This document shows, piece by piece, positions 1 through 44,818 of a stretch of DNA of 44,818 nt. Source of the DNA: Spirochaetota bacterium (GTDB lineage: Bacteria > Spirochaetota > Spirochaetia > DSM-27196 > SLST01); NCBI GenBank assembly GCA_048624115.1, contig JBMCTC010000001.1, positions 1-44,818 on the forward strand, written 5' to 3'. The notes under the pieces were generated by a model. The model saw nothing but the letters and a program-made list of their open reading frames with translations. It searched no databases and was not told the origin of the DNA. The position numbers and the translations under genes are program-made. The stretch's first letter is position 1. Every line of letters starts with the position of its first letter.

Positions 1-1235
1 CCGCCTCGCGTATCTCGAATGTTGTTATCGTCACCGGTTACGAAGAGTTTGCATTTGCTCGAGAGGCGCTTCGGCAGGGAGCGATCGAGTTCCTCTTGAA
101 ACCGGTCGACAAGGCCGAGCTCGCGTCGACGCTCGCGAAGGTATCCGAGCGCCTCGCAGATGCGGAAGGGTCTGAACCCGAGCGCCTCCTCGGCCCCGCT
201 ATGCCATTTGGGACTCACTCGCCGGAACGGCGTGCCCCGCGGTCGATGGTGCCCGCGGACAACACGCACAGATCGATCGTGATCGTAACCGAAGCTAAAG
301 GCGAAACTGCTCTACGGCACCTCTGCCGCCAAGAGATGTCATTGTCCGGAATCAGTGACAACCAGGTCGTTGTCGCTCGAGTTCCGACTGTGGACGCAGT
401 TGCAGCCCTCATCCCCTACACTGGGGCGCCCGCCGAGCAGCAGGGGCCTCGGTGGAAGGATGCCATGGGGAGCTACACAACGGGCGTGGCGCTCAACGAT
501 CCGGATCGAGCGTACACGGCGTTTCTCGCGTCGGTGATTGCACGCAGGACGTTCGTGCAATGGAGGGAAGACAGCGATCTGCTTCCGCGATCCGGCAGCG
601 CGGAAGCAGGCAGATACATTCGCGAGCTCGACTTAATGACCCCGGGCTCGATCGCCGCAGCAATCCAACGAATCGTCGCGTTGGAAGACGAGCAGCCCGT
701 CGCCCGCGCGCAGGCCGTTCGAGAACTCGCCCGGCAACTCGCCACGCGAGTCAGGATCGCGGCCGGGGCCAAGGTCAGCAGTCTCACCGCAAATCCGGAC
801 CGCGCACTTCTCAGTGCGCGCACGCGAGCGGCAGTCGTGGCGGAGGTCACAGCGACGGTAGAGGCGCTGCGGCAGCGGGTGACGAACGAGGGAGACTCCG
901 AAAAGCGAGTCATCGCGGCAGTTCAGATGGCGCCGCCACAAGGACTCTACCTCCAAGGCATAGCCGAGCAGTTGAGCCTATCGCCTGGGTACGTCTCGTC
1001 GGTGCTCAAGAAGCATACCGGGAAATCATTCGCAGCATACACGGCCGAACTCAGGATGAATCTCGCGACGCAGTTGCTGGGCGAAGTCCGGGAGCTGACT
1101 GTCGCGCAAGTCGCCCATCACGTGGGGTTTACCTCACCTCGACAATTCTACCGTCAGTTCAAGAGATACACAGGCCTGACCCCAAGCGGATATCGTGCGC
1201 GAGCAGCAGCAGGAGATACCTATGATAGCAAGTAA
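1..1235 (+). CDS. AraC-family response regulator (YesN-like), 5' end cut by the window edge
   Basis: Frame 3 is open from nt 3. The first residues (..NVVIVTGYEEFAFAREALRQGAIEFLLKPVDKAEL) are the C-terminal end of a CheY-like receiver. The C-terminus (LYLQGIAEQLSLSPGYVSSVLKKHTGKSFAAYTAELRMNLATQLL..VGFTSPRQFYRQFKRYTGLTPSGYR) is a double AraC-type HTH. Stop TAA at 1233-1235. Confidence 0.85.
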   Translation, partial: ASRISNVVIVTGYEEFAFAREALRQGAIEFLLKPVDKAELASTLAKVSERLADAEGSEPERLLGPAMPFGTHSPERRAPRSMVPADNTHRSIVIVTEAKGETALRHLCRQEMSLSGISDNQVVVARVPTVDAVAALIPYTGAPAEQQGPRWKDAMGSYTTGVALNDPDRAYTAFLASVIARRTFVQWREDSDLLPRSGSAEAGRYIRELDLMTPGSIAAAIQRIVALEDEQPVARAQAVRELARQLATRVRIAAGAKVSSLTANPDRALLSARTRAAVVAEVTATVEALRQRVTNEGDSEKRVIAAVQMAPPQGLYLQGIAEQLSLSPGYVSSVLKKHTGKSFAAYTAELRMNLATQLLGEVRELTVAQVAHHVGFTSPRQFYRQFKRYTGLTPSGYRARAAAGDTYDSK

Positions 1236-3210
1236 CCATCGAGATGCGATTCAAGCCGGTGACATAACGCGCACCCTCGAAGACTGGAGCAGGAGCGACT
1301 GGGTGAACCTCTATCTCGGAAGCGGCCGATGCGGAGCATCGTTCAACCGGTTCGGAGTCATGAACGAGCAACATACGCAGGGCGAGTCCTACGGGGTTAC
1401 GACGCTCATGCACGCCGACCACTGGCACCACGGTAGCTTGGGAATCGACTTCCATCTTCCGCTCTGCAGAATCCTCTTCTCACGCGAGCTCCCGCAGCCA
1501 ACTGAGTATCGGCAGCGTCTCGCGCTACCGGAGGGAACGCTCGTGACCGAGTACGCAGAAGAGGAGTGCGCCTACACGTTGCGTTGTTCGTTTCATCCGG
1601 AGGCGCCGGATCTCCTCGCGCTCGAGTTCTCTGAGATCCGCGGAAACATGCCGGATCTCGTGATCGCACCAGAAGTAGACGTGCGCACCTCGTACGGGGA
1701 GTTGCTTCGAAGCAACGCCCGACGAACGGCGCTCGGTCTCGAGGTAGTCGCCGGAACGGCCGACTCACTGGTGGCCGCTCGAGTGTTTCGAAGCAAGCGA
1801 GAAGATGAGACGGGACCGGAGATACGGGTCCCCCTCCGTGGCCGGGGCCCGAAGGTTGGGGTGATTCTCGCGCTCGGAAGTGGGCGGAGGGAAGACGAAC
1901 TTCGTGGCGGATATGCGCGGTTCACATCGATGAGCGAGTTCTTCGACGATGCGGCGCAAGCGTGGTCGAAGCGATGGGGCTCGCATTTTGTCTTGACCGA
2001 CGACCGAGAGTTGCAGTCGCACTGGTCACGTTCAATCTTCTGGATCCTTTCGAGCTTTGGACCTGACCGACGTTGCCCGGCACCGGCGATGGGCTGGTCC
2101 GGAAACGGATGGCAGTTCAACTTCCCCCAGGACCTCTCGTATGTGAGTCCGGCGCTGCTGCGCTTAGGTCATACTGATGTCGTGAAATCGTGGGTGGAGT
2201 TCTACTCCGAGTGCATCGACTTCACGCGCGAGTTCACGCAACGCATCTACAACGCTTCGGGAACGCTTTGGGCGTGGGAGCATCCAATTGGTTGCGTCGG
2301 AAAGCTTCTCGAGGGTGTACCGCCAGGGACCCCTAACTGGTTCCAGCATGAGATCCACAATGCCGCCTACCCCGCGCAGATGGCCTACGAAGTGGCTCAA
2401 CTACTCGGCGATCCTCATTGGAGTGAGCACGTAGCCTGGCCGGTACTTCGTGGCTCCGCGAGGTTCTTTGCTTCAGTGGCAGTCGAAGAGGCAAACGGCT
2501 CGTTTAGCATCGATGTCCGCCCGTCCATGGGGCAAAACGAATTCGACGAGCCAAACCGTCGCAATTACCTCTGTAGCCTCTTTGCGGCCGCCTCTACCCT
2601 CGAGCGCGCGGTGCGGACGGCCAGGTCCCTCGGCATCGATGATCGCGAGATCGAACAGTGGCAGCGTATCCTCGCACAGGGGCTCGCGTTTGCGCGGCTG
2701 CTCGATCATACCCATGGTGCCTATGCAACCTCAGAATCCGAAACGACGCATCTCAAGCCGGGGACCCAGAAGCATCCGATCCAGCTCGACCCACTCTTCT
2801 CACTGCCGTTGAGCGAACGCTGGTGGGACGAGACCGGGGCGGCAACCCGACGAGCGTACGAGATTCAGGAGGAGCTCTGTCGAGGGGGCAATCAGTACGA
2901 TGGCTGGACGCTTCCGTCGCTCGCGCTCTGCTCTGCCCGACTCGGAGAGGGCGAGCAGGCGATCGCTCGGCTCAAGCAACTTCGTAGTGCCGAACTAACC
3001 GACTCGCAAGGCGTACAGCTCTACGAGTCGACACGATCAATTTTCGATGACCAGACCTCCCGCTCGAAGTGTTACTACACCACCAATGCGGGCCTGATCG
3101 CCTCAACGATCCACTCGCTCGCCTATGACGACTTCGCCACATACACGAGCCACGAGCAACCTCTTTCGGTTGCTAGGGAGTGGGATATCAACTTGGTTAG
3201 AGGAATATAG
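1222..3210 (+). CDS. Putative cytoplasmic glycoside hydrolase, (alpha/alpha)6-barrel-like, family unassigned
   Basis: The ORF runs 1195-3210. The in-frame ATG at 1222 is preceded by AGGAGA (1211-1216) and overlaps the regulator stop by 14 nt. No signal peptide. It lies in a sugar ABC/AraC locus. The region GWSGNGWQFNFPQDLSYVSPALLRLGH only loosely recalls large GH catalytic domains, so coding status is strong and function is weak. Confidence 0.55.
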   Translation: MIASNHRDAIQAGDITRTLEDWSRSDWVNLYLGSGRCGASFNRFGVMNEQHTQGESYGVTTLMHADHWHHGSLGIDFHLPLCRILFSRELPQPTEYRQRLALPEGTLVTEYAEEECAYTLRCSFHPEAPDLLALEFSEIRGNMPDLVIAPEVDVRTSYGELLRSNARRTALGLEVVAGTADSLVAARVFRSKREDETGPEIRVPLRGRGPKVGVILALGSGRREDELRGGYARFTSMSEFFDDAAQAWSKRWGSHFVLTDDRELQSHWSRSIFWILSSFGPDRRCPAPAMGWSGNGWQFNFPQDLSYVSPALLRLGHTDVVKSWVEFYSECIDFTREFTQRIYNASGTLWAWEHPIGCVGKLLEGVPPGTPNWFQHEIHNAAYPAQMAYEVAQLLGDPHWSEHVAWPVLRGSARFFASVAVEEANGSFSIDVRPSMGQNEFDEPNRRNYLCSLFAAASTLERAVRTARSLGIDDREIEQWQRILAQGLAFARLLDHTHGAYATSESETTHLKPGTQKHPIQLDPLFSLPLSERWWDETGAATRRAYEIQEELCRGGNQYDGWTLPSLALCSARLGEGEQAIARLKQLRSAELTDSQGVQLYESTRSIFDDQTSRSKCYYTTNAGLIASTIHSLAYDDFATYTSHEQPLSVAREWDINLVRGI

Positions 3211-3211
3211 A

Positions 3212-3233
3212 GGCCACGGCGTCCGCCGTGGCC
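3212..3233. terminator. Bidirectional intrinsic-terminator-like hairpin between convergent genes
   Basis: Perfect 9-bp GC-rich stem GGCCACGGC / GCCGTGGCC with a 4-nt loop. On the plus strand it is followed by ATAAGAAATATTTTATT. It sits between the stop at 3210 (+) and the stop at 3246 (-). Confidence 0.6.
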
Positions 3234-3245
3234 ATAAGAAATATT

Positions 3246-4817
3246 TTATTCGTAGCGGTCTTGAACAGACGCGTACTCGTCATTCATCCACTCTTCGAGT
3301 TGCCCAAGGCCGATTGACTCGGCTCGGTCGATCATGGACTCGTACATGGTTCGCACCTCTTCCTCGCTTTCCGCGGAAATGATGATCCGGACCTCTTCGT
3401 TGGTCGATAGCTCCTGTATCCTCGTCAGGATGTTTCGTTCCTCGCTGTCGGTCCGAGGCACCGTGAAGTAGAGCTCCGGTCGATAGATCGTGATTTCCTT
3501 CGCGCTTACGAGGCGCTCGGTCACGTAGGACCGATTCTCCGGATCGTAGCTCTGGATTGCCTCTTCAAGCGCGGACATACCGAAAGTCCAGACACCACCG
3601 AGGATCTCGTCGTAAAAGGTCCCCGCTTCCTGCGCGTCGTAGTAGACGTCGGTAAACACCGGTCGACCGTCCGGTCCCTCGTTCCAGTGGACACCTTCTA
3701 CACCCCAGACGGAGAGTCGTCGGCCTTCCTCGCTACGCATAAAGCTCATAAACTGAATTGCGCGTGCCGGGTCGTCGTTGCTTCTCGTGATGAAAGTACC
3801 CGACCAACCTATGCCATCGTTCACGAGCACTGCGTCGGCACTGAGTTCGTTCGGGAGAACTCGAGCGCTGAACGGTAGCTGCGCCTGCTGATATGCTGTG
3901 TTTGCTTCATCCGCCTGCCATGCAGATCGCGTAAAGGAGAATGCTCGGCCACTGTTCACCTGCTGCAAGAATTGCTCATGCTGGTAGGTGAAGTTCTCGG
4001 GTACGAGAAGACCATTGCGCACAAGACGATTGAGATAGACAAGCGTGTCGACAAGTGCAGGATGACGGATTCGATGATAGATCTGCCCATCGTCCTCGTA
4101 GACTGGATTGCTTCCAACGTCCATGCCGAACTGTGCCGCGAAGTATCCGTACATTGCCGTTCCCGACCATCCGAGAACAAGAGGCACCATATCAGGGTAC
4201 TCGTCCCTCACACTCATCAGAACATCTTCATACTCTTCGAGGGTAGTCATCGATGGCTGTCCGAGTTCTTCCCAGATATCCACGCGGAAACTCAGAGAGT
4301 GGGTTCCTGGACTCGGCAGCGCTATCTCGTTTTCACGCCACGCCTGCTCTGTGGCAAATGCATTGAGCAACGTGTAGAAGTTCCCGTCGGGCATCGTGTT
4401 GTTGGCAACCTCAATCTCCGTGAGCGGGAAATCCGGTGCGTGCTCAGGAATGAGCTCGTTCCACGGGTATGAGATTCGCGAGTCAGACATTCTAGTGACC
4501 ATGTCGCCGCTCGCGTAGACAAAGTCGGGAAGGTTTCCGGAGGCAATCATGACCGGCAGCTGCTGATTATCATTTGCCTTGGTAACGTCCATGGTGACAC
4601 CAGTTCGACTGGTAATCTCCTCGGCGATCGCGCCCTTCCACTCGTCGGTCCAGAACCACGTATGGTTGACGAAGAGGTCGAACTCGATCGGACCTTCGCT
4701 GGCCTCCGCGACCGCACCTCCCGACTCTTGGGCGCCTCCGGCCCAAACCTGCCCTATCGGCACCAGTAGAGCCAACAGGACAATCAATACAAAAAACCGA
4801 TTCGTGCTTGCTTTCAT
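3246..4817 (-). CDS. Extracellular solute-binding protein of a carbohydrate ABC importer (LplA-like, family 1)
   Basis: 523 aa with an N-terminal signal peptide (MKASTNRFFVLIVLLALLVPIGQVWAGG). Size and composition are typical of large sugar-binding proteins. It lies directly upstream of two sugar ABC permease genes on the same strand. Confidence 0.8.
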   Translation of the reverse strand: MKASTNRFFVLIVLLALLVPIGQVWAGGAQESGGAVAEASEGPIEFDLFVNHTWFWTDEWKGAIAEEITSRTGVTMDVTKANDNQQLPVMIASGNLPDFVYASGDMVTRMSDSRISYPWNELIPEHAPDFPLTEIEVANNTMPDGNFYTLLNAFATEQAWRENEIALPSPGTHSLSFRVDIWEELGQPSMTTLEEYEDVLMSVRDEYPDMVPLVLGWSGTAMYGYFAAQFGMDVGSNPVYEDDGQIYHRIRHPALVDTLVYLNRLVRNGLLVPENFTYQHEQFLQQVNSGRAFSFTRSAWQADEANTAYQQAQLPFSARVLPNELSADAVLVNDGIGWSGTFITRSNDDPARAIQFMSFMRSEEGRRLSVWGVEGVHWNEGPDGRPVFTDVYYDAQEAGTFYDEILGGVWTFGMSALEEAIQSYDPENRSYVTERLVSAKEITIYRPELYFTVPRTDSEERNILTRIQELSTNEEVRIIISAESEEEVRTMYESMIDRAESIGLGQLEEWMNDEYASVQDRYE

Positions 4818-4845
4818 GCACGCCTCCTTGATTTGAAATGGGGTT

Positions 4846-5745
4846 CTACCCCTTCACGGCTCCTATGAGCACGCCTTTGACAAAGTGTTTCTGAAGGAAC
4901 GGATAGACCAGCACGATGGGCACAACGGTCACTACGATTGTTGTCATTTGAATCGAGATCGTCGTGACCTGCGTGGCCGTCGCAGCCATTGCGACATCCA
5001 TTTCCGAGAGCATCGATGTGATCCGGCTCCGATTGATGATCTCCATCATGAGATACGAGAGAGGTCGGAGATCGGAGCGTTGGACAAAGAAGACCGAATC
5101 GAGCCAGGAGTTCCACTGAAAGACGCCGATAAACAACGAGACGGTGGCAAAGACCGGCTTGGAAAGAGGAACAACAAGCCTGACAAAGATCAGCAGATCG
5201 TTCGCTCCGTCGATTCGAGCAGACTCCTCGAGCGAGGACGGCAGCTCCCGAAAGAACGCGACCATGACGAGCACGAGGAATCCGTTGAGCATCGGCGGAA
5301 CTACGTAGACGGCGAACGTGTTCAGGAGTCCGAGCGATCGCAGGATGATGTAGTAAGGGATAATGCCGCCATCGAAGTACATGGAGACAATCAAGGCGAG
5401 GAAGTAGAGCTTCCGGAACCGCAGTGTATCGTGCGACAGGGCATACGCGACGATGCTCGTAAGAGCAACACCAAGGATAGTCCCGATGACGGTGCGCAGC
5501 ACGGAGATAATGAACGCATTGACCCAGGCGTCATCGGAGAAAACAGTCTGATAGTTCTCGATGGTGAAGGATCGCGGCCAGAAGTAGATTCCACCCCGCG
5601 CCGTATCGATACCCTCGTTAAAGGAGATGACGATCACATAGAAGAAGGGATAAACGGTCGCGATGATGACGACGATGGAAAACAGGTAGACGAGCGAATC
5701 AATGATGACATCCTCTGCGGAGAGGCGGCGATTTTTCTTGATCAA
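4846..5745 (-). CDS. Carbohydrate ABC transporter permease (LplC/MalG-like)
   Basis: 299 aa, multi-TM, with an EAA-loop motif (LEESARIDGANDLLIFVRLVVPLSKP). Overlaps the upstream permease stop by 4 nt. Confidence 0.9.
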   Translation of the reverse strand: MIKKNRRLSAEDVIIDSLVYLFSIVVIIATVYPFFYVIVISFNEGIDTARGGIYFWPRSFTIENYQTVFSDDAWVNAFIISVLRTVIGTILGVALTSIVAYALSHDTLRFRKLYFLALIVSMYFDGGIIPYYIILRSLGLLNTFAVYVVPPMLNGFLVLVMVAFFRELPSSLEESARIDGANDLLIFVRLVVPLSKPVFATVSLFIGVFQWNSWLDSVFFVQRSDLRPLSYLMMEIINRSRITSMLSEMDVAMAATATQVTTISIQMTTIVVTVVPIVLVYPFLQKHFVKGVLIGAVKG

Positions 5746-6689
5746 AACAGTGCACTCCCTGAGACCCGCTTAGCGACTCGGTTACTTGTGAGAATCAGAA
5801 TGAGCGATATAAACGCTTGCATCAGGCCGACCGCCGCCGCGAAGTCAAATCTCCCATCGCGGAGACCCACTTTCACAACAAACGTTTGAATGATCTCGGA
5901 CCGCTCATTGTTCAACGTATTCCCGAGAAGATAGGCCTGCTCAAAGTTTGACCCGGAGACGCCACCTCCGAGGAGGTTGCCGAGACTCAAGACGAGCACG
6001 ACAACGATCGCCCCCCGAATACCCGGAAGGGTGACGTGTCGAATGCGTGCAAGGCGGCCTGCCCCGTCGATTTCGGCGGCCTCGTAAAGGTTGGGATCGA
6101 TGCCGGCTATCGCAGCGATAAAGATGATTGCCCACCATCCCATACTCTTCCAGATGTCGGTTACGACCGCGAGTGTCCAGAAGGCGTCTGGGTCGGTGAG
6201 TATGGTCAACGGGCGCTCGATAAGACCCAAGCCCAGCAGGATGTTGTTGATTGCGCCGAACTCCGTCGAGAAGAGAGCGAACGCGAGGCCCGAAACGACG
6301 ACCCACGAAATGAAGTGTGGGAAGTAGCTAACGGTCTGCAGGGTCCGTTTAAATCTGGTAGACCGGATCTCGTTGAGCGCGATTGCAAACAGGATCGGCA
6401 TCGGGAAGGCGAACACCGTCTTGAGGATGCTGATCGCCAGCGTGTTTGTGAGAATATTCGAGAAACGGAAGTCATTGACGAACTCCCTAAAGTGTTTGAG
6501 GCCTACCCACGGACTGGTGAAGAACCCCAGGAAACCGTCCAGGAAGTCGTAATCCTTAAACGCGATAATCACCCCCACCATGGGCGCGTAGCGGAAGATC
6601 AAGAGAAATACGATACCGGTGAGAGCAAAGGCGTGAAGCCATGCTTCCCGTTTGAGCTGCGTCTTGAGGCTGCGCCAGCGAGTGTGCAT
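5742..6689 (-). CDS. Carbohydrate ABC transporter permease (LplB/MalF-like)
   Basis: 315 aa, multi-TM, with an EAA-loop motif (LYEAAEIDGAGRLARIRHVTLPGIRG). Confidence 0.9.
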   Translation of the reverse strand: MHTRWRSLKTQLKREAWLHAFALTGIVFLLIFRYAPMVGVIIAFKDYDFLDGFLGFFTSPWVGLKHFREFVNDFRFSNILTNTLAISILKTVFAFPMPILFAIALNEIRSTRFKRTLQTVSYFPHFISWVVVSGLAFALFSTEFGAINNILLGLGLIERPLTILTDPDAFWTLAVVTDIWKSMGWWAIIFIAAIAGIDPNLYEAAEIDGAGRLARIRHVTLPGIRGAIVVVLVLSLGNLLGGGVSGSNFEQAYLLGNTLNNERSEIIQTFVVKVGLRDGRFDFAAAVGLMQAFISLILILTSNRVAKRVSGSALF

Positions 6690-6815
6690 GCTTCGAATCG
6701 TAGGCCGGTTTCCGAATTCGCGAAAGCGACGGATTCCACGATGGTAGTGTCGAAATCGAAGGCAGTCTCGCCATTTCCGTCACTTCCGGGTACGATCCGA
6801 GCCAGAGGCCCATGC

Positions 6816-8543
6816 ATGCTTACACAACCAGATTACGTCCCATATAGCGTCTACTCGACCTGGGGCTTTCATGATGAACTCGGAGACACCGTCGACCTTA
6901 CCGAGGAGCTGGCGCAGCGAGCGCTCGATCGGATCGAGGCTTGGAGACAGAAGCCGGGGTATCAGTTCGATGTGTTTCATATCGACTGCTACTGGTTTGA
7001 GAAATCCGAACCGTTTACGGAGTTCGATCGAACGCTCTGGCCAAATGGTCCCGACAGCGTCTTCGAGCGGGCCAAGTCGATGGGGATGAAGCTCGGACTC
7101 TGGTATCCGGTCAACGGCCAGCGAATGACCTGCAAGAGTTGGGATGACTCACGAGCGGAGGAAATGCAGCTGCCGGGGTTTAGCCTTGTGGATGGTCCGT
7201 TCGCAGATGACTTCGAGGCTGCCCTGCTTCATGCCGCAGAGGTGTGGGGTGTGCGCCACTTTAAGTTCGACTTCGCTGCCTTCGGGGCAAGCGCCGCCAA
7301 TTCCGAGCGTTCGGTGCGAGAGACGATGAGACAGAGCATCGCGAGATTCAAGCAAATGCTTCGAAAGCTTCGCGCAGCGTTCCCCGACGTCCACGTGATC
7401 ACTCACTGCGGGTTTGCTCGCACCGAACAGAGTACCGTTGCGGGCTCACCACTTGCGCTCGCTGTCGATCCTGCATGGCTCGAGGTCGCAGACGGCATGT
7501 TCCCGGGGGACCCGCACCCGATCGACATCCCTCAGACATCGCTCGTTCGCAACATCGACGTCTACTCCGACCGGCAGGTCTGGGCTCTCCACCGACACGG
7601 CTACCCGCTTCACCGGATCGAGGACAGCGCCTGCATCATCGGCGACACTAACACCTGCTGTTATCGGGGACGCGAAGGCTTCCGCCGCACGTGGCTCGCC
7701 ACATTGGCCCGGTGCAGCAGAAGAGGGTTCTTCTACGGAAACCCAGAGGTGCTGACCGACGACGATGTCGTGTTTATGAAGGATGCTCAGGACCTCTTCT
7801 TCGATGCATTCGGTCGCAACCTGAACTCGAGTTTCGTGGGAGACGGTGAGCCGGGGCAGGCTCCCTGGCACGGATACCTCACAGGAGGCGGCGATTGCGG
7901 GCTCCTCTATCTCGTAAACCCACACCAGCGACCGGTCGAGAGTCGTCTGCTACTCACAGACCTCAACGACGCTCACGTACTCTTTCACGACGGAGAGCAA
8001 CCTCCTGTCGTTCAGGTTCAACCCGACCTCCTGTGCGTGCAGTTAGGGCCGGAACAGATGACGTTGATCGGCACCGGGGCGTACGCGGCCACAACGTACG
8101 AGTTGGGAAACGCGAACGATCCGCCGCTCCCGGGCTCAATGTCGCTGCTTCCCTGCAGCTTCCGTGAGGTCGCACCCGGATCGTACGAGGCGACAATCTC
8201 ACTCGATCGGGGCCGGCGCGTCTTCGCTTCCGCTCAGACGCTCGAGCGCGAGGCATACGGCGTTGCAGAGGGGTTGCCCTACCGGTTTGGACGGCAGTTC
8301 AGCTCCGGCGAAGCCGGAAGCGACGTGCCGGCAAGCATCGCCCATGACCAACTCCAGATTAACCTTCAAAAACATGGAGAGGCCATCGAGGAGACTAGAC
8401 GAATTCCAGACGTTCCGATATGGTCGGGAATCTCGTGGGTTGCAAAGACCTTCGACGCACCGGCGGGAGACCTTGTCCTGCGAGTTACGCAGAGCCTGCC
8501 GGAGAAGAAGCGGATCCTGGTGCGAGTGTACACCTACTCGTGA
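6816..8543 (+). CDS. Putative glycoside hydrolase, GH36/clan-D-like TIM barrel (alpha-galactosidase-like)
   Basis: This is the 3' part of the 835-aa ORF 6036-8543. I take the start as the ATG at 6816 (MLTQPDYVPY..); the alternative is the ATG at 6741. Motifs: VFHIDCYWF (compare DDGWF), GMKLGLWYPV, VRHFKFDF (compare KWDMN). No signal peptide. Divergent from the ABC importer. Confidence 0.6.
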   Translation: MLTQPDYVPYSVYSTWGFHDELGDTVDLTEELAQRALDRIEAWRQKPGYQFDVFHIDCYWFEKSEPFTEFDRTLWPNGPDSVFERAKSMGMKLGLWYPVNGQRMTCKSWDDSRAEEMQLPGFSLVDGPFADDFEAALLHAAEVWGVRHFKFDFAAFGASAANSERSVRETMRQSIARFKQMLRKLRAAFPDVHVITHCGFARTEQSTVAGSPLALAVDPAWLEVADGMFPGDPHPIDIPQTSLVRNIDVYSDRQVWALHRHGYPLHRIEDSACIIGDTNTCCYRGREGFRRTWLATLARCSRRGFFYGNPEVLTDDDVVFMKDAQDLFFDAFGRNLNSSFVGDGEPGQAPWHGYLTGGGDCGLLYLVNPHQRPVESRLLLTDLNDAHVLFHDGEQPPVVQVQPDLLCVQLGPEQMTLIGTGAYAATTYELGNANDPPLPGSMSLLPCSFREVAPGSYEATISLDRGRRVFASAQTLEREAYGVAEGLPYRFGRQFSSGEAGSDVPASIAHDQLQINLQKHGEAIEETRRIPDVPIWSGISWVAKTFDAPAGDLVLRVTQSLPEKKRILVRVYTYS

Positions 8544-8640
8544 TCACATAACGACGCTGCCCGGACGGGACTCGGCCCAGGGCACCTGTGCTCCGCCGCG
8601 GGCTTTCGAACCGACGGCCCGCGGAGTATCTTGAGTCGTG

Positions 8641-10233
8641 ATGCATGCCTACATACTCACAAATGGGACGATTCTCACCATGGTGTCTGGCCGACCGGAA
8701 GCCGAGGCGCTCCTGGTCACCGGCAACGAGATCAAGGCGGTGGGCACGCTCGCAGCGTGTCGTGCAGCCGCTCCGGCGGCAACTGAGATCGACCTCGGGG
8801 GACGGGTGGTCGTTCCCGGGTTCAACGACGCACATCTGCACATGGTGCACGCCGGCGCTCAGGAGCAGCGGGTTCTGCTGAGTGGGCTCTCGAAGTCGGA
8901 GATTCTCGCGCGCCTGCGCGAGGCTGCAGCGGCAATGCCTGAGGGAGAACTACTCACCGCCTACGGGTGGGACTACGAGAGCTGCCCCGATCCTCACCTA
9001 CGAGATTTGGACGAGGCATTTGGTGATCGGCCGGTGATCCTGACCCAGTTTTCCGGCCACGGCGCGTGGCTCAACTCAGCGGGACTAGCGCATGTCGGCA
9101 TTTCGAAGGACACGCCCGACTGGGATTACGGGGGCACGAACAAGGACGCTGCGGGAGAACTGATCGGGACGCTTCGGGAGCCCGCGTATGCTCCCGGATA
9201 CAAGGCATGGCTCGAGTCCGAGAGCAAGAATCCCGAGCGAACGCTGGCGCACCTCGAGGCGGCAATGCGGCTCTTTGCTCGACTAGGGATTACGAGCGTT
9301 GGCGACAACACCTGGTACCCGTGGCACCTGGAGGCCATTGCCCAACTTGCGCGAGAGCGTCGCCTGACCGTTCGCGTAACAAGCTGGAGCCGAGGGGACC
9401 TTCCCGATCTCGAGGCAGAGTTTGACGCCCACGAGTATGAGGGTCGATGGCACCGTCGCGGACTCTCGAAGTTCTTTTTGGATGGAGCCTTCTCGACCTA
9501 CACCGCGTGGCTCTCCGAGCCGTACGCAGACCGGCCCGACACGCGGGGCTCGGGCATGGACCCCGAGGCGATAGAACGCTTCCTCGAGGCCAAGACCCGT
9601 GACGGCCGCCAGACCGCGAGCCACTCGATTGGCGATGCAGCAACCGCCGCGTATGTCCAAGCCGCTGCGGCCGTGGCCAAGCGTCACGAGCTTGCACCTT
9701 TGCGCCACCGCATCGAGCACGGTCAGCTTATTCACTCGAGCGATATCGACCGTATGGCAGAGCTCGGCCTGCTCGTCTGCGCCCAACCCCACGCTGCCGC
9801 CGAACCCGAGAAGGACAAGCGCCTTCTCGGCGAACCGCGCGCCAAGCGGGCCTACCCCTTCCGGTCACTGCTTGACGCGGGCGTTCCCCTCTCGTTTAGC
9901 TCAGACTTCCCGGGTGAAGTCACCATCGACCCGATGTTCGGAATCCACCTCGCGGTCAACCGCCCGGGTGGCGAGGCAATCTCGGTAGAAGAGGCGCTCT
10001 ACGCCTACACCGCAGGCGGCGCTTACGCGGAGTTCGCGGAAGATTACAAAGGCAAACTCGCGCCGGGGTACGTGGCGGATCTCGCCGTGCTCTCGGCAGA
10101 CCCGCGCGCAGTAGCGCCCGAGAAGCTTCGCGACGTCTGCGTGGATGCGACGATTGTAGACGGCGCCCTGGCTTACGAGCGCGAAGGGGCGGCGGGCCTG
10201 GGCTCGGTGCCACACGCCGGGCCGGGGGCTTAG
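8641..10233 (+). CDS. Metal-dependent amidohydrolase (Amidohydro_3 / YtcJ-like)
   Basis: Motifs VVPGFNDAHLHMVHAG (HxH metal site), RIEHGQLIH and SFSSDFPGE. ATG at 8641; the track ORF starts 3 nt earlier at a GTG. Confidence 0.85.
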   Translation: MHAYILTNGTILTMVSGRPEAEALLVTGNEIKAVGTLAACRAAAPAATEIDLGGRVVVPGFNDAHLHMVHAGAQEQRVLLSGLSKSEILARLREAAAAMPEGELLTAYGWDYESCPDPHLRDLDEAFGDRPVILTQFSGHGAWLNSAGLAHVGISKDTPDWDYGGTNKDAAGELIGTLREPAYAPGYKAWLESESKNPERTLAHLEAAMRLFARLGITSVGDNTWYPWHLEAIAQLARERRLTVRVTSWSRGDLPDLEAEFDAHEYEGRWHRRGLSKFFLDGAFSTYTAWLSEPYADRPDTRGSGMDPEAIERFLEAKTRDGRQTASHSIGDAATAAYVQAAAAVAKRHELAPLRHRIEHGQLIHSSDIDRMAELGLLVCAQPHAAAEPEKDKRLLGEPRAKRAYPFRSLLDAGVPLSFSSDFPGEVTIDPMFGIHLAVNRPGGEAISVEEALYAYTAGGAYAEFAEDYKGKLAPGYVADLAVLSADPRAVAPEKLRDVCVDATIVDGALAYEREGAAGLGSVPHAGPGA

Positions 10234-10340
10234 CAGCAAGGAGCGGTGTGGCACCGCGGCCGGGGTTTTAGCAGCAGGCAGCGGTGTCGCACCGCGGGCC
10301 GGGGGTTTAGCAGCAGGCAGGGTTGTCGCACCGCGGCCGG
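10222..10340. repeat. Imperfect tandem direct repeat, 3 copies of ~38 bp
   Basis: Copies at about 10222-10259, 10260-10297 and 10298-10336 (ccggggNtttagcagcaRgSagcggtgtSgcaccgcgg). Each holds the mini-hairpin GCGGTG-nnn-CACCGC. Copy 1 contains the amidohydrolase stop codon. Confidence 0.75.
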
Positions 10341-10346
10341 CGAGCG

Positions 10347-12221
10347 TTACTGCGGCATGAGATCCCAGTACTCTTGCACCGAGGCGTTTCGTTTACAAAG
10401 CTCGATGATCTTCTGACCAAGCGGATTTAGGTCCGGGGTCTCGAACTGTTCGAGTTCCTTTAGAAAGAAGTCGTAGAGTATTTTCGCGCCCTTGTCGTAT
10501 CCTTCGATCCCGACTTCCGGCTGATCGTGGACCCGCAAGAAGCCGTGGGGCATCTCCTGGCCGTTTACGCGCAGGCCGGGCAGGCTGTAGCCGAGCAGTG
10601 AACAGCGCGAATCGTCGAGTTGGCCGGGTCGGAAGCGCAAGCCACCACGGCGTGCCATCCACTCGCGGGCGAGCCACTCTCCGGTAAAACCGACCTTGTA
10701 GGCACCGATGTACTGGTTCGGGATGAGCACGTAGCGCGTTCCAGGAGTCTGCTCGATCAGCTCAAGCAGCAGGTTCGCCTGGCGGACCATTGTGCCTGTA
10801 GCGAATGGCCAGTAGCTCCCCACCCCCTCACTGGTAAGACCCTCGGCGGTGACGATGCTCGGATTTGAGTGACCGCGAGGCGCCACGAGTCGCCAGAGCC
10901 AGGCAAGCGCAGGCGGCAGCACGTGTAGCATACCGAGAATCCCGTAGTTGGGCGTCTCTCGGGTACACGGCGGGGTGCGAACACCAAAGCTCCGAACATC
11001 GACATGCACCGGTTCATTGACCGTATTCTCGATAAAGTGCCGCGGCATAATGACTCGAGGGTTGGGGCACGGCTTGCCCGGCGCATCCTGAATATGCTCC
11101 CAGAGCAGAACCGTAGAGCCGGCCTTCCCATCGATGTTGAGGAAGATGAGCGGCTCTGGAGGATTGATGCAGAGCTTCTCAAGCGAGGGCTCGGTACCAT
11201 ACTCGGTCAGGTGGTCGACACGGAGAAACCAGCCGGCCTCCGCGTCCTCAATCACAAGCCGGCGCGAGCCCTTCTGAAGACTCGGATGCGCGAGCGCCAT
11301 GTCGTCGGTGATAGGATGCAGCTCGCATGTGTCAAAGAGCTCGATAAACAGGCGGTCGCCGGTAACGGTGTTCTCACCGAGGCGAATGCGACCATCGGGC
11401 TCGCGGTGCATCGCCTGGGTCATCTCGCTCTTTCCCCCGCCGCTCGCACCCTCGTGCATGATTACGTACTCGTTGTCGTAGGGCGTGATCAGGCGCACCG
11501 CGGAGCTGTGTAGCGTTGTCCATCCTTCGCGCTCGCCAATGGTGAGCAGGATACCGTACACGCCCTTCTTCGCGCTTGGCCCCGGGTAGAGGTTGTAGCT
11601 AAAGAGCTCGTGCATTCCGGGTAGACGATTGTGAATGACGAGCTGTCGCCCCTCGAAGTGAGTATGCCGGAACGGCGGTGCGAGGTAGATAACGGCCTCA
11701 GGCGTAAAGCCGTCGGGCACCTTGTCCTTCGGGATAAACCCCTGGAGGTCTGCCAGGCCGGCAACAAAGAAACCTGCATTCTCGGGTGCAACGAGCAGCG
11801 TCGGGCATCCGGCGTTTTTGTCGCCGCTCATGAATGGAAGGACGATCAGACGGTCCTGCTCGGCAAGCCACTCGAAGGTCTCTGTTCGCGTCTTGTCGAA
11901 AGAGGTGCCGAATCGATCGGCGTAACGGCGCTTGTCCGTGGGCTGATCGTCGGCGATCACCATTGCCTCTGGATCGCGGCGTCGCATGTACGGCTCGACG
12001 TAATTTACAGCAGCCCCGTTCCTGCAGCGTTCAACGGTTGCCTCCACGACGCGTCCTTTGCCCGGAACGTCGTAGGCCACCTCGACCACGTCGGCGCCTG
12101 GATCGAAGAACGCCAGCTCGAGCAAATGCGCTCGGCTTTCAGGAATGATTATCTCGGTCTTCTCGAAAACCTTCTGCAGTTCATCTGGAACGTTGAGTAT
12201 CGATAGCTCGACTGCGCTCAT
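10347..12221 (-). CDS. Uncharacterised DUF4914-like protein with an HprK/PEPCK-type P-loop
   Basis: 624 aa, soluble. The P-loop HEGASGGGKSEMTQ matches the GxSGxGKSE signature of HPr kinase/PEPCK-like folds. The family name DUF4914 is from memory and was not searched. Confidence 0.7.
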   Translation of the reverse strand: MSAVELSILNVPDELQKVFEKTEIIIPESRAHLLELAFFDPGADVVEVAYDVPGKGRVVEATVERCRNGAAVNYVEPYMRRRDPEAMVIADDQPTDKRRYADRFGTSFDKTRTETFEWLAEQDRLIVLPFMSGDKNAGCPTLLVAPENAGFFVAGLADLQGFIPKDKVPDGFTPEAVIYLAPPFRHTHFEGRQLVIHNRLPGMHELFSYNLYPGPSAKKGVYGILLTIGEREGWTTLHSSAVRLITPYDNEYVIMHEGASGGGKSEMTQAMHREPDGRIRLGENTVTGDRLFIELFDTCELHPITDDMALAHPSLQKGSRRLVIEDAEAGWFLRVDHLTEYGTEPSLEKLCINPPEPLIFLNIDGKAGSTVLLWEHIQDAPGKPCPNPRVIMPRHFIENTVNEPVHVDVRSFGVRTPPCTRETPNYGILGMLHVLPPALAWLWRLVAPRGHSNPSIVTAEGLTSEGVGSYWPFATGTMVRQANLLLELIEQTPGTRYVLIPNQYIGAYKVGFTGEWLAREWMARRGGLRFRPGQLDDSRCSLLGYSLPGLRVNGQEMPHGFLRVHDQPEVGIEGYDKGAKILYDFFLKELEQFETPDLNPLGQKIIELCKRNASVQEYWDLMPQ

Positions 12222-12331
12222 AAAACCCCCATGAGATACGCATATTTATGCGAATACCATGCAGTTTAGTGGAAAAAGATACACGTGGGAAGGGGCTACA
12301 TGAGGATAGGTCGATGATGTCTCGCCGGGCG

Positions 12332-12721
12332 CTACGCCCGAAGCGCGCTGATCTGTTCTCGGATTGCGGCGATCTGAACTCGCAGGAGTGTCTGGTTCGC
12401 GGTCACGCGAGCGAGCACCTCGAGCTTCGTTCGCTCGAGCGCGGCTCGTAACTTGGGAATGCGTTCTGCGCCGGTCGGATCCTTCGCTCGATAGAGCGCC
12501 TCGAGTGGACCCGCCACTTGTTCGAAGGTCTCGATCTCTGCGAGGATTTGCTGCTCGAGCTCGATGTGAAAGGCAAGCCGCTCCTCGGCCGTCTCGTTGT
12601 CGCTTCCTGCTTCGAGTACGCGAAGATACTCGGCAAAGCGAGCGCGTTGCCGCTCTACGGTGGCCTTGAATCGGCGGAGGATCGCGATGCGCTCCTCTCG
12701 TTCGTCGTTGGTAATGCTCAT
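12332..12721 (-). CDS. Hypothetical all-helical coiled-coil protein, linked to fliS
   Basis: 129 aa, rich in E/R/L/A with heptad character. It starts 28 nt downstream of the fliS stop on the same strand. No recognisable motif. Confidence 0.65.
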   Translation of the reverse strand: MSITNDEREERIAILRRFKATVERQRARFAEYLRVLEAGSDNETAEERLAFHIELEQQILAEIETFEQVAGPLEALYRAKDPTGAERIPKLRAALERTKLEVLARVTANQTLLRVQIAAIREQISALRA

Positions 12722-12749
12722 TCTTTTTTAATTGTCGGCGCGAACGGCG

Positions 12750-13175
12750 CTATCCAGCAATATTAAAGCCGCCCTGCCCTCGACCTTCAACGGAAGTTCG
12801 CTCTACGATCTGCGCCCATGCGCCACGCAACTCGGCAAGCATGCGGCGAACCTCTTTCAACGGGGCGCTATCCTTTTGGACGTTGCCCTCCATCAGTTGC
12901 TTGTTGAAGTAGCGGTAGAGCCCGTAGAGTGACGGAGCGATGTCGCCGCCCTGTTCGAAGTCGAGGCTTACGGTAAGCTCGGTGATGATATCCTGCGCCT
13001 TGAGAATCGAGTTGCTGATCTCGTCGTACTTGCGAGATGAGGAGTCGAGTAGCCGCGCGGCGTGGTCAATCTGACGAACTGCTTCGTCGTACAGCATGAT
13101 TATCATCTTGCCACCACTTGCTGTTCGGACCGAAGTTTCTTTGTAAGCGCTGACTGAACTGGCTCTATACGACAT
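12750..13175 (-). CDS. fliS: Flagellar export chaperone FliS
   Basis: 141 aa. AYKETSVRTASGGKMIIMLYDEAVRQI..ILKAQDIITELTVSLDFEQGGDIAPSLYGLYRYFNKQL is the canonical FliS four-helix pattern. Confidence 0.9.
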   Translation of the reverse strand: MSYRASSVSAYKETSVRTASGGKMIIMLYDEAVRQIDHAARLLDSSSRKYDEISNSILKAQDIITELTVSLDFEQGGDIAPSLYGLYRYFNKQLMEGNVQKDSAPLKEVRRMLAELRGAWAQIVERTSVEGRGQGGFNIAG

Positions 13176-13220
13176 GAATACTCCCTTCTGATTTTCGTCA
13201 ACTTTTTATTTTAACTTGAG

Positions 13221-15593
13221 TCATCGCGCGTTCTCCAACAGAGTAGAGACGGGCACCACCTCGTAGCCCTGTGCCAGAAGCCCATTGATCAGCACGTCAA
13301 GGCGCTGGAAGAGGTAATCCTCCCTCCCGCCCGATGCGCTCGGGGCTACGCCGATCTCCATCGAAACGATTGAACCGGGACGCTTTACGTCAAGAATGCG
13401 TTCAACGAGATCTGCGCTCGGCATGTACAGCTCGTTGAGCCCGTTCCGAGTGATTCGAGGAACCCAGTCCAAGCTGTCGACATCACGTCCGACGTAGATG
13501 TAGTTCGCCTCTTGGCCCCACGATACGATATCGTCGCTGACGAAGTAGTAGGGCGCGTGCCAAATGAGCGAGAGCTCACGGCCCGTCGCGGCGAAGTACT
13601 CATCCTCGTTCCTGCTCAATCCCTCCAGAATGAAGTCTCGCGTGATTTCGAATCTACGATCGGCCATATCGAAGTAGGCAAAGAAGAGCGAGCCCACCTC
13701 GTGTCCAGCCGTCGCTATCTCCGATAGCGCCGCGGGGTGTCTACGAATAAACTCCCCATTTACGAAGAACGTAGCACGCAAATCGTAGGCTGCCAGGGTC
13801 ATCAGGATTTCCGTAAGGCCCTCAACGCTATCGATAGCGTTAAAGACAAGTGAGACCTCGCGCTCACGCGTCCGCGAGCCATGTGTGAAGTAGTCGAGGT
13901 CAACCGGCTCGTCCACGATTGGCAGGGGCTCGTAGCGTGCCACCGGCGGCGGAAAGAGGCGACTCGTGCCGACGCCCCGGGATCGCCGGACCATCACGAT
14001 GTTGCGATAGCTGCCGCTGTTCAGCGTCTCGAGAAATACACGGAAGTCGGTAGCCGCGACTTCTTTGCGGCTCTCGAGAGGCTGCTCGGTGGGCTCCCAG
14101 TACCCGCCGTTGATCGTTCGAACAAAGCGGTAGTTCTCGCCGTCGGAGGTGGCGAGAATCTCGCCCTGATCCGAGACCGAGTGATCGTCGGTTTGGGAAA
14201 GGGCCAGGAAGGAACGCTCCCCTGAAACCGAGACTATCTCGAGCTTCGCGACGCCGCCGACGAGTAGGCGATCGTCATCGACCCAAACGGCATGCAGTGG
14301 ATTGTTCACTGCAACGCTTCGGAGTTCCTGAAAGGTTGCTGCGTTCCGGAAGCTAATGCCCGTCTCTGAGAGCAGAGCAAGGGTCCGTTCATCGGGCGAG
14401 AGCAACGCGGATCGGGTGCCTATCTGCCCTACCCGCTCGAAGCTGAGATCGCGAACACCCGGGACCACGCGAAGCCGAAAGATCTCAGAGTCGTCTGTGT
14501 CGTTGGTAACGTTGCCGGCGAGAATGGTCACGTCCCCGAGGTCACTCCAGGCGACCTGCTCGATACGAGTGTTGCGCGGCAAGAAGAGAGCCGGAAGCGA
14601 GAGGATCTGGCCCTCGTCGGCAAAGTCGTCGGTGTCCAGGAAGAGCGCAAAGAGATTGCGCCCGCCATTGTTCAGGAGCAGACTCTCGCCGGTAGGTGCA
14701 ATCCAGAAGCTGTCAAAGTTCCCATCAAACTCAAACGGCAACTTACCCCGAATCGTGCCTACCTGCAGGAGGCCTGAGTAGAGCGAGCGGGTGAAGAACT
14801 CCGACCCCGCGACCTGATACACGAGGGTTCCAGACACGTAAAAGAGCGTGCCGTCGGGGGCCCAACGGACGTTGTTGATCGTGCCTGGACCGAGCCGGCG
14901 AAAACTCTCGGTAAGCAGTCGGTCCCGCTCATACTGGGCGATCGAAAAGTAGTAGACCTCTTGGCCCCGAGCGTAGACAAAGAAGCGTGAGTCGGGCGAC
15001 CAGCGAGCGGGCACCTCCTGGGTAGAGAGCTCGACACGCTCGGCAACTACATGCGTCGTGCTTCCGTCGCTCCGGGCGAGAATGAGCCGTCCGTAGGCCG
15101 CGCTCGTCGGTTCGAGCACGGTGAGATAGCGACCGTCGGGACTCGAGACGGTGGGGACTAATCGACCTGTCTCTACTTGTGAGCCCCGGAGGAAGCCCGG
15201 CGAGCCTGCTACCGGCTCGAATGCTCCGGTCTCTACATCTCCGCGAAAGACACCAAAACGATTCTGGATTTGCACCGTTCCGAGTTCCGGCAGATAGTTC
15301 ATGAGCTCCGGATAGTAGGTGAGTTGGGTAAGCGGCGCATCGTCTAATATGTCGCCACCGGCAACAGCCGCTTCGCTAAAGGTTGCGGGAACGCCTGAAA
15401 GATCCGCTGCAAAGAGGGCGGCATACGCTCCGGTGCCGGGTGCCTCGGTTACCGCCTCGAAAAGCAGGGTATCGTCCTCGGAGAGGTCGAGCGTGCCAAA
15501 GGTGGTTTCGGCAGAGAGCGTGAGCGCGACAAGCAATGCAACAGTAATGCTACAATATCGTTTCAAATCAGCCTCTACCATGAATCTCGTCAC
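13221..15593 (-). CDS. Secreted TolB-like beta-propeller fused to a polysaccharide deacetylase (CE4/NodB) domain
   Basis: 790 aa with a signal/anchor segment (CSITVALLVALTLSA). Propeller-type motifs recur (SSPDGRYL, WSPDSRFF, WAPDGTLF, LSPDERTL). The C-terminal NodB region contains ATFFVNGEFIRRHPAALSEIATAGHEVGS. Confidence 0.8.
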   Translation of the reverse strand: MTRFMVEADLKRYCSITVALLVALTLSAETTFGTLDLSEDDTLLFEAVTEAPGTGAYAALFAADLSGVPATFSEAAVAGGDILDDAPLTQLTYYPELMNYLPELGTVQIQNRFGVFRGDVETGAFEPVAGSPGFLRGSQVETGRLVPTVSSPDGRYLTVLEPTSAAYGRLILARSDGSTTHVVAERVELSTQEVPARWSPDSRFFVYARGQEVYYFSIAQYERDRLLTESFRRLGPGTINNVRWAPDGTLFYVSGTLVYQVAGSEFFTRSLYSGLLQVGTIRGKLPFEFDGNFDSFWIAPTGESLLLNNGGRNLFALFLDTDDFADEGQILSLPALFLPRNTRIEQVAWSDLGDVTILAGNVTNDTDDSEIFRLRVVPGVRDLSFERVGQIGTRSALLSPDERTLALLSETGISFRNAATFQELRSVAVNNPLHAVWVDDDRLLVGGVAKLEIVSVSGERSFLALSQTDDHSVSDQGEILATSDGENYRFVRTINGGYWEPTEQPLESRKEVAATDFRVFLETLNSGSYRNIVMVRRSRGVGTSRLFPPPVARYEPLPIVDEPVDLDYFTHGSRTREREVSLVFNAIDSVEGLTEILMTLAAYDLRATFFVNGEFIRRHPAALSEIATAGHEVGSLFFAYFDMADRRFEITRDFILEGLSRNEDEYFAATGRELSLIWHAPYYFVSDDIVSWGQEANYIYVGRDVDSLDWVPRITRNGLNELYMPSADLVERILDVKRPGSIVSMEIGVAPSASGGREDYLFQRLDVLINGLLAQGYEVVPVSTLLENAR

Positions 15594-15615
15594 CTCGGAA
15601 GCGACGGTTCACGCC

Positions 15616-15885
15616 TTATCCCGATTTCGCCAAATCTCCCCGCACCGCTTTGCGCCGACCGAGCATCTCCTCGAGGTCGCCCTCGATCCCCGCCAGCCGA
15701 TTCTCGAACCGTTCGAGCATCCGCACCGAGTACTCCTTGACCTCGCGCTCCATTTGGTCGAACGGCTCGTCTAGGAGGTTCCTGAACTGGTAATCGTGGA
15801 CCCGCTCCGTTCCGCAATAGGGACAAAACCGGAAGTCGGGCGAGATATAGCGGTTGCAATGACGACAAGTGGTGAACTCTCGCAC
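15616..15885 (-). CDS. Small zinc-ribbon protein with a coiled-coil tail
   Basis: 89 aa with CRHC..x13..CPYC (two CxxC pairs) followed by a charged helix. Preferred over the overlapping 274-aa ORF 15590-16414, which is R/G/A-rich and antisense to the AlaX-like gene. Confidence 0.6.
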   Translation of the reverse strand: MREFTTCRHCNRYISPDFRFCPYCGTERVHDYQFRNLLDEPFDQMEREVKEYSVRMLERFENRLAGIEGDLEEMLGRRKAVRGDLAKSG

Positions 15886-15967
15886 ATCTCCATTTTATAC
15901 TTTCTTTCTTCCGGTGTTCAACCGGGTTTGTGCCTGTTACCTTCTTTTTCATTGAGGAAGGTGGCCG

Positions 15968-17203
15968 ATGTCTGACCAAGCAACGCAAGCGCTCTACTAC
16001 GAAGAACCTGCACCGATGGAGTTTCGCGCCCGGGTGATGAGGATCGAAGGCAAGGACGGGCGCGAGGTCGTACTCGACCGCACCGCATTCTATCCTGAGG
16101 GCGGCGGACAGCCGGCGGATCGCGGGACGCTCGAGGGCATTGCGGTAACCGACGTGAGCAAGCGCGACGGTGTGATCTACCATCGGCTTGCTGAGCGGCC
16201 TGGGTTTGATATCGATGCGTCGATCACGGGCGTTGTAGACCGATCGCACCGCCGCGAGTATCAGCAACAGCACACAGGCCAGCACATCCTCTCGGCGGCT
16301 CTCTTCTCGCGAGGGCTTGCCACCCTCAGCGTGCACCAGGGAGAAGAGTATACGAGTATCGAGGTCGATGCCGAGGAGATCGCGCCTGAGATCCTGGCCG
16401 AGGTCGAGACGCATGTAAACGCGGTGATTGAGGCGGATCTACCGATCACCGCGACGCTCGTCCCGGAAGCAGAGATTGGCAACTATCCGCTTCGACGGCC
16501 TCCGAAGGTCGGCGGAACGATCCGGGTTGTACAGATCGGAGACCAGGACTGCGTCGCCTGTGGTGGAGTTCACCTCTCTCGGACCGGCCAGGTACGGCTC
16601 GTGAGGACGCTCGGGACCGAGAGTATCCGCGGAAACACGCGCATTCTCTACGCGATCGGCGATCGTGCACTCGCGCACTACCGCCTCTGTGCCGATGTTG
16701 TCTCAGAGCTCGGAGCGGGCTTGAGCGCAAAACCAGCAGAGATTCCGGTCCGCGTCGCGAAACTCCGCGGGCAGGTCGCATCGCTAACCACGGCACTCGC
16801 ACGCGCCAACGAGAAGATTGCAAGCCTCATTGCCGCGGGTCTCGTGCGCGAGGCCGTGAGCGAACGGGCTGCCGACTCCGAGGGGCCCCTGGTCATTGCT
16901 GCCAACCTCGGAACCTACGAGGCTGCCTTTGTTCGAAGCGTAATGGAAAAGCTTCTCGTCGCCGAGCGCGTTGTCGCGGCACTGAGTGCGACCCAACCAG
17001 AGGGAGACGGGTCTGCGAGACGAATGGCCTGGAGCATCGGCGCGAGCCTGGGCGTCGATTTCGACTTCAACGCTCATCGGGAGAAGCTGCTTGCTCCCAT
17101 CGAAGGTAAGGGCGGTGGCCGTGCGCCGATTTGGCAGGGTGTTGGTCGGGAGGCGGAGCGTGAAAGCGATTTCCTCAACGCGTTTCGTGAGATTTGGGAG
17201 TAG
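15968..17203 (+). CDS. alaX: Alanyl-tRNA editing protein (AlaX-L type: editing domain plus DHHA1-like C-terminus)
   Basis: HxxxH motif (HTGQHILSAA) and CxxxH motif (CVACGGVH) of the AlaRS/ThrRS second additional domain. C-terminal GKGGGRAPIWQG is DHHA1-like. Confidence 0.8.
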   Translation: MSDQATQALYYEEPAPMEFRARVMRIEGKDGREVVLDRTAFYPEGGGQPADRGTLEGIAVTDVSKRDGVIYHRLAERPGFDIDASITGVVDRSHRREYQQQHTGQHILSAALFSRGLATLSVHQGEEYTSIEVDAEEIAPEILAEVETHVNAVIEADLPITATLVPEAEIGNYPLRRPPKVGGTIRVVQIGDQDCVACGGVHLSRTGQVRLVRTLGTESIRGNTRILYAIGDRALAHYRLCADVVSELGAGLSAKPAEIPVRVAKLRGQVASLTTALARANEKIASLIAAGLVREAVSERAADSEGPLVIAANLGTYEAAFVRSVMEKLLVAERVVAALSATQPEGDGSARRMAWSIGASLGVDFDFNAHREKLLAPIEGKGGGRAPIWQGVGREAERESDFLNAFREIWE

Positions 17204-17253
17204 CGCTCCCGTCGTGTCACGAACCTTGGGGATTGTGTTCGCTCACAGGCGCT

Positions 17254-18576
17254 TCAGAGCAGTTCGGCGGCAAGCTCGGCGAGGCGACTGCGCTCCGACT
17301 TGAGCAGCGAGACGTGACCAAAGATGCGCTGCCCCTTGAACGCCTCGACCAAATAGCTCAGACCGTTTGAGTTCGCGTCGAGGTAGGGACTGTCGATCTG
17401 AAACGGGTCGCCTGTAAGCACCACCTTCGAGTTTTCTCCGGCTCGGCTCACAATGGTTTTGACCTCGTGCGGGCTCAAGTTCTGCGCCTCGTCAATGATT
17501 ATGAACTGGCCGGGGAGGCTTCGGCCGCGAATGTAGCTCAGCGCCTCGAGTTCGATCACCTTGTTGTTCATGAGTTGCTCTGCGCTCTTGATGTTCGGAC
17601 GCTTGTACACACTCATGACGTACTCGAGATTGTCAAAGAGCGGCTGCATCCAGTGGGAGAGTTTCTCGTGCTTTTGACCGGGCAAAAACCCGATGTCTTT
17701 GCCCATCGGAATCACCGGGCGGCTTACGAGCACGCGGCTATACTTCTTGTCCTCGAGCGTCATCTTGAGGCCCGCGGAAATCGCAAGGAGCGTCTTTCCG
17801 GTCCCGGCCTTCCCGAGCAGCGTCACAAGGTTCACCGATTCGTCAAGGAGCACATCGAGCGCCATTCGCTGTTGATCGTTCAGCGGCCGCACACCGGCCG
17901 TTGAGGGCATACGGTGATCGACGTACCAGAGCTCTTCGCTCTCCGCCATGTAGCGACCCACAATCGCCTCGTCGTGAACTCGATCGTGCAGGACTAAAAA
18001 GTGATTCGGGGGCAACGGCTCCAGCCAGGGCAACGTCTTTTCGTTTTTGAGTGTCGCGACGGTGTCTGCAGTCGCGTCAAGTTCGGTGAACCCCGAGTAG
18101 AGCTTATCGGTGTTTACCTTTTGCTTCTCGTAGTCGACTGCGCGAATGCCGAGGGCCGTTGCCTTCACGCGCGCGTTAATGTCCTTCGAGACGAAGAAGA
18201 CCATCTTGCCCTGTTTCGCCAGATCGTAGGCGGTTAGGATGATCTTGTTATCGGCCTTGTCGCTCAACAGATCGCCGGGAAGCTCGGCGTGGGGCGCAAG
18301 AACGACACGGAGGACCGATCCGTTCTCCATCTTCACACCCTCACTCAAGCTGCCCTTTTTTCCGAGCTCGTCAAGGAAGCGAATCGCGTGACGCGCGTTC
18401 CGCCCCCGCTCATCACTGTAGGTCTTGAGCTTATCAAGCTCCTCGAGTACCCAGAGCGGGATAACCACCTCGTTGTCTCGAAAACTCAAAACGCAGTCAG
18501 GCTTGTGAATAAAGACGTTGGTGTCGATGACGAAGCTTTTGATGGGGTTTGACATTCGATTTTGAGTATACGTCAT
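17254..18576 (-). CDS. PIN-domain-containing PhoH-like ATPase (YlaK family)
   Basis: N-terminal PIN (FVIDTNVFIH..EELD), Walker A GKAGTGKTLLA and Walker B FIIIDEAQN. The start could instead be the internal Met at 18555. Confidence 0.85.
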   Translation of the reverse strand: MTYTQNRMSNPIKSFVIDTNVFIHKPDCVLSFRDNEVVIPLWVLEELDKLKTYSDERGRNARHAIRFLDELGKKGSLSEGVKMENGSVLRVVLAPHAELPGDLLSDKADNKIILTAYDLAKQGKMVFFVSKDINARVKATALGIRAVDYEKQKVNTDKLYSGFTELDATADTVATLKNEKTLPWLEPLPPNHFLVLHDRVHDEAIVGRYMAESEELWYVDHRMPSTAGVRPLNDQQRMALDVLLDESVNLVTLLGKAGTGKTLLAISAGLKMTLEDKKYSRVLVSRPVIPMGKDIGFLPGQKHEKLSHWMQPLFDNLEYVMSVYKRPNIKSAEQLMNNKVIELEALSYIRGRSLPGQFIIIDEAQNLSPHEVKTIVSRAGENSKVVLTGDPFQIDSPYLDANSNGLSYLVEAFKGQRIFGHVSLLKSERSRLAELAAELL

Positions 18577-18616
18577 TCCGCTTGATTCAACGAGGTGGTG
18601 CAGCTACGTTCTCTTC

Positions 18617-19846
18617 ATGATCGCAGCCTCGCGCATACAAGAGCTCGCCACACAGCGGTTCGAGCAAGCGGTGGAGAATAGACGCCACCTGCACCAGAAT
18701 CCGGAACTCTCGTTTGAGGAGGAGAACACTGCGCGCTATATAGCGAGTGCACTCGAGGCCCGCGGAATCGAGAAGATAGATCGCGGCGTCGGCGGGAACG
18801 GGGTGGTTGCTACGATCACCGGAGCCGAGGAAGGACCGGCCATTGCCCTTCGGGCAGATATCGACGCGCTACCGATTCAGGAAGTCCCGGGACGAAGCTA
18901 CGGCAGCACGAACTCAGGCGTCATGCATGCGTGCGGCCACGACGGACACACGAGCTCGTTGCTGCTCTGCGCCTCGGTGTTGCATGCTGTGCAAGAAGAG
19001 CTTCCTGGCACGGTGAAGTTGATGTTCCAACCCGCCGAGGAGCGTATCCCCGGCGGGGCGCAGGCGATGATTCGCGACGGTGTGCTCGAATCGCCGCTCG
19101 TTCACGCGGTGCTCGGCCAACACGTGAACCCCGACCTCGAGGTCGGCACCGTGGGTTTTTGCCCCGGCCTCTTTATGGCGAGCGCAGACGATGTCTACAT
19201 CACGATAGAGGGAAAGGGCGCGCACGCGGCGAAGCCACACCTCGGCATCGACCCCGTCGCGGTTGCCTCGAACATCATTGTCTCGCTACAGCAAATCGTG
19301 AGCCGTAACGCCAACCCAATCGTCCCGAGCGTGCTCACCTTCGGCCGGTTTATCGCAGACGGGGCGACCAACGTCATCCCCAACACCGTCGAGATTGAGG
19401 GAACGTTTCGCACGATCGACCCCGCGTGGCGAGACGCGGCGCTCGAGCGCATCGAACGCGCCGTAAAGGCGCAAGCCGAGGCGCTCGGAGCGCGCGCGAC
19501 GGTTCGCATCGACCGTGGCTACCCACCGCTCGTAAACGACGAACCGTTGACAAGCGCCTCTCGACGGCGCGCGGTCGAGTATCTCGGCAAGGAGCACGTC
19601 GTGGATCTGCCGCCTGCAATGTGGGCGGAAGACTTTTCCTACTTCGGACTCGAACGTCCGGCATGCTTTTACAATCTCGGAGTACGCAACGAGAACCGCG
19701 GCATTATCCATCAGGTGCATACGCCGGAGTTTGACCTCGACGAGCAGGCGCTTCGCGTGGGCGGTGGGCTCATGGCCTGGCTCGCGATCGGTGCGCTCGA
19801 AGAACTCGACTCCTCTGGTCTTCGCAACCGCTCCGCCTCGAGTTGA
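18617..19846 (+). CDS. M20D-family amidohydrolase (N-acyl-amino-acid / hippurate hydrolase-like)
   Basis: RRHLHQNPELSFEE near the N-terminus and the metal-site motif MHACGHDGH. 409 aa. Confidence 0.85.
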   Translation: MIAASRIQELATQRFEQAVENRRHLHQNPELSFEEENTARYIASALEARGIEKIDRGVGGNGVVATITGAEEGPAIALRADIDALPIQEVPGRSYGSTNSGVMHACGHDGHTSSLLLCASVLHAVQEELPGTVKLMFQPAEERIPGGAQAMIRDGVLESPLVHAVLGQHVNPDLEVGTVGFCPGLFMASADDVYITIEGKGAHAAKPHLGIDPVAVASNIIVSLQQIVSRNANPIVPSVLTFGRFIADGATNVIPNTVEIEGTFRTIDPAWRDAALERIERAVKAQAEALGARATVRIDRGYPPLVNDEPLTSASRRRAVEYLGKEHVVDLPPAMWAEDFSYFGLERPACFYNLGVRNENRGIIHQVHTPEFDLDEQALRVGGGLMAWLAIGALEELDSSGLRNRSASS

Positions 19847-19880
19847 TTGTATCGGCACTATTGGATATTCTAGCTGTTCC

Positions 19881-21566
19881 ATGACAGCACCTTCCGGGAC
19901 TCCCCTTATTATACAGAGCGATGCATCCCTGCTTGTGGACGTACACGATCCTGGGTTCGAAGAGGCTCGCGCCGAGCTATCTACATTTGCAGAGCTCGAG
20001 AAGAGCCCCGAGCACATGCACACCTATAGGCTCACTCCGTTGAGCCTCTGGAACGCGGCGAGTGCAGGTTTTTCCGCTGCAGATCTTCTCGAGCGACTCA
20101 ACCGGTTTGGTCGCTTCCCGGTTCCCGATAACGTCGAGTTTTTCATCACCGATACGATCTCTCGCTTTGGCAAACTCAAGCTGAGACAAACACCGCACGA
20201 GAATCAACTCTTTCTGGACGTACCCGACTCGGCCGTGCGCCAGGAGCTCATGAACAATAAGCGCGTCAGCAAACTGCTCACGCCCATTGAGATGGACGAT
20301 GCCTCGGGCTTTCTCGTAGAGCTCTACGATCGCGGAACGGTGAAGCAGGAACTCATTCACGTTGGGTACCCGGTTCAGGACGAGGCGCCGCTTCGCGAGG
20401 GAGAACCGCTTCAGATAGAGCTGCGAACGGCCATGTTGTCGGGCGCCGCCTTCGAGGTTCGGGACTACCAAAACGAAGCGGCCAAGGCATTCTACGGTAC
20501 CGGAAAGCCAGGCACGGGCTTTGGCACGGTGGTCCTGCCCTGTGGGGCCGGCAAGACGGTCGTGGGTATGAAGACGATGGAGCTCGTCGCTGCCAACACG
20601 CTGATTTTGACGACCAACGTTGCCGCAGTTCACCAGTGGCGCGACGAGCTTCTCGACAAGACCGAACTCACCGAAGAGCAAATCGGCGAGTATAGCGGCG
20701 ACCGCAAAGTCATTCGACCCGTCACAATTGCCACCTATCAGATTCTCGTATGGCGGCCGGACAAGAACGAGAACTTTCCGCACTTCTCGATCTTCAAAGA
20801 GCGACAGTGGGGCCTGATTGTCTACGATGAGGTGCATCTTCTGCCGGCACCAGTCTTTCGCGTAACTGCGGAGATTCAGGCCGTTCGACGACTCGGTCTT
20901 ACCGCAACGCTCGTGCGGGAGGACGGACGCGAGTCGGACGTCTTTAGTCTCGTGGGACCAAAACGCTACGACGTGCCCTGGAAGGAGCTCGAGCAGAAGG
21001 GCTGGATAGCCGAGGCGAACTGCTACGAGATTAGAATTGACCTGCCGGAGAGCCTCAAGCTCGACTACGCCACGGCGGACAAACGCGGCAAGTTTCGCAT
21101 CGCGAGCGAGAACCCGCGCAAGCTCGAAATCGCGAAGCAAATCATCGAGAACCACCGCGAGGACTCGATCATGGTGATTGGTCAGTATCTCGACCAGCTC
21201 TACATGCTCGCCAAGGAGCTCGACGCGCCGATCATCACCGGCAAAACGCCCAACAACGAGCGCGAGCAAATCTACGGCGCATTCCGCAGGGGAGAGGTGC
21301 AAGTCATCGTGGTAAGCAAGGTGGCCAACTTTGCGATTGACCTCCCGGACGCGTCGGTCGCGATCCAGGTAAGTGGAACTTTCGGTTCTCGTCAGGAAGA
21401 GGCACAGCGTCTCGGACGCATCTTGCGTCCCAAGGAAAAAAACTCCTATTTTTACTCGGTGATCAGTCGCTACACCACCGAAGAGACCTTCGGGGCAAAC
21501 CGGCAGAAGTTCCTTACCGAGCAGGGCTACAAGTACCACATTGAAATATGGGACGCCGATGTCTGA
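19881..21566 (+). CDS. xpb: XPB/Ssl2/ERCC3-type SF2 DNA helicase-translocase
   Basis: N-terminal DRD-like region (PLIIQSDASLLVDVHDPGFEEA), Walker A VLPCGAGKT, DEVH box IVYDEVHLLPAP, the XPB-specific RED motif GLTATLVREDGRE, and motif VI SRQEEAQRLGRILRP. ATG 19881 is the first Met after the upstream stop. Confidence 0.9.
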   Translation: MTAPSGTPLIIQSDASLLVDVHDPGFEEARAELSTFAELEKSPEHMHTYRLTPLSLWNAASAGFSAADLLERLNRFGRFPVPDNVEFFITDTISRFGKLKLRQTPHENQLFLDVPDSAVRQELMNNKRVSKLLTPIEMDDASGFLVELYDRGTVKQELIHVGYPVQDEAPLREGEPLQIELRTAMLSGAAFEVRDYQNEAAKAFYGTGKPGTGFGTVVLPCGAGKTVVGMKTMELVAANTLILTTNVAAVHQWRDELLDKTELTEEQIGEYSGDRKVIRPVTIATYQILVWRPDKNENFPHFSIFKERQWGLIVYDEVHLLPAPVFRVTAEIQAVRRLGLTATLVREDGRESDVFSLVGPKRYDVPWKELEQKGWIAEANCYEIRIDLPESLKLDYATADKRGKFRIASENPRKLEIAKQIIENHREDSIMVIGQYLDQLYMLAKELDAPIITGKTPNNEREQIYGAFRRGEVQVIVVSKVANFAIDLPDASVAIQVSGTFGSRQEEAQRLGRILRPKEKNSYFYSVISRYTTEETFGANRQKFLTEQGYKYHIEIWDADV

Positions 21567-23676
21567 CTTCAGAAGCGCGATGCTCAAGCTGCCGGATGAG
21601 GCGTTCTTCGAGCTCGTGCGAAACTACCTCGGCCCGATCAAGACCCCATTCAACAAGCACGACCTGATCGGAAAGGTCGAGTCGATGCTTCGCGGCGAGC
21701 AGACGCAGTCTCGCATCCGTGAGCTTCTTGACCGTAACGATAAAGAGGTGCTCTCTGCAATCTGGCTCCTCGGAGAGCCCGAGGCCGACGAGCTCTTCGA
21801 CTTCTTTGCGGGCCGCAGAAGTTACCTCGAGCTCCATCACCATCTTCTGAACCTCGAAGACCGGCTCCTCATCTACCGCGACGAGAACGCGCTGCGGCTC
21901 ACGCCGATCCTCAAGCCAATGCTCGAGGAAAGCGCGCTCGACGCGGCGTACCTGTTCGAGAGCCGCGCCGCAACAAGCGATGAAATCCCCGCTCCGCAGT
22001 CGTGGCTCAGCGACTCGCTCTTGGCATCGTTCCTCTCATTTTGCATAGACGAGTCCGACTTCCTTCGTGCCGACGGTCACATGCGAAAGCGGGTCTTGAA
22101 CCGGATTAGGTCGATGCTTCCGGATCTCGCTGCTCCGTCGATCCGTACGAGCGAGTACGCCGATCCCCGCGCCGCCGAACTCTACCGGGGACTCAACGCA
22201 CTCGGCCTGGTAGGATCCGAGAGCGAGACCCGCTTCCCCGCCCACAGATGGGAGGCGCTTGCGAGCGAGAGCGCCCCTGCCCGGGTGGCACTGATTGCAT
22301 CGGGCTGGGTTTCCGCCGCAGAGCGAATGCTCACAGCGGCGCAGAGCGCGACTATCGCAGCGGAGGCAAGCGCGGAGGGCAGCGTAGCGGGTGGGGCCGC
22401 GGCGAGCGCGCATGGCAGTCGCGGCTTGGATAACCGCGACGTTCGCCTTCGGGCAGAGGCAATCGAGGCGGTGTGGACGGCACTGCCACAGGAAGCCGCT
22501 ATTTCAGTTGGCAGCGTAGACAGGCTCCTTGCCAGCCTGCTCGGAGCAGACCACGGATCCGTACCCGTTATTCGTCAGGCAATGATCCTTTTTGGGATTC
22601 TCTGGCAGGCGCCGGACCACTTCGTACTGCCGGCGCCCGTCCCCACCGAGGCTCTCGCGGCAAAGCCAATCATCATCCAGCCCAACTTTGAGGTCACGCT
22701 CCCCCAAGAGGTCGCGCCGGAAGACGCGTTCTTCCTCGCGAAGCTTGCTCGGCTCTCGAAGCATGATATCTACCCGCGTTTTGAGCTTGCGAAGGAGCGT
22801 CTGGCTATGACGCTTCACGAGGGAGTCGAGCTTGACGAGGCGGTCTCGCGTCTTTCCGATATGAGTCAGGGCACGATCCCGCAGAACGTTGTTATGATCA
22901 TGAAGAGCTGGGGCTCCGAGTTCGAGAGCATGCGGCTCTATCGCGGGATCGTTCTCACGATCGAGGCGAGCCGACGCTTTATTGTCGAACAGCCGGCGGT
23001 CGCACGGTTAATCCGCAAAGAGCTCGCGTCCGGTGTCTATTTGATCGCAGAGCACCGCATTCCAGAACTGAGAAGCGCGCTTGCAGATTCGGGCGTTGAA
23101 CTGTTGCCGGAGGTAGAGCAGTTTGGTTCAGCCGAGGCGGCCACGCCGATGGAACCGAGAGCGCATCTCGACCGCTCACGTCTCACGAGCCTTGCAGCAT
23201 TGCTCTCTCAGAGCTCGCCGACAAGCAGCAACGAGACATCAGACTCATCGGTAATCGGTTCCTCATCGATCATCGGTTCGCTTCGCGATGCACTCTCCGA
23301 GGCGGGGCTCTCCTCGGAACAGAGGCAAGAGATAGCAACGCGCATCGACCGAAAGCTCATCCTTTCGTCTGAGCAGATACGCGGTGGATCGTTGCGGCAG
23401 GAGAAGAACGAGGCACGTGGAATCGATTACGGCGGGAAGGTCCGAATAATCGAACAAGCCATTCGAAGCGGCACATCGTTTCTCGACGTAGTCGAGCGAA
23501 CCGAAGACGGTTCTCCTCTGAAGTATCTCATCGAGCCGCTCGAACTGCAGAAAGAGAAGGACGAGCTCTACCTTGCCGGACTCGTCTTGCCCGATCGAAC
23601 CGAGATTAAGCTGCGCGTCCGGAAGCTCGTCCTGGTTCGACGCATTCGTGGCGGTTTGGTCAGGCGCCGCCTGTAG
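21559..23676 (+). CDS. XPB-associated large protein: p52/Tfb2-like core plus a WYL-like C-terminal domain (function unknown)
   Basis: The ATG at 21559 overlaps the xpb stop (ATGTCTGA). Residues KPIIIQPNFEVTL..FELAKERLAMTLHEGVELDEAVSRL..IPQNVVMIMKSWGSEFESMRLYRGIVLT resemble the conserved TFIIH p52/Tfb2 core by eye. A Ser/Thr-rich linker follows, then LKYLIEPLELQKEKDELYLAGLV..LRVRKLVLV. Confidence 0.75.
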   Translation: MSDFRSAMLKLPDEAFFELVRNYLGPIKTPFNKHDLIGKVESMLRGEQTQSRIRELLDRNDKEVLSAIWLLGEPEADELFDFFAGRRSYLELHHHLLNLEDRLLIYRDENALRLTPILKPMLEESALDAAYLFESRAATSDEIPAPQSWLSDSLLASFLSFCIDESDFLRADGHMRKRVLNRIRSMLPDLAAPSIRTSEYADPRAAELYRGLNALGLVGSESETRFPAHRWEALASESAPARVALIASGWVSAAERMLTAAQSATIAAEASAEGSVAGGAAASAHGSRGLDNRDVRLRAEAIEAVWTALPQEAAISVGSVDRLLASLLGADHGSVPVIRQAMILFGILWQAPDHFVLPAPVPTEALAAKPIIIQPNFEVTLPQEVAPEDAFFLAKLARLSKHDIYPRFELAKERLAMTLHEGVELDEAVSRLSDMSQGTIPQNVVMIMKSWGSEFESMRLYRGIVLTIEASRRFIVEQPAVARLIRKELASGVYLIAEHRIPELRSALADSGVELLPEVEQFGSAEAATPMEPRAHLDRSRLTSLAALLSQSSPTSSNETSDSSVIGSSSIIGSLRDALSEAGLSSEQRQEIATRIDRKLILSSEQIRGGSLRQEKNEARGIDYGGKVRIIEQAIRSGTSFLDVVERTEDGSPLKYLIEPLELQKEKDELYLAGLVLPDRTEIKLRVRKLVLVRRIRGGLVRRRL

Positions 23677-25144
23677 CAAGCGTCCGGTAAAGCTCGTACT
23701 GGGCGGCGGCCTGGGCTGAGAACATCATGTCGCCGGTTATGACCCGGCATCCGCCCGCCAGAGCGCGCCGGATCAGAGGGGTCTCGGGCGGCGTGTAGAC
23801 AATGTCGTAGACGAGCTGTGTCCCATCGAGTCGATACCACGCTGCCGGATCTCCATCGCCATGCATACCAACACTGGTAGTGTTTACAATTACCTCGATG
23901 CCTGACGTCCGAACCGCCTCAACCTGCTCTACCGCTCGGACCGAGCCACCAACCTCGCTCCGACCGAACGTCGCGATCTCCGCTGCGAGTGTCTCTGCCT
24001 TCGTATGCGTCCTGTTGTGCACCAACACCTCGGAACCCGCCTCGAGGAGCGCAAACGCAACCCCCCTTGCGGCGCCGCCTGCACCGAGCACGAGTACGCG
24101 ACTCCCCCGCAGGCGCGAACCCATCTGCTCCTCGAGCGGCGCGAGAAACCCCATCGTGTCGGTAGAAAGTCCGAGCCAACCGGAGGGGGCACGAACAACC
24201 GTGTTACATGCCCGCGCGGCTCTGACCTCAGGCGAGACCTCATCGAGGTGCTCGATCACCGCCTCTTTGTGAGGGATCGTGACGGAGAATCCAAGAATCG
24301 GCAGCAGCTCGGCGAGCGCAAAAAACTGGCTCGGCTCATCTACCAGAACGGGGATGTATGCCGCATCGATCCCATCCTCCATGAACCTACCGTTGTGATA
24401 GGCGGGGCTCTTCGAGTGAGCGATCGGATTGCCGATTACTGCGAAGAGGGGCCAGCTCGATCGCTGCTTGCCGACTTGATAAAGATCTGTGAGGGTTTGG
24501 GGCGTGACGTGCCCAGGGGCGGCCGAGGCGCCGGGAGAGGAGCAAAACGAGAGCATTGATTCGAAGTGGTAGGGAGCAAGTCGCGTCGGTGCGCCGTACG
24601 CTCCCATGCCAACGATGATCTTCTGACCCTCGTGTTCTCGCGCGACCTCGAGCAGCCGAAGGAGGTCTCCAACACCATTCGGCCGGACGGCTATCTTCGG
24701 GATACCGTCGGGTGTTCGGCAGAGGGTAGATAGCCGCTCGTTGAGGTCGAGCGGTACTCCCTCAAAATCATGCATCGACCAGATGATCCTTGTACCCTGG
24801 TCACGCGCGACCTTGATCGTGTTCTGCAGCGCATGTGAGTCGGGAAGGTCGCCCTCGAGATCGATGTAGGCTGTCCCGGCCGCGGAAGCCGTCGCAAGAA
24901 GGGAGAGGCGCCGTTCGTCGGAGTCATCGCTGCTCCCACCGTCGGTGAGTCGACGGACGGTGCAAATCGTCGCGAGCCCTGGGTGCTCGGCGCGTATCGC
25001 TTGGAGAAACTCTTCTACCTTGGCGTGTTCACGTTGATCAAGCAGATCGATCCGGAGTTCGACGCCGCCGAGATACTGCCGTTGGCGACGAACCTGGTCC
25101 AGCGCAGCCGAGACGGTTGGGGCTGTGGTGGAAAGAACAATCAC
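23660..25144 (-). CDS. aroDE: Bifunctional 3-dehydroquinate dehydratase (type I) / shikimate 5-dehydrogenase
   Basis: N-terminal AroD-like region (GGVELRIDLL). C-terminal AroE motifs FAVIGNPIAHSKSPAYHN and the NAD(P) loop VLVLGAGGAARGVAFAL. The GTG start overlaps the upstream stop (GTGA). Confidence 0.85.
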   Translation of the reverse strand: MIVLSTTAPTVSAALDQVRRQRQYLGGVELRIDLLDQREHAKVEEFLQAIRAEHPGLATICTVRRLTDGGSSDDSDERRLSLLATASAAGTAYIDLEGDLPDSHALQNTIKVARDQGTRIIWSMHDFEGVPLDLNERLSTLCRTPDGIPKIAVRPNGVGDLLRLLEVAREHEGQKIIVGMGAYGAPTRLAPYHFESMLSFCSSPGASAAPGHVTPQTLTDLYQVGKQRSSWPLFAVIGNPIAHSKSPAYHNGRFMEDGIDAAYIPVLVDEPSQFFALAELLPILGFSVTIPHKEAVIEHLDEVSPEVRAARACNTVVRAPSGWLGLSTDTMGFLAPLEEQMGSRLRGSRVLVLGAGGAARGVAFALLEAGSEVLVHNRTHTKAETLAAEIATFGRSEVGGSVRAVEQVEAVRTSGIEVIVNTTSVGMHGDGDPAAWYRLDGTQLVYDIVYTPPETPLIRRALAGGCRVITGDMMFSAQAAAQYELYRTLATGGA

Positions 25145-26610
25145 GAGACGTCTGCTACGTCGGTGGCCGGCAGTCGTTCCTGCAGATACTCGAAGTATCG
25201 ATCGCCCGGAAGGGGGCGGGAGAAAAAGTACCCCTGAATCAAATCACAACCGGCCCCGAGCAAGAAATCGAGCTCCGCCTGAGTCTCGACACCCTCTGCC
25301 AACGAGTTCATACCGAATCCACGTGCCAAGCCAATCATCGCCTTCACAATCTCCTGGTTGTTTGCATTCTCATTTACATCCGTAACAAAGCTACGGTCAA
25401 TCTTGAGAACATCAAAGGGAAATTGGCGAAGATGGGTCAAGCTCGAGTATCCGGTCCCGAAGTCGTCGAGTGCGAGGTGTATTCCGAGATTGCGTAGCTC
25501 TTCGAGCTTTGCTGCTGCATCCGTGGGGTCTTCCATAACCGTTGTCTCGGTGAGCTCGAGGTGAAGGGAAGTCGCGTCGAGGCCGGTAGACTCAATCACG
25601 CCACTAACTCGTTCGACGATGTCGATCTGTTTGAACTGTGACGGTGAGATATTAACCGAGAGATAAAGCTTCTCGTGTCCGCGCTCTTGCCACTCGCGAA
25701 GCTGTCGACACGCTTGATAGAGCACCCACTGGCCGATATGCCGGATGGTGCCGGTTTCTTCGGCAATGGGGACAAACCGCCCGGGAGACACACTGCCGAG
25801 CGAAGGGCTCTCCCACCGCAGCAGAGCCTCGGCGCCCATGCTCGTGAGGTCACGGCCTACAAGCGGCTGGTAGTGCAGGGAAAATCCGGTAAAGCCGGTG
25901 TGAATCGCCTGTTTGAGCTCGAACTCAATGCGTTCTCGCTCACGGAACCGGAGGCCCGTTTGATCGTCATACACGACAAAGGGCGTGAGGGTCTTCTCAC
26001 TTTCTATAAGCGCAATATCCGCGTTGCCGAGAAGGAGCTCTTTGGAGTTGCCGTGATCGGGACAGAGCGCGAGCCCAACGTGACAACTGAAGCGCACATC
26101 GTCGGCTGGAGGTTCATGGGATCGTGAGATAATGTCGATGATCTCTTCAGCCTTGATCTCGAGCCCGTCGTGATTGGGCACCTCGGAGAGGATTACCAAG
26201 AACTCGTCTAACCGATCGCTCTGGTATACGACGTCGCCCAAGAGCTCCTTGATTCGGTCTGCCGTCTTGAATAGCAAAATGCGATTCCGATCACGGGTGT
26301 GTTTGATTCGATTGTAGTCGTTGTCAAGGCGTATGACCCCGACGGCGACCTTTGTACGTTTTGCGCCCTCGGCATGCTCTTGCAGAACGCGCTGCAGATC
26401 GCGATCGAACAAGCGCCGGATAGGCAGACCCGTCGCCGGGTTTATCGTGAGGAGCGCTTCGAGCTCGGCCTTAGCTGCTCGTAGGCGTTCTACTTCGTGC
26501 TGGAGCTCCGAGATCTGAGAAGGATCGACGATCTCTACCGTGGTCTCACTCGAGGATCGCGACGGGCAAACTGGTTCGGCTTGTATTTCTATCTGCTCGG
26601 GATCGTGCAC
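25141..26610 (-). CDS. c-di-GMP phosphodiesterase: coiled coil, degenerate GGDEF and an intact EAL domain
   Basis: EAL motifs EALLRWESP, LELTE, LALDDFGTGYSSL, LKIDRSFV, LAEGVETQAEL and QGYFFSRPL. The GGDEF position reads RLDEF (SDRLDEFLVIL). GTG start preceded by AGGTGG. Confidence 0.85.
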   Translation of the reverse strand: MHDPEQIEIQAEPVCPSRSSSETTVEIVDPSQISELQHEVERLRAAKAELEALLTINPATGLPIRRLFDRDLQRVLQEHAEGAKRTKVAVGVIRLDNDYNRIKHTRDRNRILLFKTADRIKELLGDVVYQSDRLDEFLVILSEVPNHDGLEIKAEEIIDIISRSHEPPADDVRFSCHVGLALCPDHGNSKELLLGNADIALIESEKTLTPFVVYDDQTGLRFRERERIEFELKQAIHTGFTGFSLHYQPLVGRDLTSMGAEALLRWESPSLGSVSPGRFVPIAEETGTIRHIGQWVLYQACRQLREWQERGHEKLYLSVNISPSQFKQIDIVERVSGVIESTGLDATSLHLELTETTVMEDPTDAAAKLEELRNLGIHLALDDFGTGYSSLTHLRQFPFDVLKIDRSFVTDVNENANNQEIVKAMIGLARGFGMNSLAEGVETQAELDFLLGAGCDLIQGYFFSRPLPGDRYFEYLQERLPATDVADVS

Positions 26611-26630
26611 AGTGCCACCTACAGGAAACT

Positions 26631-26658
26631 AATGTATCACAGATAGCACTAATAGCAA
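26631..26658 (-). promoter_or_regulatory. Candidate sigma70-type promoter for the EAL-aroDE unit
   Basis: Minus strand TTGCTA - 16 nt - TACATT, about 20 nt upstream of the GTG start at 26610. By eye only. Confidence 0.3.
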
Positions 26659-26669
26659 CGAGAATAGAA

Positions 26670-27236
26670 TTATATCTCTTCCTTGCGAAACTCAACACCG
26701 AGAAAGTCGCTCATGGCCACTGCCGCACGCTCGAGTTCATCAGTATCCGTTGAGTCTTCGACGAAGTGTCGCCGATCGTCTACAACGATAAAGAGTTTGT
26801 AGTAGACGTTTCGCCGCTCGGCGTAGTTACGGAATCGGTTGGAAAGGGCGCCAGGCTGTGGCATTTCTCGCTGTTTCAAGAAGGATGCGCTGAGAACAAG
26901 CACGTGTACCCGGCCAACGAGCTCCACCTTTTGCTGGTGAAGCGAGACACCAAAGAGCCGCTTCAGAAAAACGGCTCGATGATTGCCGCGGTCCAAAAGC
27001 ACAATCGAGTTCCAGCCCGCAACGGAGAGGCAGACTGCAGTCAGCGCAAAGTAGAACACAATCCCGCCTGAGAAATCGGGTCCAAAATCGCGCTGCCAGT
27101 CAACGCCGACAAAAAACGCGATGATTAGCACTGCGGCGATCAGCCCAAAGACCAACCTGCGCCCACTTGATATCTGCAGTAGCAGCTGCTGTGAGATGGG
27201 CTGGGAGATCGCAATTCTCGAGCGGAGACGGAACAT
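26670..27236 (-). CDS. Hypothetical membrane protein (2 TM plus a soluble C-terminal domain), translationally coupled to the peptide ABC operon
   Basis: 188 aa with two hydrophobic helices (LVFGLIAAVLIIAFFVGV; IVFYFALTAVCLSVAGW). Its ATG shares one base with the upstream ATPase stop (TGATG at 27236). Confidence 0.65.
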   Translation of the reverse strand: MFRLRSRIAISQPISQQLLLQISSGRRLVFGLIAAVLIIAFFVGVDWQRDFGPDFSGGIVFYFALTAVCLSVAGWNSIVLLDRGNHRAVFLKRLFGVSLHQQKVELVGRVHVLVLSASFLKQREMPQPGALSNRFRNYAERRNVYYKLFIVVDDRRHFVEDSTDTDELERAAVAMSDFLGVEFRKEEI

Positions 27237-28387
27237 CAGTCGTTCGGCGGATTATGGCACGCGATCACGTGGCCGTCACGATCCTTACCGAGGATTGGGA
27301 TCACCTTGTCGCAAACGTCGATACGGTGACGGCAGCGTGGGTGAAAAGTACAACCAGACGGAGGATTCACTGGAGACGGAACGTCGCCCTCGGGAGGTCG
27401 TAACTCGTTTGGATGATCCGGATCGGCAACGGGTACGGCAGAGAGCAGTGAGATCGTGTAGGGATGACGAGGGTTCGCGTAAAGCTGCTCTGCCCGTGCC
27501 GTCTCGACAATCTTGCCAAGATACATAACGGCAACCCGATCACTGATGTACTGGACAACACTCAGATCGTGAGCGATAAACACAAATGTCAGGTCAAAGT
27601 CATCCTGAAGCGAGATCAGAAGATTCAAGATCTGCGCCTGGATCGAAACGTCGAGTGCGCTCACCGGTTCATCACAGATGATAAGCGATGGGGTGAGCGC
27701 GAGCGCACGGGCAATACCGATCCGCTGGCGCTGTCCGCCTGAGAACTCGTGCGGATACCGGTTTGCAGCCTGTGGGGGGAGCCCGACCTTCTCGAGAAGC
27801 TCGTGAACCCATCGGTCGAGCGCGCGTCCGCTGTGCGTACCGAACTCTCGCGGACCTTCCCCGACGATATCCTTTACAACCTGGTGCGGGTTCAAGCTTG
27901 CCCACGGGTCCTGAAAAACCATTTGGATGCGCCGACGATTCTGCTTGAGCTGCTCTTTGCTCATGCTCAGCAAATCACTGCCTTTTGCCAACGCATCCGC
28001 GGTGCGCTTCTGCTGTCTAATTGCCTGATTCAGCTCCCGTATCCGATTTTTGTCCGCGCTTGTCTTCGTGGGTTGGCTGGAAAGCTGAGCAAGCTCCTCT
28101 TTGTGAGCCTCAGTTGCCTCGTCTATCTCGGTTACCTGGCTTACGACACGCTCGTCGGGATCGATAAAGACACGTCCGGCATCTGGCTCATAAAGCCTGA
28201 GCAAGCACCGTCCTACCGTCGTTTTGCCGCATCCCGACTCTCCAACAAGACCAAGCGTCTCGCCACGCTTCAACTCGAGATTCACGCCGTCGACGGCACG
28301 AAGAGCCAGCGTATTTGTCGAGAAGGCACTCGCCTTCACGGGAAATATCTTCTTGAGATTCGTAATCTTCAGTATTGTATCACTCAC
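27236..28387 (-). CDS. Oligopeptide/dipeptide ABC transporter ATP-binding protein (OppF/DppF-like) with a ~65-aa insertion
   Basis: Walker [10 protein letters not shown], signature [15 protein letters not shown] and a C-terminal Cys motif [14 protein letters not shown]. The GTG at 28387 overlaps the OppD-like stop (GTGAGTGA). The track ORF extends to 28522 inside the upstream gene. Confidence 0.85.
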
Positions 28388-29474
28388 GGCGTGCTCCAGC
28401 CTCACTCGCTTGTGAGGTCTTGTCCCTCTTGCGGTTTCGCCGCTGAGCCGCCTTAACCTCTTGGTAGGCGGGCGTCTCGGCAATCTCATCACTATAGAGG
28501 AAGCAGCGAACCTGATGGCCACTTTCTATCTCCACCAGCGCCGGCTCGGCTTCCCAACACTTCGCCATTACCTTTTTGCAGCGTGGTGCAAAGCGGCACC
28601 CTTTCGGGAAGTTGCGGTGATCGGGAAGAGTGCCCGGAATAGCGTTCAATAGCCGTCGAGACCCGTCGGGATTCTTCTTGATCTCACCGAGGACGGGGAT
28701 ACTGCCCAGCAGTCCCTGTGTATATGGATGCATGGGCTTCTTGAATAGCTCGTGCACCTCCGCCTGTTCAACAACGACACCGGCGTACATGACCATCACG
28801 CGGTCGGCAAAACTCGCGATCACCGCCAGGTCGTGGGTAATGAACATGATTGACGTTCCCGTGCGCTCTTTCAGCTCACCCATGAGCCTGAGAATCTGAG
28901 CTTGAATCGTCACGTCGAGCGCCGTAGTGGGTTCGTCCGCAATCATGACATCAGGCTCACACGCCATCGCGATTGCAATCATGACCCGCTGGCGAAGGCC
29001 GCCGGAGAGCTGGAACGGATACTCTTTAACTCGCTCTTCGGGATCACTCATGCCGACGAGCCCGAGGAGTCGTGCGCTTTCGACAAGAGCCTCATCTTTG
29101 TCCATGTTGCGGTGCAACATGAGCACTTCGGAGATCTGATAACCGATTGAGTAAACCGGATTGAGGCTCGTCATCGGCTCCTGGAAAATCATTGAGATGT
29201 TGTTTCCGCGGATCGAGCGCATCTCCGTTTCAGTAAGCTTCAGAAGATCACGGCCGCGAAGTAACACCTGACCGGCTTCAATCTTTCCGGGAGGATCGGG
29301 CACGAGCCGCATAATCGACATCGATGTTTGTGACTTACCGCACCCGGACTCTCCGACAATCCCAAGGGTTTCGCCGTGGTTCAGTTCGAAGTCAACGCCG
29401 TCAACGGCGCGTACGGTGTAGCCGTGCATATGGAAGTGGGTCTTGAGACCCTTCACTTCTAGCAGTTTGCTCAT
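28380..29474 (-). CDS. Oligopeptide/dipeptide ABC transporter ATP-binding protein (OppD/DppD-like)
   Basis: Walker [10 protein letters not shown], signature [16 protein letters not shown] and C-terminal [14 protein letters not shown]. Confidence 0.9.
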
Positions 29475-29483
29475 AGTAGTTCC

Positions 29484-30998
29484 TTAATGCTTACTCTTGG
29501 GGTCAACGGCATCACGGATTCCGTCGCCAAAGAAGTTCCAAGCAAGTATCGCGAGGAAGATCATTACTCCGGGAATGAGAATCCACGGGAACTGATTGAC
29601 GACACGATAGTTTCGCGCAACCGACAACATCAACCCCCAACTACTCTGAGGTTCGGTAATACCCAGGCCGAGTACGCTCAATGCGCTCTCACCGAGGATA
29701 AACGCCGGGATTGACAGGGTAAGCTGTACAATGACGAAAGAGAGCGTGTTCGGGAGGATATGCCGACGTATGATCTTCAGGCTCCCGAGCCCCATGGTGC
29801 GCGCGCTCATGACGAAGTCTTCACTCTTGATCGAAAGGACAAGGCCGCGAATGATACGAGCCAGGCCGGCCCAACTGACAAACGAGAGTATAACGACTAT
29901 CAGCAAATAGACTTGCACCGACGTAAGACTGGGCGGAAACGCAGCGCGCAGCGCAAACAATAAGTAAAGACTCGGGATCGAGAGTACGACCTCTGCCATA
30001 CGCATCAAAACGTTGTCAACGACTCCTCCGGCGTAGCCGGCAATGCCACCAAACAAGAGACCAATGACAAACGTAATTGATGCACCTATTAGTCCAACCG
30101 TTAGGGAGACGCGCGATCCGTGCATCAGGCGGCTTACAATGTCACGGCCGATTGCATCAGTCCCCAGGGGAAAGAAACCGGTCGTTGGGGACGTGACCAA
30201 GTGGCGGTTTGCGCGGAAGAGACCAAGGAAGCGATATGGTGTACCGCGAGCGAACAAGCCGAGGAAGTTTTTGTTTCCCTTGGCAATGATAAGCTCCTGC
30301 GGAACCTCGTCTCCTTCAATCATGACCGTTCTCGCTCGAAAACGCTCTCGGGCGTCAGGATCCGGGTCGCGTTCGACGCGGTCAATGGCCGCGGAGAGCC
30401 GAGTGAGAATCTCGGAATCTGCCGGAATACGATAGAAGGACGCAGCTTCGTCGAGAAGAAACTCTTTCCGTTCGGCCGGTGTTCTTCCGGTCGTAACAGC
30501 GGGCGCGGTGTTTCGTCCAGGCTGATTCGAGAGAAATACCAATCGCATCGCTCGTTCGGGTATGACACCGTACTCTCGAAACGCAACATTGACCTGGCGT
30601 TGTTCGAAGACGTACGGTCGGAACTCACGACCGTCCGGGCCGTCGTACATCATGTAGAGTCTCGTAGGTGGATGGTACGGTTTGTTCTTGTCGGTCCACG
30701 TCATATCGAACGGTGCAAGGAAATCGGCGAAAAGCGCTACACCGTAAAGAACAACGAGAATAACAAGTCCAATTTTTCCGAGCGTATGCTTGCGAAAGCG
30801 CCGAACATATATGCTCCACATGCTCTCAGAGCGTTGGGAGATACCTTCTCGAGAACCAAGAATCTCGTTCTTTGTACGTGTGTCCGTCGCGTCGCCAAAA
30901 GTCGCCGCATCGACTTGAGCTTCATCGGTTTGCACAAAATCGGTACTGGTTTCCGTCTTTGGATCGATTGCTGTATCTCGTTCTTTGTCGTTTGCCAT
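29484..30998 (-). CDS. Peptide ABC transporter permease (OppC/DppC-like) with a long N-terminal tail and an enlarged first periplasmic loop
   Basis: Canonical OppC motif LGTDAIGRDIVSRLMHGSR, then 5 TM helices and an EAA-like loop. 504 aa against a typical ~300. Confidence 0.85.
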   Translation of the reverse strand: MANDKERDTAIDPKTETSTDFVQTDEAQVDAATFGDATDTRTKNEILGSREGISQRSESMWSIYVRRFRKHTLGKIGLVILVVLYGVALFADFLAPFDMTWTDKNKPYHPPTRLYMMYDGPDGREFRPYVFEQRQVNVAFREYGVIPERAMRLVFLSNQPGRNTAPAVTTGRTPAERKEFLLDEAASFYRIPADSEILTRLSAAIDRVERDPDPDARERFRARTVMIEGDEVPQELIIAKGNKNFLGLFARGTPYRFLGLFRANRHLVTSPTTGFFPLGTDAIGRDIVSRLMHGSRVSLTVGLIGASITFVIGLLFGGIAGYAGGVVDNVLMRMAEVVLSIPSLYLLFALRAAFPPSLTSVQVYLLIVVILSFVSWAGLARIIRGLVLSIKSEDFVMSARTMGLGSLKIIRRHILPNTLSFVIVQLTLSIPAFILGESALSVLGLGITEPQSSWGLMLSVARNYRVVNQFPWILIPGVMIFLAILAWNFFGDGIRDAVDPKSKH

Positions 30999-32140
30999 CA
31001 GCTTATCCTAATCCGCGGGTCTACAATCGCGAGCAGTATGTCGGCTATGAGGTTTCCTATCACCAAGAGAACCGATGTGTAGATCAGTATTCCCATGACC
31101 AAAAAGAGGTCCTGGGATATGACTGCACGAAGGGCGACCCTTCCTAAACCCGGCCACGCGAGCACGTTTTCGGTAAGGGCAGCGCCCGAGAGAACGGTTG
31201 AAATCTGGAAACCGAGGATGGTAATCATTGGATTGATCGCGTTGCGAAGCGCATGCCGATAGATGACCTTCTTCTCAGTCTGGCCCTTGCTGCGCGCGGT
31301 GACTATGTACTGCTGATTCATGATATCGAGCATATTCGCTCGCATGATTCGCGTGAGTCCGGCCATGGCGCTCGTTCCGATAACAAACACCGGCAAGATA
31401 AGATGTCGGATGCGGTCCCATATTTGACCTAAGAAAGAGAGTTGGTCGTGGTCGATACTCATCATGCCACCGATCGGCAGCCAGGTTCCGGGTGGATTGC
31501 TTGTCGCCGTAATGATGTAGAGCATCAAGAATGCGAGAAAGAAGTTTGGAATGGCAAGCCCGAAAAACGCGAAGGCACTGAGCGTCTGGTCCTGCCACTT
31601 ATACTGGTGGGTCGCTCCGATTATGCCGGCTGGAATACTGAAACCCCACGCGAGAATCAGACTCGTGACCGAAAGCAGAATGGTCGCCGCGGCACGCTGG
31701 CGAACGACAAAGAAGACCGGCGCCTTAAAGAGTTCTGAGAACCCAAAATCGAAGCGAGCAATAACGTTCCAGATGTATCTGAAAAACTGAACGATAGCAG
31801 GTTGGTCAAGCCCAAACCGAGCACGGAAGAGTTCGAGATCAGCGGGACGAATGTCCGGATTGAGCGCGAGCGCCGTGAAGATGTCTCCAGGCGCTATCTC
31901 AATTAGGACGAAACCAATCGCAATAATCGTGAGAACGACCGGAATCATATGGATAAGGCGTCTCAAGATAAAACGCAGCATCATGGGGCTGAGCCATATC
32001 AGACGGATCATCCACATGAGTATCTCGGTGACAAAAAGCGCCCCAAACCAACCCCAGGGTGTAGTGATCAACAGTGTTACGAACACTGCGACGTCCAAGA
32101 TTAGGGTGAGTCGCCAGTCAACTCTCTTGGTAAGTGTCAT
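30998..32140 (-). CDS. Peptide ABC transporter permease (OppB/DppB-like)
   Basis: The canonical OppB N-terminus MLRFILRRLIHMIPV begins at residue 54. EAA region IVTARSKGQTEKKVIYRHALRNA. The upstream ATG at 32140 has an AAGGA Shine-Dalgarno and adds a 52-aa hydrophobic extension. The stop shares 1 nt with the oppC-like ATG. Confidence 0.85.
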   Translation of the reverse strand: MTLTKRVDWRLTLILDVAVFVTLLITTPWGWFGALFVTEILMWMIRLIWLSPMMLRFILRRLIHMIPVVLTIIAIGFVLIEIAPGDIFTALALNPDIRPADLELFRARFGLDQPAIVQFFRYIWNVIARFDFGFSELFKAPVFFVVRQRAAATILLSVTSLILAWGFSIPAGIIGATHQYKWQDQTLSAFAFFGLAIPNFFLAFLMLYIITATSNPPGTWLPIGGMMSIDHDQLSFLGQIWDRIRHLILPVFVIGTSAMAGLTRIMRANMLDIMNQQYIVTARSKGQTEKKVIYRHALRNAINPMITILGFQISTVLSGAALTENVLAWPGLGRVALRAVISQDLFLVMGILIYTSVLLVIGNLIADILLAIVDPRIRIS

Positions 32141-32242
32141 ACGTTAATAGTCCTTGCTCAAAATGGAGCCAAACCAGGGGAGCGGGCTCACTTGGTTTGG
32201 CCTTGATAGCTTTCTCAGCGCCACCATTCACGCCTGGTGATG

Positions 32243-32285
32243 CGAAGAAAGCCGACGATCCGCCGCACAATACGGCGGATCGTCG
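32243..32285 (-). terminator. Intrinsic terminator/attenuator hairpin between the binding-protein gene and the permease genes
   Basis: Minus strand CGACGATCCGCCG-TATTGTG-CGGCGGATCGTCG (perfect 13-bp stem) followed by GCTTTCTTCG. It lies 33 nt downstream of the binding-protein stop. Confidence 0.55.
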
Positions 32286-32317
32286 TGCGCGACTAGACTT
32301 GCGCCTACTCGCGCTTA

Positions 32318-34231
32318 CTAATCGCCAACCGTGTAAATGCGGTGGGCGGTGTAGATAAGACCAAAGCCGTCGATCGGCTGAGGCTGAATGTTCTGGTACT
32401 GCTCCTTCACAGCGGTCATGGTTGCCGCGTTGAAGGTGTAGACCCAAGGTACTTCCTCAATCCAGATCTCCTGGATGATTTGGAAACCCTCTTTCCGCTG
32501 ATCTTCGTCGGTCGTGTTGTTAGCCATGATCCAAGCTTCGTCAACCCGGCGCTCCCAGTCACGTCGTGGGTTTTCCTGGTTCGGCTCGATCATGTGCAGG
32601 TTTCCGCTCGATGGGTAGACGTTCTGACCGCTAATCGGATCAACCGAGCCGGTCAAGCCAATCAGGATCAGCTCCCAGTCGAAGCTCGAGGTCAACTGAC
32701 CAACGAGTGCGTTGAAGTCAATCGGGTTGAAGTTGATCTCAATCCCAACGTTGCGAGCTTCCTGTGCAAAGAGTTCACCGAGGGACTCACGAACCTGGTT
32801 ACCGCTGTTGGTAGATAGCGTCAGGCTGATCTTATTGCCATCGGGGTCTTCACGAAATCCGTCACCGTCGCGATCGATGTAGTCAATGCTATCGAGCATA
32901 TCGGAAGCGGCATCTGGATCATATGCGAATGCCGCGTCGTCTGCGCCGTCCCAGTAGTAGGGGCTAAAGCGAGGCACGAAGCTGTACTGCGGATAACCGA
33001 AGCCGAACGCTATGTTGTCGATGATCGTATCGCGATCAACGAGGTGAGCCATGGCCTGTCGAAAGGTCTTGTTCGAGAGCCATGTCAACTGCGGCTCCTC
33101 GATACCTCCGTCGTCCTCTCCCTCGATCGGGTTCTGGTTGAAGGTAATGAACTCCGTGCTGGAAGCAGGTCCGACGTTGTAGATTCGGAATCCGAGCTCT
33201 TCCTGTCGATCGACGAGAACACCGTAGTCTTCACCGCGCATGCCGTACGCATCGCTTTCACCGGCGATGAATCGTTGGAGTTCCGTGTCCTGATCCTCTA
33301 CATAAACGTAGACCATTTCATCGAGATACGGAAGATCGTTACCCTCCTCGTCGTCTTCCCAGTAATTAGGGTTAGGAACAAGAGTGATCGACTGATCCGG
33401 CACATACTCACCGAGCAGCCACGGTCCACTCGAGACAACCTCGGTAACATCGATGTCGACGCCCCAGAAACTGGTTACCGCAGAGTAGTCAACGCCCTCG
33501 GGCTTGACCTCTTCGAAGCTCTCGCTGCCGTCTTCGTTGGTGACGACGTCGAACTCGTACGCAAGACCATGCTCGTCTTCATCCCAACCGATAACATCTG
33601 CGAAAATGTGCATTGGGTATGCAGGAAGACCAGAGTTGGTCAAGATGCCGGCGGTGACCTCGTGGAAGGTAACACTGTAGGTCCGGTCGTCAATGTACTC
33701 CCAAATGAGCGGTCGCTCACTGCCGTCGGTGAGCGCCTGAATCTGGCTGCTTCGACTGTTTGAACCGATGTCTTCACGCAAGACAAGTTGGTTCGCGGAA
33801 AAGACAAAGTCCTTTGCCGTAATCGGAGTACCGTCCGACCACTCGAGTCCCTCACGCAGGGTGTAAGTGACGGTTAGTTCGTCGTCTGAGATTTCCCAGC
33901 TTTCCGCCATGGAAGGCTCGAACTCAAGCGAAAACTGGTTTCGGCGGATCGGGCCCGAGTACAGGAGCGACGTAACGTCGGTACTGCTGGTCTCAGCAGC
34001 GACAACGTCGTTGAACGTTCGGGGGGGGCTTCCGAACCGGCTCAACACCATTCGGCCACCAGGGTTACCAATCTGCCAGCCTGCCTCTCGATCGATGTCC
34101 AATACACCGACGAACTGGCTTTCTCCTTCCTCTGGAATCTCAGCGACCTCTTCCTCCGCACATCCAACGAAAACGAGGATGGGGACGAGGAGAACCGCCA
34201 AGAAGATCAGAACAGAAGTTTTCTTCTTCAT
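32318..34231 (-). CDS. Family-5 peptide/oligosaccharide-binding lipoprotein (OppA/DppA-like)
   Basis: ATG at 34231 preceded by TAAGGAGG. Lipoprotein signal MKKKTSVLIFLAVLLVPILVFVGC. 637 aa, acidic. It is the first gene of the ABC operon. Confidence 0.85.
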   Translation of the reverse strand: MKKKTSVLIFLAVLLVPILVFVGCAEEEVAEIPEEGESQFVGVLDIDREAGWQIGNPGGRMVLSRFGSPPRTFNDVVAAETSSTDVTSLLYSGPIRRNQFSLEFEPSMAESWEISDDELTVTYTLREGLEWSDGTPITAKDFVFSANQLVLREDIGSNSRSSQIQALTDGSERPLIWEYIDDRTYSVTFHEVTAGILTNSGLPAYPMHIFADVIGWDEDEHGLAYEFDVVTNEDGSESFEEVKPEGVDYSAVTSFWGVDIDVTEVVSSGPWLLGEYVPDQSITLVPNPNYWEDDEEGNDLPYLDEMVYVYVEDQDTELQRFIAGESDAYGMRGEDYGVLVDRQEELGFRIYNVGPASSTEFITFNQNPIEGEDDGGIEEPQLTWLSNKTFRQAMAHLVDRDTIIDNIAFGFGYPQYSFVPRFSPYYWDGADDAAFAYDPDAASDMLDSIDYIDRDGDGFREDPDGNKISLTLSTNSGNQVRESLGELFAQEARNVGIEINFNPIDFNALVGQLTSSFDWELILIGLTGSVDPISGQNVYPSSGNLHMIEPNQENPRRDWERRVDEAWIMANNTTDEDQRKEGFQIIQEIWIEEVPWVYTFNAATMTAVKEQYQNIQPQPIDGFGLIYTAHRIYTVGD

Positions 34232-34264
34232 CAGTTCCTCCTTAGAACTAGGATAAGTTGCGAT

Positions 34265-34293
34265 AATGTAACCCGTTTCGGGCAAGCATGCAA
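34265..34293 (-). promoter_or_regulatory. Candidate sigma70-type promoter of the peptide ABC operon
   Basis: Minus strand TTGCAT - 17 nt - TACATT, about 34 nt upstream of the ATG at 34231. By eye only. Confidence 0.35.
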
Positions 34294-34408
34294 CTGCGTG
34301 GCTCAGATTTGAAGGGGCAATCGACCGATTCCTACATTCACGAAAGGCGCGAACGCAGAACCTACGAAATGGTGGGACCGCGAGGAGGCTCGGCCCCACC
34401 AACAAACG

Positions 34409-36154
34409 TCATTTCACGTACACTGGGCGCGACGTGTAATGGGTATGGAGATACTTGTGACTCTTCTCGCTCAGAGGCTTATCGAGGAACTCCTTGTAGA
34501 GAGCTTGGATTGCAGGGTTCTGATGGCTGCACCGGATCTCTTGATTGACATCGTCCTGGTAGAGCGCCGCGATGCGCTTCTCACGAATCGCGTCGGTGCC
34601 TCCATAGGGCTGGCCACCGCCGGCAACACAACCGCCGCGACATGCCATGACCTCGATAAAGTGGTACGGAGGCTCCTTACCCTCGGCCAAAGCCGCCTTT
34701 ACCTCATCCAACACAAGTTTAATGTTCTTCATGTTGTGGGCGACGGCGACGCGGACTTCCTTGCCCGCGATCTCCAACGTGGCTCTCTTGATGCCCTCGA
34801 GTCCCCGGATTGCCTTGAACTCAACCTCTTCGAGCTCCTCACCCGTGATCAGGTGATATCCCGTCCGAAGCGCCGCTTCCATGACACCGCCGGTTGCGCC
34901 AAAGATTGTACCGGCACCGGTGTAGATGCCAAGCGCGGAGTCGGCCTCTTCATCGGGTAGACTCTCAAATGTGATGCCGGCCTGCTTGATCATGCGGCTC
35001 AGCTCACGCGTTGTGATTACCACGTCAATGTCCTGAGTACCCGAGGAGTACATGTTTTCGTCCCGGACGATCTCGTACTTCTTTGAGGTACACGGCATGA
35101 CGGAGGCCATGAAAATATCTTCCGGCTTCTTGCCGATCTTCTGCGCGTAGTAGGTCTTTACCATTGCGGCCATCATCATCTGCGGGCTCTTCGCAGTCGA
35201 GAAGTGGGGGATCATCTCGGAGTAGTACTTCTCCATGTAATCGACCCAGCTCGGACAACACGTAGTAATGAGCGGGAGGGGACCATGGCCGTTGATCACC
35301 CGCTCTACGAACTCGCTTCCTTCTTCCATGATGGTGAGATCCGCCGCGAAGTTGGTGTCAAACACCGTGTCAAAACCGAGCCGCCTGAGGGCAGCGTAGA
35401 TCTTGCCGGTCACAATCGAGCCGGGCTCCATGCCAAACGCCTCGCCGAGCGCGACCCGGACCGCCGGAGCGATCTGCACGACGGTGTGCTTCTTCTCGTC
35501 GCGCACCGCGTCGTATACCTGGTTTGTGTCGTCCTTCTCGAAAATCGCACCGACCGGGCAGTGCGCCGAGCACTGACCACACTTGATGCAGGGACTCTCA
35601 TTGAGGGCAATGTCGCCGGCGGGAGCCATGCGAGTACCGTCTCCCCGCCCAATGAACTCGAGCGCCCACACGTCTTGCAGCCCCTGACACACCTTTACGC
35701 ATCGACCACAGCCAATGCACTTCTCCGGGTTCAACACGATCGAGGGAGTCGATGTGTCGGCGGGAATGTCCTTGACGATACTCTCGTACGGCTGCTCGCG
35801 GATGCCGAAATCCGCGGCGAGCTTTTGCAGCTCACACGTCCCGTTTCTCGGGCAGGTGAGACACGTGTTCGGGTGCGTCGAGAGAATTAGCTCAATCACG
35901 GTTCGCCGAACCTCTTGAAGCTCGGGGTCGTGCGTAACGACCTTCATTCCCTCGGTCGCCTCGAGCGTACACGCTCGGATGAGCTTCCGGCTCCCTTCGA
36001 CCTTGACCACGCAGATGCCACAGGCGGCCCAAGCGGGAAGGTCCGAGTGATAACAGAGTTTCGGGATTGCTACATTCGCAGATGCCGCTGCATCGAGAAC
36101 GTTGGTCCCTTCGTTGACTGAAACTGGAATTCCGTTTATTTCAAGATTTACCAT
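34409..36154 (-). CDS. hydA: [FeFe]-hydrogenase catalytic subunit (HydA/HndD type, group A3-like)
   Basis: H-cluster motifs TTCCPSW, VMPCTSKKYE and EVMACRGGCVAGGGQP. N-terminal 2Fe-2S and multiple 4Fe-4S Cys motifs (CIGCGRCVKVC, CIKCGQCSAHCP). ATG at 36154 (MVNLEINGIPV) after AAGGAG. Confidence 0.95.
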   Translation of the reverse strand: MVNLEINGIPVSVNEGTNVLDAAASANVAIPKLCYHSDLPAWAACGICVVKVEGSRKLIRACTLEATEGMKVVTHDPELQEVRRTVIELILSTHPNTCLTCPRNGTCELQKLAADFGIREQPYESIVKDIPADTSTPSIVLNPEKCIGCGRCVKVCQGLQDVWALEFIGRGDGTRMAPAGDIALNESPCIKCGQCSAHCPVGAIFEKDDTNQVYDAVRDEKKHTVVQIAPAVRVALGEAFGMEPGSIVTGKIYAALRRLGFDTVFDTNFAADLTIMEEGSEFVERVINGHGPLPLITTCCPSWVDYMEKYYSEMIPHFSTAKSPQMMMAAMVKTYYAQKIGKKPEDIFMASVMPCTSKKYEIVRDENMYSSGTQDIDVVITTRELSRMIKQAGITFESLPDEEADSALGIYTGAGTIFGATGGVMEAALRTGYHLITGEELEEVEFKAIRGLEGIKRATLEIAGKEVRVAVAHNMKNIKLVLDEVKAALAEGKEPPYHFIEVMACRGGCVAGGGQPYGGTDAIREKRIAALYQDDVNQEIRCSHQNPAIQALYKEFLDKPLSEKSHKYLHTHYTSRPVYVK

Positions 36155-36164
36155 CGTTTGCTCC

Positions 36165-37952
36165 TTAAGCGCGAAGTACCGCGTCAAACTTGCACGAGGC
36201 GTAGCATTCGCCACACTTGATGCACTGCGACTGATCGATCACATGCGGCTGACGACGTTCACCGGTTATGCAGTTGACCGGACACTTGCGAGCACACACA
36301 CCGCAACCGATGCACTTATCCACGAGAATCTCGAAGCGAAGTAGATCCTTACACTTCCCTGCCGGGCAGAGATCGTCGTTAATGTGTGCATCATACTCGG
36401 CTCGGAAGTACCTGAGCGTACTCAGGATCGGGTTTGGCGCCGTCTGGCCGAGGCCACAGAGACTCGCACGCTTCATCGCGACGCCAATCTGCTCCATCTT
36501 CTCGATATCTTCGGGAACGCCATTCCCCTTGCTGATCCGATCGAGAATGTTGTAGAGCTTTCGCCCGCCGACCCGACACGGCGCGCACTTTCCGCAGCTC
36601 TCTTCGACGGTAAAGTCGAGGTAGAACTTGGTCACATCGATCATACAGTCGGTCTCGTCCATAACGATCATGCCGCCCGAACCCATGATTGAGCCGAGCT
36701 CCTGCAGATGCTCGTAGTCAATCGGGACGTCGAGATGATCCGCCGTGATAACGCCGCCCGAGGGCCCACCGGTCTGCACCGCCTTGAACGACTTCCCGTC
36801 GGGAATGCCGCCGCCAATATTAAAGATGATGTCACGAAGCGTGGTGCCCATGGGCACTTCGACCAGACCGGAGTTCTGGATCTTGCCGGTCAGTGCGAAG
36901 ACCTTGGTGCCCTTGCTCTTCTCGGTGCCGATCTTGCTGAACCACGCGGCGCCACGAGAGATAACCACCGGAATGTTGGCAAGCGTCTCAACATTATTAA
37001 TGACAGTGGGCTTTTGCCAGAGACCTTTGACCGAAGGAAAGGGAGGTCGAGGCCGAGGCATTCCGCGCTCGCCTTCGATGCTCGCGAGGAGCGCAGTCTC
37101 TTCGCCACATACAAACGCACCGGCGCCGAGTCTGATCTCGATCTCGAAGTCAAAGCCCGAACCCAGGATGTCTTTGCCCAACAAACCGTACTCAGTTGCC
37201 TGAGCGATGGCCTTCTTGAGGCGATTAATCGCAAGTGGATATTCGGCACGAATGTAGATAAAGCCCTTGCTCGCGCCGATTGTTTTCCCGGCTATGGCCA
37301 TGGCCTCGAGCACGGAGTGCGGGTCACCCTCGAGCACGCTTCGGTCCATGTAAGCACCCGGGTCGCCCTCATCTGCATTACAAACGACGTACTTTTGATC
37401 GGCTTCTTCGGCCTTTGTGAGATTCCACTTCATCCAGGTCGGGAAACCCGCGCCACCGCGCCCGCGCAGGCCGGCAACTTTGAGTTCTTCGATCACCTGA
37501 TCAGGTGTGAGGTCGTAGAGCACCTTCTCGAGCGCTACGTACCCATCGCGAGAGATGTACTCAGAGATCTCCTCAGGGTCGATAAATCCGCAGTTCCGAA
37601 GCACGACCCGGAACTGCTTTTGGTAGAAGCTAATGTCGTCTACGCGCGCGTGCTCTTTGCTCTGCTCTTCTTTGTAGAGGAGTCTCTTGACCGGGCGCCC
37701 TTTAACGATGTGTTCTTCGATAAGCTCGCGCGCATCCTTGGGATCAACCTCCACATAGAAGCTCTCCTCGGGGAGGATCTTGACGATCGGGCCCTGTGCG
37801 CAGAAGCCAAAGCACCCGGTTTTGACGACCTGCACGGTGGTCGCGAGCTCGTGGTGCTCGACTTCGCGCTGCAGCGACTTGTAGATATCGTCGGCTTTGT
37901 TGCTCTCGCATCCGGTTCCGCCACAAACCAGAACGTAGTGTTGGTATGCCAT
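36165..37952 (-). CDS. hydB: NuoF-like flavoprotein subunit of a bifurcating-type hydrogenase (HydB/HndC)
   Basis: N-terminal thioredoxin-like 2Fe-2S (VCGGTGC..TGCFGFCAQGP), NADH/FMN site LRGRGGAGFPTWMKW, ESCGKCAPCR, and two C-terminal ferredoxin motifs (CIGCGVCARKCP, CIKCGECYASC). Confidence 0.95.
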   Translation of the reverse strand: MAYQHYVLVCGGTGCESNKADDIYKSLQREVEHHELATTVQVVKTGCFGFCAQGPIVKILPEESFYVEVDPKDARELIEEHIVKGRPVKRLLYKEEQSKEHARVDDISFYQKQFRVVLRNCGFIDPEEISEYISRDGYVALEKVLYDLTPDQVIEELKVAGLRGRGGAGFPTWMKWNLTKAEEADQKYVVCNADEGDPGAYMDRSVLEGDPHSVLEAMAIAGKTIGASKGFIYIRAEYPLAINRLKKAIAQATEYGLLGKDILGSGFDFEIEIRLGAGAFVCGEETALLASIEGERGMPRPRPPFPSVKGLWQKPTVINNVETLANIPVVISRGAAWFSKIGTEKSKGTKVFALTGKIQNSGLVEVPMGTTLRDIIFNIGGGIPDGKSFKAVQTGGPSGGVITADHLDVPIDYEHLQELGSIMGSGGMIVMDETDCMIDVTKFYLDFTVEESCGKCAPCRVGGRKLYNILDRISKGNGVPEDIEKMEQIGVAMKRASLCGLGQTAPNPILSTLRYFRAEYDAHINDDLCPAGKCKDLLRFEILVDKCIGCGVCARKCPVNCITGERRQPHVIDQSQCIKCGECYASCKFDAVLRA

Positions 37953-37954
37953 TG

Positions 37955-38353
37955 CTACTCCTTTCCCTCGACGATGTCGGCAGCCGGTCGATCAAAGACA
38001 TGCTCATCTACGAGCGTCTTGTTGATGATGTGTGAGCGCACGATCTGGGAGGCCACTTTCGGGGTTACCTTGCCGTAGATCACCGTCGGCATGTCGGGCA
38101 TGCGCACCTCGACGGTGGGCTCGGCGTGATCGAGGCCGAGACTGCCGGTCTGCCTGAGGCTAACGTTCGTCAGACCGTTCTGCTCGAGTTCGCTCATAAA
38201 GGCGGTAAGGGTGTCCTTTGCGCCGGCGGCGATGCCGCTCGTTCCCATTCCAACAATGACCTGGACGCTCTTGTTGTCGGCGTCACGCATGTCGAGTTCT
38301 TTTCGCTTCTCTTCACGAAGCTTCCGCAGATCCTCAAGGCTCATCTTTGCCAT
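37955..38353 (-). CDS. HndB-like thioredoxin-fold small subunit, cysteine-free
   Basis: 132 aa. VIVGMGTSGIAAGA..RQTGSLGLDHAEPTVEV parallels the 2Fe-2S thioredoxin-like ferredoxin pattern seen in the HydB N-terminus, but the protein has no Cys at all. Confidence 0.75.
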   Translation of the reverse strand: MAKMSLEDLRKLREEKRKELDMRDADNKSVQVIVGMGTSGIAAGAKDTLTAFMSELEQNGLTNVSLRQTGSLGLDHAEPTVEVRMPDMPTVIYGKVTPKVASQIVRSHIINKTLVDEHVFDRPAADIVEGKE

Positions 38354-38886
38354 AGTTCTTCCTCCTGACTTCTCACGTACTCCGTGATCAGCTGTAGTGC
38401 TTCTACTGTGGCCAGATCTTCGAAGATCTCGGCCAACTCGGTTCGTCTGATGGTGTACTCTGATCCATCGCGAACCCGTTCGATTTCCACTTCGTCGGGC
38501 CCCTCGCAGGTAAGCGCCAATGTAAACGTTGAAACAAGGTCGCCTGTCGGCGGCAGGTCAAGGTGGTCGGCAGGAACCTCAAAGACGACCTTCGTGCCGC
38601 CGCCCGGTTCACTTGTAAGCTCGTAGCGTCCGCCAACACTCGAGACGGTCTGAATCAGGAACGGAAGTCCTAATCCGACCTTCCTCCCAGGATGCTTGGC
38701 CCCGTCGGTGTAGAAGGGATTGACGGCGCGCGCGCGTTCGTCGGCGCCCATTCCTTTTCCGTTGTCCTCTACGGAGACGCGCAGGCGAGCATCACGCTCG
38801 TGCCACCGCACATCAATCCGAGAGCTTTCCGCCGCCACCGCGTTCTGGAACAGATCCGTCAGCAGCTCGGCAAGCGAAAAGTGCAC
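38341..38886 (-). CDS. Stand-alone GHKL (histidine-kinase-like) ATPase inside the hydrogenase operon
   Basis: N-box LFQNAV, G1 box EDNGKGM and G2 box GLGLPFL. No DHp/His-phosphotransfer domain. The GTG at 38886 follows GGAAGGAG and lies 2 nt after the hydC stop. The track ORF extends further 5' into hydC. Confidence 0.75.
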   Translation of the reverse strand: MHFSLAELLTDLFQNAVAAESSRIDVRWHERDARLRVSVEDNGKGMGADERARAVNPFYTDGAKHPGRKVGLGLPFLIQTVSSVGGRYELTSEPGGGTKVVFEVPADHLDLPPTGDLVSTFTLALTCEGPDEVEIERVRDGSEYTIRRTELAEIFEDLATVEALQLITEYVRSQEEELWQR

Positions 38887-38888
38887 GC

Positions 38889-39368
38889 CTACTCCTTCCG
38901 GTGCTCCGCAATGATATCGGGAAGTTTTGCCTTCTGGACCTTTCCGTACACCTGATCGTTTACCGTCAACACCGGCGCAAGGCCACAACAACCCACGCAG
39001 CGCACCGCCTCGACGCTAAACAGGCCGTCGGGAGTTACCTCGTTAATGCCGACACCGAGCAGGTTTTCGATCTCCTGGATCAGGTCCTCGCCGCCCTTGA
39101 GGTAGCAGGCGGTTCCCATGCAGACTGAGATCTTGTTCTTCCCCGGCTTCTCGAGCTTAAAAAAGTGATAGAACGTTATGACGCCGTAAATCTTGGCGAG
39201 AGGCACTTCGATCAGCTTTGCGAGCTCGAGTGCAACGCCGCGGGGTATGTAGCCGTTCTCTTCCTGCACGCGGTGCAGGATCATAATGAGGTTGCCCGGC
39301 TTATCTCGCCACTCTTCGACAAAGCTGAGAATGTCCTCTGATAGCGTTGTCTCTTCCGTTACTGGCAT
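38889..39368 (-). CDS. hydC: NuoE-like 2Fe-2S subunit of the hydrogenase (HydC/HndA)
   Basis: Motifs CMGTACYLKG and VRCVGCCGLAP. 159 aa. First gene of the operon, with a GGAGG Shine-Dalgarno. Confidence 0.9.
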   Translation of the reverse strand: MPVTEETTLSEDILSFVEEWRDKPGNLIMILHRVQEENGYIPRGVALELAKLIEVPLAKIYGVITFYHFFKLEKPGKNKISVCMGTACYLKGGEDLIQEIENLLGVGINEVTPDGLFSVEAVRCVGCCGLAPVLTVNDQVYGKVQKAKLPDIIAEHRKE

Positions 39369-39397
39369 ATGACCTCCATAGATCCGTTTCGGAGTGG

Positions 39398-39426
39398 ATG
39401 GTACAAGAAATGTGATCGTCTGACAA
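39398..39426 (-). promoter_or_regulatory. Candidate promoter of the hydrogenase operon with an overlapping quasi-palindrome
   Basis: Minus strand TTGTCA - 17 nt - TACCAT, about 30 nt upstream of the ATG at 39368. The plus-strand quasi-palindrome TGTGAtcgtcTGACA (39411-39425) overlaps the -35/spacer. Confidence 0.3.
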
Positions 39427-39482
39427 GTTTAGTTCACGGAGTCAGCCTCAGTCAAATCACAATCACATTGAACTCGCAGTGT

Positions 39483-39491
39483 TGATATAAT
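39483..39491 (+). promoter_or_regulatory. Candidate extended -10 promoter element for rex
   Basis: TGATATAAT (TGnTATAAT) about 50 nt upstream of the rex ATG. No good -35. Confidence 0.3.
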
Positions 39492-39542
39492 AACAGAGAT
39501 TGGGTACGATACAAGTAAATTATTGTGAATTAAGGAGCAATA

Positions 39543-40214
39543 ATGGAGGATAAGATCCACAGACCGATGGTACTCCGGTTGGCTCGGTACCTTCGGGTAT
39601 TAGAAAAACTCAAGGGCCTTGGTTTTGTCAAAGTCTTCTCGAACAATCTCGGCGACGCGATTGGCGCTACGCCCGCGGTTGTCCGGAAGGACTTCTCGGT
39701 GATCGGCATCACGGGGAACAAGCGGGGTGGCTACGTCATTGACTCGCTGATCGAACGCCTTGTCGAGGTGCTCGGCAAGAACGAGACGGAGAAGGTTGTT
39801 GTTGTAGGCGTCGGCCGCATTGGAAGCGCCCTCATCAACTACCGTGAGTTTGTTCGAGAGGGCATTCGCGTCGTAGCGGGCTTCGACACGAATGAGTCGC
39901 TGGTCAATCGAGACCTGGCAATTCCGCTTCTCCCAATGGTGGAGTTTCCCAAGTTCGTGAGCGAGAGCAATATCGAAGTTGCCGTCCTGGCGGTGCCCGA
40001 CTCGGTGGCAACAAGCGTTTTTGAGCTGATGATTGATGCGGGCATTCGAGGCGTGCTCAACTTCACCTCGGTGGAACTGAAATGTGGTGCCGCCTGCCAC
40101 GAGCGTGGCTGCTCCGAAGAGTGCACCGTTCAAAACGTAAATATCGGCCTCGAGATCGAGAATCTCTTCTATCTCATTCGATTGAAGCGCGAAACCGAAG
40201 AGATCTCCGTATAG
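39543..40214 (+). CDS. rex: Redox-sensing transcriptional repressor Rex
   Basis: N-terminal winged helix (RLARYLRVLEKL..VFSNNLGDAIG..AVVRKDFS) and the Rossmann loop VVVVGVGRIGSAL. 223 aa. Confidence 0.9.
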   Translation: MEDKIHRPMVLRLARYLRVLEKLKGLGFVKVFSNNLGDAIGATPAVVRKDFSVIGITGNKRGGYVIDSLIERLVEVLGKNETEKVVVVGVGRIGSALINYREFVREGIRVVAGFDTNESLVNRDLAIPLLPMVEFPKFVSESNIEVAVLAVPDSVATSVFELMIDAGIRGVLNFTSVELKCGAACHERGCSEECTVQNVNIGLEIENLFYLIRLKRETEEISV

Positions 40215-41138
40215 ATGAGCACGTTGCCGCTCGATGCCGGAGAACCTGCGTTTGTCACGGAGCTGATCTATAGGCTCAAGATCAAGGACGCGATGACCTC
40301 GGCGCTCTACACCGCGACACCTGACGAGAGCCTGCGCTCGCTCCAGATCAGAATGAAAGAAGCGCAGATTACCGGCGTGCCGGTCGTTGCCGGTACAAGG
40401 ATTCTCGGGATCGTGAGCATGGACGATGTAATCCGCGCACTTGATGAAGGCTACATCGACGAGCCGGCGGGCGATCACATGAGTAAGCAGCTGATCGTGC
40501 TCGAAGACGACATGCCCCTGAGCTTTGGCATCTCCTACATGGAGAAGTACCGCTTTGGTCGCTTTCCCGTGCTGAACAAGGAAAAGGAACTCGTCGGAAT
40601 CATCACGAGTAGGGACATACTCACCACCCTTCTCATGGAGATGAATCGAGAGGTTGAACGAAGAGAGCAACTGCAATCTGAAGTTCGTACCAACGAGAGC
40701 TTCTACCGAGAGTACCGGGTACGCAAGTTTGATTTCGAGCATTCCGGCAAGGCAACCGGCGAAGTTAAGATCGAGCTCAAGCAGATGGGGCTCCCGCCGA
40801 AGTTCATTCGGCGCGTTGCCGTGGCGAGTTACGAGCTCGAGATGAATGAGGTCGTACACTCCGAGGGCGGATCGTTGCAGGCGCGGATTACGCCCGAGCA
40901 GGTAGAGATCGTTGCAAAGGACACCGGACCGGGAATTCCCGATCTCGAGAAGGCGCTTACCGAGGGCTACTCCACCGCCACGGAGTGGGTTCGCTCGCTC
41001 GGGTTTGGAGCGGGCATGGGATTGCCAAACGCTCGCCGCGCCGCCGACGAGTTTCGAATCTCGAGCGACGAGAAGGGAACCACCGTCAGATGCTTGTTTC
41101 ACATTCCGCAAACAGGGGGAACCGATGAAGGCGCATGA
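40215..41138 (+). CDS. CBS-pair domain fused to an RsbW/SpoIIAB-type GHKL serine-kinase-like domain
   Basis: Two CBS motifs (ITGVPVV..ILGIVSMDDVIRAL; FGRFPVLNKEKELVGIITSRDIL). C-terminal HATPase region IVAKDTGPGIPD..GFGAGMGLPNARR. The ATG directly abuts the rex stop (TAGATG). Confidence 0.8.
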   Translation: MSTLPLDAGEPAFVTELIYRLKIKDAMTSALYTATPDESLRSLQIRMKEAQITGVPVVAGTRILGIVSMDDVIRALDEGYIDEPAGDHMSKQLIVLEDDMPLSFGISYMEKYRFGRFPVLNKEKELVGIITSRDILTTLLMEMNREVERREQLQSEVRTNESFYREYRVRKFDFEHSGKATGEVKIELKQMGLPPKFIRRVAVASYELEMNEVVHSEGGSLQARITPEQVEIVAKDTGPGIPDLEKALTEGYSTATEWVRSLGFGAGMGLPNARRAADEFRISSDEKGTTVRCLFHIPQTGGTDEGA

Positions 41139-41460
41139 AGTAGCCGAACTACTCGATGCTGAAATACTCTGCGGCTCGCCGGAGGTCGAGTGTCGCGCCG
41201 GCTACAGCTCAGACCTCTTGAGTGACGTCATGGCAAACGCAGAAGAGGGCTCAGCCCTCATCACCATACAGGCTCACGCGAACACCGTCGCGGTGGCAAG
41301 CCACGTCGACCTGCCGCTGATCGTGGTTTGTAACGATCGTCCCGTACCCGAGGAGATGCTCGAGGCGGCACGTGAGAACAACATCGCGATCTGCCGAACC
41401 TCCAAAGACCAGTTTTCGAGCGCGGGGCTCCTCTACGCGAGGTTGCAGACCGGTCAATGA
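41125..41460 (+). CDS. DRTGG-domain protein
   Basis: 111 aa. SDLLSDVMANAEEGSALITIQAHANTVAVASHVDLPLIVVCNDRPVPEEMLEAARENNIAI matches the DRTGG-type small domain as I remember it. The ATG at 41125 overlaps the upstream gene by 14 nt. Confidence 0.65.
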   Translation: MKAHEVAELLDAEILCGSPEVECRAGYSSDLLSDVMANAEEGSALITIQAHANTVAVASHVDLPLIVVCNDRPVPEEMLEAARENNIAICRTSKDQFSSAGLLYARLQTGQ

Positions 41461-42167
41461 CCGTCCATGCGGACATTCACCTTCATAGCTGCTTGAGCCC
41501 GTGCGGGGACCTGAGCATGTCGCCGCGAGCGCTCGTAGAAGCCGCGGTCCGCGCCGGCCTCTCGTTGATTGCCCTTACCGACCACAACACTGCGCGAAAC
41601 GCCCCCGCCTTCGCCGCGGCGTGCAGCGAAGCGGGGATCGTTCCCCTTTTTGGTGCCGAGGCTACGAGTAGCGAAGAGGCACATGTGCTCGGCATCTTTG
41701 GGGACCTCGAATCGGGCCTCGAGTTTGGCGAACGCCTCTACGCGACGCTTCCGGAGTTTGCGGTCGACCCCGCGCGTTACGGCGATCAGGTGGTTGTCGA
41801 CCCGGACGAGATGGTAATCGAAGTGCTCGCAAAGGGGCTTATCTCCGCATCGACCTATTCGCTGCGTCAACTCGGCGAGCTCATTCACGAGCTCGGTGGT
41901 TTGTTTATTCCCGCCCATATAGACCGGTCTTCGTTTAGCATCTGGTCCCAGCTCGGATTTCTACCGCCGGACAGTTACGATGCGGTGGAGATCTACTCGA
42001 ACTCGAATCGGATCGCATACGGCGGCTACACGGCAATCTGCAACTCCGATGCTCATTTCCCTGCCGACGTCGCACGCCGTCACTTCTCGTTTGAGGCGGA
42101 TGAGCCGAGCTTTCGCGGTCTCCAACACGCGATCGCGGACGGCGCAATTGCCCGCCACGGAGTGTAG
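41457..42167 (+). CDS. PHP-family metal-dependent phosphoesterase
   Basis: HADIHLHSCLSPCGD and IALTDHNT are PHP motifs I and II; PAHIDR is a later motif. ATGA overlap with the DRTGG gene stop. Confidence 0.8.
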   Translation: MTVHADIHLHSCLSPCGDLSMSPRALVEAAVRAGLSLIALTDHNTARNAPAFAAACSEAGIVPLFGAEATSSEEAHVLGIFGDLESGLEFGERLYATLPEFAVDPARYGDQVVVDPDEMVIEVLAKGLISASTYSLRQLGELIHELGGLFIPAHIDRSSFSIWSQLGFLPPDSYDAVEIYSNSNRIAYGGYTAICNSDAHFPADVARRHFSFEADEPSFRGLQHAIADGAIARHGV

Positions 42168-42228
42168 CGGGTCTCGCGCACACCGGGCTGATTGAAAACA
42201 AGCGAGCCTCGTCGCTATCTTCTCCCAC

Positions 42229-43011
42229 ATGCGATGCCGACTCACCGTCCTCGTACTCACCTTCTCGTGCATAGGAGCCCTGGCTATGGCATCAGACGCA
42301 AACGCAGTGGAACTGGTCGACCGCCTCGGGATGATTGTCATACGGGGCACCGACGGCGAGAGTGCAGTCGAGAAAGCGGCTGCGGAAGCTCTCGAGGCGA
42401 TCGAGGCCGGTGGTGATCGCGCGTCGATCGAGGCGAACAAGCGCGCGATCCTCATGGCGCAGCGCAGCTTCTACCTAGGTTTTTTCCAACGAGGCGAGGG
42501 CAGAGAGCGCGAGGCCGAGCGTTTGTTCGAACGCGCCGCGGAAACAGCACGTGAAGCGGTACGAGAGCGCCCGACCTCGGAAGGAATGCGCGTACTCTCG
42601 GATGCGCTTCAGCAGTTGCTCGAGTTGCGGGGAAGTCTCTATCAGTTGTTGAACTTCAGGGCCGCGCGGGATGCGGCATTCGAGGCGATCGAGCTGGACA
42701 ACGAGAACCCGGCGGCGTATCTCGCTGCGGTGAGCTACTTGGCAACCGCCCCCGCTGCGGGCGGCGGGGATAAGGAAGAGGCGCAACGGTATCTCGATCG
42801 CGCCTCAGCCCTCTTGGCGGATCGTGACGATACGTCGAGCGTAATGAACCTCCGGTTTCTCGTGGCCGTCTGGCAGGCGCTCCTCGAGGCGAGCAAGGGC
42901 AACACGAACGCTTCATCGCGGGCGTTTGAACGCGCCGAGGAGATCTACCCGGAGAACTGGTGGCTTGCCGAGATGCGGGCCGCCGTTACAGACGATCTGC
43001 GGAACCAATGA
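42229..43011 (+). CDS. Secreted all-helical (TPR-like) hypothetical protein
   Basis: Signal peptide MRCRLTVLVLTFSCIGALAMA followed by Ala/Glu/Arg-rich helical repeats. No motif recognised. Confidence 0.6.
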   Translation: MRCRLTVLVLTFSCIGALAMASDANAVELVDRLGMIVIRGTDGESAVEKAAAEALEAIEAGGDRASIEANKRAILMAQRSFYLGFFQRGEGREREAERLFERAAETAREAVRERPTSEGMRVLSDALQQLLELRGSLYQLLNFRAARDAAFEAIELDNENPAAYLAAVSYLATAPAAGGGDKEEAQRYLDRASALLADRDDTSSVMNLRFLVAVWQALLEASKGNTNASSRAFERAEEIYPENWWLAEMRAAVTDDLRNQ

Positions 43012-44818
43012 TGTCGCGGGGCTTGCTGCCCTGCTGTGGACCGACGATACCCATTCGCTCCATCTCTTCTACGATCCGGGCGGCACGGTTGTAGCCGATT
43101 TTCAGACGTCGCTGCAGGTAGCTCGCGCTCGCCTTTCCGGCGGTCGTGACAATCTCGATCGCCTTCTCCATGAGTGGGTCTTCGAGCTCACCCTGTAGGT
43201 AATCCTCATCATCATCTTCTACAAAGATCTCGTCATCGATGTACTCGGGCTCACCGAGTTGCTTGACGTACGTGACAACACGCTCCACTTCCTCTTCGCT
43301 CAAGAAGGCGCCCTGCATTCGTGTCGGAAAGGGATCCCACGCGCTCGTGAAGAGCATGTCGCCGCGGCCGAGCAGCTTCTCTGCACCCATCGTGTCGAGG
43401 ATGATACGAGAGTCGATTTTGCTTGCCACCATAAAGGCGATGCGACTCGGAATGTTTGCCTTGATAAGACCGGTGATGACGTCGGTACTCGGGCGTTGTG
43501 TCGCAAGCACAAGGTGAATCCCGACCGCACGGCTCATTGCCGCGAGTCGCGCGAGCGTACCCTCGAGTTCTTTGCCACTTGTTGCCATGAGGTCGGCGAA
43601 CTCATCGACCACCACGACGATGTAGGGAAGCGGCTCAGTCGCCAATCGCTTGGTCTTGATTTTCTTGTTGTAGCTCTGAATGTCCCGGACCTGCAGCGCG
43701 TCGAGCAGACTGTACCGCCGCTCCATCTCATAGATGCACCACTGCAACGCCTGGAACGCGCGCTTGGGGTCGGTGATGACCGGGGTAAGCAGATGAGGGA
43801 TATCGTTGTAGAACTTGAGCTCGACAATCTTTGGGTCGATGAGGACCAGCTTGACCTCGTGCGGTGCCCGCCGATAGAGGATCGAGCAGATGATCGAGTT
43901 CACGCACACCGACTTACCGCTACCGGTCGCACCGGCGATCAGTACGTGGGGCATCCGGGTAAGGTCGACGATCTCCGCGTCTCCCGGAATGTCCTTTCCG
44001 AGTGCAATCGGCACCTCCATCCGCGGCGCCTGAAACGCCTCTTCTTGGACCAACTCCGCGAACCCGACAATCGCTCGTTCCTTGTTTGGGATCTCGATTC
44101 CCACCGCGTGCTTCCCGGGGATAGGAGCTACAATACGAACGCTCGAAGCCGCGAGTCGAAGCGCAATGTTGTCGCTCAAGTTCACGATCTTGCTGAGCTT
44201 TACGCCGGGCGCCGGCAAGATCTCGAACATCGTGATCACCGGCCCCTTGCGAATCCCGGTAACCTCGGCCTGGATCCCAAACTCCTCGAGGGTGATACGA
44301 AGCGTCTCGGCAGCCTCACGGGTCTTATCATCTATCTGCCAGTAGTGACCGTTGCTATACTCTTGAAGCAGCCCGGAAACCGGCACATCGTAGCGCTTGC
44401 TCCGAGGTCGCGGCACCTTCGGTGCATCCGACTCGGCCTGGTCCGCGGGATCCGCGTCCTCACCCTTTTCGTCGAGTTCAATCTGATCCGCCGGTGCGTC
44501 AGGCACGTCTTCCGGCGTTTTGCTCGGCGATACACCGTCGCCTCGGGTGCGCCGACCCGTGCGGCTATACTGCGCCTCCGATCGCGCCCACGCCGCGTCG
44601 AGCTCCTCCGCCTCGAGCTCATCGATTTCCACATCATCGGCATCGTCGCCGGCCGCGCAATCCGAATGGGGCTCGATGCGGCCGTGCGAGAAAAACACCT
44701 CGAGCTCCGGCTTATTCGCCGGTGGCCCATCCGCGGGTGGCTGAGCCACTATGCCGCTCACCGGCCCATCCACTGGTGGATGGTCCACTGGTGGATGGTC
44801 CACTGGTGGATGGTCCAC
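42986..44818 (-). CDS. ftsK: DNA translocase FtsK/SpoIIIE (linker, motor and gamma domains); 5' end lies beyond the window
   Basis: Walker A LIAGATGSGKSV, Walker B VVVVDEFADLM and the gamma winged helix SASYLQRRLKIGYNRAARIVEEME. The ORF is open to the window edge. Confidence 0.9.
   Translation of the reverse strand: MDHPPVDHPPVDHPPVDGPVSGIVAQPPADGPPANKPELEVFFSHGRIEPHSDCAAGDDADDVEIDELEAEELDAAWARSEAQYSRTGRRTRGDGVSPSKTPEDVPDAPADQIELDEKGEDADPADQAESDAPKVPRPRSKRYDVPVSGLLQEYSNGHYWQIDDKTREAAETLRITLEEFGIQAEVTGIRKGPVITMFEILPAPGVKLSKIVNLSDNIALRLAASSVRIVAPIPGKHAVGIEIPNKERAIVGFAELVQEEAFQAPRMEVPIALGKDIPGDAEIVDLTRMPHVLIAGATGSGKSVCVNSIICSILYRRAPHEVKLVLIDPKIVELKFYNDIPHLLTPVITDPKRAFQALQWCIYEMERRYSLLDALQVRDIQSYNKKIKTKRLATEPLPYIVVVVDEFADLMATSGKELEGTLARLAAMSRAVGIHLVLATQRPSTDVITGLIKANIPSRIAFMVASKIDSRIILDTMGAEKLLGRGDMLFTSAWDPFPTRMQGAFLSEEEVERVVTYVKQLGEPEYIDDEIFVEDDDEDYLQGELEDPLMEKAIEIVTTAGKASASYLQRRLKIGYNRAARIVEEMERMGIVGPQQGSKPRDIIGSADRL
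44770..44818. repeat. 15-bp perfect tandem repeat (at least 3.3 copies, cut by the window edge) inside the ftsK linker
   Basis: ccactggtggatggt repeated head-to-tail. On the minus strand it encodes (PPVDH)n. Confidence 0.85.

Follow-up and report, generated by a model that had tools for sequence, protein, structure and literature searches.

A spirochaete XPB helicase gene overlaps the gene for a p52/Tfb2-like partner with a predicted WYL-like domain: a putative two-subunit DNA translocase

The window, a 44,818-nucleotide stretch of contig JBMCTC010000001.1 from a Spirochaetota bacterium, carries an overlapping pair of plus-strand genes. The XPB helicase/translocase gene (positions 19881 to 21566) runs from an ATG at 19881 to a TGA at 21564 to 21566 and encodes 561 amino acids. 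The gene for its partner (21559 to 23676) runs from an ATG at 21559 to a stop codon at 23674 to 23676 and encodes 705 amino acids. The two genes share 8 nucleotides, ATGTCTGA (21559 to 21566, plus strand), read in different frames, a start/stop layout that allows translational coupling. The overlap is kept in 8 of the closest relatives (tblastn gap of -1), and the intergenic gap in the remaining adjacent loci is 0 to 108 nucleotides by tblastn. XPB relatives are likewise 561 amino acids long and align over 100%, and partner relatives start with MxDF(K/R)S..LLTL.D.AFFEL, as does the window protein; this agreement in length and N-terminal sequence supports both start codons. An M20-family amidohydrolase gene (18617 to 19846, plus strand; Pfam Peptidase_M20, 2e-42, and M20_dimer) ends 34 nucleotides before the XPB start. 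It may be cotranscribed with the pair, its membership of the module being unproven. Of 79 spirochaete loci, 12 have an M20 gene immediately before XPB, and the amidohydrolase directly upstream of a Paenibacillus XPB is 42.6% identical over 376 amino acids to that in the window.

The wider setting is that of syntenic core chromosome in many spirochaete lineages, with the recurring order PIN-PhoH, M20, XPB, partner, aroD-aroE, and GGDEF-EAL, and the GC content of the locus equals that of its flanks. A first-pass annotation of this DNA had given both open reading frames and their overlap as described above, and had placed the pair among housekeeping genes rather than in an island; the annotation of the flanking genes and the recurrent synteny agree with that placement.

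Profile matches confirm the first frame (GenBank MFW6211268.1, "DNA repair helicase XPB") as a full-length, orthodox bacterial XPB. With the NCBIfam NF045503 equivalog of the same name it scored 863.5 bits (cutoff, 610) over model positions 1 to 548 of 548. The N-terminal domain, which the first-pass annotation had called DRD-like, is indeed there, but it is the XPB/Ssl2 N-terminal domain of the Helicase_C_3 fold (residues 9 to 133; 19905 to 20279, plus strand; Pfam PF13625, E value of 9e-35, 119.9 bits). The SF2 motor that follows (20451 to 21542, plus strand) consists of a RecA1 lobe (ResIII, residues 191 to 345; PF04851, 2.8e-17) and a RecA2 lobe (ERCC3_RAD25_C, residues 370 to 554; PF16203, 6.7e-48). 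The translation contains all of the XPB motifs quoted earlier, namely, LPCGAGKT, DEVH, the RED motif (TATLVREDGRE), and the motif VI stretch GSRQEEAQRLGRILR. The best matches in the PDB are eukaryotic XPB chains (E values of 3e-84 to 7e-79), and the archaeal XPB match is weaker (2.5e-44). Identity to actinobacterial XPBs is 50 to 52%, and the median identity across spirochaete loci is 69%.

The partner (MFW6211269.1) is labelled "hypothetical protein" in GenBank. A segment of it, KPIIIQPNFEVTLPQE...IPQNVVMIMKSWGSEFESMRLYRGIVLT, had been aligned by eye with the conserved core of p52/Tfb2. It is found at about residues 369 to 470 and is the very segment matched by the partner-family profile, for which human p52 (8ebt_D, residues 257 to 408) was the top match among solved structures (E value of 3.9e-5, 25.6 bits). 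With the same profile, Chaetomium Tfb2 gave 3.7e-4 in a match starting about 80 positions before the clutch, yeast Tfb2 gave 0.012, and the XPB N-terminal domain came behind p52 (2.3e-3, 19.8 versus 25.6 bits). The alignment to p52 reads IVVETNYRLYAYT, VTRESV, GITAQQII, and LP..I.DQIRLWE.E..RL....GVL; across p52/Tfb2 the match runs 25 to 80 positions upstream of the clutch and takes in the continuation W..E...R...G(V/I)(L/V). The Pfam Tfb2 model (PF03849), which the earlier reading had proposed as a check, did not match the window partner. It matched 4 of 41 family members, all below the cutoff and confined to model positions 285 to 355 of 358 (best 1.9e-5, 24.2 bits with the cutoff at 34.5, positions 288 to 355). 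A profile of the pre-clutch region by itself found no p52 match in the PDB by sequence. At the sequence level, p52 homology is limited to the clutch plus some of the sequence that flanks it.

Predicted structure extends the resemblance. The AlphaFold2 model of the partner (pLDDT of 86.9, pTM of 0.83) retrieved TFIIH chains as Foldseek ranks 1 to 17 (E values of 1.6e-7 to 2.3e-4); these chains are the size of p52 (289 to 452 residues) and were aligned over 327 to 564 columns, roughly the whole chain each. The p52/Tfb2 identity of 8ebt_D, 7o4i_2/7zs9_2, and 6trs_A was confirmed by the profile search. XPB N-terminal domains ranked only below those 17, with E values about 2,500-fold worse than the p52-type chains and alignments one-third as long. 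The TM-scores to the TFIIH chains are low (0.17 to 0.38), and the N-terminal likeness to p52 is therefore not strong evidence. Low TM-scores are expected for a flexible multidomain chain. Overall, the predicted partner fold is collinear with p52, and the p52/Tfb2-like assignment of the first-pass annotation is largely supported, by the family profile and the fold but not by the Pfam Tfb2 cutoff or the pre-clutch sequence.

Five regions can be told apart along the partner, all on the plus strand. A spirochaete-specific N-terminal domain (residues 1 to 135; 21559 to 21963), in which the model shows a helical bundle and, after it, a winged-helix-like unit, is the best-conserved part, with invariant G25, T29, P30, and K33 (GPIKTPFNKH). 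Precomputed Pfam annotation places PF27388.1 on nearly all partner relatives, and it presumably covers this domain; weak MarR/IclR/Crp-type winged helix-turn-helix (wHTH) matches occur in several family members. The variable middle region (residues 136 to 365; 21964 to 22653) has helical and winged-helix-like units that Foldseek places collinear with the N-terminal half of p52, the p52/Tfb2 alignments spanning 519 to 564 columns against chains of 390 to 452 residues. The clutch domain (residues 371 to 468; 22669 to 22962) has the Helicase_C_3 fold. It matches PF13625 in the window protein just under the cutoff (E value of 5e-7, 30.2 versus 34.2 bits) and in 41 of 41 family members (best 7.8e-11), and by sequence it is homologous to both the p52 clutch and the XPB N-terminal domain. 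A post-clutch beta-beta-alpha unit (residues ∼469 to 515; 22963 to 23103; model elements E485-490, E493-496, and H498-510) sits where p52 has its C-terminal p8-binding domain, a positional likeness that makes it a candidate equivalent. The post-clutch-region profile found neither a p52 C-terminal domain nor p8 in the PDB by sequence, and the unit resembles a small-ORF family of other phyla weakly (hhalign E value of 3.6e-4, probability of 37%).

The last ∼90 residues of the partner are predicted to form a WYL-like domain of the Sm fold (residues ∼613 to 700; 23395 to 23658), preceded by a near-invariant EA(R/K)G(L/I)DYxGK. A separate model of residues 530 to 705 (pLDDT of 83) matched PafBC at 1.4e-4 in Foldseek, with alignments of 137 to 145 columns. 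The WYL-like domain itself matched CapW (7tb5; root mean square deviation [RMSD], 1.7 Å over 71 columns), BrxR (2.2 Å over 70), the DriD C-domain with single-stranded DNA (7tzv), and WYL1 (6oaw), followed by Sm/Tudor barrels; the matches include DriD and CapW entries in which the WYL domain is bound to single-stranded DNA. By eye, the C terminus fits the WYL pattern LxVxER..DG.P.R.LxEP.EL...G.ELxL.G..LP.R..xxLxVRKLxLVRR. A WYL domain had been put forward earlier for profile searching; it is recovered by predicted fold, whereas Pfam WYL matched neither the window partner nor the 41 family members.

Conservation of the two genes as neighbors, which the first-pass annotation had suggested examining, proved extensive. 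Among 77 informative loci of the Spirochaetota, 60 have XPB as the gene immediately before the partner, with both on one strand; in 15 of the 77 the partner is kept with no XPB in the available upstream sequence. Outside that phylum, a clutch-domain protein lies within 5 kb of XPB in all 11 bacterial loci examined, from the Bacillota (Paenibacillus), Deinococcota (three Deinococcus loci), Actinomycetota (Arthrobacter, Actinomyces, Tsukamurella, Nonomuraea, and Nocardia), and Cyanobacteriota (Acaryochloris and Gloeocapsopsis). Gene order and orientation vary among these 11 loci. In the Mycobacteriales the partner is 3.5 to 4.7 kb from XPB, with no overlap, and in cyanobacteria the pair is plasmid-borne, with transposases, toxin-antitoxin genes, and an integrase nearby. 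Between partners of different phyla, blastp aligns the clutch alone, and the N-terminal regions are not alignable. Two partner-like proteins, P0055 and P0056, come from a Myxococcales genome and one other contig, and neither is encoded near XPB; the partner may also act without an adjacent XPB or without any.

The closest known counterpart is the eukaryotic TFIIH XPB-p52(-p8) assembly (GTF2H4/p52, yeast Tfb2; PDB 6NMI, 8EBT, 7O4I, and 6TRS), which has the XPB N-terminal domain and SF2 core in common with the pair, a homologous clutch, and a chain with which the predicted partner fold is collinear. In human TFIIH, the XPB N-terminal domain binds p52 and forms a pseudosymmetric dimer with its clutch (PMC6422496), and p52 stimulates XPB (PMC3353954); by inference the pair would share this anchoring and stimulating logic (PMC6422496). 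The partner differs in its length (705 versus 462 amino acids for p52), in its added spirochaete-specific N-terminal and C-terminal WYL-like domains, and in having no detectable sequence counterpart of the p34- and p62-binding regions of p52. Moreover, the window has no p34, p44, p62, XPD, or kinase-module genes, and no p8-like gene lies beside the partner. The archaeal XPB-Bax1 system (PDB 6P4F and 6P66; PMC7672443) likewise sets an XPB motor beside a dedicated modulating partner. Bax1, however, is a nuclease that binds the thumb and HD2 regions of XPB (PMC7672443), whereas a Pfam scan of the pair found no nuclease or Bax1-like domain, in line with the earlier reading by eye. Archaeal chains match the window XPB best over its C-terminal helicase portion alone (residues 405 to 542 being the best stretch), and its N-terminal clutch-type domain has PDB matches to eukaryotic chains only. 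The WYL sensors PafBC, DriD, CapW, BrxR, and WYL1 (PDB 9FND, 6SJ9, 7TZV, 8TP8, 9C5G, 7TB5, 7QFZ, and 6OAW) share the helix and five-strand Sm-like fold with the partner's C-terminal ∼90 residues (RMSD of 1.7 to 2.3 Å over 64 to 71 columns). In the partner, however, the W-Y-L triad is replaced, and the domain is carried on a p52-like scaffold rather than on a wHTH...WCX transcription factor.

On balance, we lean toward reading the pair as a two-subunit DNA translocase corresponding to the XPB-p52 part of TFIIH. The other explanations are less attractive to differing degrees. The partner might not be p52 by descent, the Helicase_C_3 domain of XPB having been duplicated independently into a winged-helix/WYL scaffold; the p52 likeness would then be one of shared fold, and the same XPB binding could still occur. 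The near equality of p52 and the XPB N-terminal domain on the partner profile would fit such an origin, as would the Helicase_C_3 class in Pfam with its subthreshold, clutch-only Tfb2 matches, the pre-clutch region without sequence similarity to p52, and the unalignable N termini. We nevertheless regard it as unlikely, given that the p52-type chains are far ahead in Foldseek, aligned over nearly their whole length in the same domain order, and that the p52/Tfb2 profile match reaches beyond the clutch on the upstream side and into the W..E...R...G(V/I)(L/V) stretch. It seems improbable that the partner is a wHTH-WYL transcription regulator like PafBC or DriD, sensing single-stranded DNA and using or recruiting XPB at promoters, or with XPB as one target of a damage regulon. 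PafBC, DriD, CapW, and BrxR are the top structural matches of its C-terminal half, weak wHTH matches recur in the family, and some genomes keep the partner with no XPB adjacent to it; yet the partner is twice the size of such proteins, its best whole-chain matches are p52, the Pfam scan found neither a WCX domain nor a canonical N-terminal wHTH-WYL arrangement, and the tight, often overlapping coupling to XPB points to subunits in a 1:1 ratio more than to a regulator paired with its target.

A role in immunity is also less likely. WYL domains are common in defense regulators such as BrxR and CapW, the cyanobacterial pairs lie on plasmids amid mobile and toxin-antitoxin genes, and XPB partially matches the PADLOC helicase model PbeA, so that a helicase effector with a WYL-type sensor, acting against phages or plasmids, can be imagined. 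We hold this to be very improbable: the PbeA matches cover the generic helicase C-terminal region only, PADLOC had no match for the partner, the viral contigs searched held no relatives, the window surroundings gave no defense or phage signal, and the pair has no nuclease or other effector domain that we found. The locus is moreover syntenic core chromosome with the GC content of its flanks, and XPB, unlike fast-evolving defense genes, is strongly conserved. Least credible of all is an incidental adjacency, with a partner function unrelated to XPB. The spirochaete loci with a partner and no upstream XPB, along with P0055 and P0056, would be expected under it, but linkage that recurs in five phyla while gene order and orientation differ is typical of functionally associated genes, and the partner has the very domain type that mediates XPB binding in TFIIH.

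In the two-subunit translocase that we favor, the XPB N-terminal domain would be the docking site, and the partner clutch would pair with it through beta-sheets as in the pseudosymmetric TFIIH dimer; we infer this interface from homology and gene linkage only. The pairing would hold the RecA2 lobe of XPB, so that ATPase and double-strand translocase activities would be stimulated or gated. The WYL-like domain may bind single-stranded DNA or another nucleic acid signal, as in DriD and CapW, and direct the motor to, or switch it on at, DNA already partly opened or damaged, while the winged-helix units may touch duplex DNA or another protein. The likeliest cellular role, a guess from what these families do elsewhere, would be the processing or repair of chromosomal DNA damage, the motor opening or remodeling the DNA that surrounds a lesion or a stalled complex.

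Our literature search found no paper describing a bacterial XPB with a p52-like, WYL-bearing partner. Mycobacterium tuberculosis Rv0861c belongs to the same XPB family as the window protein; assayed alone, it showed activity only when present in large molar excess, and that work reported that p52 and p44 homologues had not been found in bacteria and that no partner was known (PMC3353954). The need for such an excess would fit a missing cofactor. What is new here is the predicted WYL-like domain on a p52-like partner and the identification of a partner family for bacterial XPB, and an XPB gene beside one for a p52-like protein offers a testable lead on XPB function in bacteria.

The two genes considered here lie in the window, a 44,818-bp contig of a Spirochaetota metagenome-assembled genome, and are both encoded on the plus strand. 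Gene 1 (19881-21566; 561 amino acids [aa]) is annotated in GenBank as "DNA repair helicase XPB" (MFW6211268.1), and gene 2, the partner (21559-23676; 705 aa), as "hypothetical protein" (MFW6211269.1). Both open reading frames (ORFs) were found where the first-pass annotation had placed them, as was the overlap of stop and start that it described: the sequence ATGTCTGA at 21559-21566 puts the partner ATG 5 nt before the XPB TGA, with 8 nt shared in different frames. The start codons of both genes are backed by the lengths and N-termini of their homologues. A promoter scan gave no promoter-like sites in the 18.4- to 24-kb region of the window, and terminator-like sites there were fewer than expected from shuffled sequence. 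The last 17 nt of the partner gene (23660-23676) are shared with the 3' end of an aroD-aroE fusion gene that converges on it from the minus strand (23660-25144). That leaves no space for a terminator between the two genes, and the scan found none there.

The translation of gene 1 contains all of the XPB motifs that had been read from it: LPCGAGKT, YDEVH, TATLVREDGRE, and motif VI, GSRQEEAQRLGRILR. It scored 863.5 bits against the NCBIfam equivalog NF045503 (cutoff, 610), covering model positions 1-548 of 548, and 347.6 against TIGR00603 rad25 (cutoff, 328.7). Pfam identified Helicase_C_3 (PF13625; residues 9-133, E = 9e-35), ResIII (PF04851), and ERCC3_RAD25_C (PF16203; E = 6.7e-48). An N-terminal domain is thus present as proposed, although it is the XPB/Ssl2 N-terminal domain (Helicase_C_3) and not the "DRD-like" domain it had been called. 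The best solved-structure matches were eukaryotic XPB/Ssl2 chains (E = 3e-84 to 7e-79), one of them spanning residues 7-554. Archaeal XPBs were far weaker in the PDB sequence search (E = 2.5e-44), their best stretch being the C-terminal helicase part only, and the N-terminal clutch-type domain matched solely eukaryotic XPB chains. As judged from its sequence, gene 1 is an orthodox XPB, for which DNA-dependent ATPase and 3'-5' translocase activity is predicted.

In human TFIIH, the XPB N-terminal domain and the "clutch" of p52 form a pseudo-symmetric dimer (PMC6422496). The first-pass annotation had named Helicase_C_3 as a family to look for in the partner, and PF13625 does match its residues 371-468 (the clutch) with an E value of 5e-7, at 30.2 bits, just below the cutoff of 34.2. 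The same model matched all 41 partner relatives, at best with an E value of 7.8e-11. As a single sequence, the partner had no NCBIfam, PADLOC, or PDB match; finding it a match in the PDB search required the family profile. With that 41-sequence profile, the top PDB match was human p52/GTF2H4 (8ebt_D, E = 3.9e-5), over p52 residues 257-408, followed by Chaetomium Tfb2 (6trs_A, E = 3.7e-4), XPB N-terminal domains (E ~2.5e-3), and yeast Tfb2 (E = 0.012). The match to p52 shows the same correspondence as the alignment to p52/Tfb2 that had been made by eye. These profile matches indicate that the clutch (HubA) domain of the partner is homologous to the p52 clutch. Outside the clutch, the pre-clutch profile found no p52 in the PDB, just spurious TALE-repeat matches, and the N-terminal region is by this profile unrelated in sequence to the p52 region for p34/p62 integration. 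A small beta-beta-alpha unit follows the clutch in the partner model; neither p8 nor the C-terminal domain of p52 matched it significantly, and the post-clutch profile did not find either of them in the PDB. Pfam Tfb2 (PF03849), another family that had been named for the search, had no match at E ≤ 1 in the window protein. PF03849 matched 4 of the 41 relatives, at best with an E value of 1.9e-5 and 24.2 bits against a gathering cutoff of 34.5, and only over model positions 285-355 of 358.

A word-indexed search gave 54 partner relatives, from Spirochaetota in every case where the source names the organism. Nearly all of them carry precomputed PF27388.1 and PF13625 matches, and one also carries PF03849 Tfb2. 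A second word-indexed search with the alignment as query added merely two distant proteins, and an exhaustive profile search returned 5,458 cluster representatives with E ≤ 1e-3, of which 830 also passed E ≤ 1e-30. The wider partner family is therefore large.

A one-genome-per-species scan yielded 432 partner relatives, and the counts that follow rest on the best 79 of the 432 loci, which are spirochaetal wherever the record names a lineage. In 60 of the 77 informative loci, XPB is the next gene upstream of the partner on the same strand, separated from it by -1 to 108 nt, in keeping with the adjacency expected of the pair in other genomes. At two more loci the distance to XPB is 1.9 kb or 5.4 kb, and at 15 the available upstream sequence contains no XPB (L012, L018, L024, L028, L030, L031, L033, L034, L036, L045, L049, L050, L051, L055, and L057). 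The partners of these 15 loci are all among the more distant relatives, 27 to 30% identical to that of the window; in the position of XPB, these loci have a gene for an acyltransferase, FGGY kinase, or phosphoglucomutase, and aroD-aroE often still adjoins the partner. The recurrent gene order is PIN-PhoH, M20 amidohydrolase, XPB, partner, aroD-aroE (convergent), and GGDEF-EAL; at 44 of the 79 loci, aroD-aroE adjoins the partner. XPB is by far the better conserved of the two proteins (median identity to the window protein, 69% versus 31% for the partner), and the GC content of both genes is that of their flanks. The flanks were rightly described as housekeeping genes: the context is syntenic, and the remaining window genes are those of ordinary metabolism, among them peptide ABC transporters and an [FeFe]-hydrogenase. 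No nuclease or other TFIIH-like gene was found elsewhere in the window, which holds no p34, p44, p62, or XPD-like gene. Three further products in the window, an 835-aa ORF (6036-8543, plus strand) and a 503-aa ORF (39600-41111, minus strand), neither with a Pfam match at E ≤ 1e-5, and a full-length DUF4914 protein (10347-12221, minus strand; 1,050 bits), appear unrelated to the pair.

An XPB-based homologue search returned spirochaete XPBs only, and the view across phyla was taken from a plasmid collection. A tblastn search with XPB against 72,556 plasmid/chromid records gave twelve full-length bacterial XPB genes, and all 11 loci inspected among these encode a Helicase_C_3 clutch protein of 620 to 1,090 aa no more than 5 kb from XPB. 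The arrangements differ. XPB precedes the partner with a 14-nt overlap in Paenibacillus, where an amidohydrolase gene lies upstream as in the window, and in three Deinococcus species XPB is followed by a 99- to 115-aa ORF and then by a partner that overlaps that ORF. The partner is directly upstream of XPB in Arthrobacter, Acaryochloris, and Gloeocapsopsis, divergent from it in Actinomyces, 3.5 to 3.8 kb upstream in Tsukamurella and Nonomuraea, and 4.7 kb downstream on the opposite strand in Nocardia. In NCBI records, their names are "helicase-associated domain-containing protein" or "hypothetical protein." The linkage persists in five phyla although gene order and orientation vary, which points to a functional association, and we think it likely that XPB and its partner physically associate. 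Haloarchaeal plasmids also carry XPB-like genes, and no partner lay beside the one inspected. The M20 amidohydrolase gene of the window (18617-19846) ends 34 nt before XPB; the same gene type precedes XPB in 12 of the 79 spirochaete loci, and its product is 42.6% identical over 376 aa (E = 1e-99) to that encoded directly upstream of XPB in Paenibacillus cellulosilyticus (L086:3602-4786). M20, XPB, and partner may form a conserved three-gene neighbourhood or a jointly transferred block.

The AlphaFold2 model of the partner, built on the 41-sequence alignment, had a pLDDT of 86.9 and a pTM of 0.83. In a Foldseek search of the PDB with this model, ranks 1 to 17 were chains of 289 to 452 residues from TFIIH-containing entries (E = 1.6e-7 to 2.3e-4; 327 to 564 aligned columns), of which 8ebt_D, 7o4i_2/7zs9_2, and 6trs_A are p52/Tfb2 by the profile search and the others were assigned from their length. 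XPB chains came after these, with just 154 to 198 aligned columns. The TM-scores against the TFIIH chains were low (0.17 to 0.38), which is compatible with a flexible multi-domain chain, but they make the modelled similarity between the N-terminal parts of the partner and p52 no more than suggestive. From the N-terminus, the partner consists of a conserved, spirochaete-specific domain (residues 1-135, 21559-21963) with an invariant GPIKTPFNKH core, variable helical and winged-helix units, the clutch, the beta-beta-alpha unit, a linker with helices, and a C-terminal WYL-like domain. Residues 1-135 are the most conserved part of the protein, with G25, T29, P30, and K33 of the core invariant, and presumably are what PF27388 describes, a Pfam family newer than the Pfam copy used. 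By eye, this domain is absent from the other-phyla partner sequences inspected, and it was unmatched when the window partner was compared by blastp with six of them.

When residues 530-705 were modelled separately (pLDDT, 83), the best structural matches by Foldseek were the WYL domains of PafBC, CapW, BrxR, DriD, and WYL1 (E = 1.4e-4 to 4e-2; probability ~1.0; root mean square deviation [rmsd], 1.7 to 2.3 Å over 64 to 71 columns). PafBC gave the E value of 1.4e-4, CapW aligned at 1.7 Å over 71 columns, and BrxR aligned at 2.2 Å over 70; the DriD match was the C-domain bound to single-stranded DNA, and WYL1 is a Cas13d accessory protein. Sm- and Tudor-type barrels ranked below these. The modelled domain has an Sm-like fold, with a helix and then a five-strand bent sheet. 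A WYL domain had been raised earlier as something to look for, and it is supported by this comparison of folds but not by Pfam WYL (PF13280), which had no match at E ≤ 1 in the window partner or its 40 aligned relatives. Nor did the C-terminal profile find anything significant by sequence in the PDB, and the WYL likeness emerged from the fold comparison only. By eye, the C-terminal sequence fits the WYL pattern, and a near-invariant EA(R/K)G(L/I)DYxGK precedes the WYL-like domain. From the model, the C-terminal domain very probably has a WYL fold. Both the DriD and CapW WYL domains are bound to single-stranded DNA in entries among the structural matches. By eye, the Tsukamurella, Actinomyces, Deinococcus, and Paenibacillus partners also show the WYL pattern at their C-termini. 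With hhalign, two Deinococcus proteins reached E values of 0.006 to 0.012 and the remaining other-phyla partners compared had no match, and Pfam WYL was found in none of those scanned, a set without Actinomyces. With hhalign weak and Pfam silent, we do not claim the domain for those partners.

At five loci, an ORF of 72 to 115 aa lies immediately upstream of the partner and overlaps its start or, in L082, ends 3 nt before it. Three are from Deinococcus species (L085:6738-7067, L087:6762-7061, and L088:6737-7084), one is from Myxococcales (L080:7744-8004), and one is on an unassigned contig (L082:7105-7323). The window has no small ORF of this family. The five proteins are mutually homologous, and a hidden Markov model built from them matched part of the partner-like ORF of Nonomuraea (E = 1.4e-4) and, in Myxococcales, the C-terminal end of the partner protein (E = 2.3e-3). 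The hhalign match to the spirochaete post-clutch unit was weak (E = 3.6e-4; probability, 37%). p8/Tfb5 and the p52 C-terminal domain share a fold, and a small ORF that resembles the post-clutch or C-terminal unit of its scaffold is a parallel to that relationship. Against p8 itself (a sequence identical to PDB 28jm_G), hhalign gave a nonsignificant E value of 0.23, and a PDB search with the family did not find p8 or Tfb5, which is why we offer a bacterial p8 as a hypothesis: the small-ORF family could be a bacterial analogue of p8/Tfb5. Two distant partner-like proteins of 725 to 739 aa, P0056 (Myxococcales, L080:8001-10178) and P0055 (L082:7327-9546), have a central clutch, and their genes lie away from XPB; by eye, a small-ORF-like motif recurs at their C-termini in place of the WYL-like domain. 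Given this location and these C-termini, the clutch scaffold may also serve other partners. The cyanobacterial partners (L084:4129-5997 and L089:3101-4975; 622 to 624 aa), encoded immediately upstream of XPB, end just after a p8-like-looking stretch, ...ARLIECNDPMLATLIANDSRTKKF...HLVVPTDGETKFRNALRKLGY, by eye without the WYL-like domain. Their genes sit on plasmids near transposase, integrase, and toxin-antitoxin genes, and one of the plasmids was typed as conjugative.

The closest known system to the pair is the XPB-p52(-p8) lobe of TFIIH, from which it differs in having no other TFIIH subunits; compared with p52, the partner has a different N-terminus and an added WYL-like domain and misses the Pfam Tfb2 threshold. 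In view of these differences, we call it p52-like and leave it outside the Tfb2 family. Archaeal Bax1, by comparison, is a nuclease partner of XPB. No Bax1-like nuclease had been noticed in the partner, and indeed it had no nuclease family match at E ≤ 1; the Bax1 complexes 6p4f and 6p66 were not among its structural matches. Shared descent of the partner and p52 seems to us reasonably probable. The partner might instead owe its clutch to a duplication of the XPB N-terminal domain that was independent of p52, and not be a p52 ortholog, a history that would fit the nearly equal sequence score of that domain and the restriction of the Tfb2 matches to the clutch. However, Foldseek favours p52 about 2,500-fold in E value, with alignments three times longer, and we consider such a duplication unlikely.

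In the mechanism that we propose, the partner's clutch would pair with the XPB N-terminal domain as in TFIIH, and this pairing would position RecA2 and stimulate or gate ATP-driven translocation. The WYL-like domain would bind single-stranded DNA or another nucleic-acid cue, and the module would act in the processing of chromosomal DNA damage. That the partner binds the XPB N-terminal domain and stimulates its ATPase is suggested by the gene linkage, which is the evidence for this step. We lean slightly toward the whole package of clutch pairing, nucleic-acid binding by the WYL-like domain, and a role in DNA damage. The PafBC and DriD matches of the C-terminal domain could also be read as those of a transcription regulator that uses or controls XPB, which we find improbable. 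A defence module is marginally less probable still: the partner has no match in PADLOC-DB 2.0 and XPB has partial matches to generic helicases only, viral contigs hold no relatives, XPB is strongly conserved, and the genes sit in a core syntenic housekeeping context with flank-like GC content. Least credible is that the adjacency is incidental, given the linkage across five phyla.

No account of a p52-like partner of bacterial XPB turned up in the literature searched, which includes a minority of the subscription journals, and an earlier description is possible; the shared Helicase_C_3 domain is already recognised in databases. Eukaryotic XPB is well understood. The function of its bacterial and archaeal counterparts has been called "more elusive" in a 2026 review (PMC13024598), and Mycobacterium tuberculosis XPB, assayed alone, was active in large molar excess only (PMC3353954). 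A conserved p52-like partner would be a missing cofactor for such in vitro work, and the WYL-like domain points to single-stranded DNA as a concrete trigger. Experiments are feasible in culturable carriers of the pair, namely, Deinococcus, Paenibacillus, Arthrobacter, and other actinobacteria. The pair also bears on the origin of the XPB lobe of TFIIH, as the N-terminal domain of the window XPB matched eukaryotic and not archaeal chains, and archaeal XPBs pair with Bax1. It is possible, if doubtful, that bacteria hold an ancient counterpart of the whole lobe: XPB, a p52-like scaffold, a p8-like small protein (in Deinococcota, Myxococcota, and at least one other lineage), and a WYL-type sensor of single-stranded DNA borne on the scaffold. 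If so, the XPB-p52-p8 motor module would predate eukaryotes or have passed between domains as a unit, and bacterial XPB would be a damage-gated double-strand DNA translocase.

What the first reader, a model, noticed from the sequence alone, without database searches (positions are those of the whole stretch)
39543..42167. Tightly coupled rex / CBS-GHKL / DRTGG / PHP operon divergent from the [FeFe]-hydrogenase: a putative uncharacterised redox/energy-sensing switch without a HydS sensor
The four genes are packed with 0-nt (TAGATG), 14-nt-overlap and ATGA junctions. They are Rex (an NADH/NAD+ sensor), a CBS-pair (adenylate-binding type) fused to an RsbW/SpoIIAB-like serine-kinase domain, a small DRTGG protein, and a PHP phosphoesterase. 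Together with the second kinase-like ATPase inside the hyd operon, this looks like a kinase/phosphatase (partner-switch-like) circuit. However, the window contains no STAS antagonist, sigma factor, PP2C phosphatase or HydS-type sensory hydrogenase, so the phosphorylation target is undefined. It could be a hydrogenase subunit or the DRTGG protein. I recall DRTGG, PHP and kinase-like genes recurring near [FeFe]-hydrogenase operons in anaerobes, but I know of no biochemical characterisation.
Basis: partly seen in the sequence, partly recalled or inferred. Interest (0 to 1): 0.6.

Follow-up and report, generated by a model that had tools for sequence, protein, structure and literature searches.

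The report
Rex-linked CBS-kinase cassette beside bifurcating hydrogenase
Four overlapping genes next to a hydrogen-producing enzyme belong to a widespread but never-tested signalling gene set that accompanies NADH/ferredoxin-coupled redox enzymes in many bacterial phyla, so it is a good candidate for how these enzymes are switched on and off.

Summary
The genes rex, CBS-CBS-GHKL ("K1"), DRTGG ("DRT2") and PHP lie at the stated coordinates with the stated junctions. They run divergent from hydC-GHKL2-HndB-like-hydB-hydA. The contig has no STAS, sigma-70, PP2C or HydS gene.

This is one variant of a conserved cassette, DRT1-K1-DRT2-PHP(+K2), found in at least 12 phyla. Of 41 loci with 7 kb or more on both sides, 27 carry HydA or HydB+HydC. 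The constant partner is the NuoE/NuoF-type bifurcating core, not the H-cluster. In spirochaetes without [FeFe]-hydrogenase the cassette sits in Nfn-like and formate-dehydrogenase operons.

The sensor is interchangeable: a CBS pair fused to K1 here, and a PAS-less (M2e) HydS-like protein in Moorella.

Two points are new for this window:
- DRT1 is not missing. It is encoded in trans on another contig in all 12 genomes of the genus.
- The genome also encodes a PAS-type HydS with a PP2C phosphatase elsewhere.

The kinase/phosphatase mechanism remains untested. The DRTGG protein does not have a STAS fold. The nearest structures to the PHP protein act on nucleotides or nucleic acids.

The scan has noted this cassette before on other DNA: 67 notes in at least 60 genomes.

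The parts
39369..39542 (.). Divergent control region between hydC and rex
   Evidence: It contains promoter-like ATCACA-18-TATAAT (+, 39462-39491) and TTGACT-18-TAAACT / TTGTCA-17-TACCAT (-) sites. Five sites were found against 1.2 expected. There is no canonical Rex box at 3 or fewer mismatches. A TGTGA half-site next to the rex ribosome-binding site and an upstream TCACA(T) recur in related loci.
39543..40214 (+). rex, redox-sensing (NADH/NAD+) transcriptional repressor, first gene of the operon
   Evidence: Pfam Put_DNA-bind_N + CoA_binding. NCBIfam Rex equivalog NF003996, 215 bits against a cut-off of 138. Its stop codon abuts the next start. The same 0-nt junction occurs in a same-genus genome, L101.
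40215..41138 (+). K1: CBS pair fused to a SpoIIAB/RsbW-like GHKL ATP-binding (putative Ser/Thr kinase) domain
   Evidence: Pfam CBS x2, HATPase_c and HATPase_c_2. Invariant E207, E209, N211, D236, G238, G240, G263, G265, G267, G269 in 41 representatives. Best solved match of the GHKL part is SpoIIAB (1l0o, E 0.002). More than 5000 homologues were found.
41125..41460 (+). DRT2: 111-aa single-domain DRTGG-fold protein
   Evidence: Pfam DRTGG 26.6 bits. AlphaFold2 pLDDT 96.7. Foldseek best hits are AF1212 (TM 0.86) and the DRTGG domain of the C. perfringens CBS-pyrophosphatase. Invariant D30, S33, T47, H51, N53.
41457..42167 (+). PHP-family metal-dependent phosphoesterase
   Evidence: Pfam PHP. 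Invariant H8, H10, D42, H43, E68, H76, H154, D198, H200 in 30 orthologues; I read these as the PHP metal site. AlphaFold2 pLDDT 95.8. Nearest structures are EndoQ, TM0559, BAD_1165, RNase AM and Cv1693.
38889..39368 (-). hydC (NuoE-like 2Fe-2S subunit)
   Evidence: Pfam 2Fe-2S_thioredx, 159 bits.
38341..38886 (-). K2: stand-alone histidine-kinase-type catalytic (GHKL) domain without a DHp domain, embedded in the hyd operon
   Evidence: Pfam HATPase_c, 68.6 bits. Nearest solved relatives are catalytic domains of sensor kinases. Present in 45 of 80 related loci, always beside the enzyme genes. The 181-aa start matches L101.
37955..38353 (-). 132-aa HndB-like thioredoxin-fold protein, always paired with K2, HydC or HydB
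   Evidence: No Pfam hit. Weak NCBIfam 2Fe-2S ferredoxin matches. Present in 43 of 80 related loci.
36165..37952 (-). hydB (NuoF-like FMN/NADH subunit)
   Evidence: Pfam Complex1_51K, NADH_4Fe-4S and Fer4.
34409..36214 (-). hydA ([FeFe]-hydrogenase catalytic subunit). The true start is probably the ATG at 36154.
   Evidence: Pfam Fe_hyd_lg_C (315 bits), Fe_hyd_SSU, Fer2_4 and NADH-G_4Fe-4S_3. Homologues align from residue about 19-22.

Best explanation
The four genes are the CBS-sensor, Rex-coupled and 'split' version of a conserved signalling cassette: DRT1, K1 (a GHKL kinase-like ATPase), DRT2, a PHP phosphoesterase, and a second GHKL protein K2 inside the enzyme operon. The cassette is dedicated to NuoE/NuoF-type (HydABC/Bfu) electron-bifurcating oxidoreductases.

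Shown here:
- The cassette and its linkage to these enzymes hold across phyla.
- The sensor part of K1 is interchangeable: a CBS pair or an M2e HydS-like domain.
- DRT1 is physically tied to K1, by gene fusions in other lineages.
- DRT1 is kept in trans throughout this genus.

Inferred:
- The CBS pair reads an adenosine-type ligand, that is, the cell's energy state.
- This sets the ATP-dependent activity of K1.
- K1 then acts in a partner-switch-like way on the small DRTGG proteins. Phosphorylation of the invariant Ser in their shared DL(L/M)SDV motif is the leading candidate, with the PHP enzyme reversing it.
- The output is post-translational control of the HydBC core, perhaps relayed by K2 and the HndB-like protein.
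- Rex, co-translated with the cassette, separately sets transcription of both divergent operons according to NADH/NAD+.
For: Anatomy and domains.

Conservation: 80 loci from at least 12 phyla. DRT2 lies directly after K1 in 65 of 79 loci, PHP follows in 51 of 70, and DRT1 lies before K1 in at least 48 of 77. HydA or HydB+HydC is present in 27 of 41 loci with 7 kb or more on both sides.

Gene order is rearranged while linkage is kept. Three layouts occur: divergent, upstream on the same strand, or inserted between hydB and hydA.

The cassette also sits inside non-hydrogenase NuoEF operons in genomes with no Fe_hyd_lg_C hit.

Sensor swap: among the 150 best cluster representatives, 70 carry CBS and 26 carry Fer4+Fe_hyd_lg_C+FeS fused to K1. 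Moorella has K1, a separate M2e HydS-like gene, DRTGG, PHP, HydC, K2, F, HydB and HydA in that order.

DRT1-K1 fusion proteins exist.

K1 ATP-binding boxes are invariant, and both CBS domains keep a G-h-h-S/T-x-x-D motif. SpoIIAB is K1's nearest solved relative.

The PHP metal-binding residues are invariant.

DRT1 and DRT2 are paralogues (hhalign probability 99.9). They share an invariant Ser in a DL(L/M)SDV motif.

DRT1 is retained in trans in 12 of 12 genus members, at a conserved GSDH/MsrB locus.

Most loci carry no DNA-binding gene. Rex is adjacent in only 13 of 73.
Against: - No phosphotransfer, binding or phenotype data exist for any component.
- DRT2 has a DRTGG fold, and no STAS fold appears among its 50 listed structural neighbours.
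- Its invariant residues follow the strand ends in the model's secondary structure. This would also fit a ligand pocket; I did not inspect coordinates.
- The PHP enzyme's nearest structures act on nucleic acids or nucleotides. No CpsB-type protein phosphatase is among the 50 listed matches.
- The match of K1 to anti-sigma kinases is weak (E 0.002; HATPase_c_2 32.5 bits).
- Many genomes with HydA lack the cassette. In 201 Spirochaetota genomes, 39 have full-length K1 and 119 have a HydA-like hit. It is therefore an optional accessory.
- In Sphaerochaeta and Treponema relatives the trio is unlinked from any hydrogenase.
Confidence: 0.5

Rival explanations
1. Nucleotide-ligand circuit rather than protein phosphorylation. 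The CBS pair and the DRTGG proteins together form an adenine-nucleotide or dinucleotide binding unit, as in the regulatory insert of CBS-pyrophosphatases. The PHP enzyme hydrolyses that ligand (for example pAp, Ap4A or short oligoribonucleotides) to reset the switch. K1 and K2 act as ATP-dependent conformational switches.
For: - DRT2's best structural matches include the CBS+DRTGG regulatory region of the C. perfringens pyrophosphatase (3l31, 3l2b).
- NCBIfam aligns both K1's CBS part and DRT2 to that enzyme family.
- The PHP enzyme's nearest sequence and structure relatives are EndoQ, RNase AM and the 3',5'-bisphosphate phosphatase Cv1693.
- DRT2's invariant D, S, T, H and N residues follow the strand ends in the model, where a ligand pocket would lie.
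Against: - The cassette holds no gene that would make a dedicated messenger.
- Two GHKL proteins with fully conserved ATP-binding boxes are hard to explain by ligand binding alone.
- Substrate choice in the PHP family is not predictable from fold.
Confidence: 0.25
2. Transcriptional output through Rex. K1 acts as an anti-repressor by binding or phosphorylating Rex, so the cassette tunes Rex-dependent transcription of the hyd and rex operons.
For: - rex is translationally coupled to K1 here, and in same-genus and same-order genomes.
- Rex is directly upstream of the cassette in 13 of 73 loci from spirochaetes, Kiritimatiellia, Victivallales and Atribacterota.
- Conserved TGTGA/TCACA half-sites overlap the promoter-like sites.
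Against: - 60 of 73 loci have no adjacent rex.
- In several phyla the cassette lies between hydB and hydA with no regulator gene at all.
- The control region here has no canonical Rex operator.
Confidence: 0.15
3. Assembly, repair or maturation factors. The GHKL ATPases and the PHP enzyme help to build or reactivate the flavin/iron-sulfur core of the enzyme rather than signal.
For: K2 and the HndB-like protein sit between structural genes in the operon.
Against: - Most HydA-carrying genomes in the sample lack the cassette.
- CBS and HydS-like sensor domains are typical of signalling.
- In some lineages the trio persists far from any such enzyme genes.
Confidence: 0.07

Closest known systems
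Gene clusters around PAS-less (M2e, 'group D') putative sensory [FeFe]-hydrogenases such as Thermoanaerobacter mathranii HydS, upstream of trimeric bifurcating HydABC (PMC8163306). The Halanaerobium hydrogeniformans Halsa_1862-1871 operon map (PMC4237134) is another example.
   Same: - The kinase-like GHKL protein is homologous: stand-alone K1 proteins are 52-57% identical to the window's GHKL domain.
- DRTGG, PHP, K2 and HndB-like neighbours are shared, as is the position next to HydC/HydB/HydA.
- The published work states that the signal path is unknown.
   Different: - The window has no HydS-like gene in the cassette. A CBS pair is fused to K1 instead.
- rex is added as the first gene.
- DRT1 is moved to another locus.
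- The operon is divergent from, not upstream of, the hyd genes.
SpoIIAB/SpoIIAA/SpoIIE and RsbW/RsbV/RsbU partner-switching modules
   Same: - A small GHKL domain of the anti-sigma kinase type.
- Small alpha/beta partner proteins encoded beside it.
- A phosphoesterase in the same operon.
- Possible dependence on ATP/ADP.
   Different: - No sigma factor is present.
- The partners have a DRTGG fold, not a STAS fold.
- The hydrolase is of the PHP type, not PP2C.
- The genome has a classical RsbW-like, STAS and SpoIIE trio elsewhere, on contig C53.
Regulatory CBS-DRTGG-CBS insert of family II (CBS-) inorganic pyrophosphatases (PDB 3l2b, 3l31)
   Same: It combines a CBS pair with a DRTGG domain as one regulatory unit. 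DRT2 superposes on that DRTGG domain.
   Different: Here the CBS pair and the DRTGG domain are separate polypeptides. The output domain is a GHKL ATPase rather than a pyrophosphatase. The DRTGG proteins carry their own motifs (QAHxN in DRT2, DL(L/M)SDV in both).
PAS-type sensory [FeFe]-hydrogenase (HydS, group C) with adjacent kinase, phosphatase and Rex genes, as proposed for Ruminococcus albus (Zheng et al. 2014, cited in PMC5707799)
   Same: It uses the same logic of sensor plus phospho-signalling plus Rex beside hydrogenase genes. The window's own genome has a PAS-HydS with a PP2C on contig C47.
   Different: In this genome that sensor is at a different locus, next to a second hydrogenase, and has no kinase gene beside it. 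Whether it talks to K1 or K2 is unknown. I could not read the original paper.

Membership tests
NuoEF/Bfu-associated K1-DRTGG-PHP cassette (uncharacterised; includes the M2e-HydS clusters) | K1-type GHKL domain orthologous across the cassette family | tested here: met
   35-60% identity to the K1 gene of 80 cassette loci. 52-57% identity to the listed ~140-aa stand-alone K1 proteins, including the Moorella protein P0388 (54%) whose cassette is shown. ATP-binding boxes are invariant.
NuoEF/Bfu-associated K1-DRTGG-PHP cassette (uncharacterised; includes the M2e-HydS clusters) | DRT2 then PHP immediately downstream of K1, tightly coupled | tested here: met
   A 14-nt overlap and an ATGA overlap in the window. 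The same order occurs in 65 of 79 and 51 of 70 loci.
NuoEF/Bfu-associated K1-DRTGG-PHP cassette (uncharacterised; includes the M2e-HydS clusters) | DRT1 paralogue immediately upstream of K1 | tested here: not met
   rex abuts K1 with 0 nt between them, so no DRT1 lies in cis. DRT1 exists in trans at C80:2690-3034. The same split is found in all 11 other genus members. DRT1 lies in cis in same-order genome G227 and in related spirochaete loci L008/L010 and genomes G164, G099 and G035.
NuoEF/Bfu-associated K1-DRTGG-PHP cassette (uncharacterised; includes the M2e-HydS clusters) | Adjacency to a NuoE/NuoF-type enzyme operon carrying K2 and an HndB-like gene | tested here: met
   hydC-K2-F-hydB-hydA lies 174 nt away on the other strand.
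NuoEF/Bfu-associated K1-DRTGG-PHP cassette (uncharacterised; includes the M2e-HydS clusters) | A sensor module attached to K1 (CBS pair, or M2e HydS-like protein or domain) | tested here: met
   CBS pair at 84 bits. It is the commonest sensor form, in 70 of the 150 best cluster representatives.
Partner-switching module (RsbW/SpoIIAB kinase, STAS antagonist, PP2C phosphatase, sigma factor) | Anti-sigma-type GHKL Ser/Thr kinase | tested here: inconclusive
   HATPase_c_2 at 32.5 bits against a 27.4 cut-off. SpoIIAB is the best solved match, but only at E 0.002. Kinase activity was not tested.
Partner-switching module (RsbW/SpoIIAB kinase, STAS antagonist, PP2C phosphatase, sigma factor) | STAS-domain antagonist as phospho-acceptor | tested here: not met
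   No STAS or STAS_2 hit on the window contig. DRT2 has a DRTGG fold and no STAS neighbour among 50 matches.
Partner-switching module (RsbW/SpoIIAB kinase, STAS antagonist, PP2C phosphatase, sigma factor) | PP2C/SpoIIE phosphatase | tested here: not met
   No SpoIIE hit on the window contig. The hydrolase is of the PHP type.
Partner-switching module (RsbW/SpoIIAB kinase, STAS antagonist, PP2C phosphatase, sigma factor) | Sigma factor (or other defined target) sequestered by the kinase | tested here: not met
   No Sigma70_r2 hit on the window contig. The target is undefined.
Rex redox-sensing repressor | Winged-helix N-terminal domain plus Rossmann NAD(H)-binding domain, scoring above the curated equivalog cut-off | tested here: met
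   NF003996 at 215 bits against a cut-off of 138. Pfam finds both domains.
Rex redox-sensing repressor | Canonical operator TTGTGAA-N4-TTCACAA in the controlled promoter | tested here: not met
   No match with 3 or fewer mismatches in 39369-39542. Only half-sites are present, and they are conserved in relatives.
PHP phosphoesterase superfamily | Complete His/Asp/Glu metal-binding set | tested here: met
   H8, H10, D42, H43, E68, H76, H154, D198 and H200 are invariant in 30 orthologues. The fold is confirmed. The substrate was not tested.

The most novel reading that the evidence does not exclude
The cassette is a new kind of partner switch that controls flavin-based electron bifurcation after translation.
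- GHKL kinases (K1, gated by adenylate through CBS or by H2/redox through an M2e HydS; and K2) phosphorylate DRTGG-fold proteins on the invariant DL(L/M)SDV serine.
- A PHP enzyme serves as the protein phosphatase.
- The phosphorylation state decides whether the NuoEF core of HydABC, Fdh or Nfn enzymes is active.

This would be the first known role for stand-alone DRTGG proteins. It would be a new role for PHP enzymes in a partner-switch-type circuit. It would also supply the missing output path of 'sensory' hydrogenases.
Probability: 0.25. Interest if true: 0.85.

Novelty: new variant of a known kind. Interest (0 to 1): 0.6.

Why it matters
Electron-bifurcating HydABC/Bfu enzymes set the H2, formate and NAD(P)H balance of fermenters, syntrophs and acetogens. 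In the searchable literature I found nothing on how their activity is controlled. Published work states that the output path of the putative sensory [FeFe]-hydrogenases is unknown (PMC8163306).

A gene set that travels with the NADH-binding core through at least a dozen phyla, and whose sensor is exchanged between a HydS-like protein and a CBS pair, gives a concrete and testable candidate for that control. The CBS version in this window needs no metallo-cofactor maturation, so it may be the easiest form to reconstitute.

The natural split in this genus, with DRT1 kept in trans in 12 of 12 genomes, argues that each small protein is needed on its own.

Tried and rejected
1. Canonical Rex operator search (TTGTGAA-N4-TTCACAA, up to 3 mismatches). 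It found nothing in the control region; the single window hit lies inside rex and is at chance level.

2. STAS-like reading of the DRTGG protein. I rejected it, because Foldseek returns only DRTGG, HPrK N-domain and Mur-ligase N-domain folds.

3. 'Cassette is tied to [FeFe]-hydrogenase'. I rejected this in favour of the NuoEF core. Nine of ten spirochaete genomes with full-length K1 from three families have no Fe_hyd_lg_C hit. Two of them were fetched, and there the cassette sits in Nfn-like and Fdh operons.

4. 'DRT1 is lost in this lineage'. I rejected it: DRT1 is at C80:2690-3034. My first phmmer screen used the DRT2 query and missed DRT1 in L008 and L010, so the figure of 48 of 77 for DRT1 is a lower bound.

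5. My recollection that T. saccharolyticum HfsC and HfsD are a kinase and a PP2C phosphatase. I dropped it, because PMC13277313 equates HfsB with HydS and HfsD with the hydrogenase HydA2.

6. Literature searches for DRTGG, PHP, anti-sigma or CBS together with hydrogenase gave only operon listings and no functional study.

7. Zheng et al. 2014 is not held in the library.

Co-transcription of rex through PHP could therefore not be checked with reads.

9. The genome-level association of K1 with NuoF-like genes is uninformative as a statistic. It is 39 of 39, but the background is 164 of 201.


Full report
**1. Observation**

The ORF list and the sequence itself show four plus-strand genes:
- rex, 39543-40214
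- a 307-aa gene, 40215-41138
- a 111-aa gene, 41125-41460
- a 236-aa gene, 41457-42167

Pfam assigns the following:
- Put_DNA-bind_N + CoA_binding to the first gene. NCBIfam places it in the Rex equivalog at 215 bits against a 138-bit cut-off.
- Two CBS domains plus HATPase_c/HATPase_c_2 to the second.
- DRTGG (26.6 bits, just over the cut-off) to the third.
- PHP to the fourth.

On the other strand, 174 nt away, lie five genes:
- hydC (NuoE-like)
- a 181-aa stand-alone GHKL domain (K2)
- a 132-aa protein with no Pfam match (HndB-like)
- hydB (NuoF-like)
- hydA

The window contig has no SpoIIE/PP2C, STAS, STAS_2 or Sigma70_r2 match, and no second H-cluster domain.

**2. What the genome adds**

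The assembly has 360 contigs and is 88% complete. It is a Spirochaetota MAG, judged from the named homologues.

First, contig C47 encodes:
- a 581-aa Fer4 + Fe_hyd_lg_C + FeS + PAS protein, which is a PAS-type HydS
- an overlapping 390-aa SpoIIE/PP2C phosphatase
- then a NuoF-fusion protein and a second HydA

So 'no HydS sensor' is true of the window but not of the organism.

Second, contig C80 encodes a 114-aa protein at 2690-3034, between a glucose/sorbosone dehydrogenase gene and msrB. This is the other DRTGG paralogue of the cassette, DRT1.

**3. Comparative genomics**

An alignment of 41 K1 representatives retrieved 80 loci. They come from Spirochaetota, Kiritimatiellia/Verrucomicrobiota, Lentisphaerota, Chloroflexota, Atribacterota, Cloacimonadota, Fidelibacterota, Planctomycetota, Nitrospirota, Thermodesulfobacteriota, Acidobacteriota and Ignavibacteria-type genomes.

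I searched their six-frame ORFs with the window's proteins. Each count is taken over the loci with enough flanking sequence on that side:

| Feature | Loci with it | Loci assessed |
|---|---|---|
| DRT2 directly after K1 | 65 | 79 |
| PHP following | 51 | 70 |
| DRT1 before K1 (at least) | 48 | 77 |
| Rex directly upstream | 13 | 73 |
| HydA or HydB+HydC (loci with 7 kb or more on both sides) | 27 | 41 |

The typical order is DRT1-K1-DRT2-PHP-(K2)-HydC-(K2)-F-HydB-HydA on one strand. In Cloacimonadota, Planctomycetota, Acidobacteriota and Melioribacter the cassette is inserted between hydB and hydA. In the window's relatives it is divergent and headed by rex. Linkage has therefore survived repeated rearrangement.

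**4. The partner is the NuoEF core**

I sampled 201 Spirochaetota genomes.
- 39 have a full-length K1.
- 119 have a HydA-like match.
- All 39 K1-positive genomes have a HydB-like NuoF. That is uninformative, because 164 of 201 genomes do.

More telling is a set of ten genomes from three families with full-length K1. Nine of them have no Fe_hyd_lg_C match at all.

I fetched two of these nine genomes (L089, L090). In both, the cassette with K2 sits inside a NuoE/NuoF operon whose terminal subunit is not a hydrogenase. In one it is a Fer2_4 + Pyr_redox_2 + Fer4 protein, which is Nfn/Bfu-like. In the other it is a molybdopterin formate dehydrogenase with a NuoF-GltD fusion.

Sphaerochaeta, Treponema and Breznakiella relatives carry K1-DRT2-PHP as an orphan trio among unrelated genes. 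Their genomes still have 3-8 H-cluster-domain matches.

**5. The sensor is swapped**

A search of 1.84 billion cluster representatives with K1 gave 77 clusters at E up to 1e-30 and 730 at E up to 1e-10.

Among the best 150:
- 70 carry CBS.
- 26 are K1 fused to Fer4 + a degenerate Fe_hyd_lg_C + the PF04060 Cys motif.
- At least six are DRT1-K1 fusions. Pfam recognises DRTGG in only two of them.
- The rest are mostly stand-alone K1 proteins of about 140 aa or fragments.

Stand-alone K1 proteins are 52-57% identical to the window's GHKL domain.

In Moorella sulfitireducens the order is: a 137-aa gene with no Pfam hit in the DRT1 position, then K1, M2e-type HydS-like, DRTGG, PHP, HydC, K2, F, HydB, HydA. 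A second example has the same cassette with no enzyme genes nearby.

Land et al. (PMC8163306) note that the M2e HydS of Thermoanaerobacter mathranii lies upstream of a bifurcating HydABC. [quoted passage not shown]

The window's CBS pair sits where that sensor would be.

**6. The proteins**

*K1.* E207, E209 and N211 (N box), D236, G238 and G240 (G1 box), and G263, G265, G267 and G269 (G2 box) are invariant in 41 representatives. Both CBS domains keep G-h-h-S/T-x-x-D. From established knowledge of CBS domains, that motif is the ribose-phosphate contact for adenosine ligands. The GHKL part's best solved match is SpoIIAB, at a weak E of 0.002.

*K2.* It resembles the catalytic domain of sensor histidine kinases but has no DHp domain.

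*DRT2.* It models with pLDDT 96.7 as an alternating beta-alpha fold. Its neighbours are AF1212 (TM 0.86), the DRTGG domain of the CBS-pyrophosphatase regulatory region, and the N-domain of HPr kinase. There is no STAS fold among 50 matches. D30, S33, T47, H51 and N53 are invariant.

*DRT1.* It is a clear paralogue of DRT2 (hhalign probability 99.9). It shares the DL(L/M)SDV motif with an invariant Ser but lacks QAHxN.

*PHP.* The residues that I read as the metal-binding set are invariant. The model has pLDDT 95.8. Its neighbours are EndoQ, TM0559, BAD_1165, RNase AM, the pAp phosphatase Cv1693 and polymerase PHP domains. No CpsB-type protein phosphatase is among them.

**7. What is particular to this window**

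In the same order (genome G227), and in related spirochaete loci (L008, L010, G164, G099, G035), the operon reads Rex-DRT1-K1-DRT2-PHP.

In the window's genus, rex abuts K1 and DRT1 lies elsewhere. All 12 genomes of the genus have exactly one DRT1 and one DRT2. In the window's genome and all 11 others, the two lie on different contigs. In the two other genomes I fetched, DRT1 keeps one of its two neighbours from the window genome: the dehydrogenase gene in one, msrB in the other.

A gene moved away from its operon yet kept in every member of a genus is good evidence that it is still needed and works in trans.

**8. Mechanism**

Shown:
- a conserved cassette
- its linkage to NuoEF-type enzymes
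- interchangeable sensors on K1
- a physical tie between DRT1 and K1, through fusions
- intact ATP-binding and metal sites

Inferred: most loci have no DNA-binding gene, and the cassette can sit between structural genes. The output is therefore most likely post-translational and aimed at the shared HydB/HydC core. Rex would act as a separate, lineage-specific transcriptional layer.

The control region has promoter-like sites on both strands. It has no canonical Rex box. TGTGA/TCACA half-sites recur in relatives.

Whether K1 phosphorylates the DRT proteins with PHP reversing it, or the CBS and DRTGG parts bind a nucleotide that PHP degrades, cannot be decided from sequence. I favour the first at about 2:1 over the second, for three reasons: there are two conserved GHKL proteins, K1 is akin to anti-sigma kinases, and the cassette has no gene for making a messenger.

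**9. Literature and earlier notes**

Open-access text searches found operon listings only. In the Halanaerobium Halsa_1862-1871 map the kinase-like and PHP genes are named. In C. thermocellum, Cthe_0339 is set aside as a 'histidine kinase'. The Bfu-family survey mentions no kinase, PHP or CBS gene.

After finishing my own analysis I consulted the scan's notes. There are 67 entries in at least 60 genomes describing this cassette, and follow-ups reach the same three conclusions: many phyla, NuoEF core, and a CBS/M2e sensor swap. My results agree with these conclusions.

The DRT1-in-trans split and the co-resident PAS-HydS/PP2C locus are specific to this genome.

**10. Verdict**

This is a real, conserved and uncharacterised regulatory cassette. 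It needs correction on the partner (NuoEF core), on completeness (DRT1 and K2 also belong), and on the confidence placed in a kinase/phosphatase mechanism.

Noticed in passing
own genome contig C47 (locus L006) 2822-10343: A second hydrogenase locus. It holds a PAS-type HydS-like protein (581 aa), an overlapping PP2C/SpoIIE phosphatase (390 aa), an 802-aa NuoF-fusion protein, and a 761-aa HydA with a C-terminal thioredoxin-like 2Fe-2S domain. No kinase gene lies beside it.
   Followed up: partly
own genome contig C80 (locus L007) 2690-3034 (+): The DRT1 paralogue of the cassette, encoded alone between a glucose/sorbosone dehydrogenase gene and msrB. DRT1 lies on a separate contig from the cassette in all 11 other genomes of the genus; the neighbouring genes were checked in two of them.
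   Followed up: yes
own genome contig C80 about 5148-5699 (+): A STAS-domain gene (84.9 bits) lies about 2 kb from DRT1 on the same contig. I did not examine whether it has any relation to the cassette.
   Followed up: no
own genome contig C53 about 12070-13340 (-): A classical partner-switch trio: an RsbW-like HATPase_c_2 protein, a STAS protein and a SpoIIE phosphatase. The organism therefore has the canonical system as well as the cassette.
   Followed up: no
window 39369-39542: The TCACA repeats at 39457-39467 overlap the first hexamer of the best rex promoter-like site (ATCACA-18-TATAAT, 39462-39491). A TTGTGAA half-site lies next to the rex ribosome-binding site. Similar half-sites recur at the same places in L008, L009, L010, L032, L034 and L036.
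   Followed up: partly
window 37955-38353 (-): The 132-aa protein between K2 and hydB has no Pfam match and only weak 2Fe-2S ferredoxin similarity. Its gene is present in 43 of 80 related loci and usually lies beside K2 or hydB.
   Followed up: partly
window 34409-36214 and 38341-38991 (-): The longest ORFs overstate two genes. hydA probably starts at the ATG at 36154, because homologues align from residue about 20. K2 probably starts at 38886, giving 181 aa as in the same-genus locus L101.
   Followed up: partly
proteins P0188, P0192, P0198, P0221, P0236 (other genomes): These are DRT1-K1 fusion proteins. Their N-terminal domain carries the DL(L/M)SDV-type and LLTGL...RTA motifs but falls below Pfam's DRTGG threshold. 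Database annotation therefore undercounts this domain.
   Followed up: partly
window 42229-43011 (+): A 260-aa ORF right after the PHP gene has no Pfam match. I did not test whether it is conserved next to the cassette.
   Followed up: no
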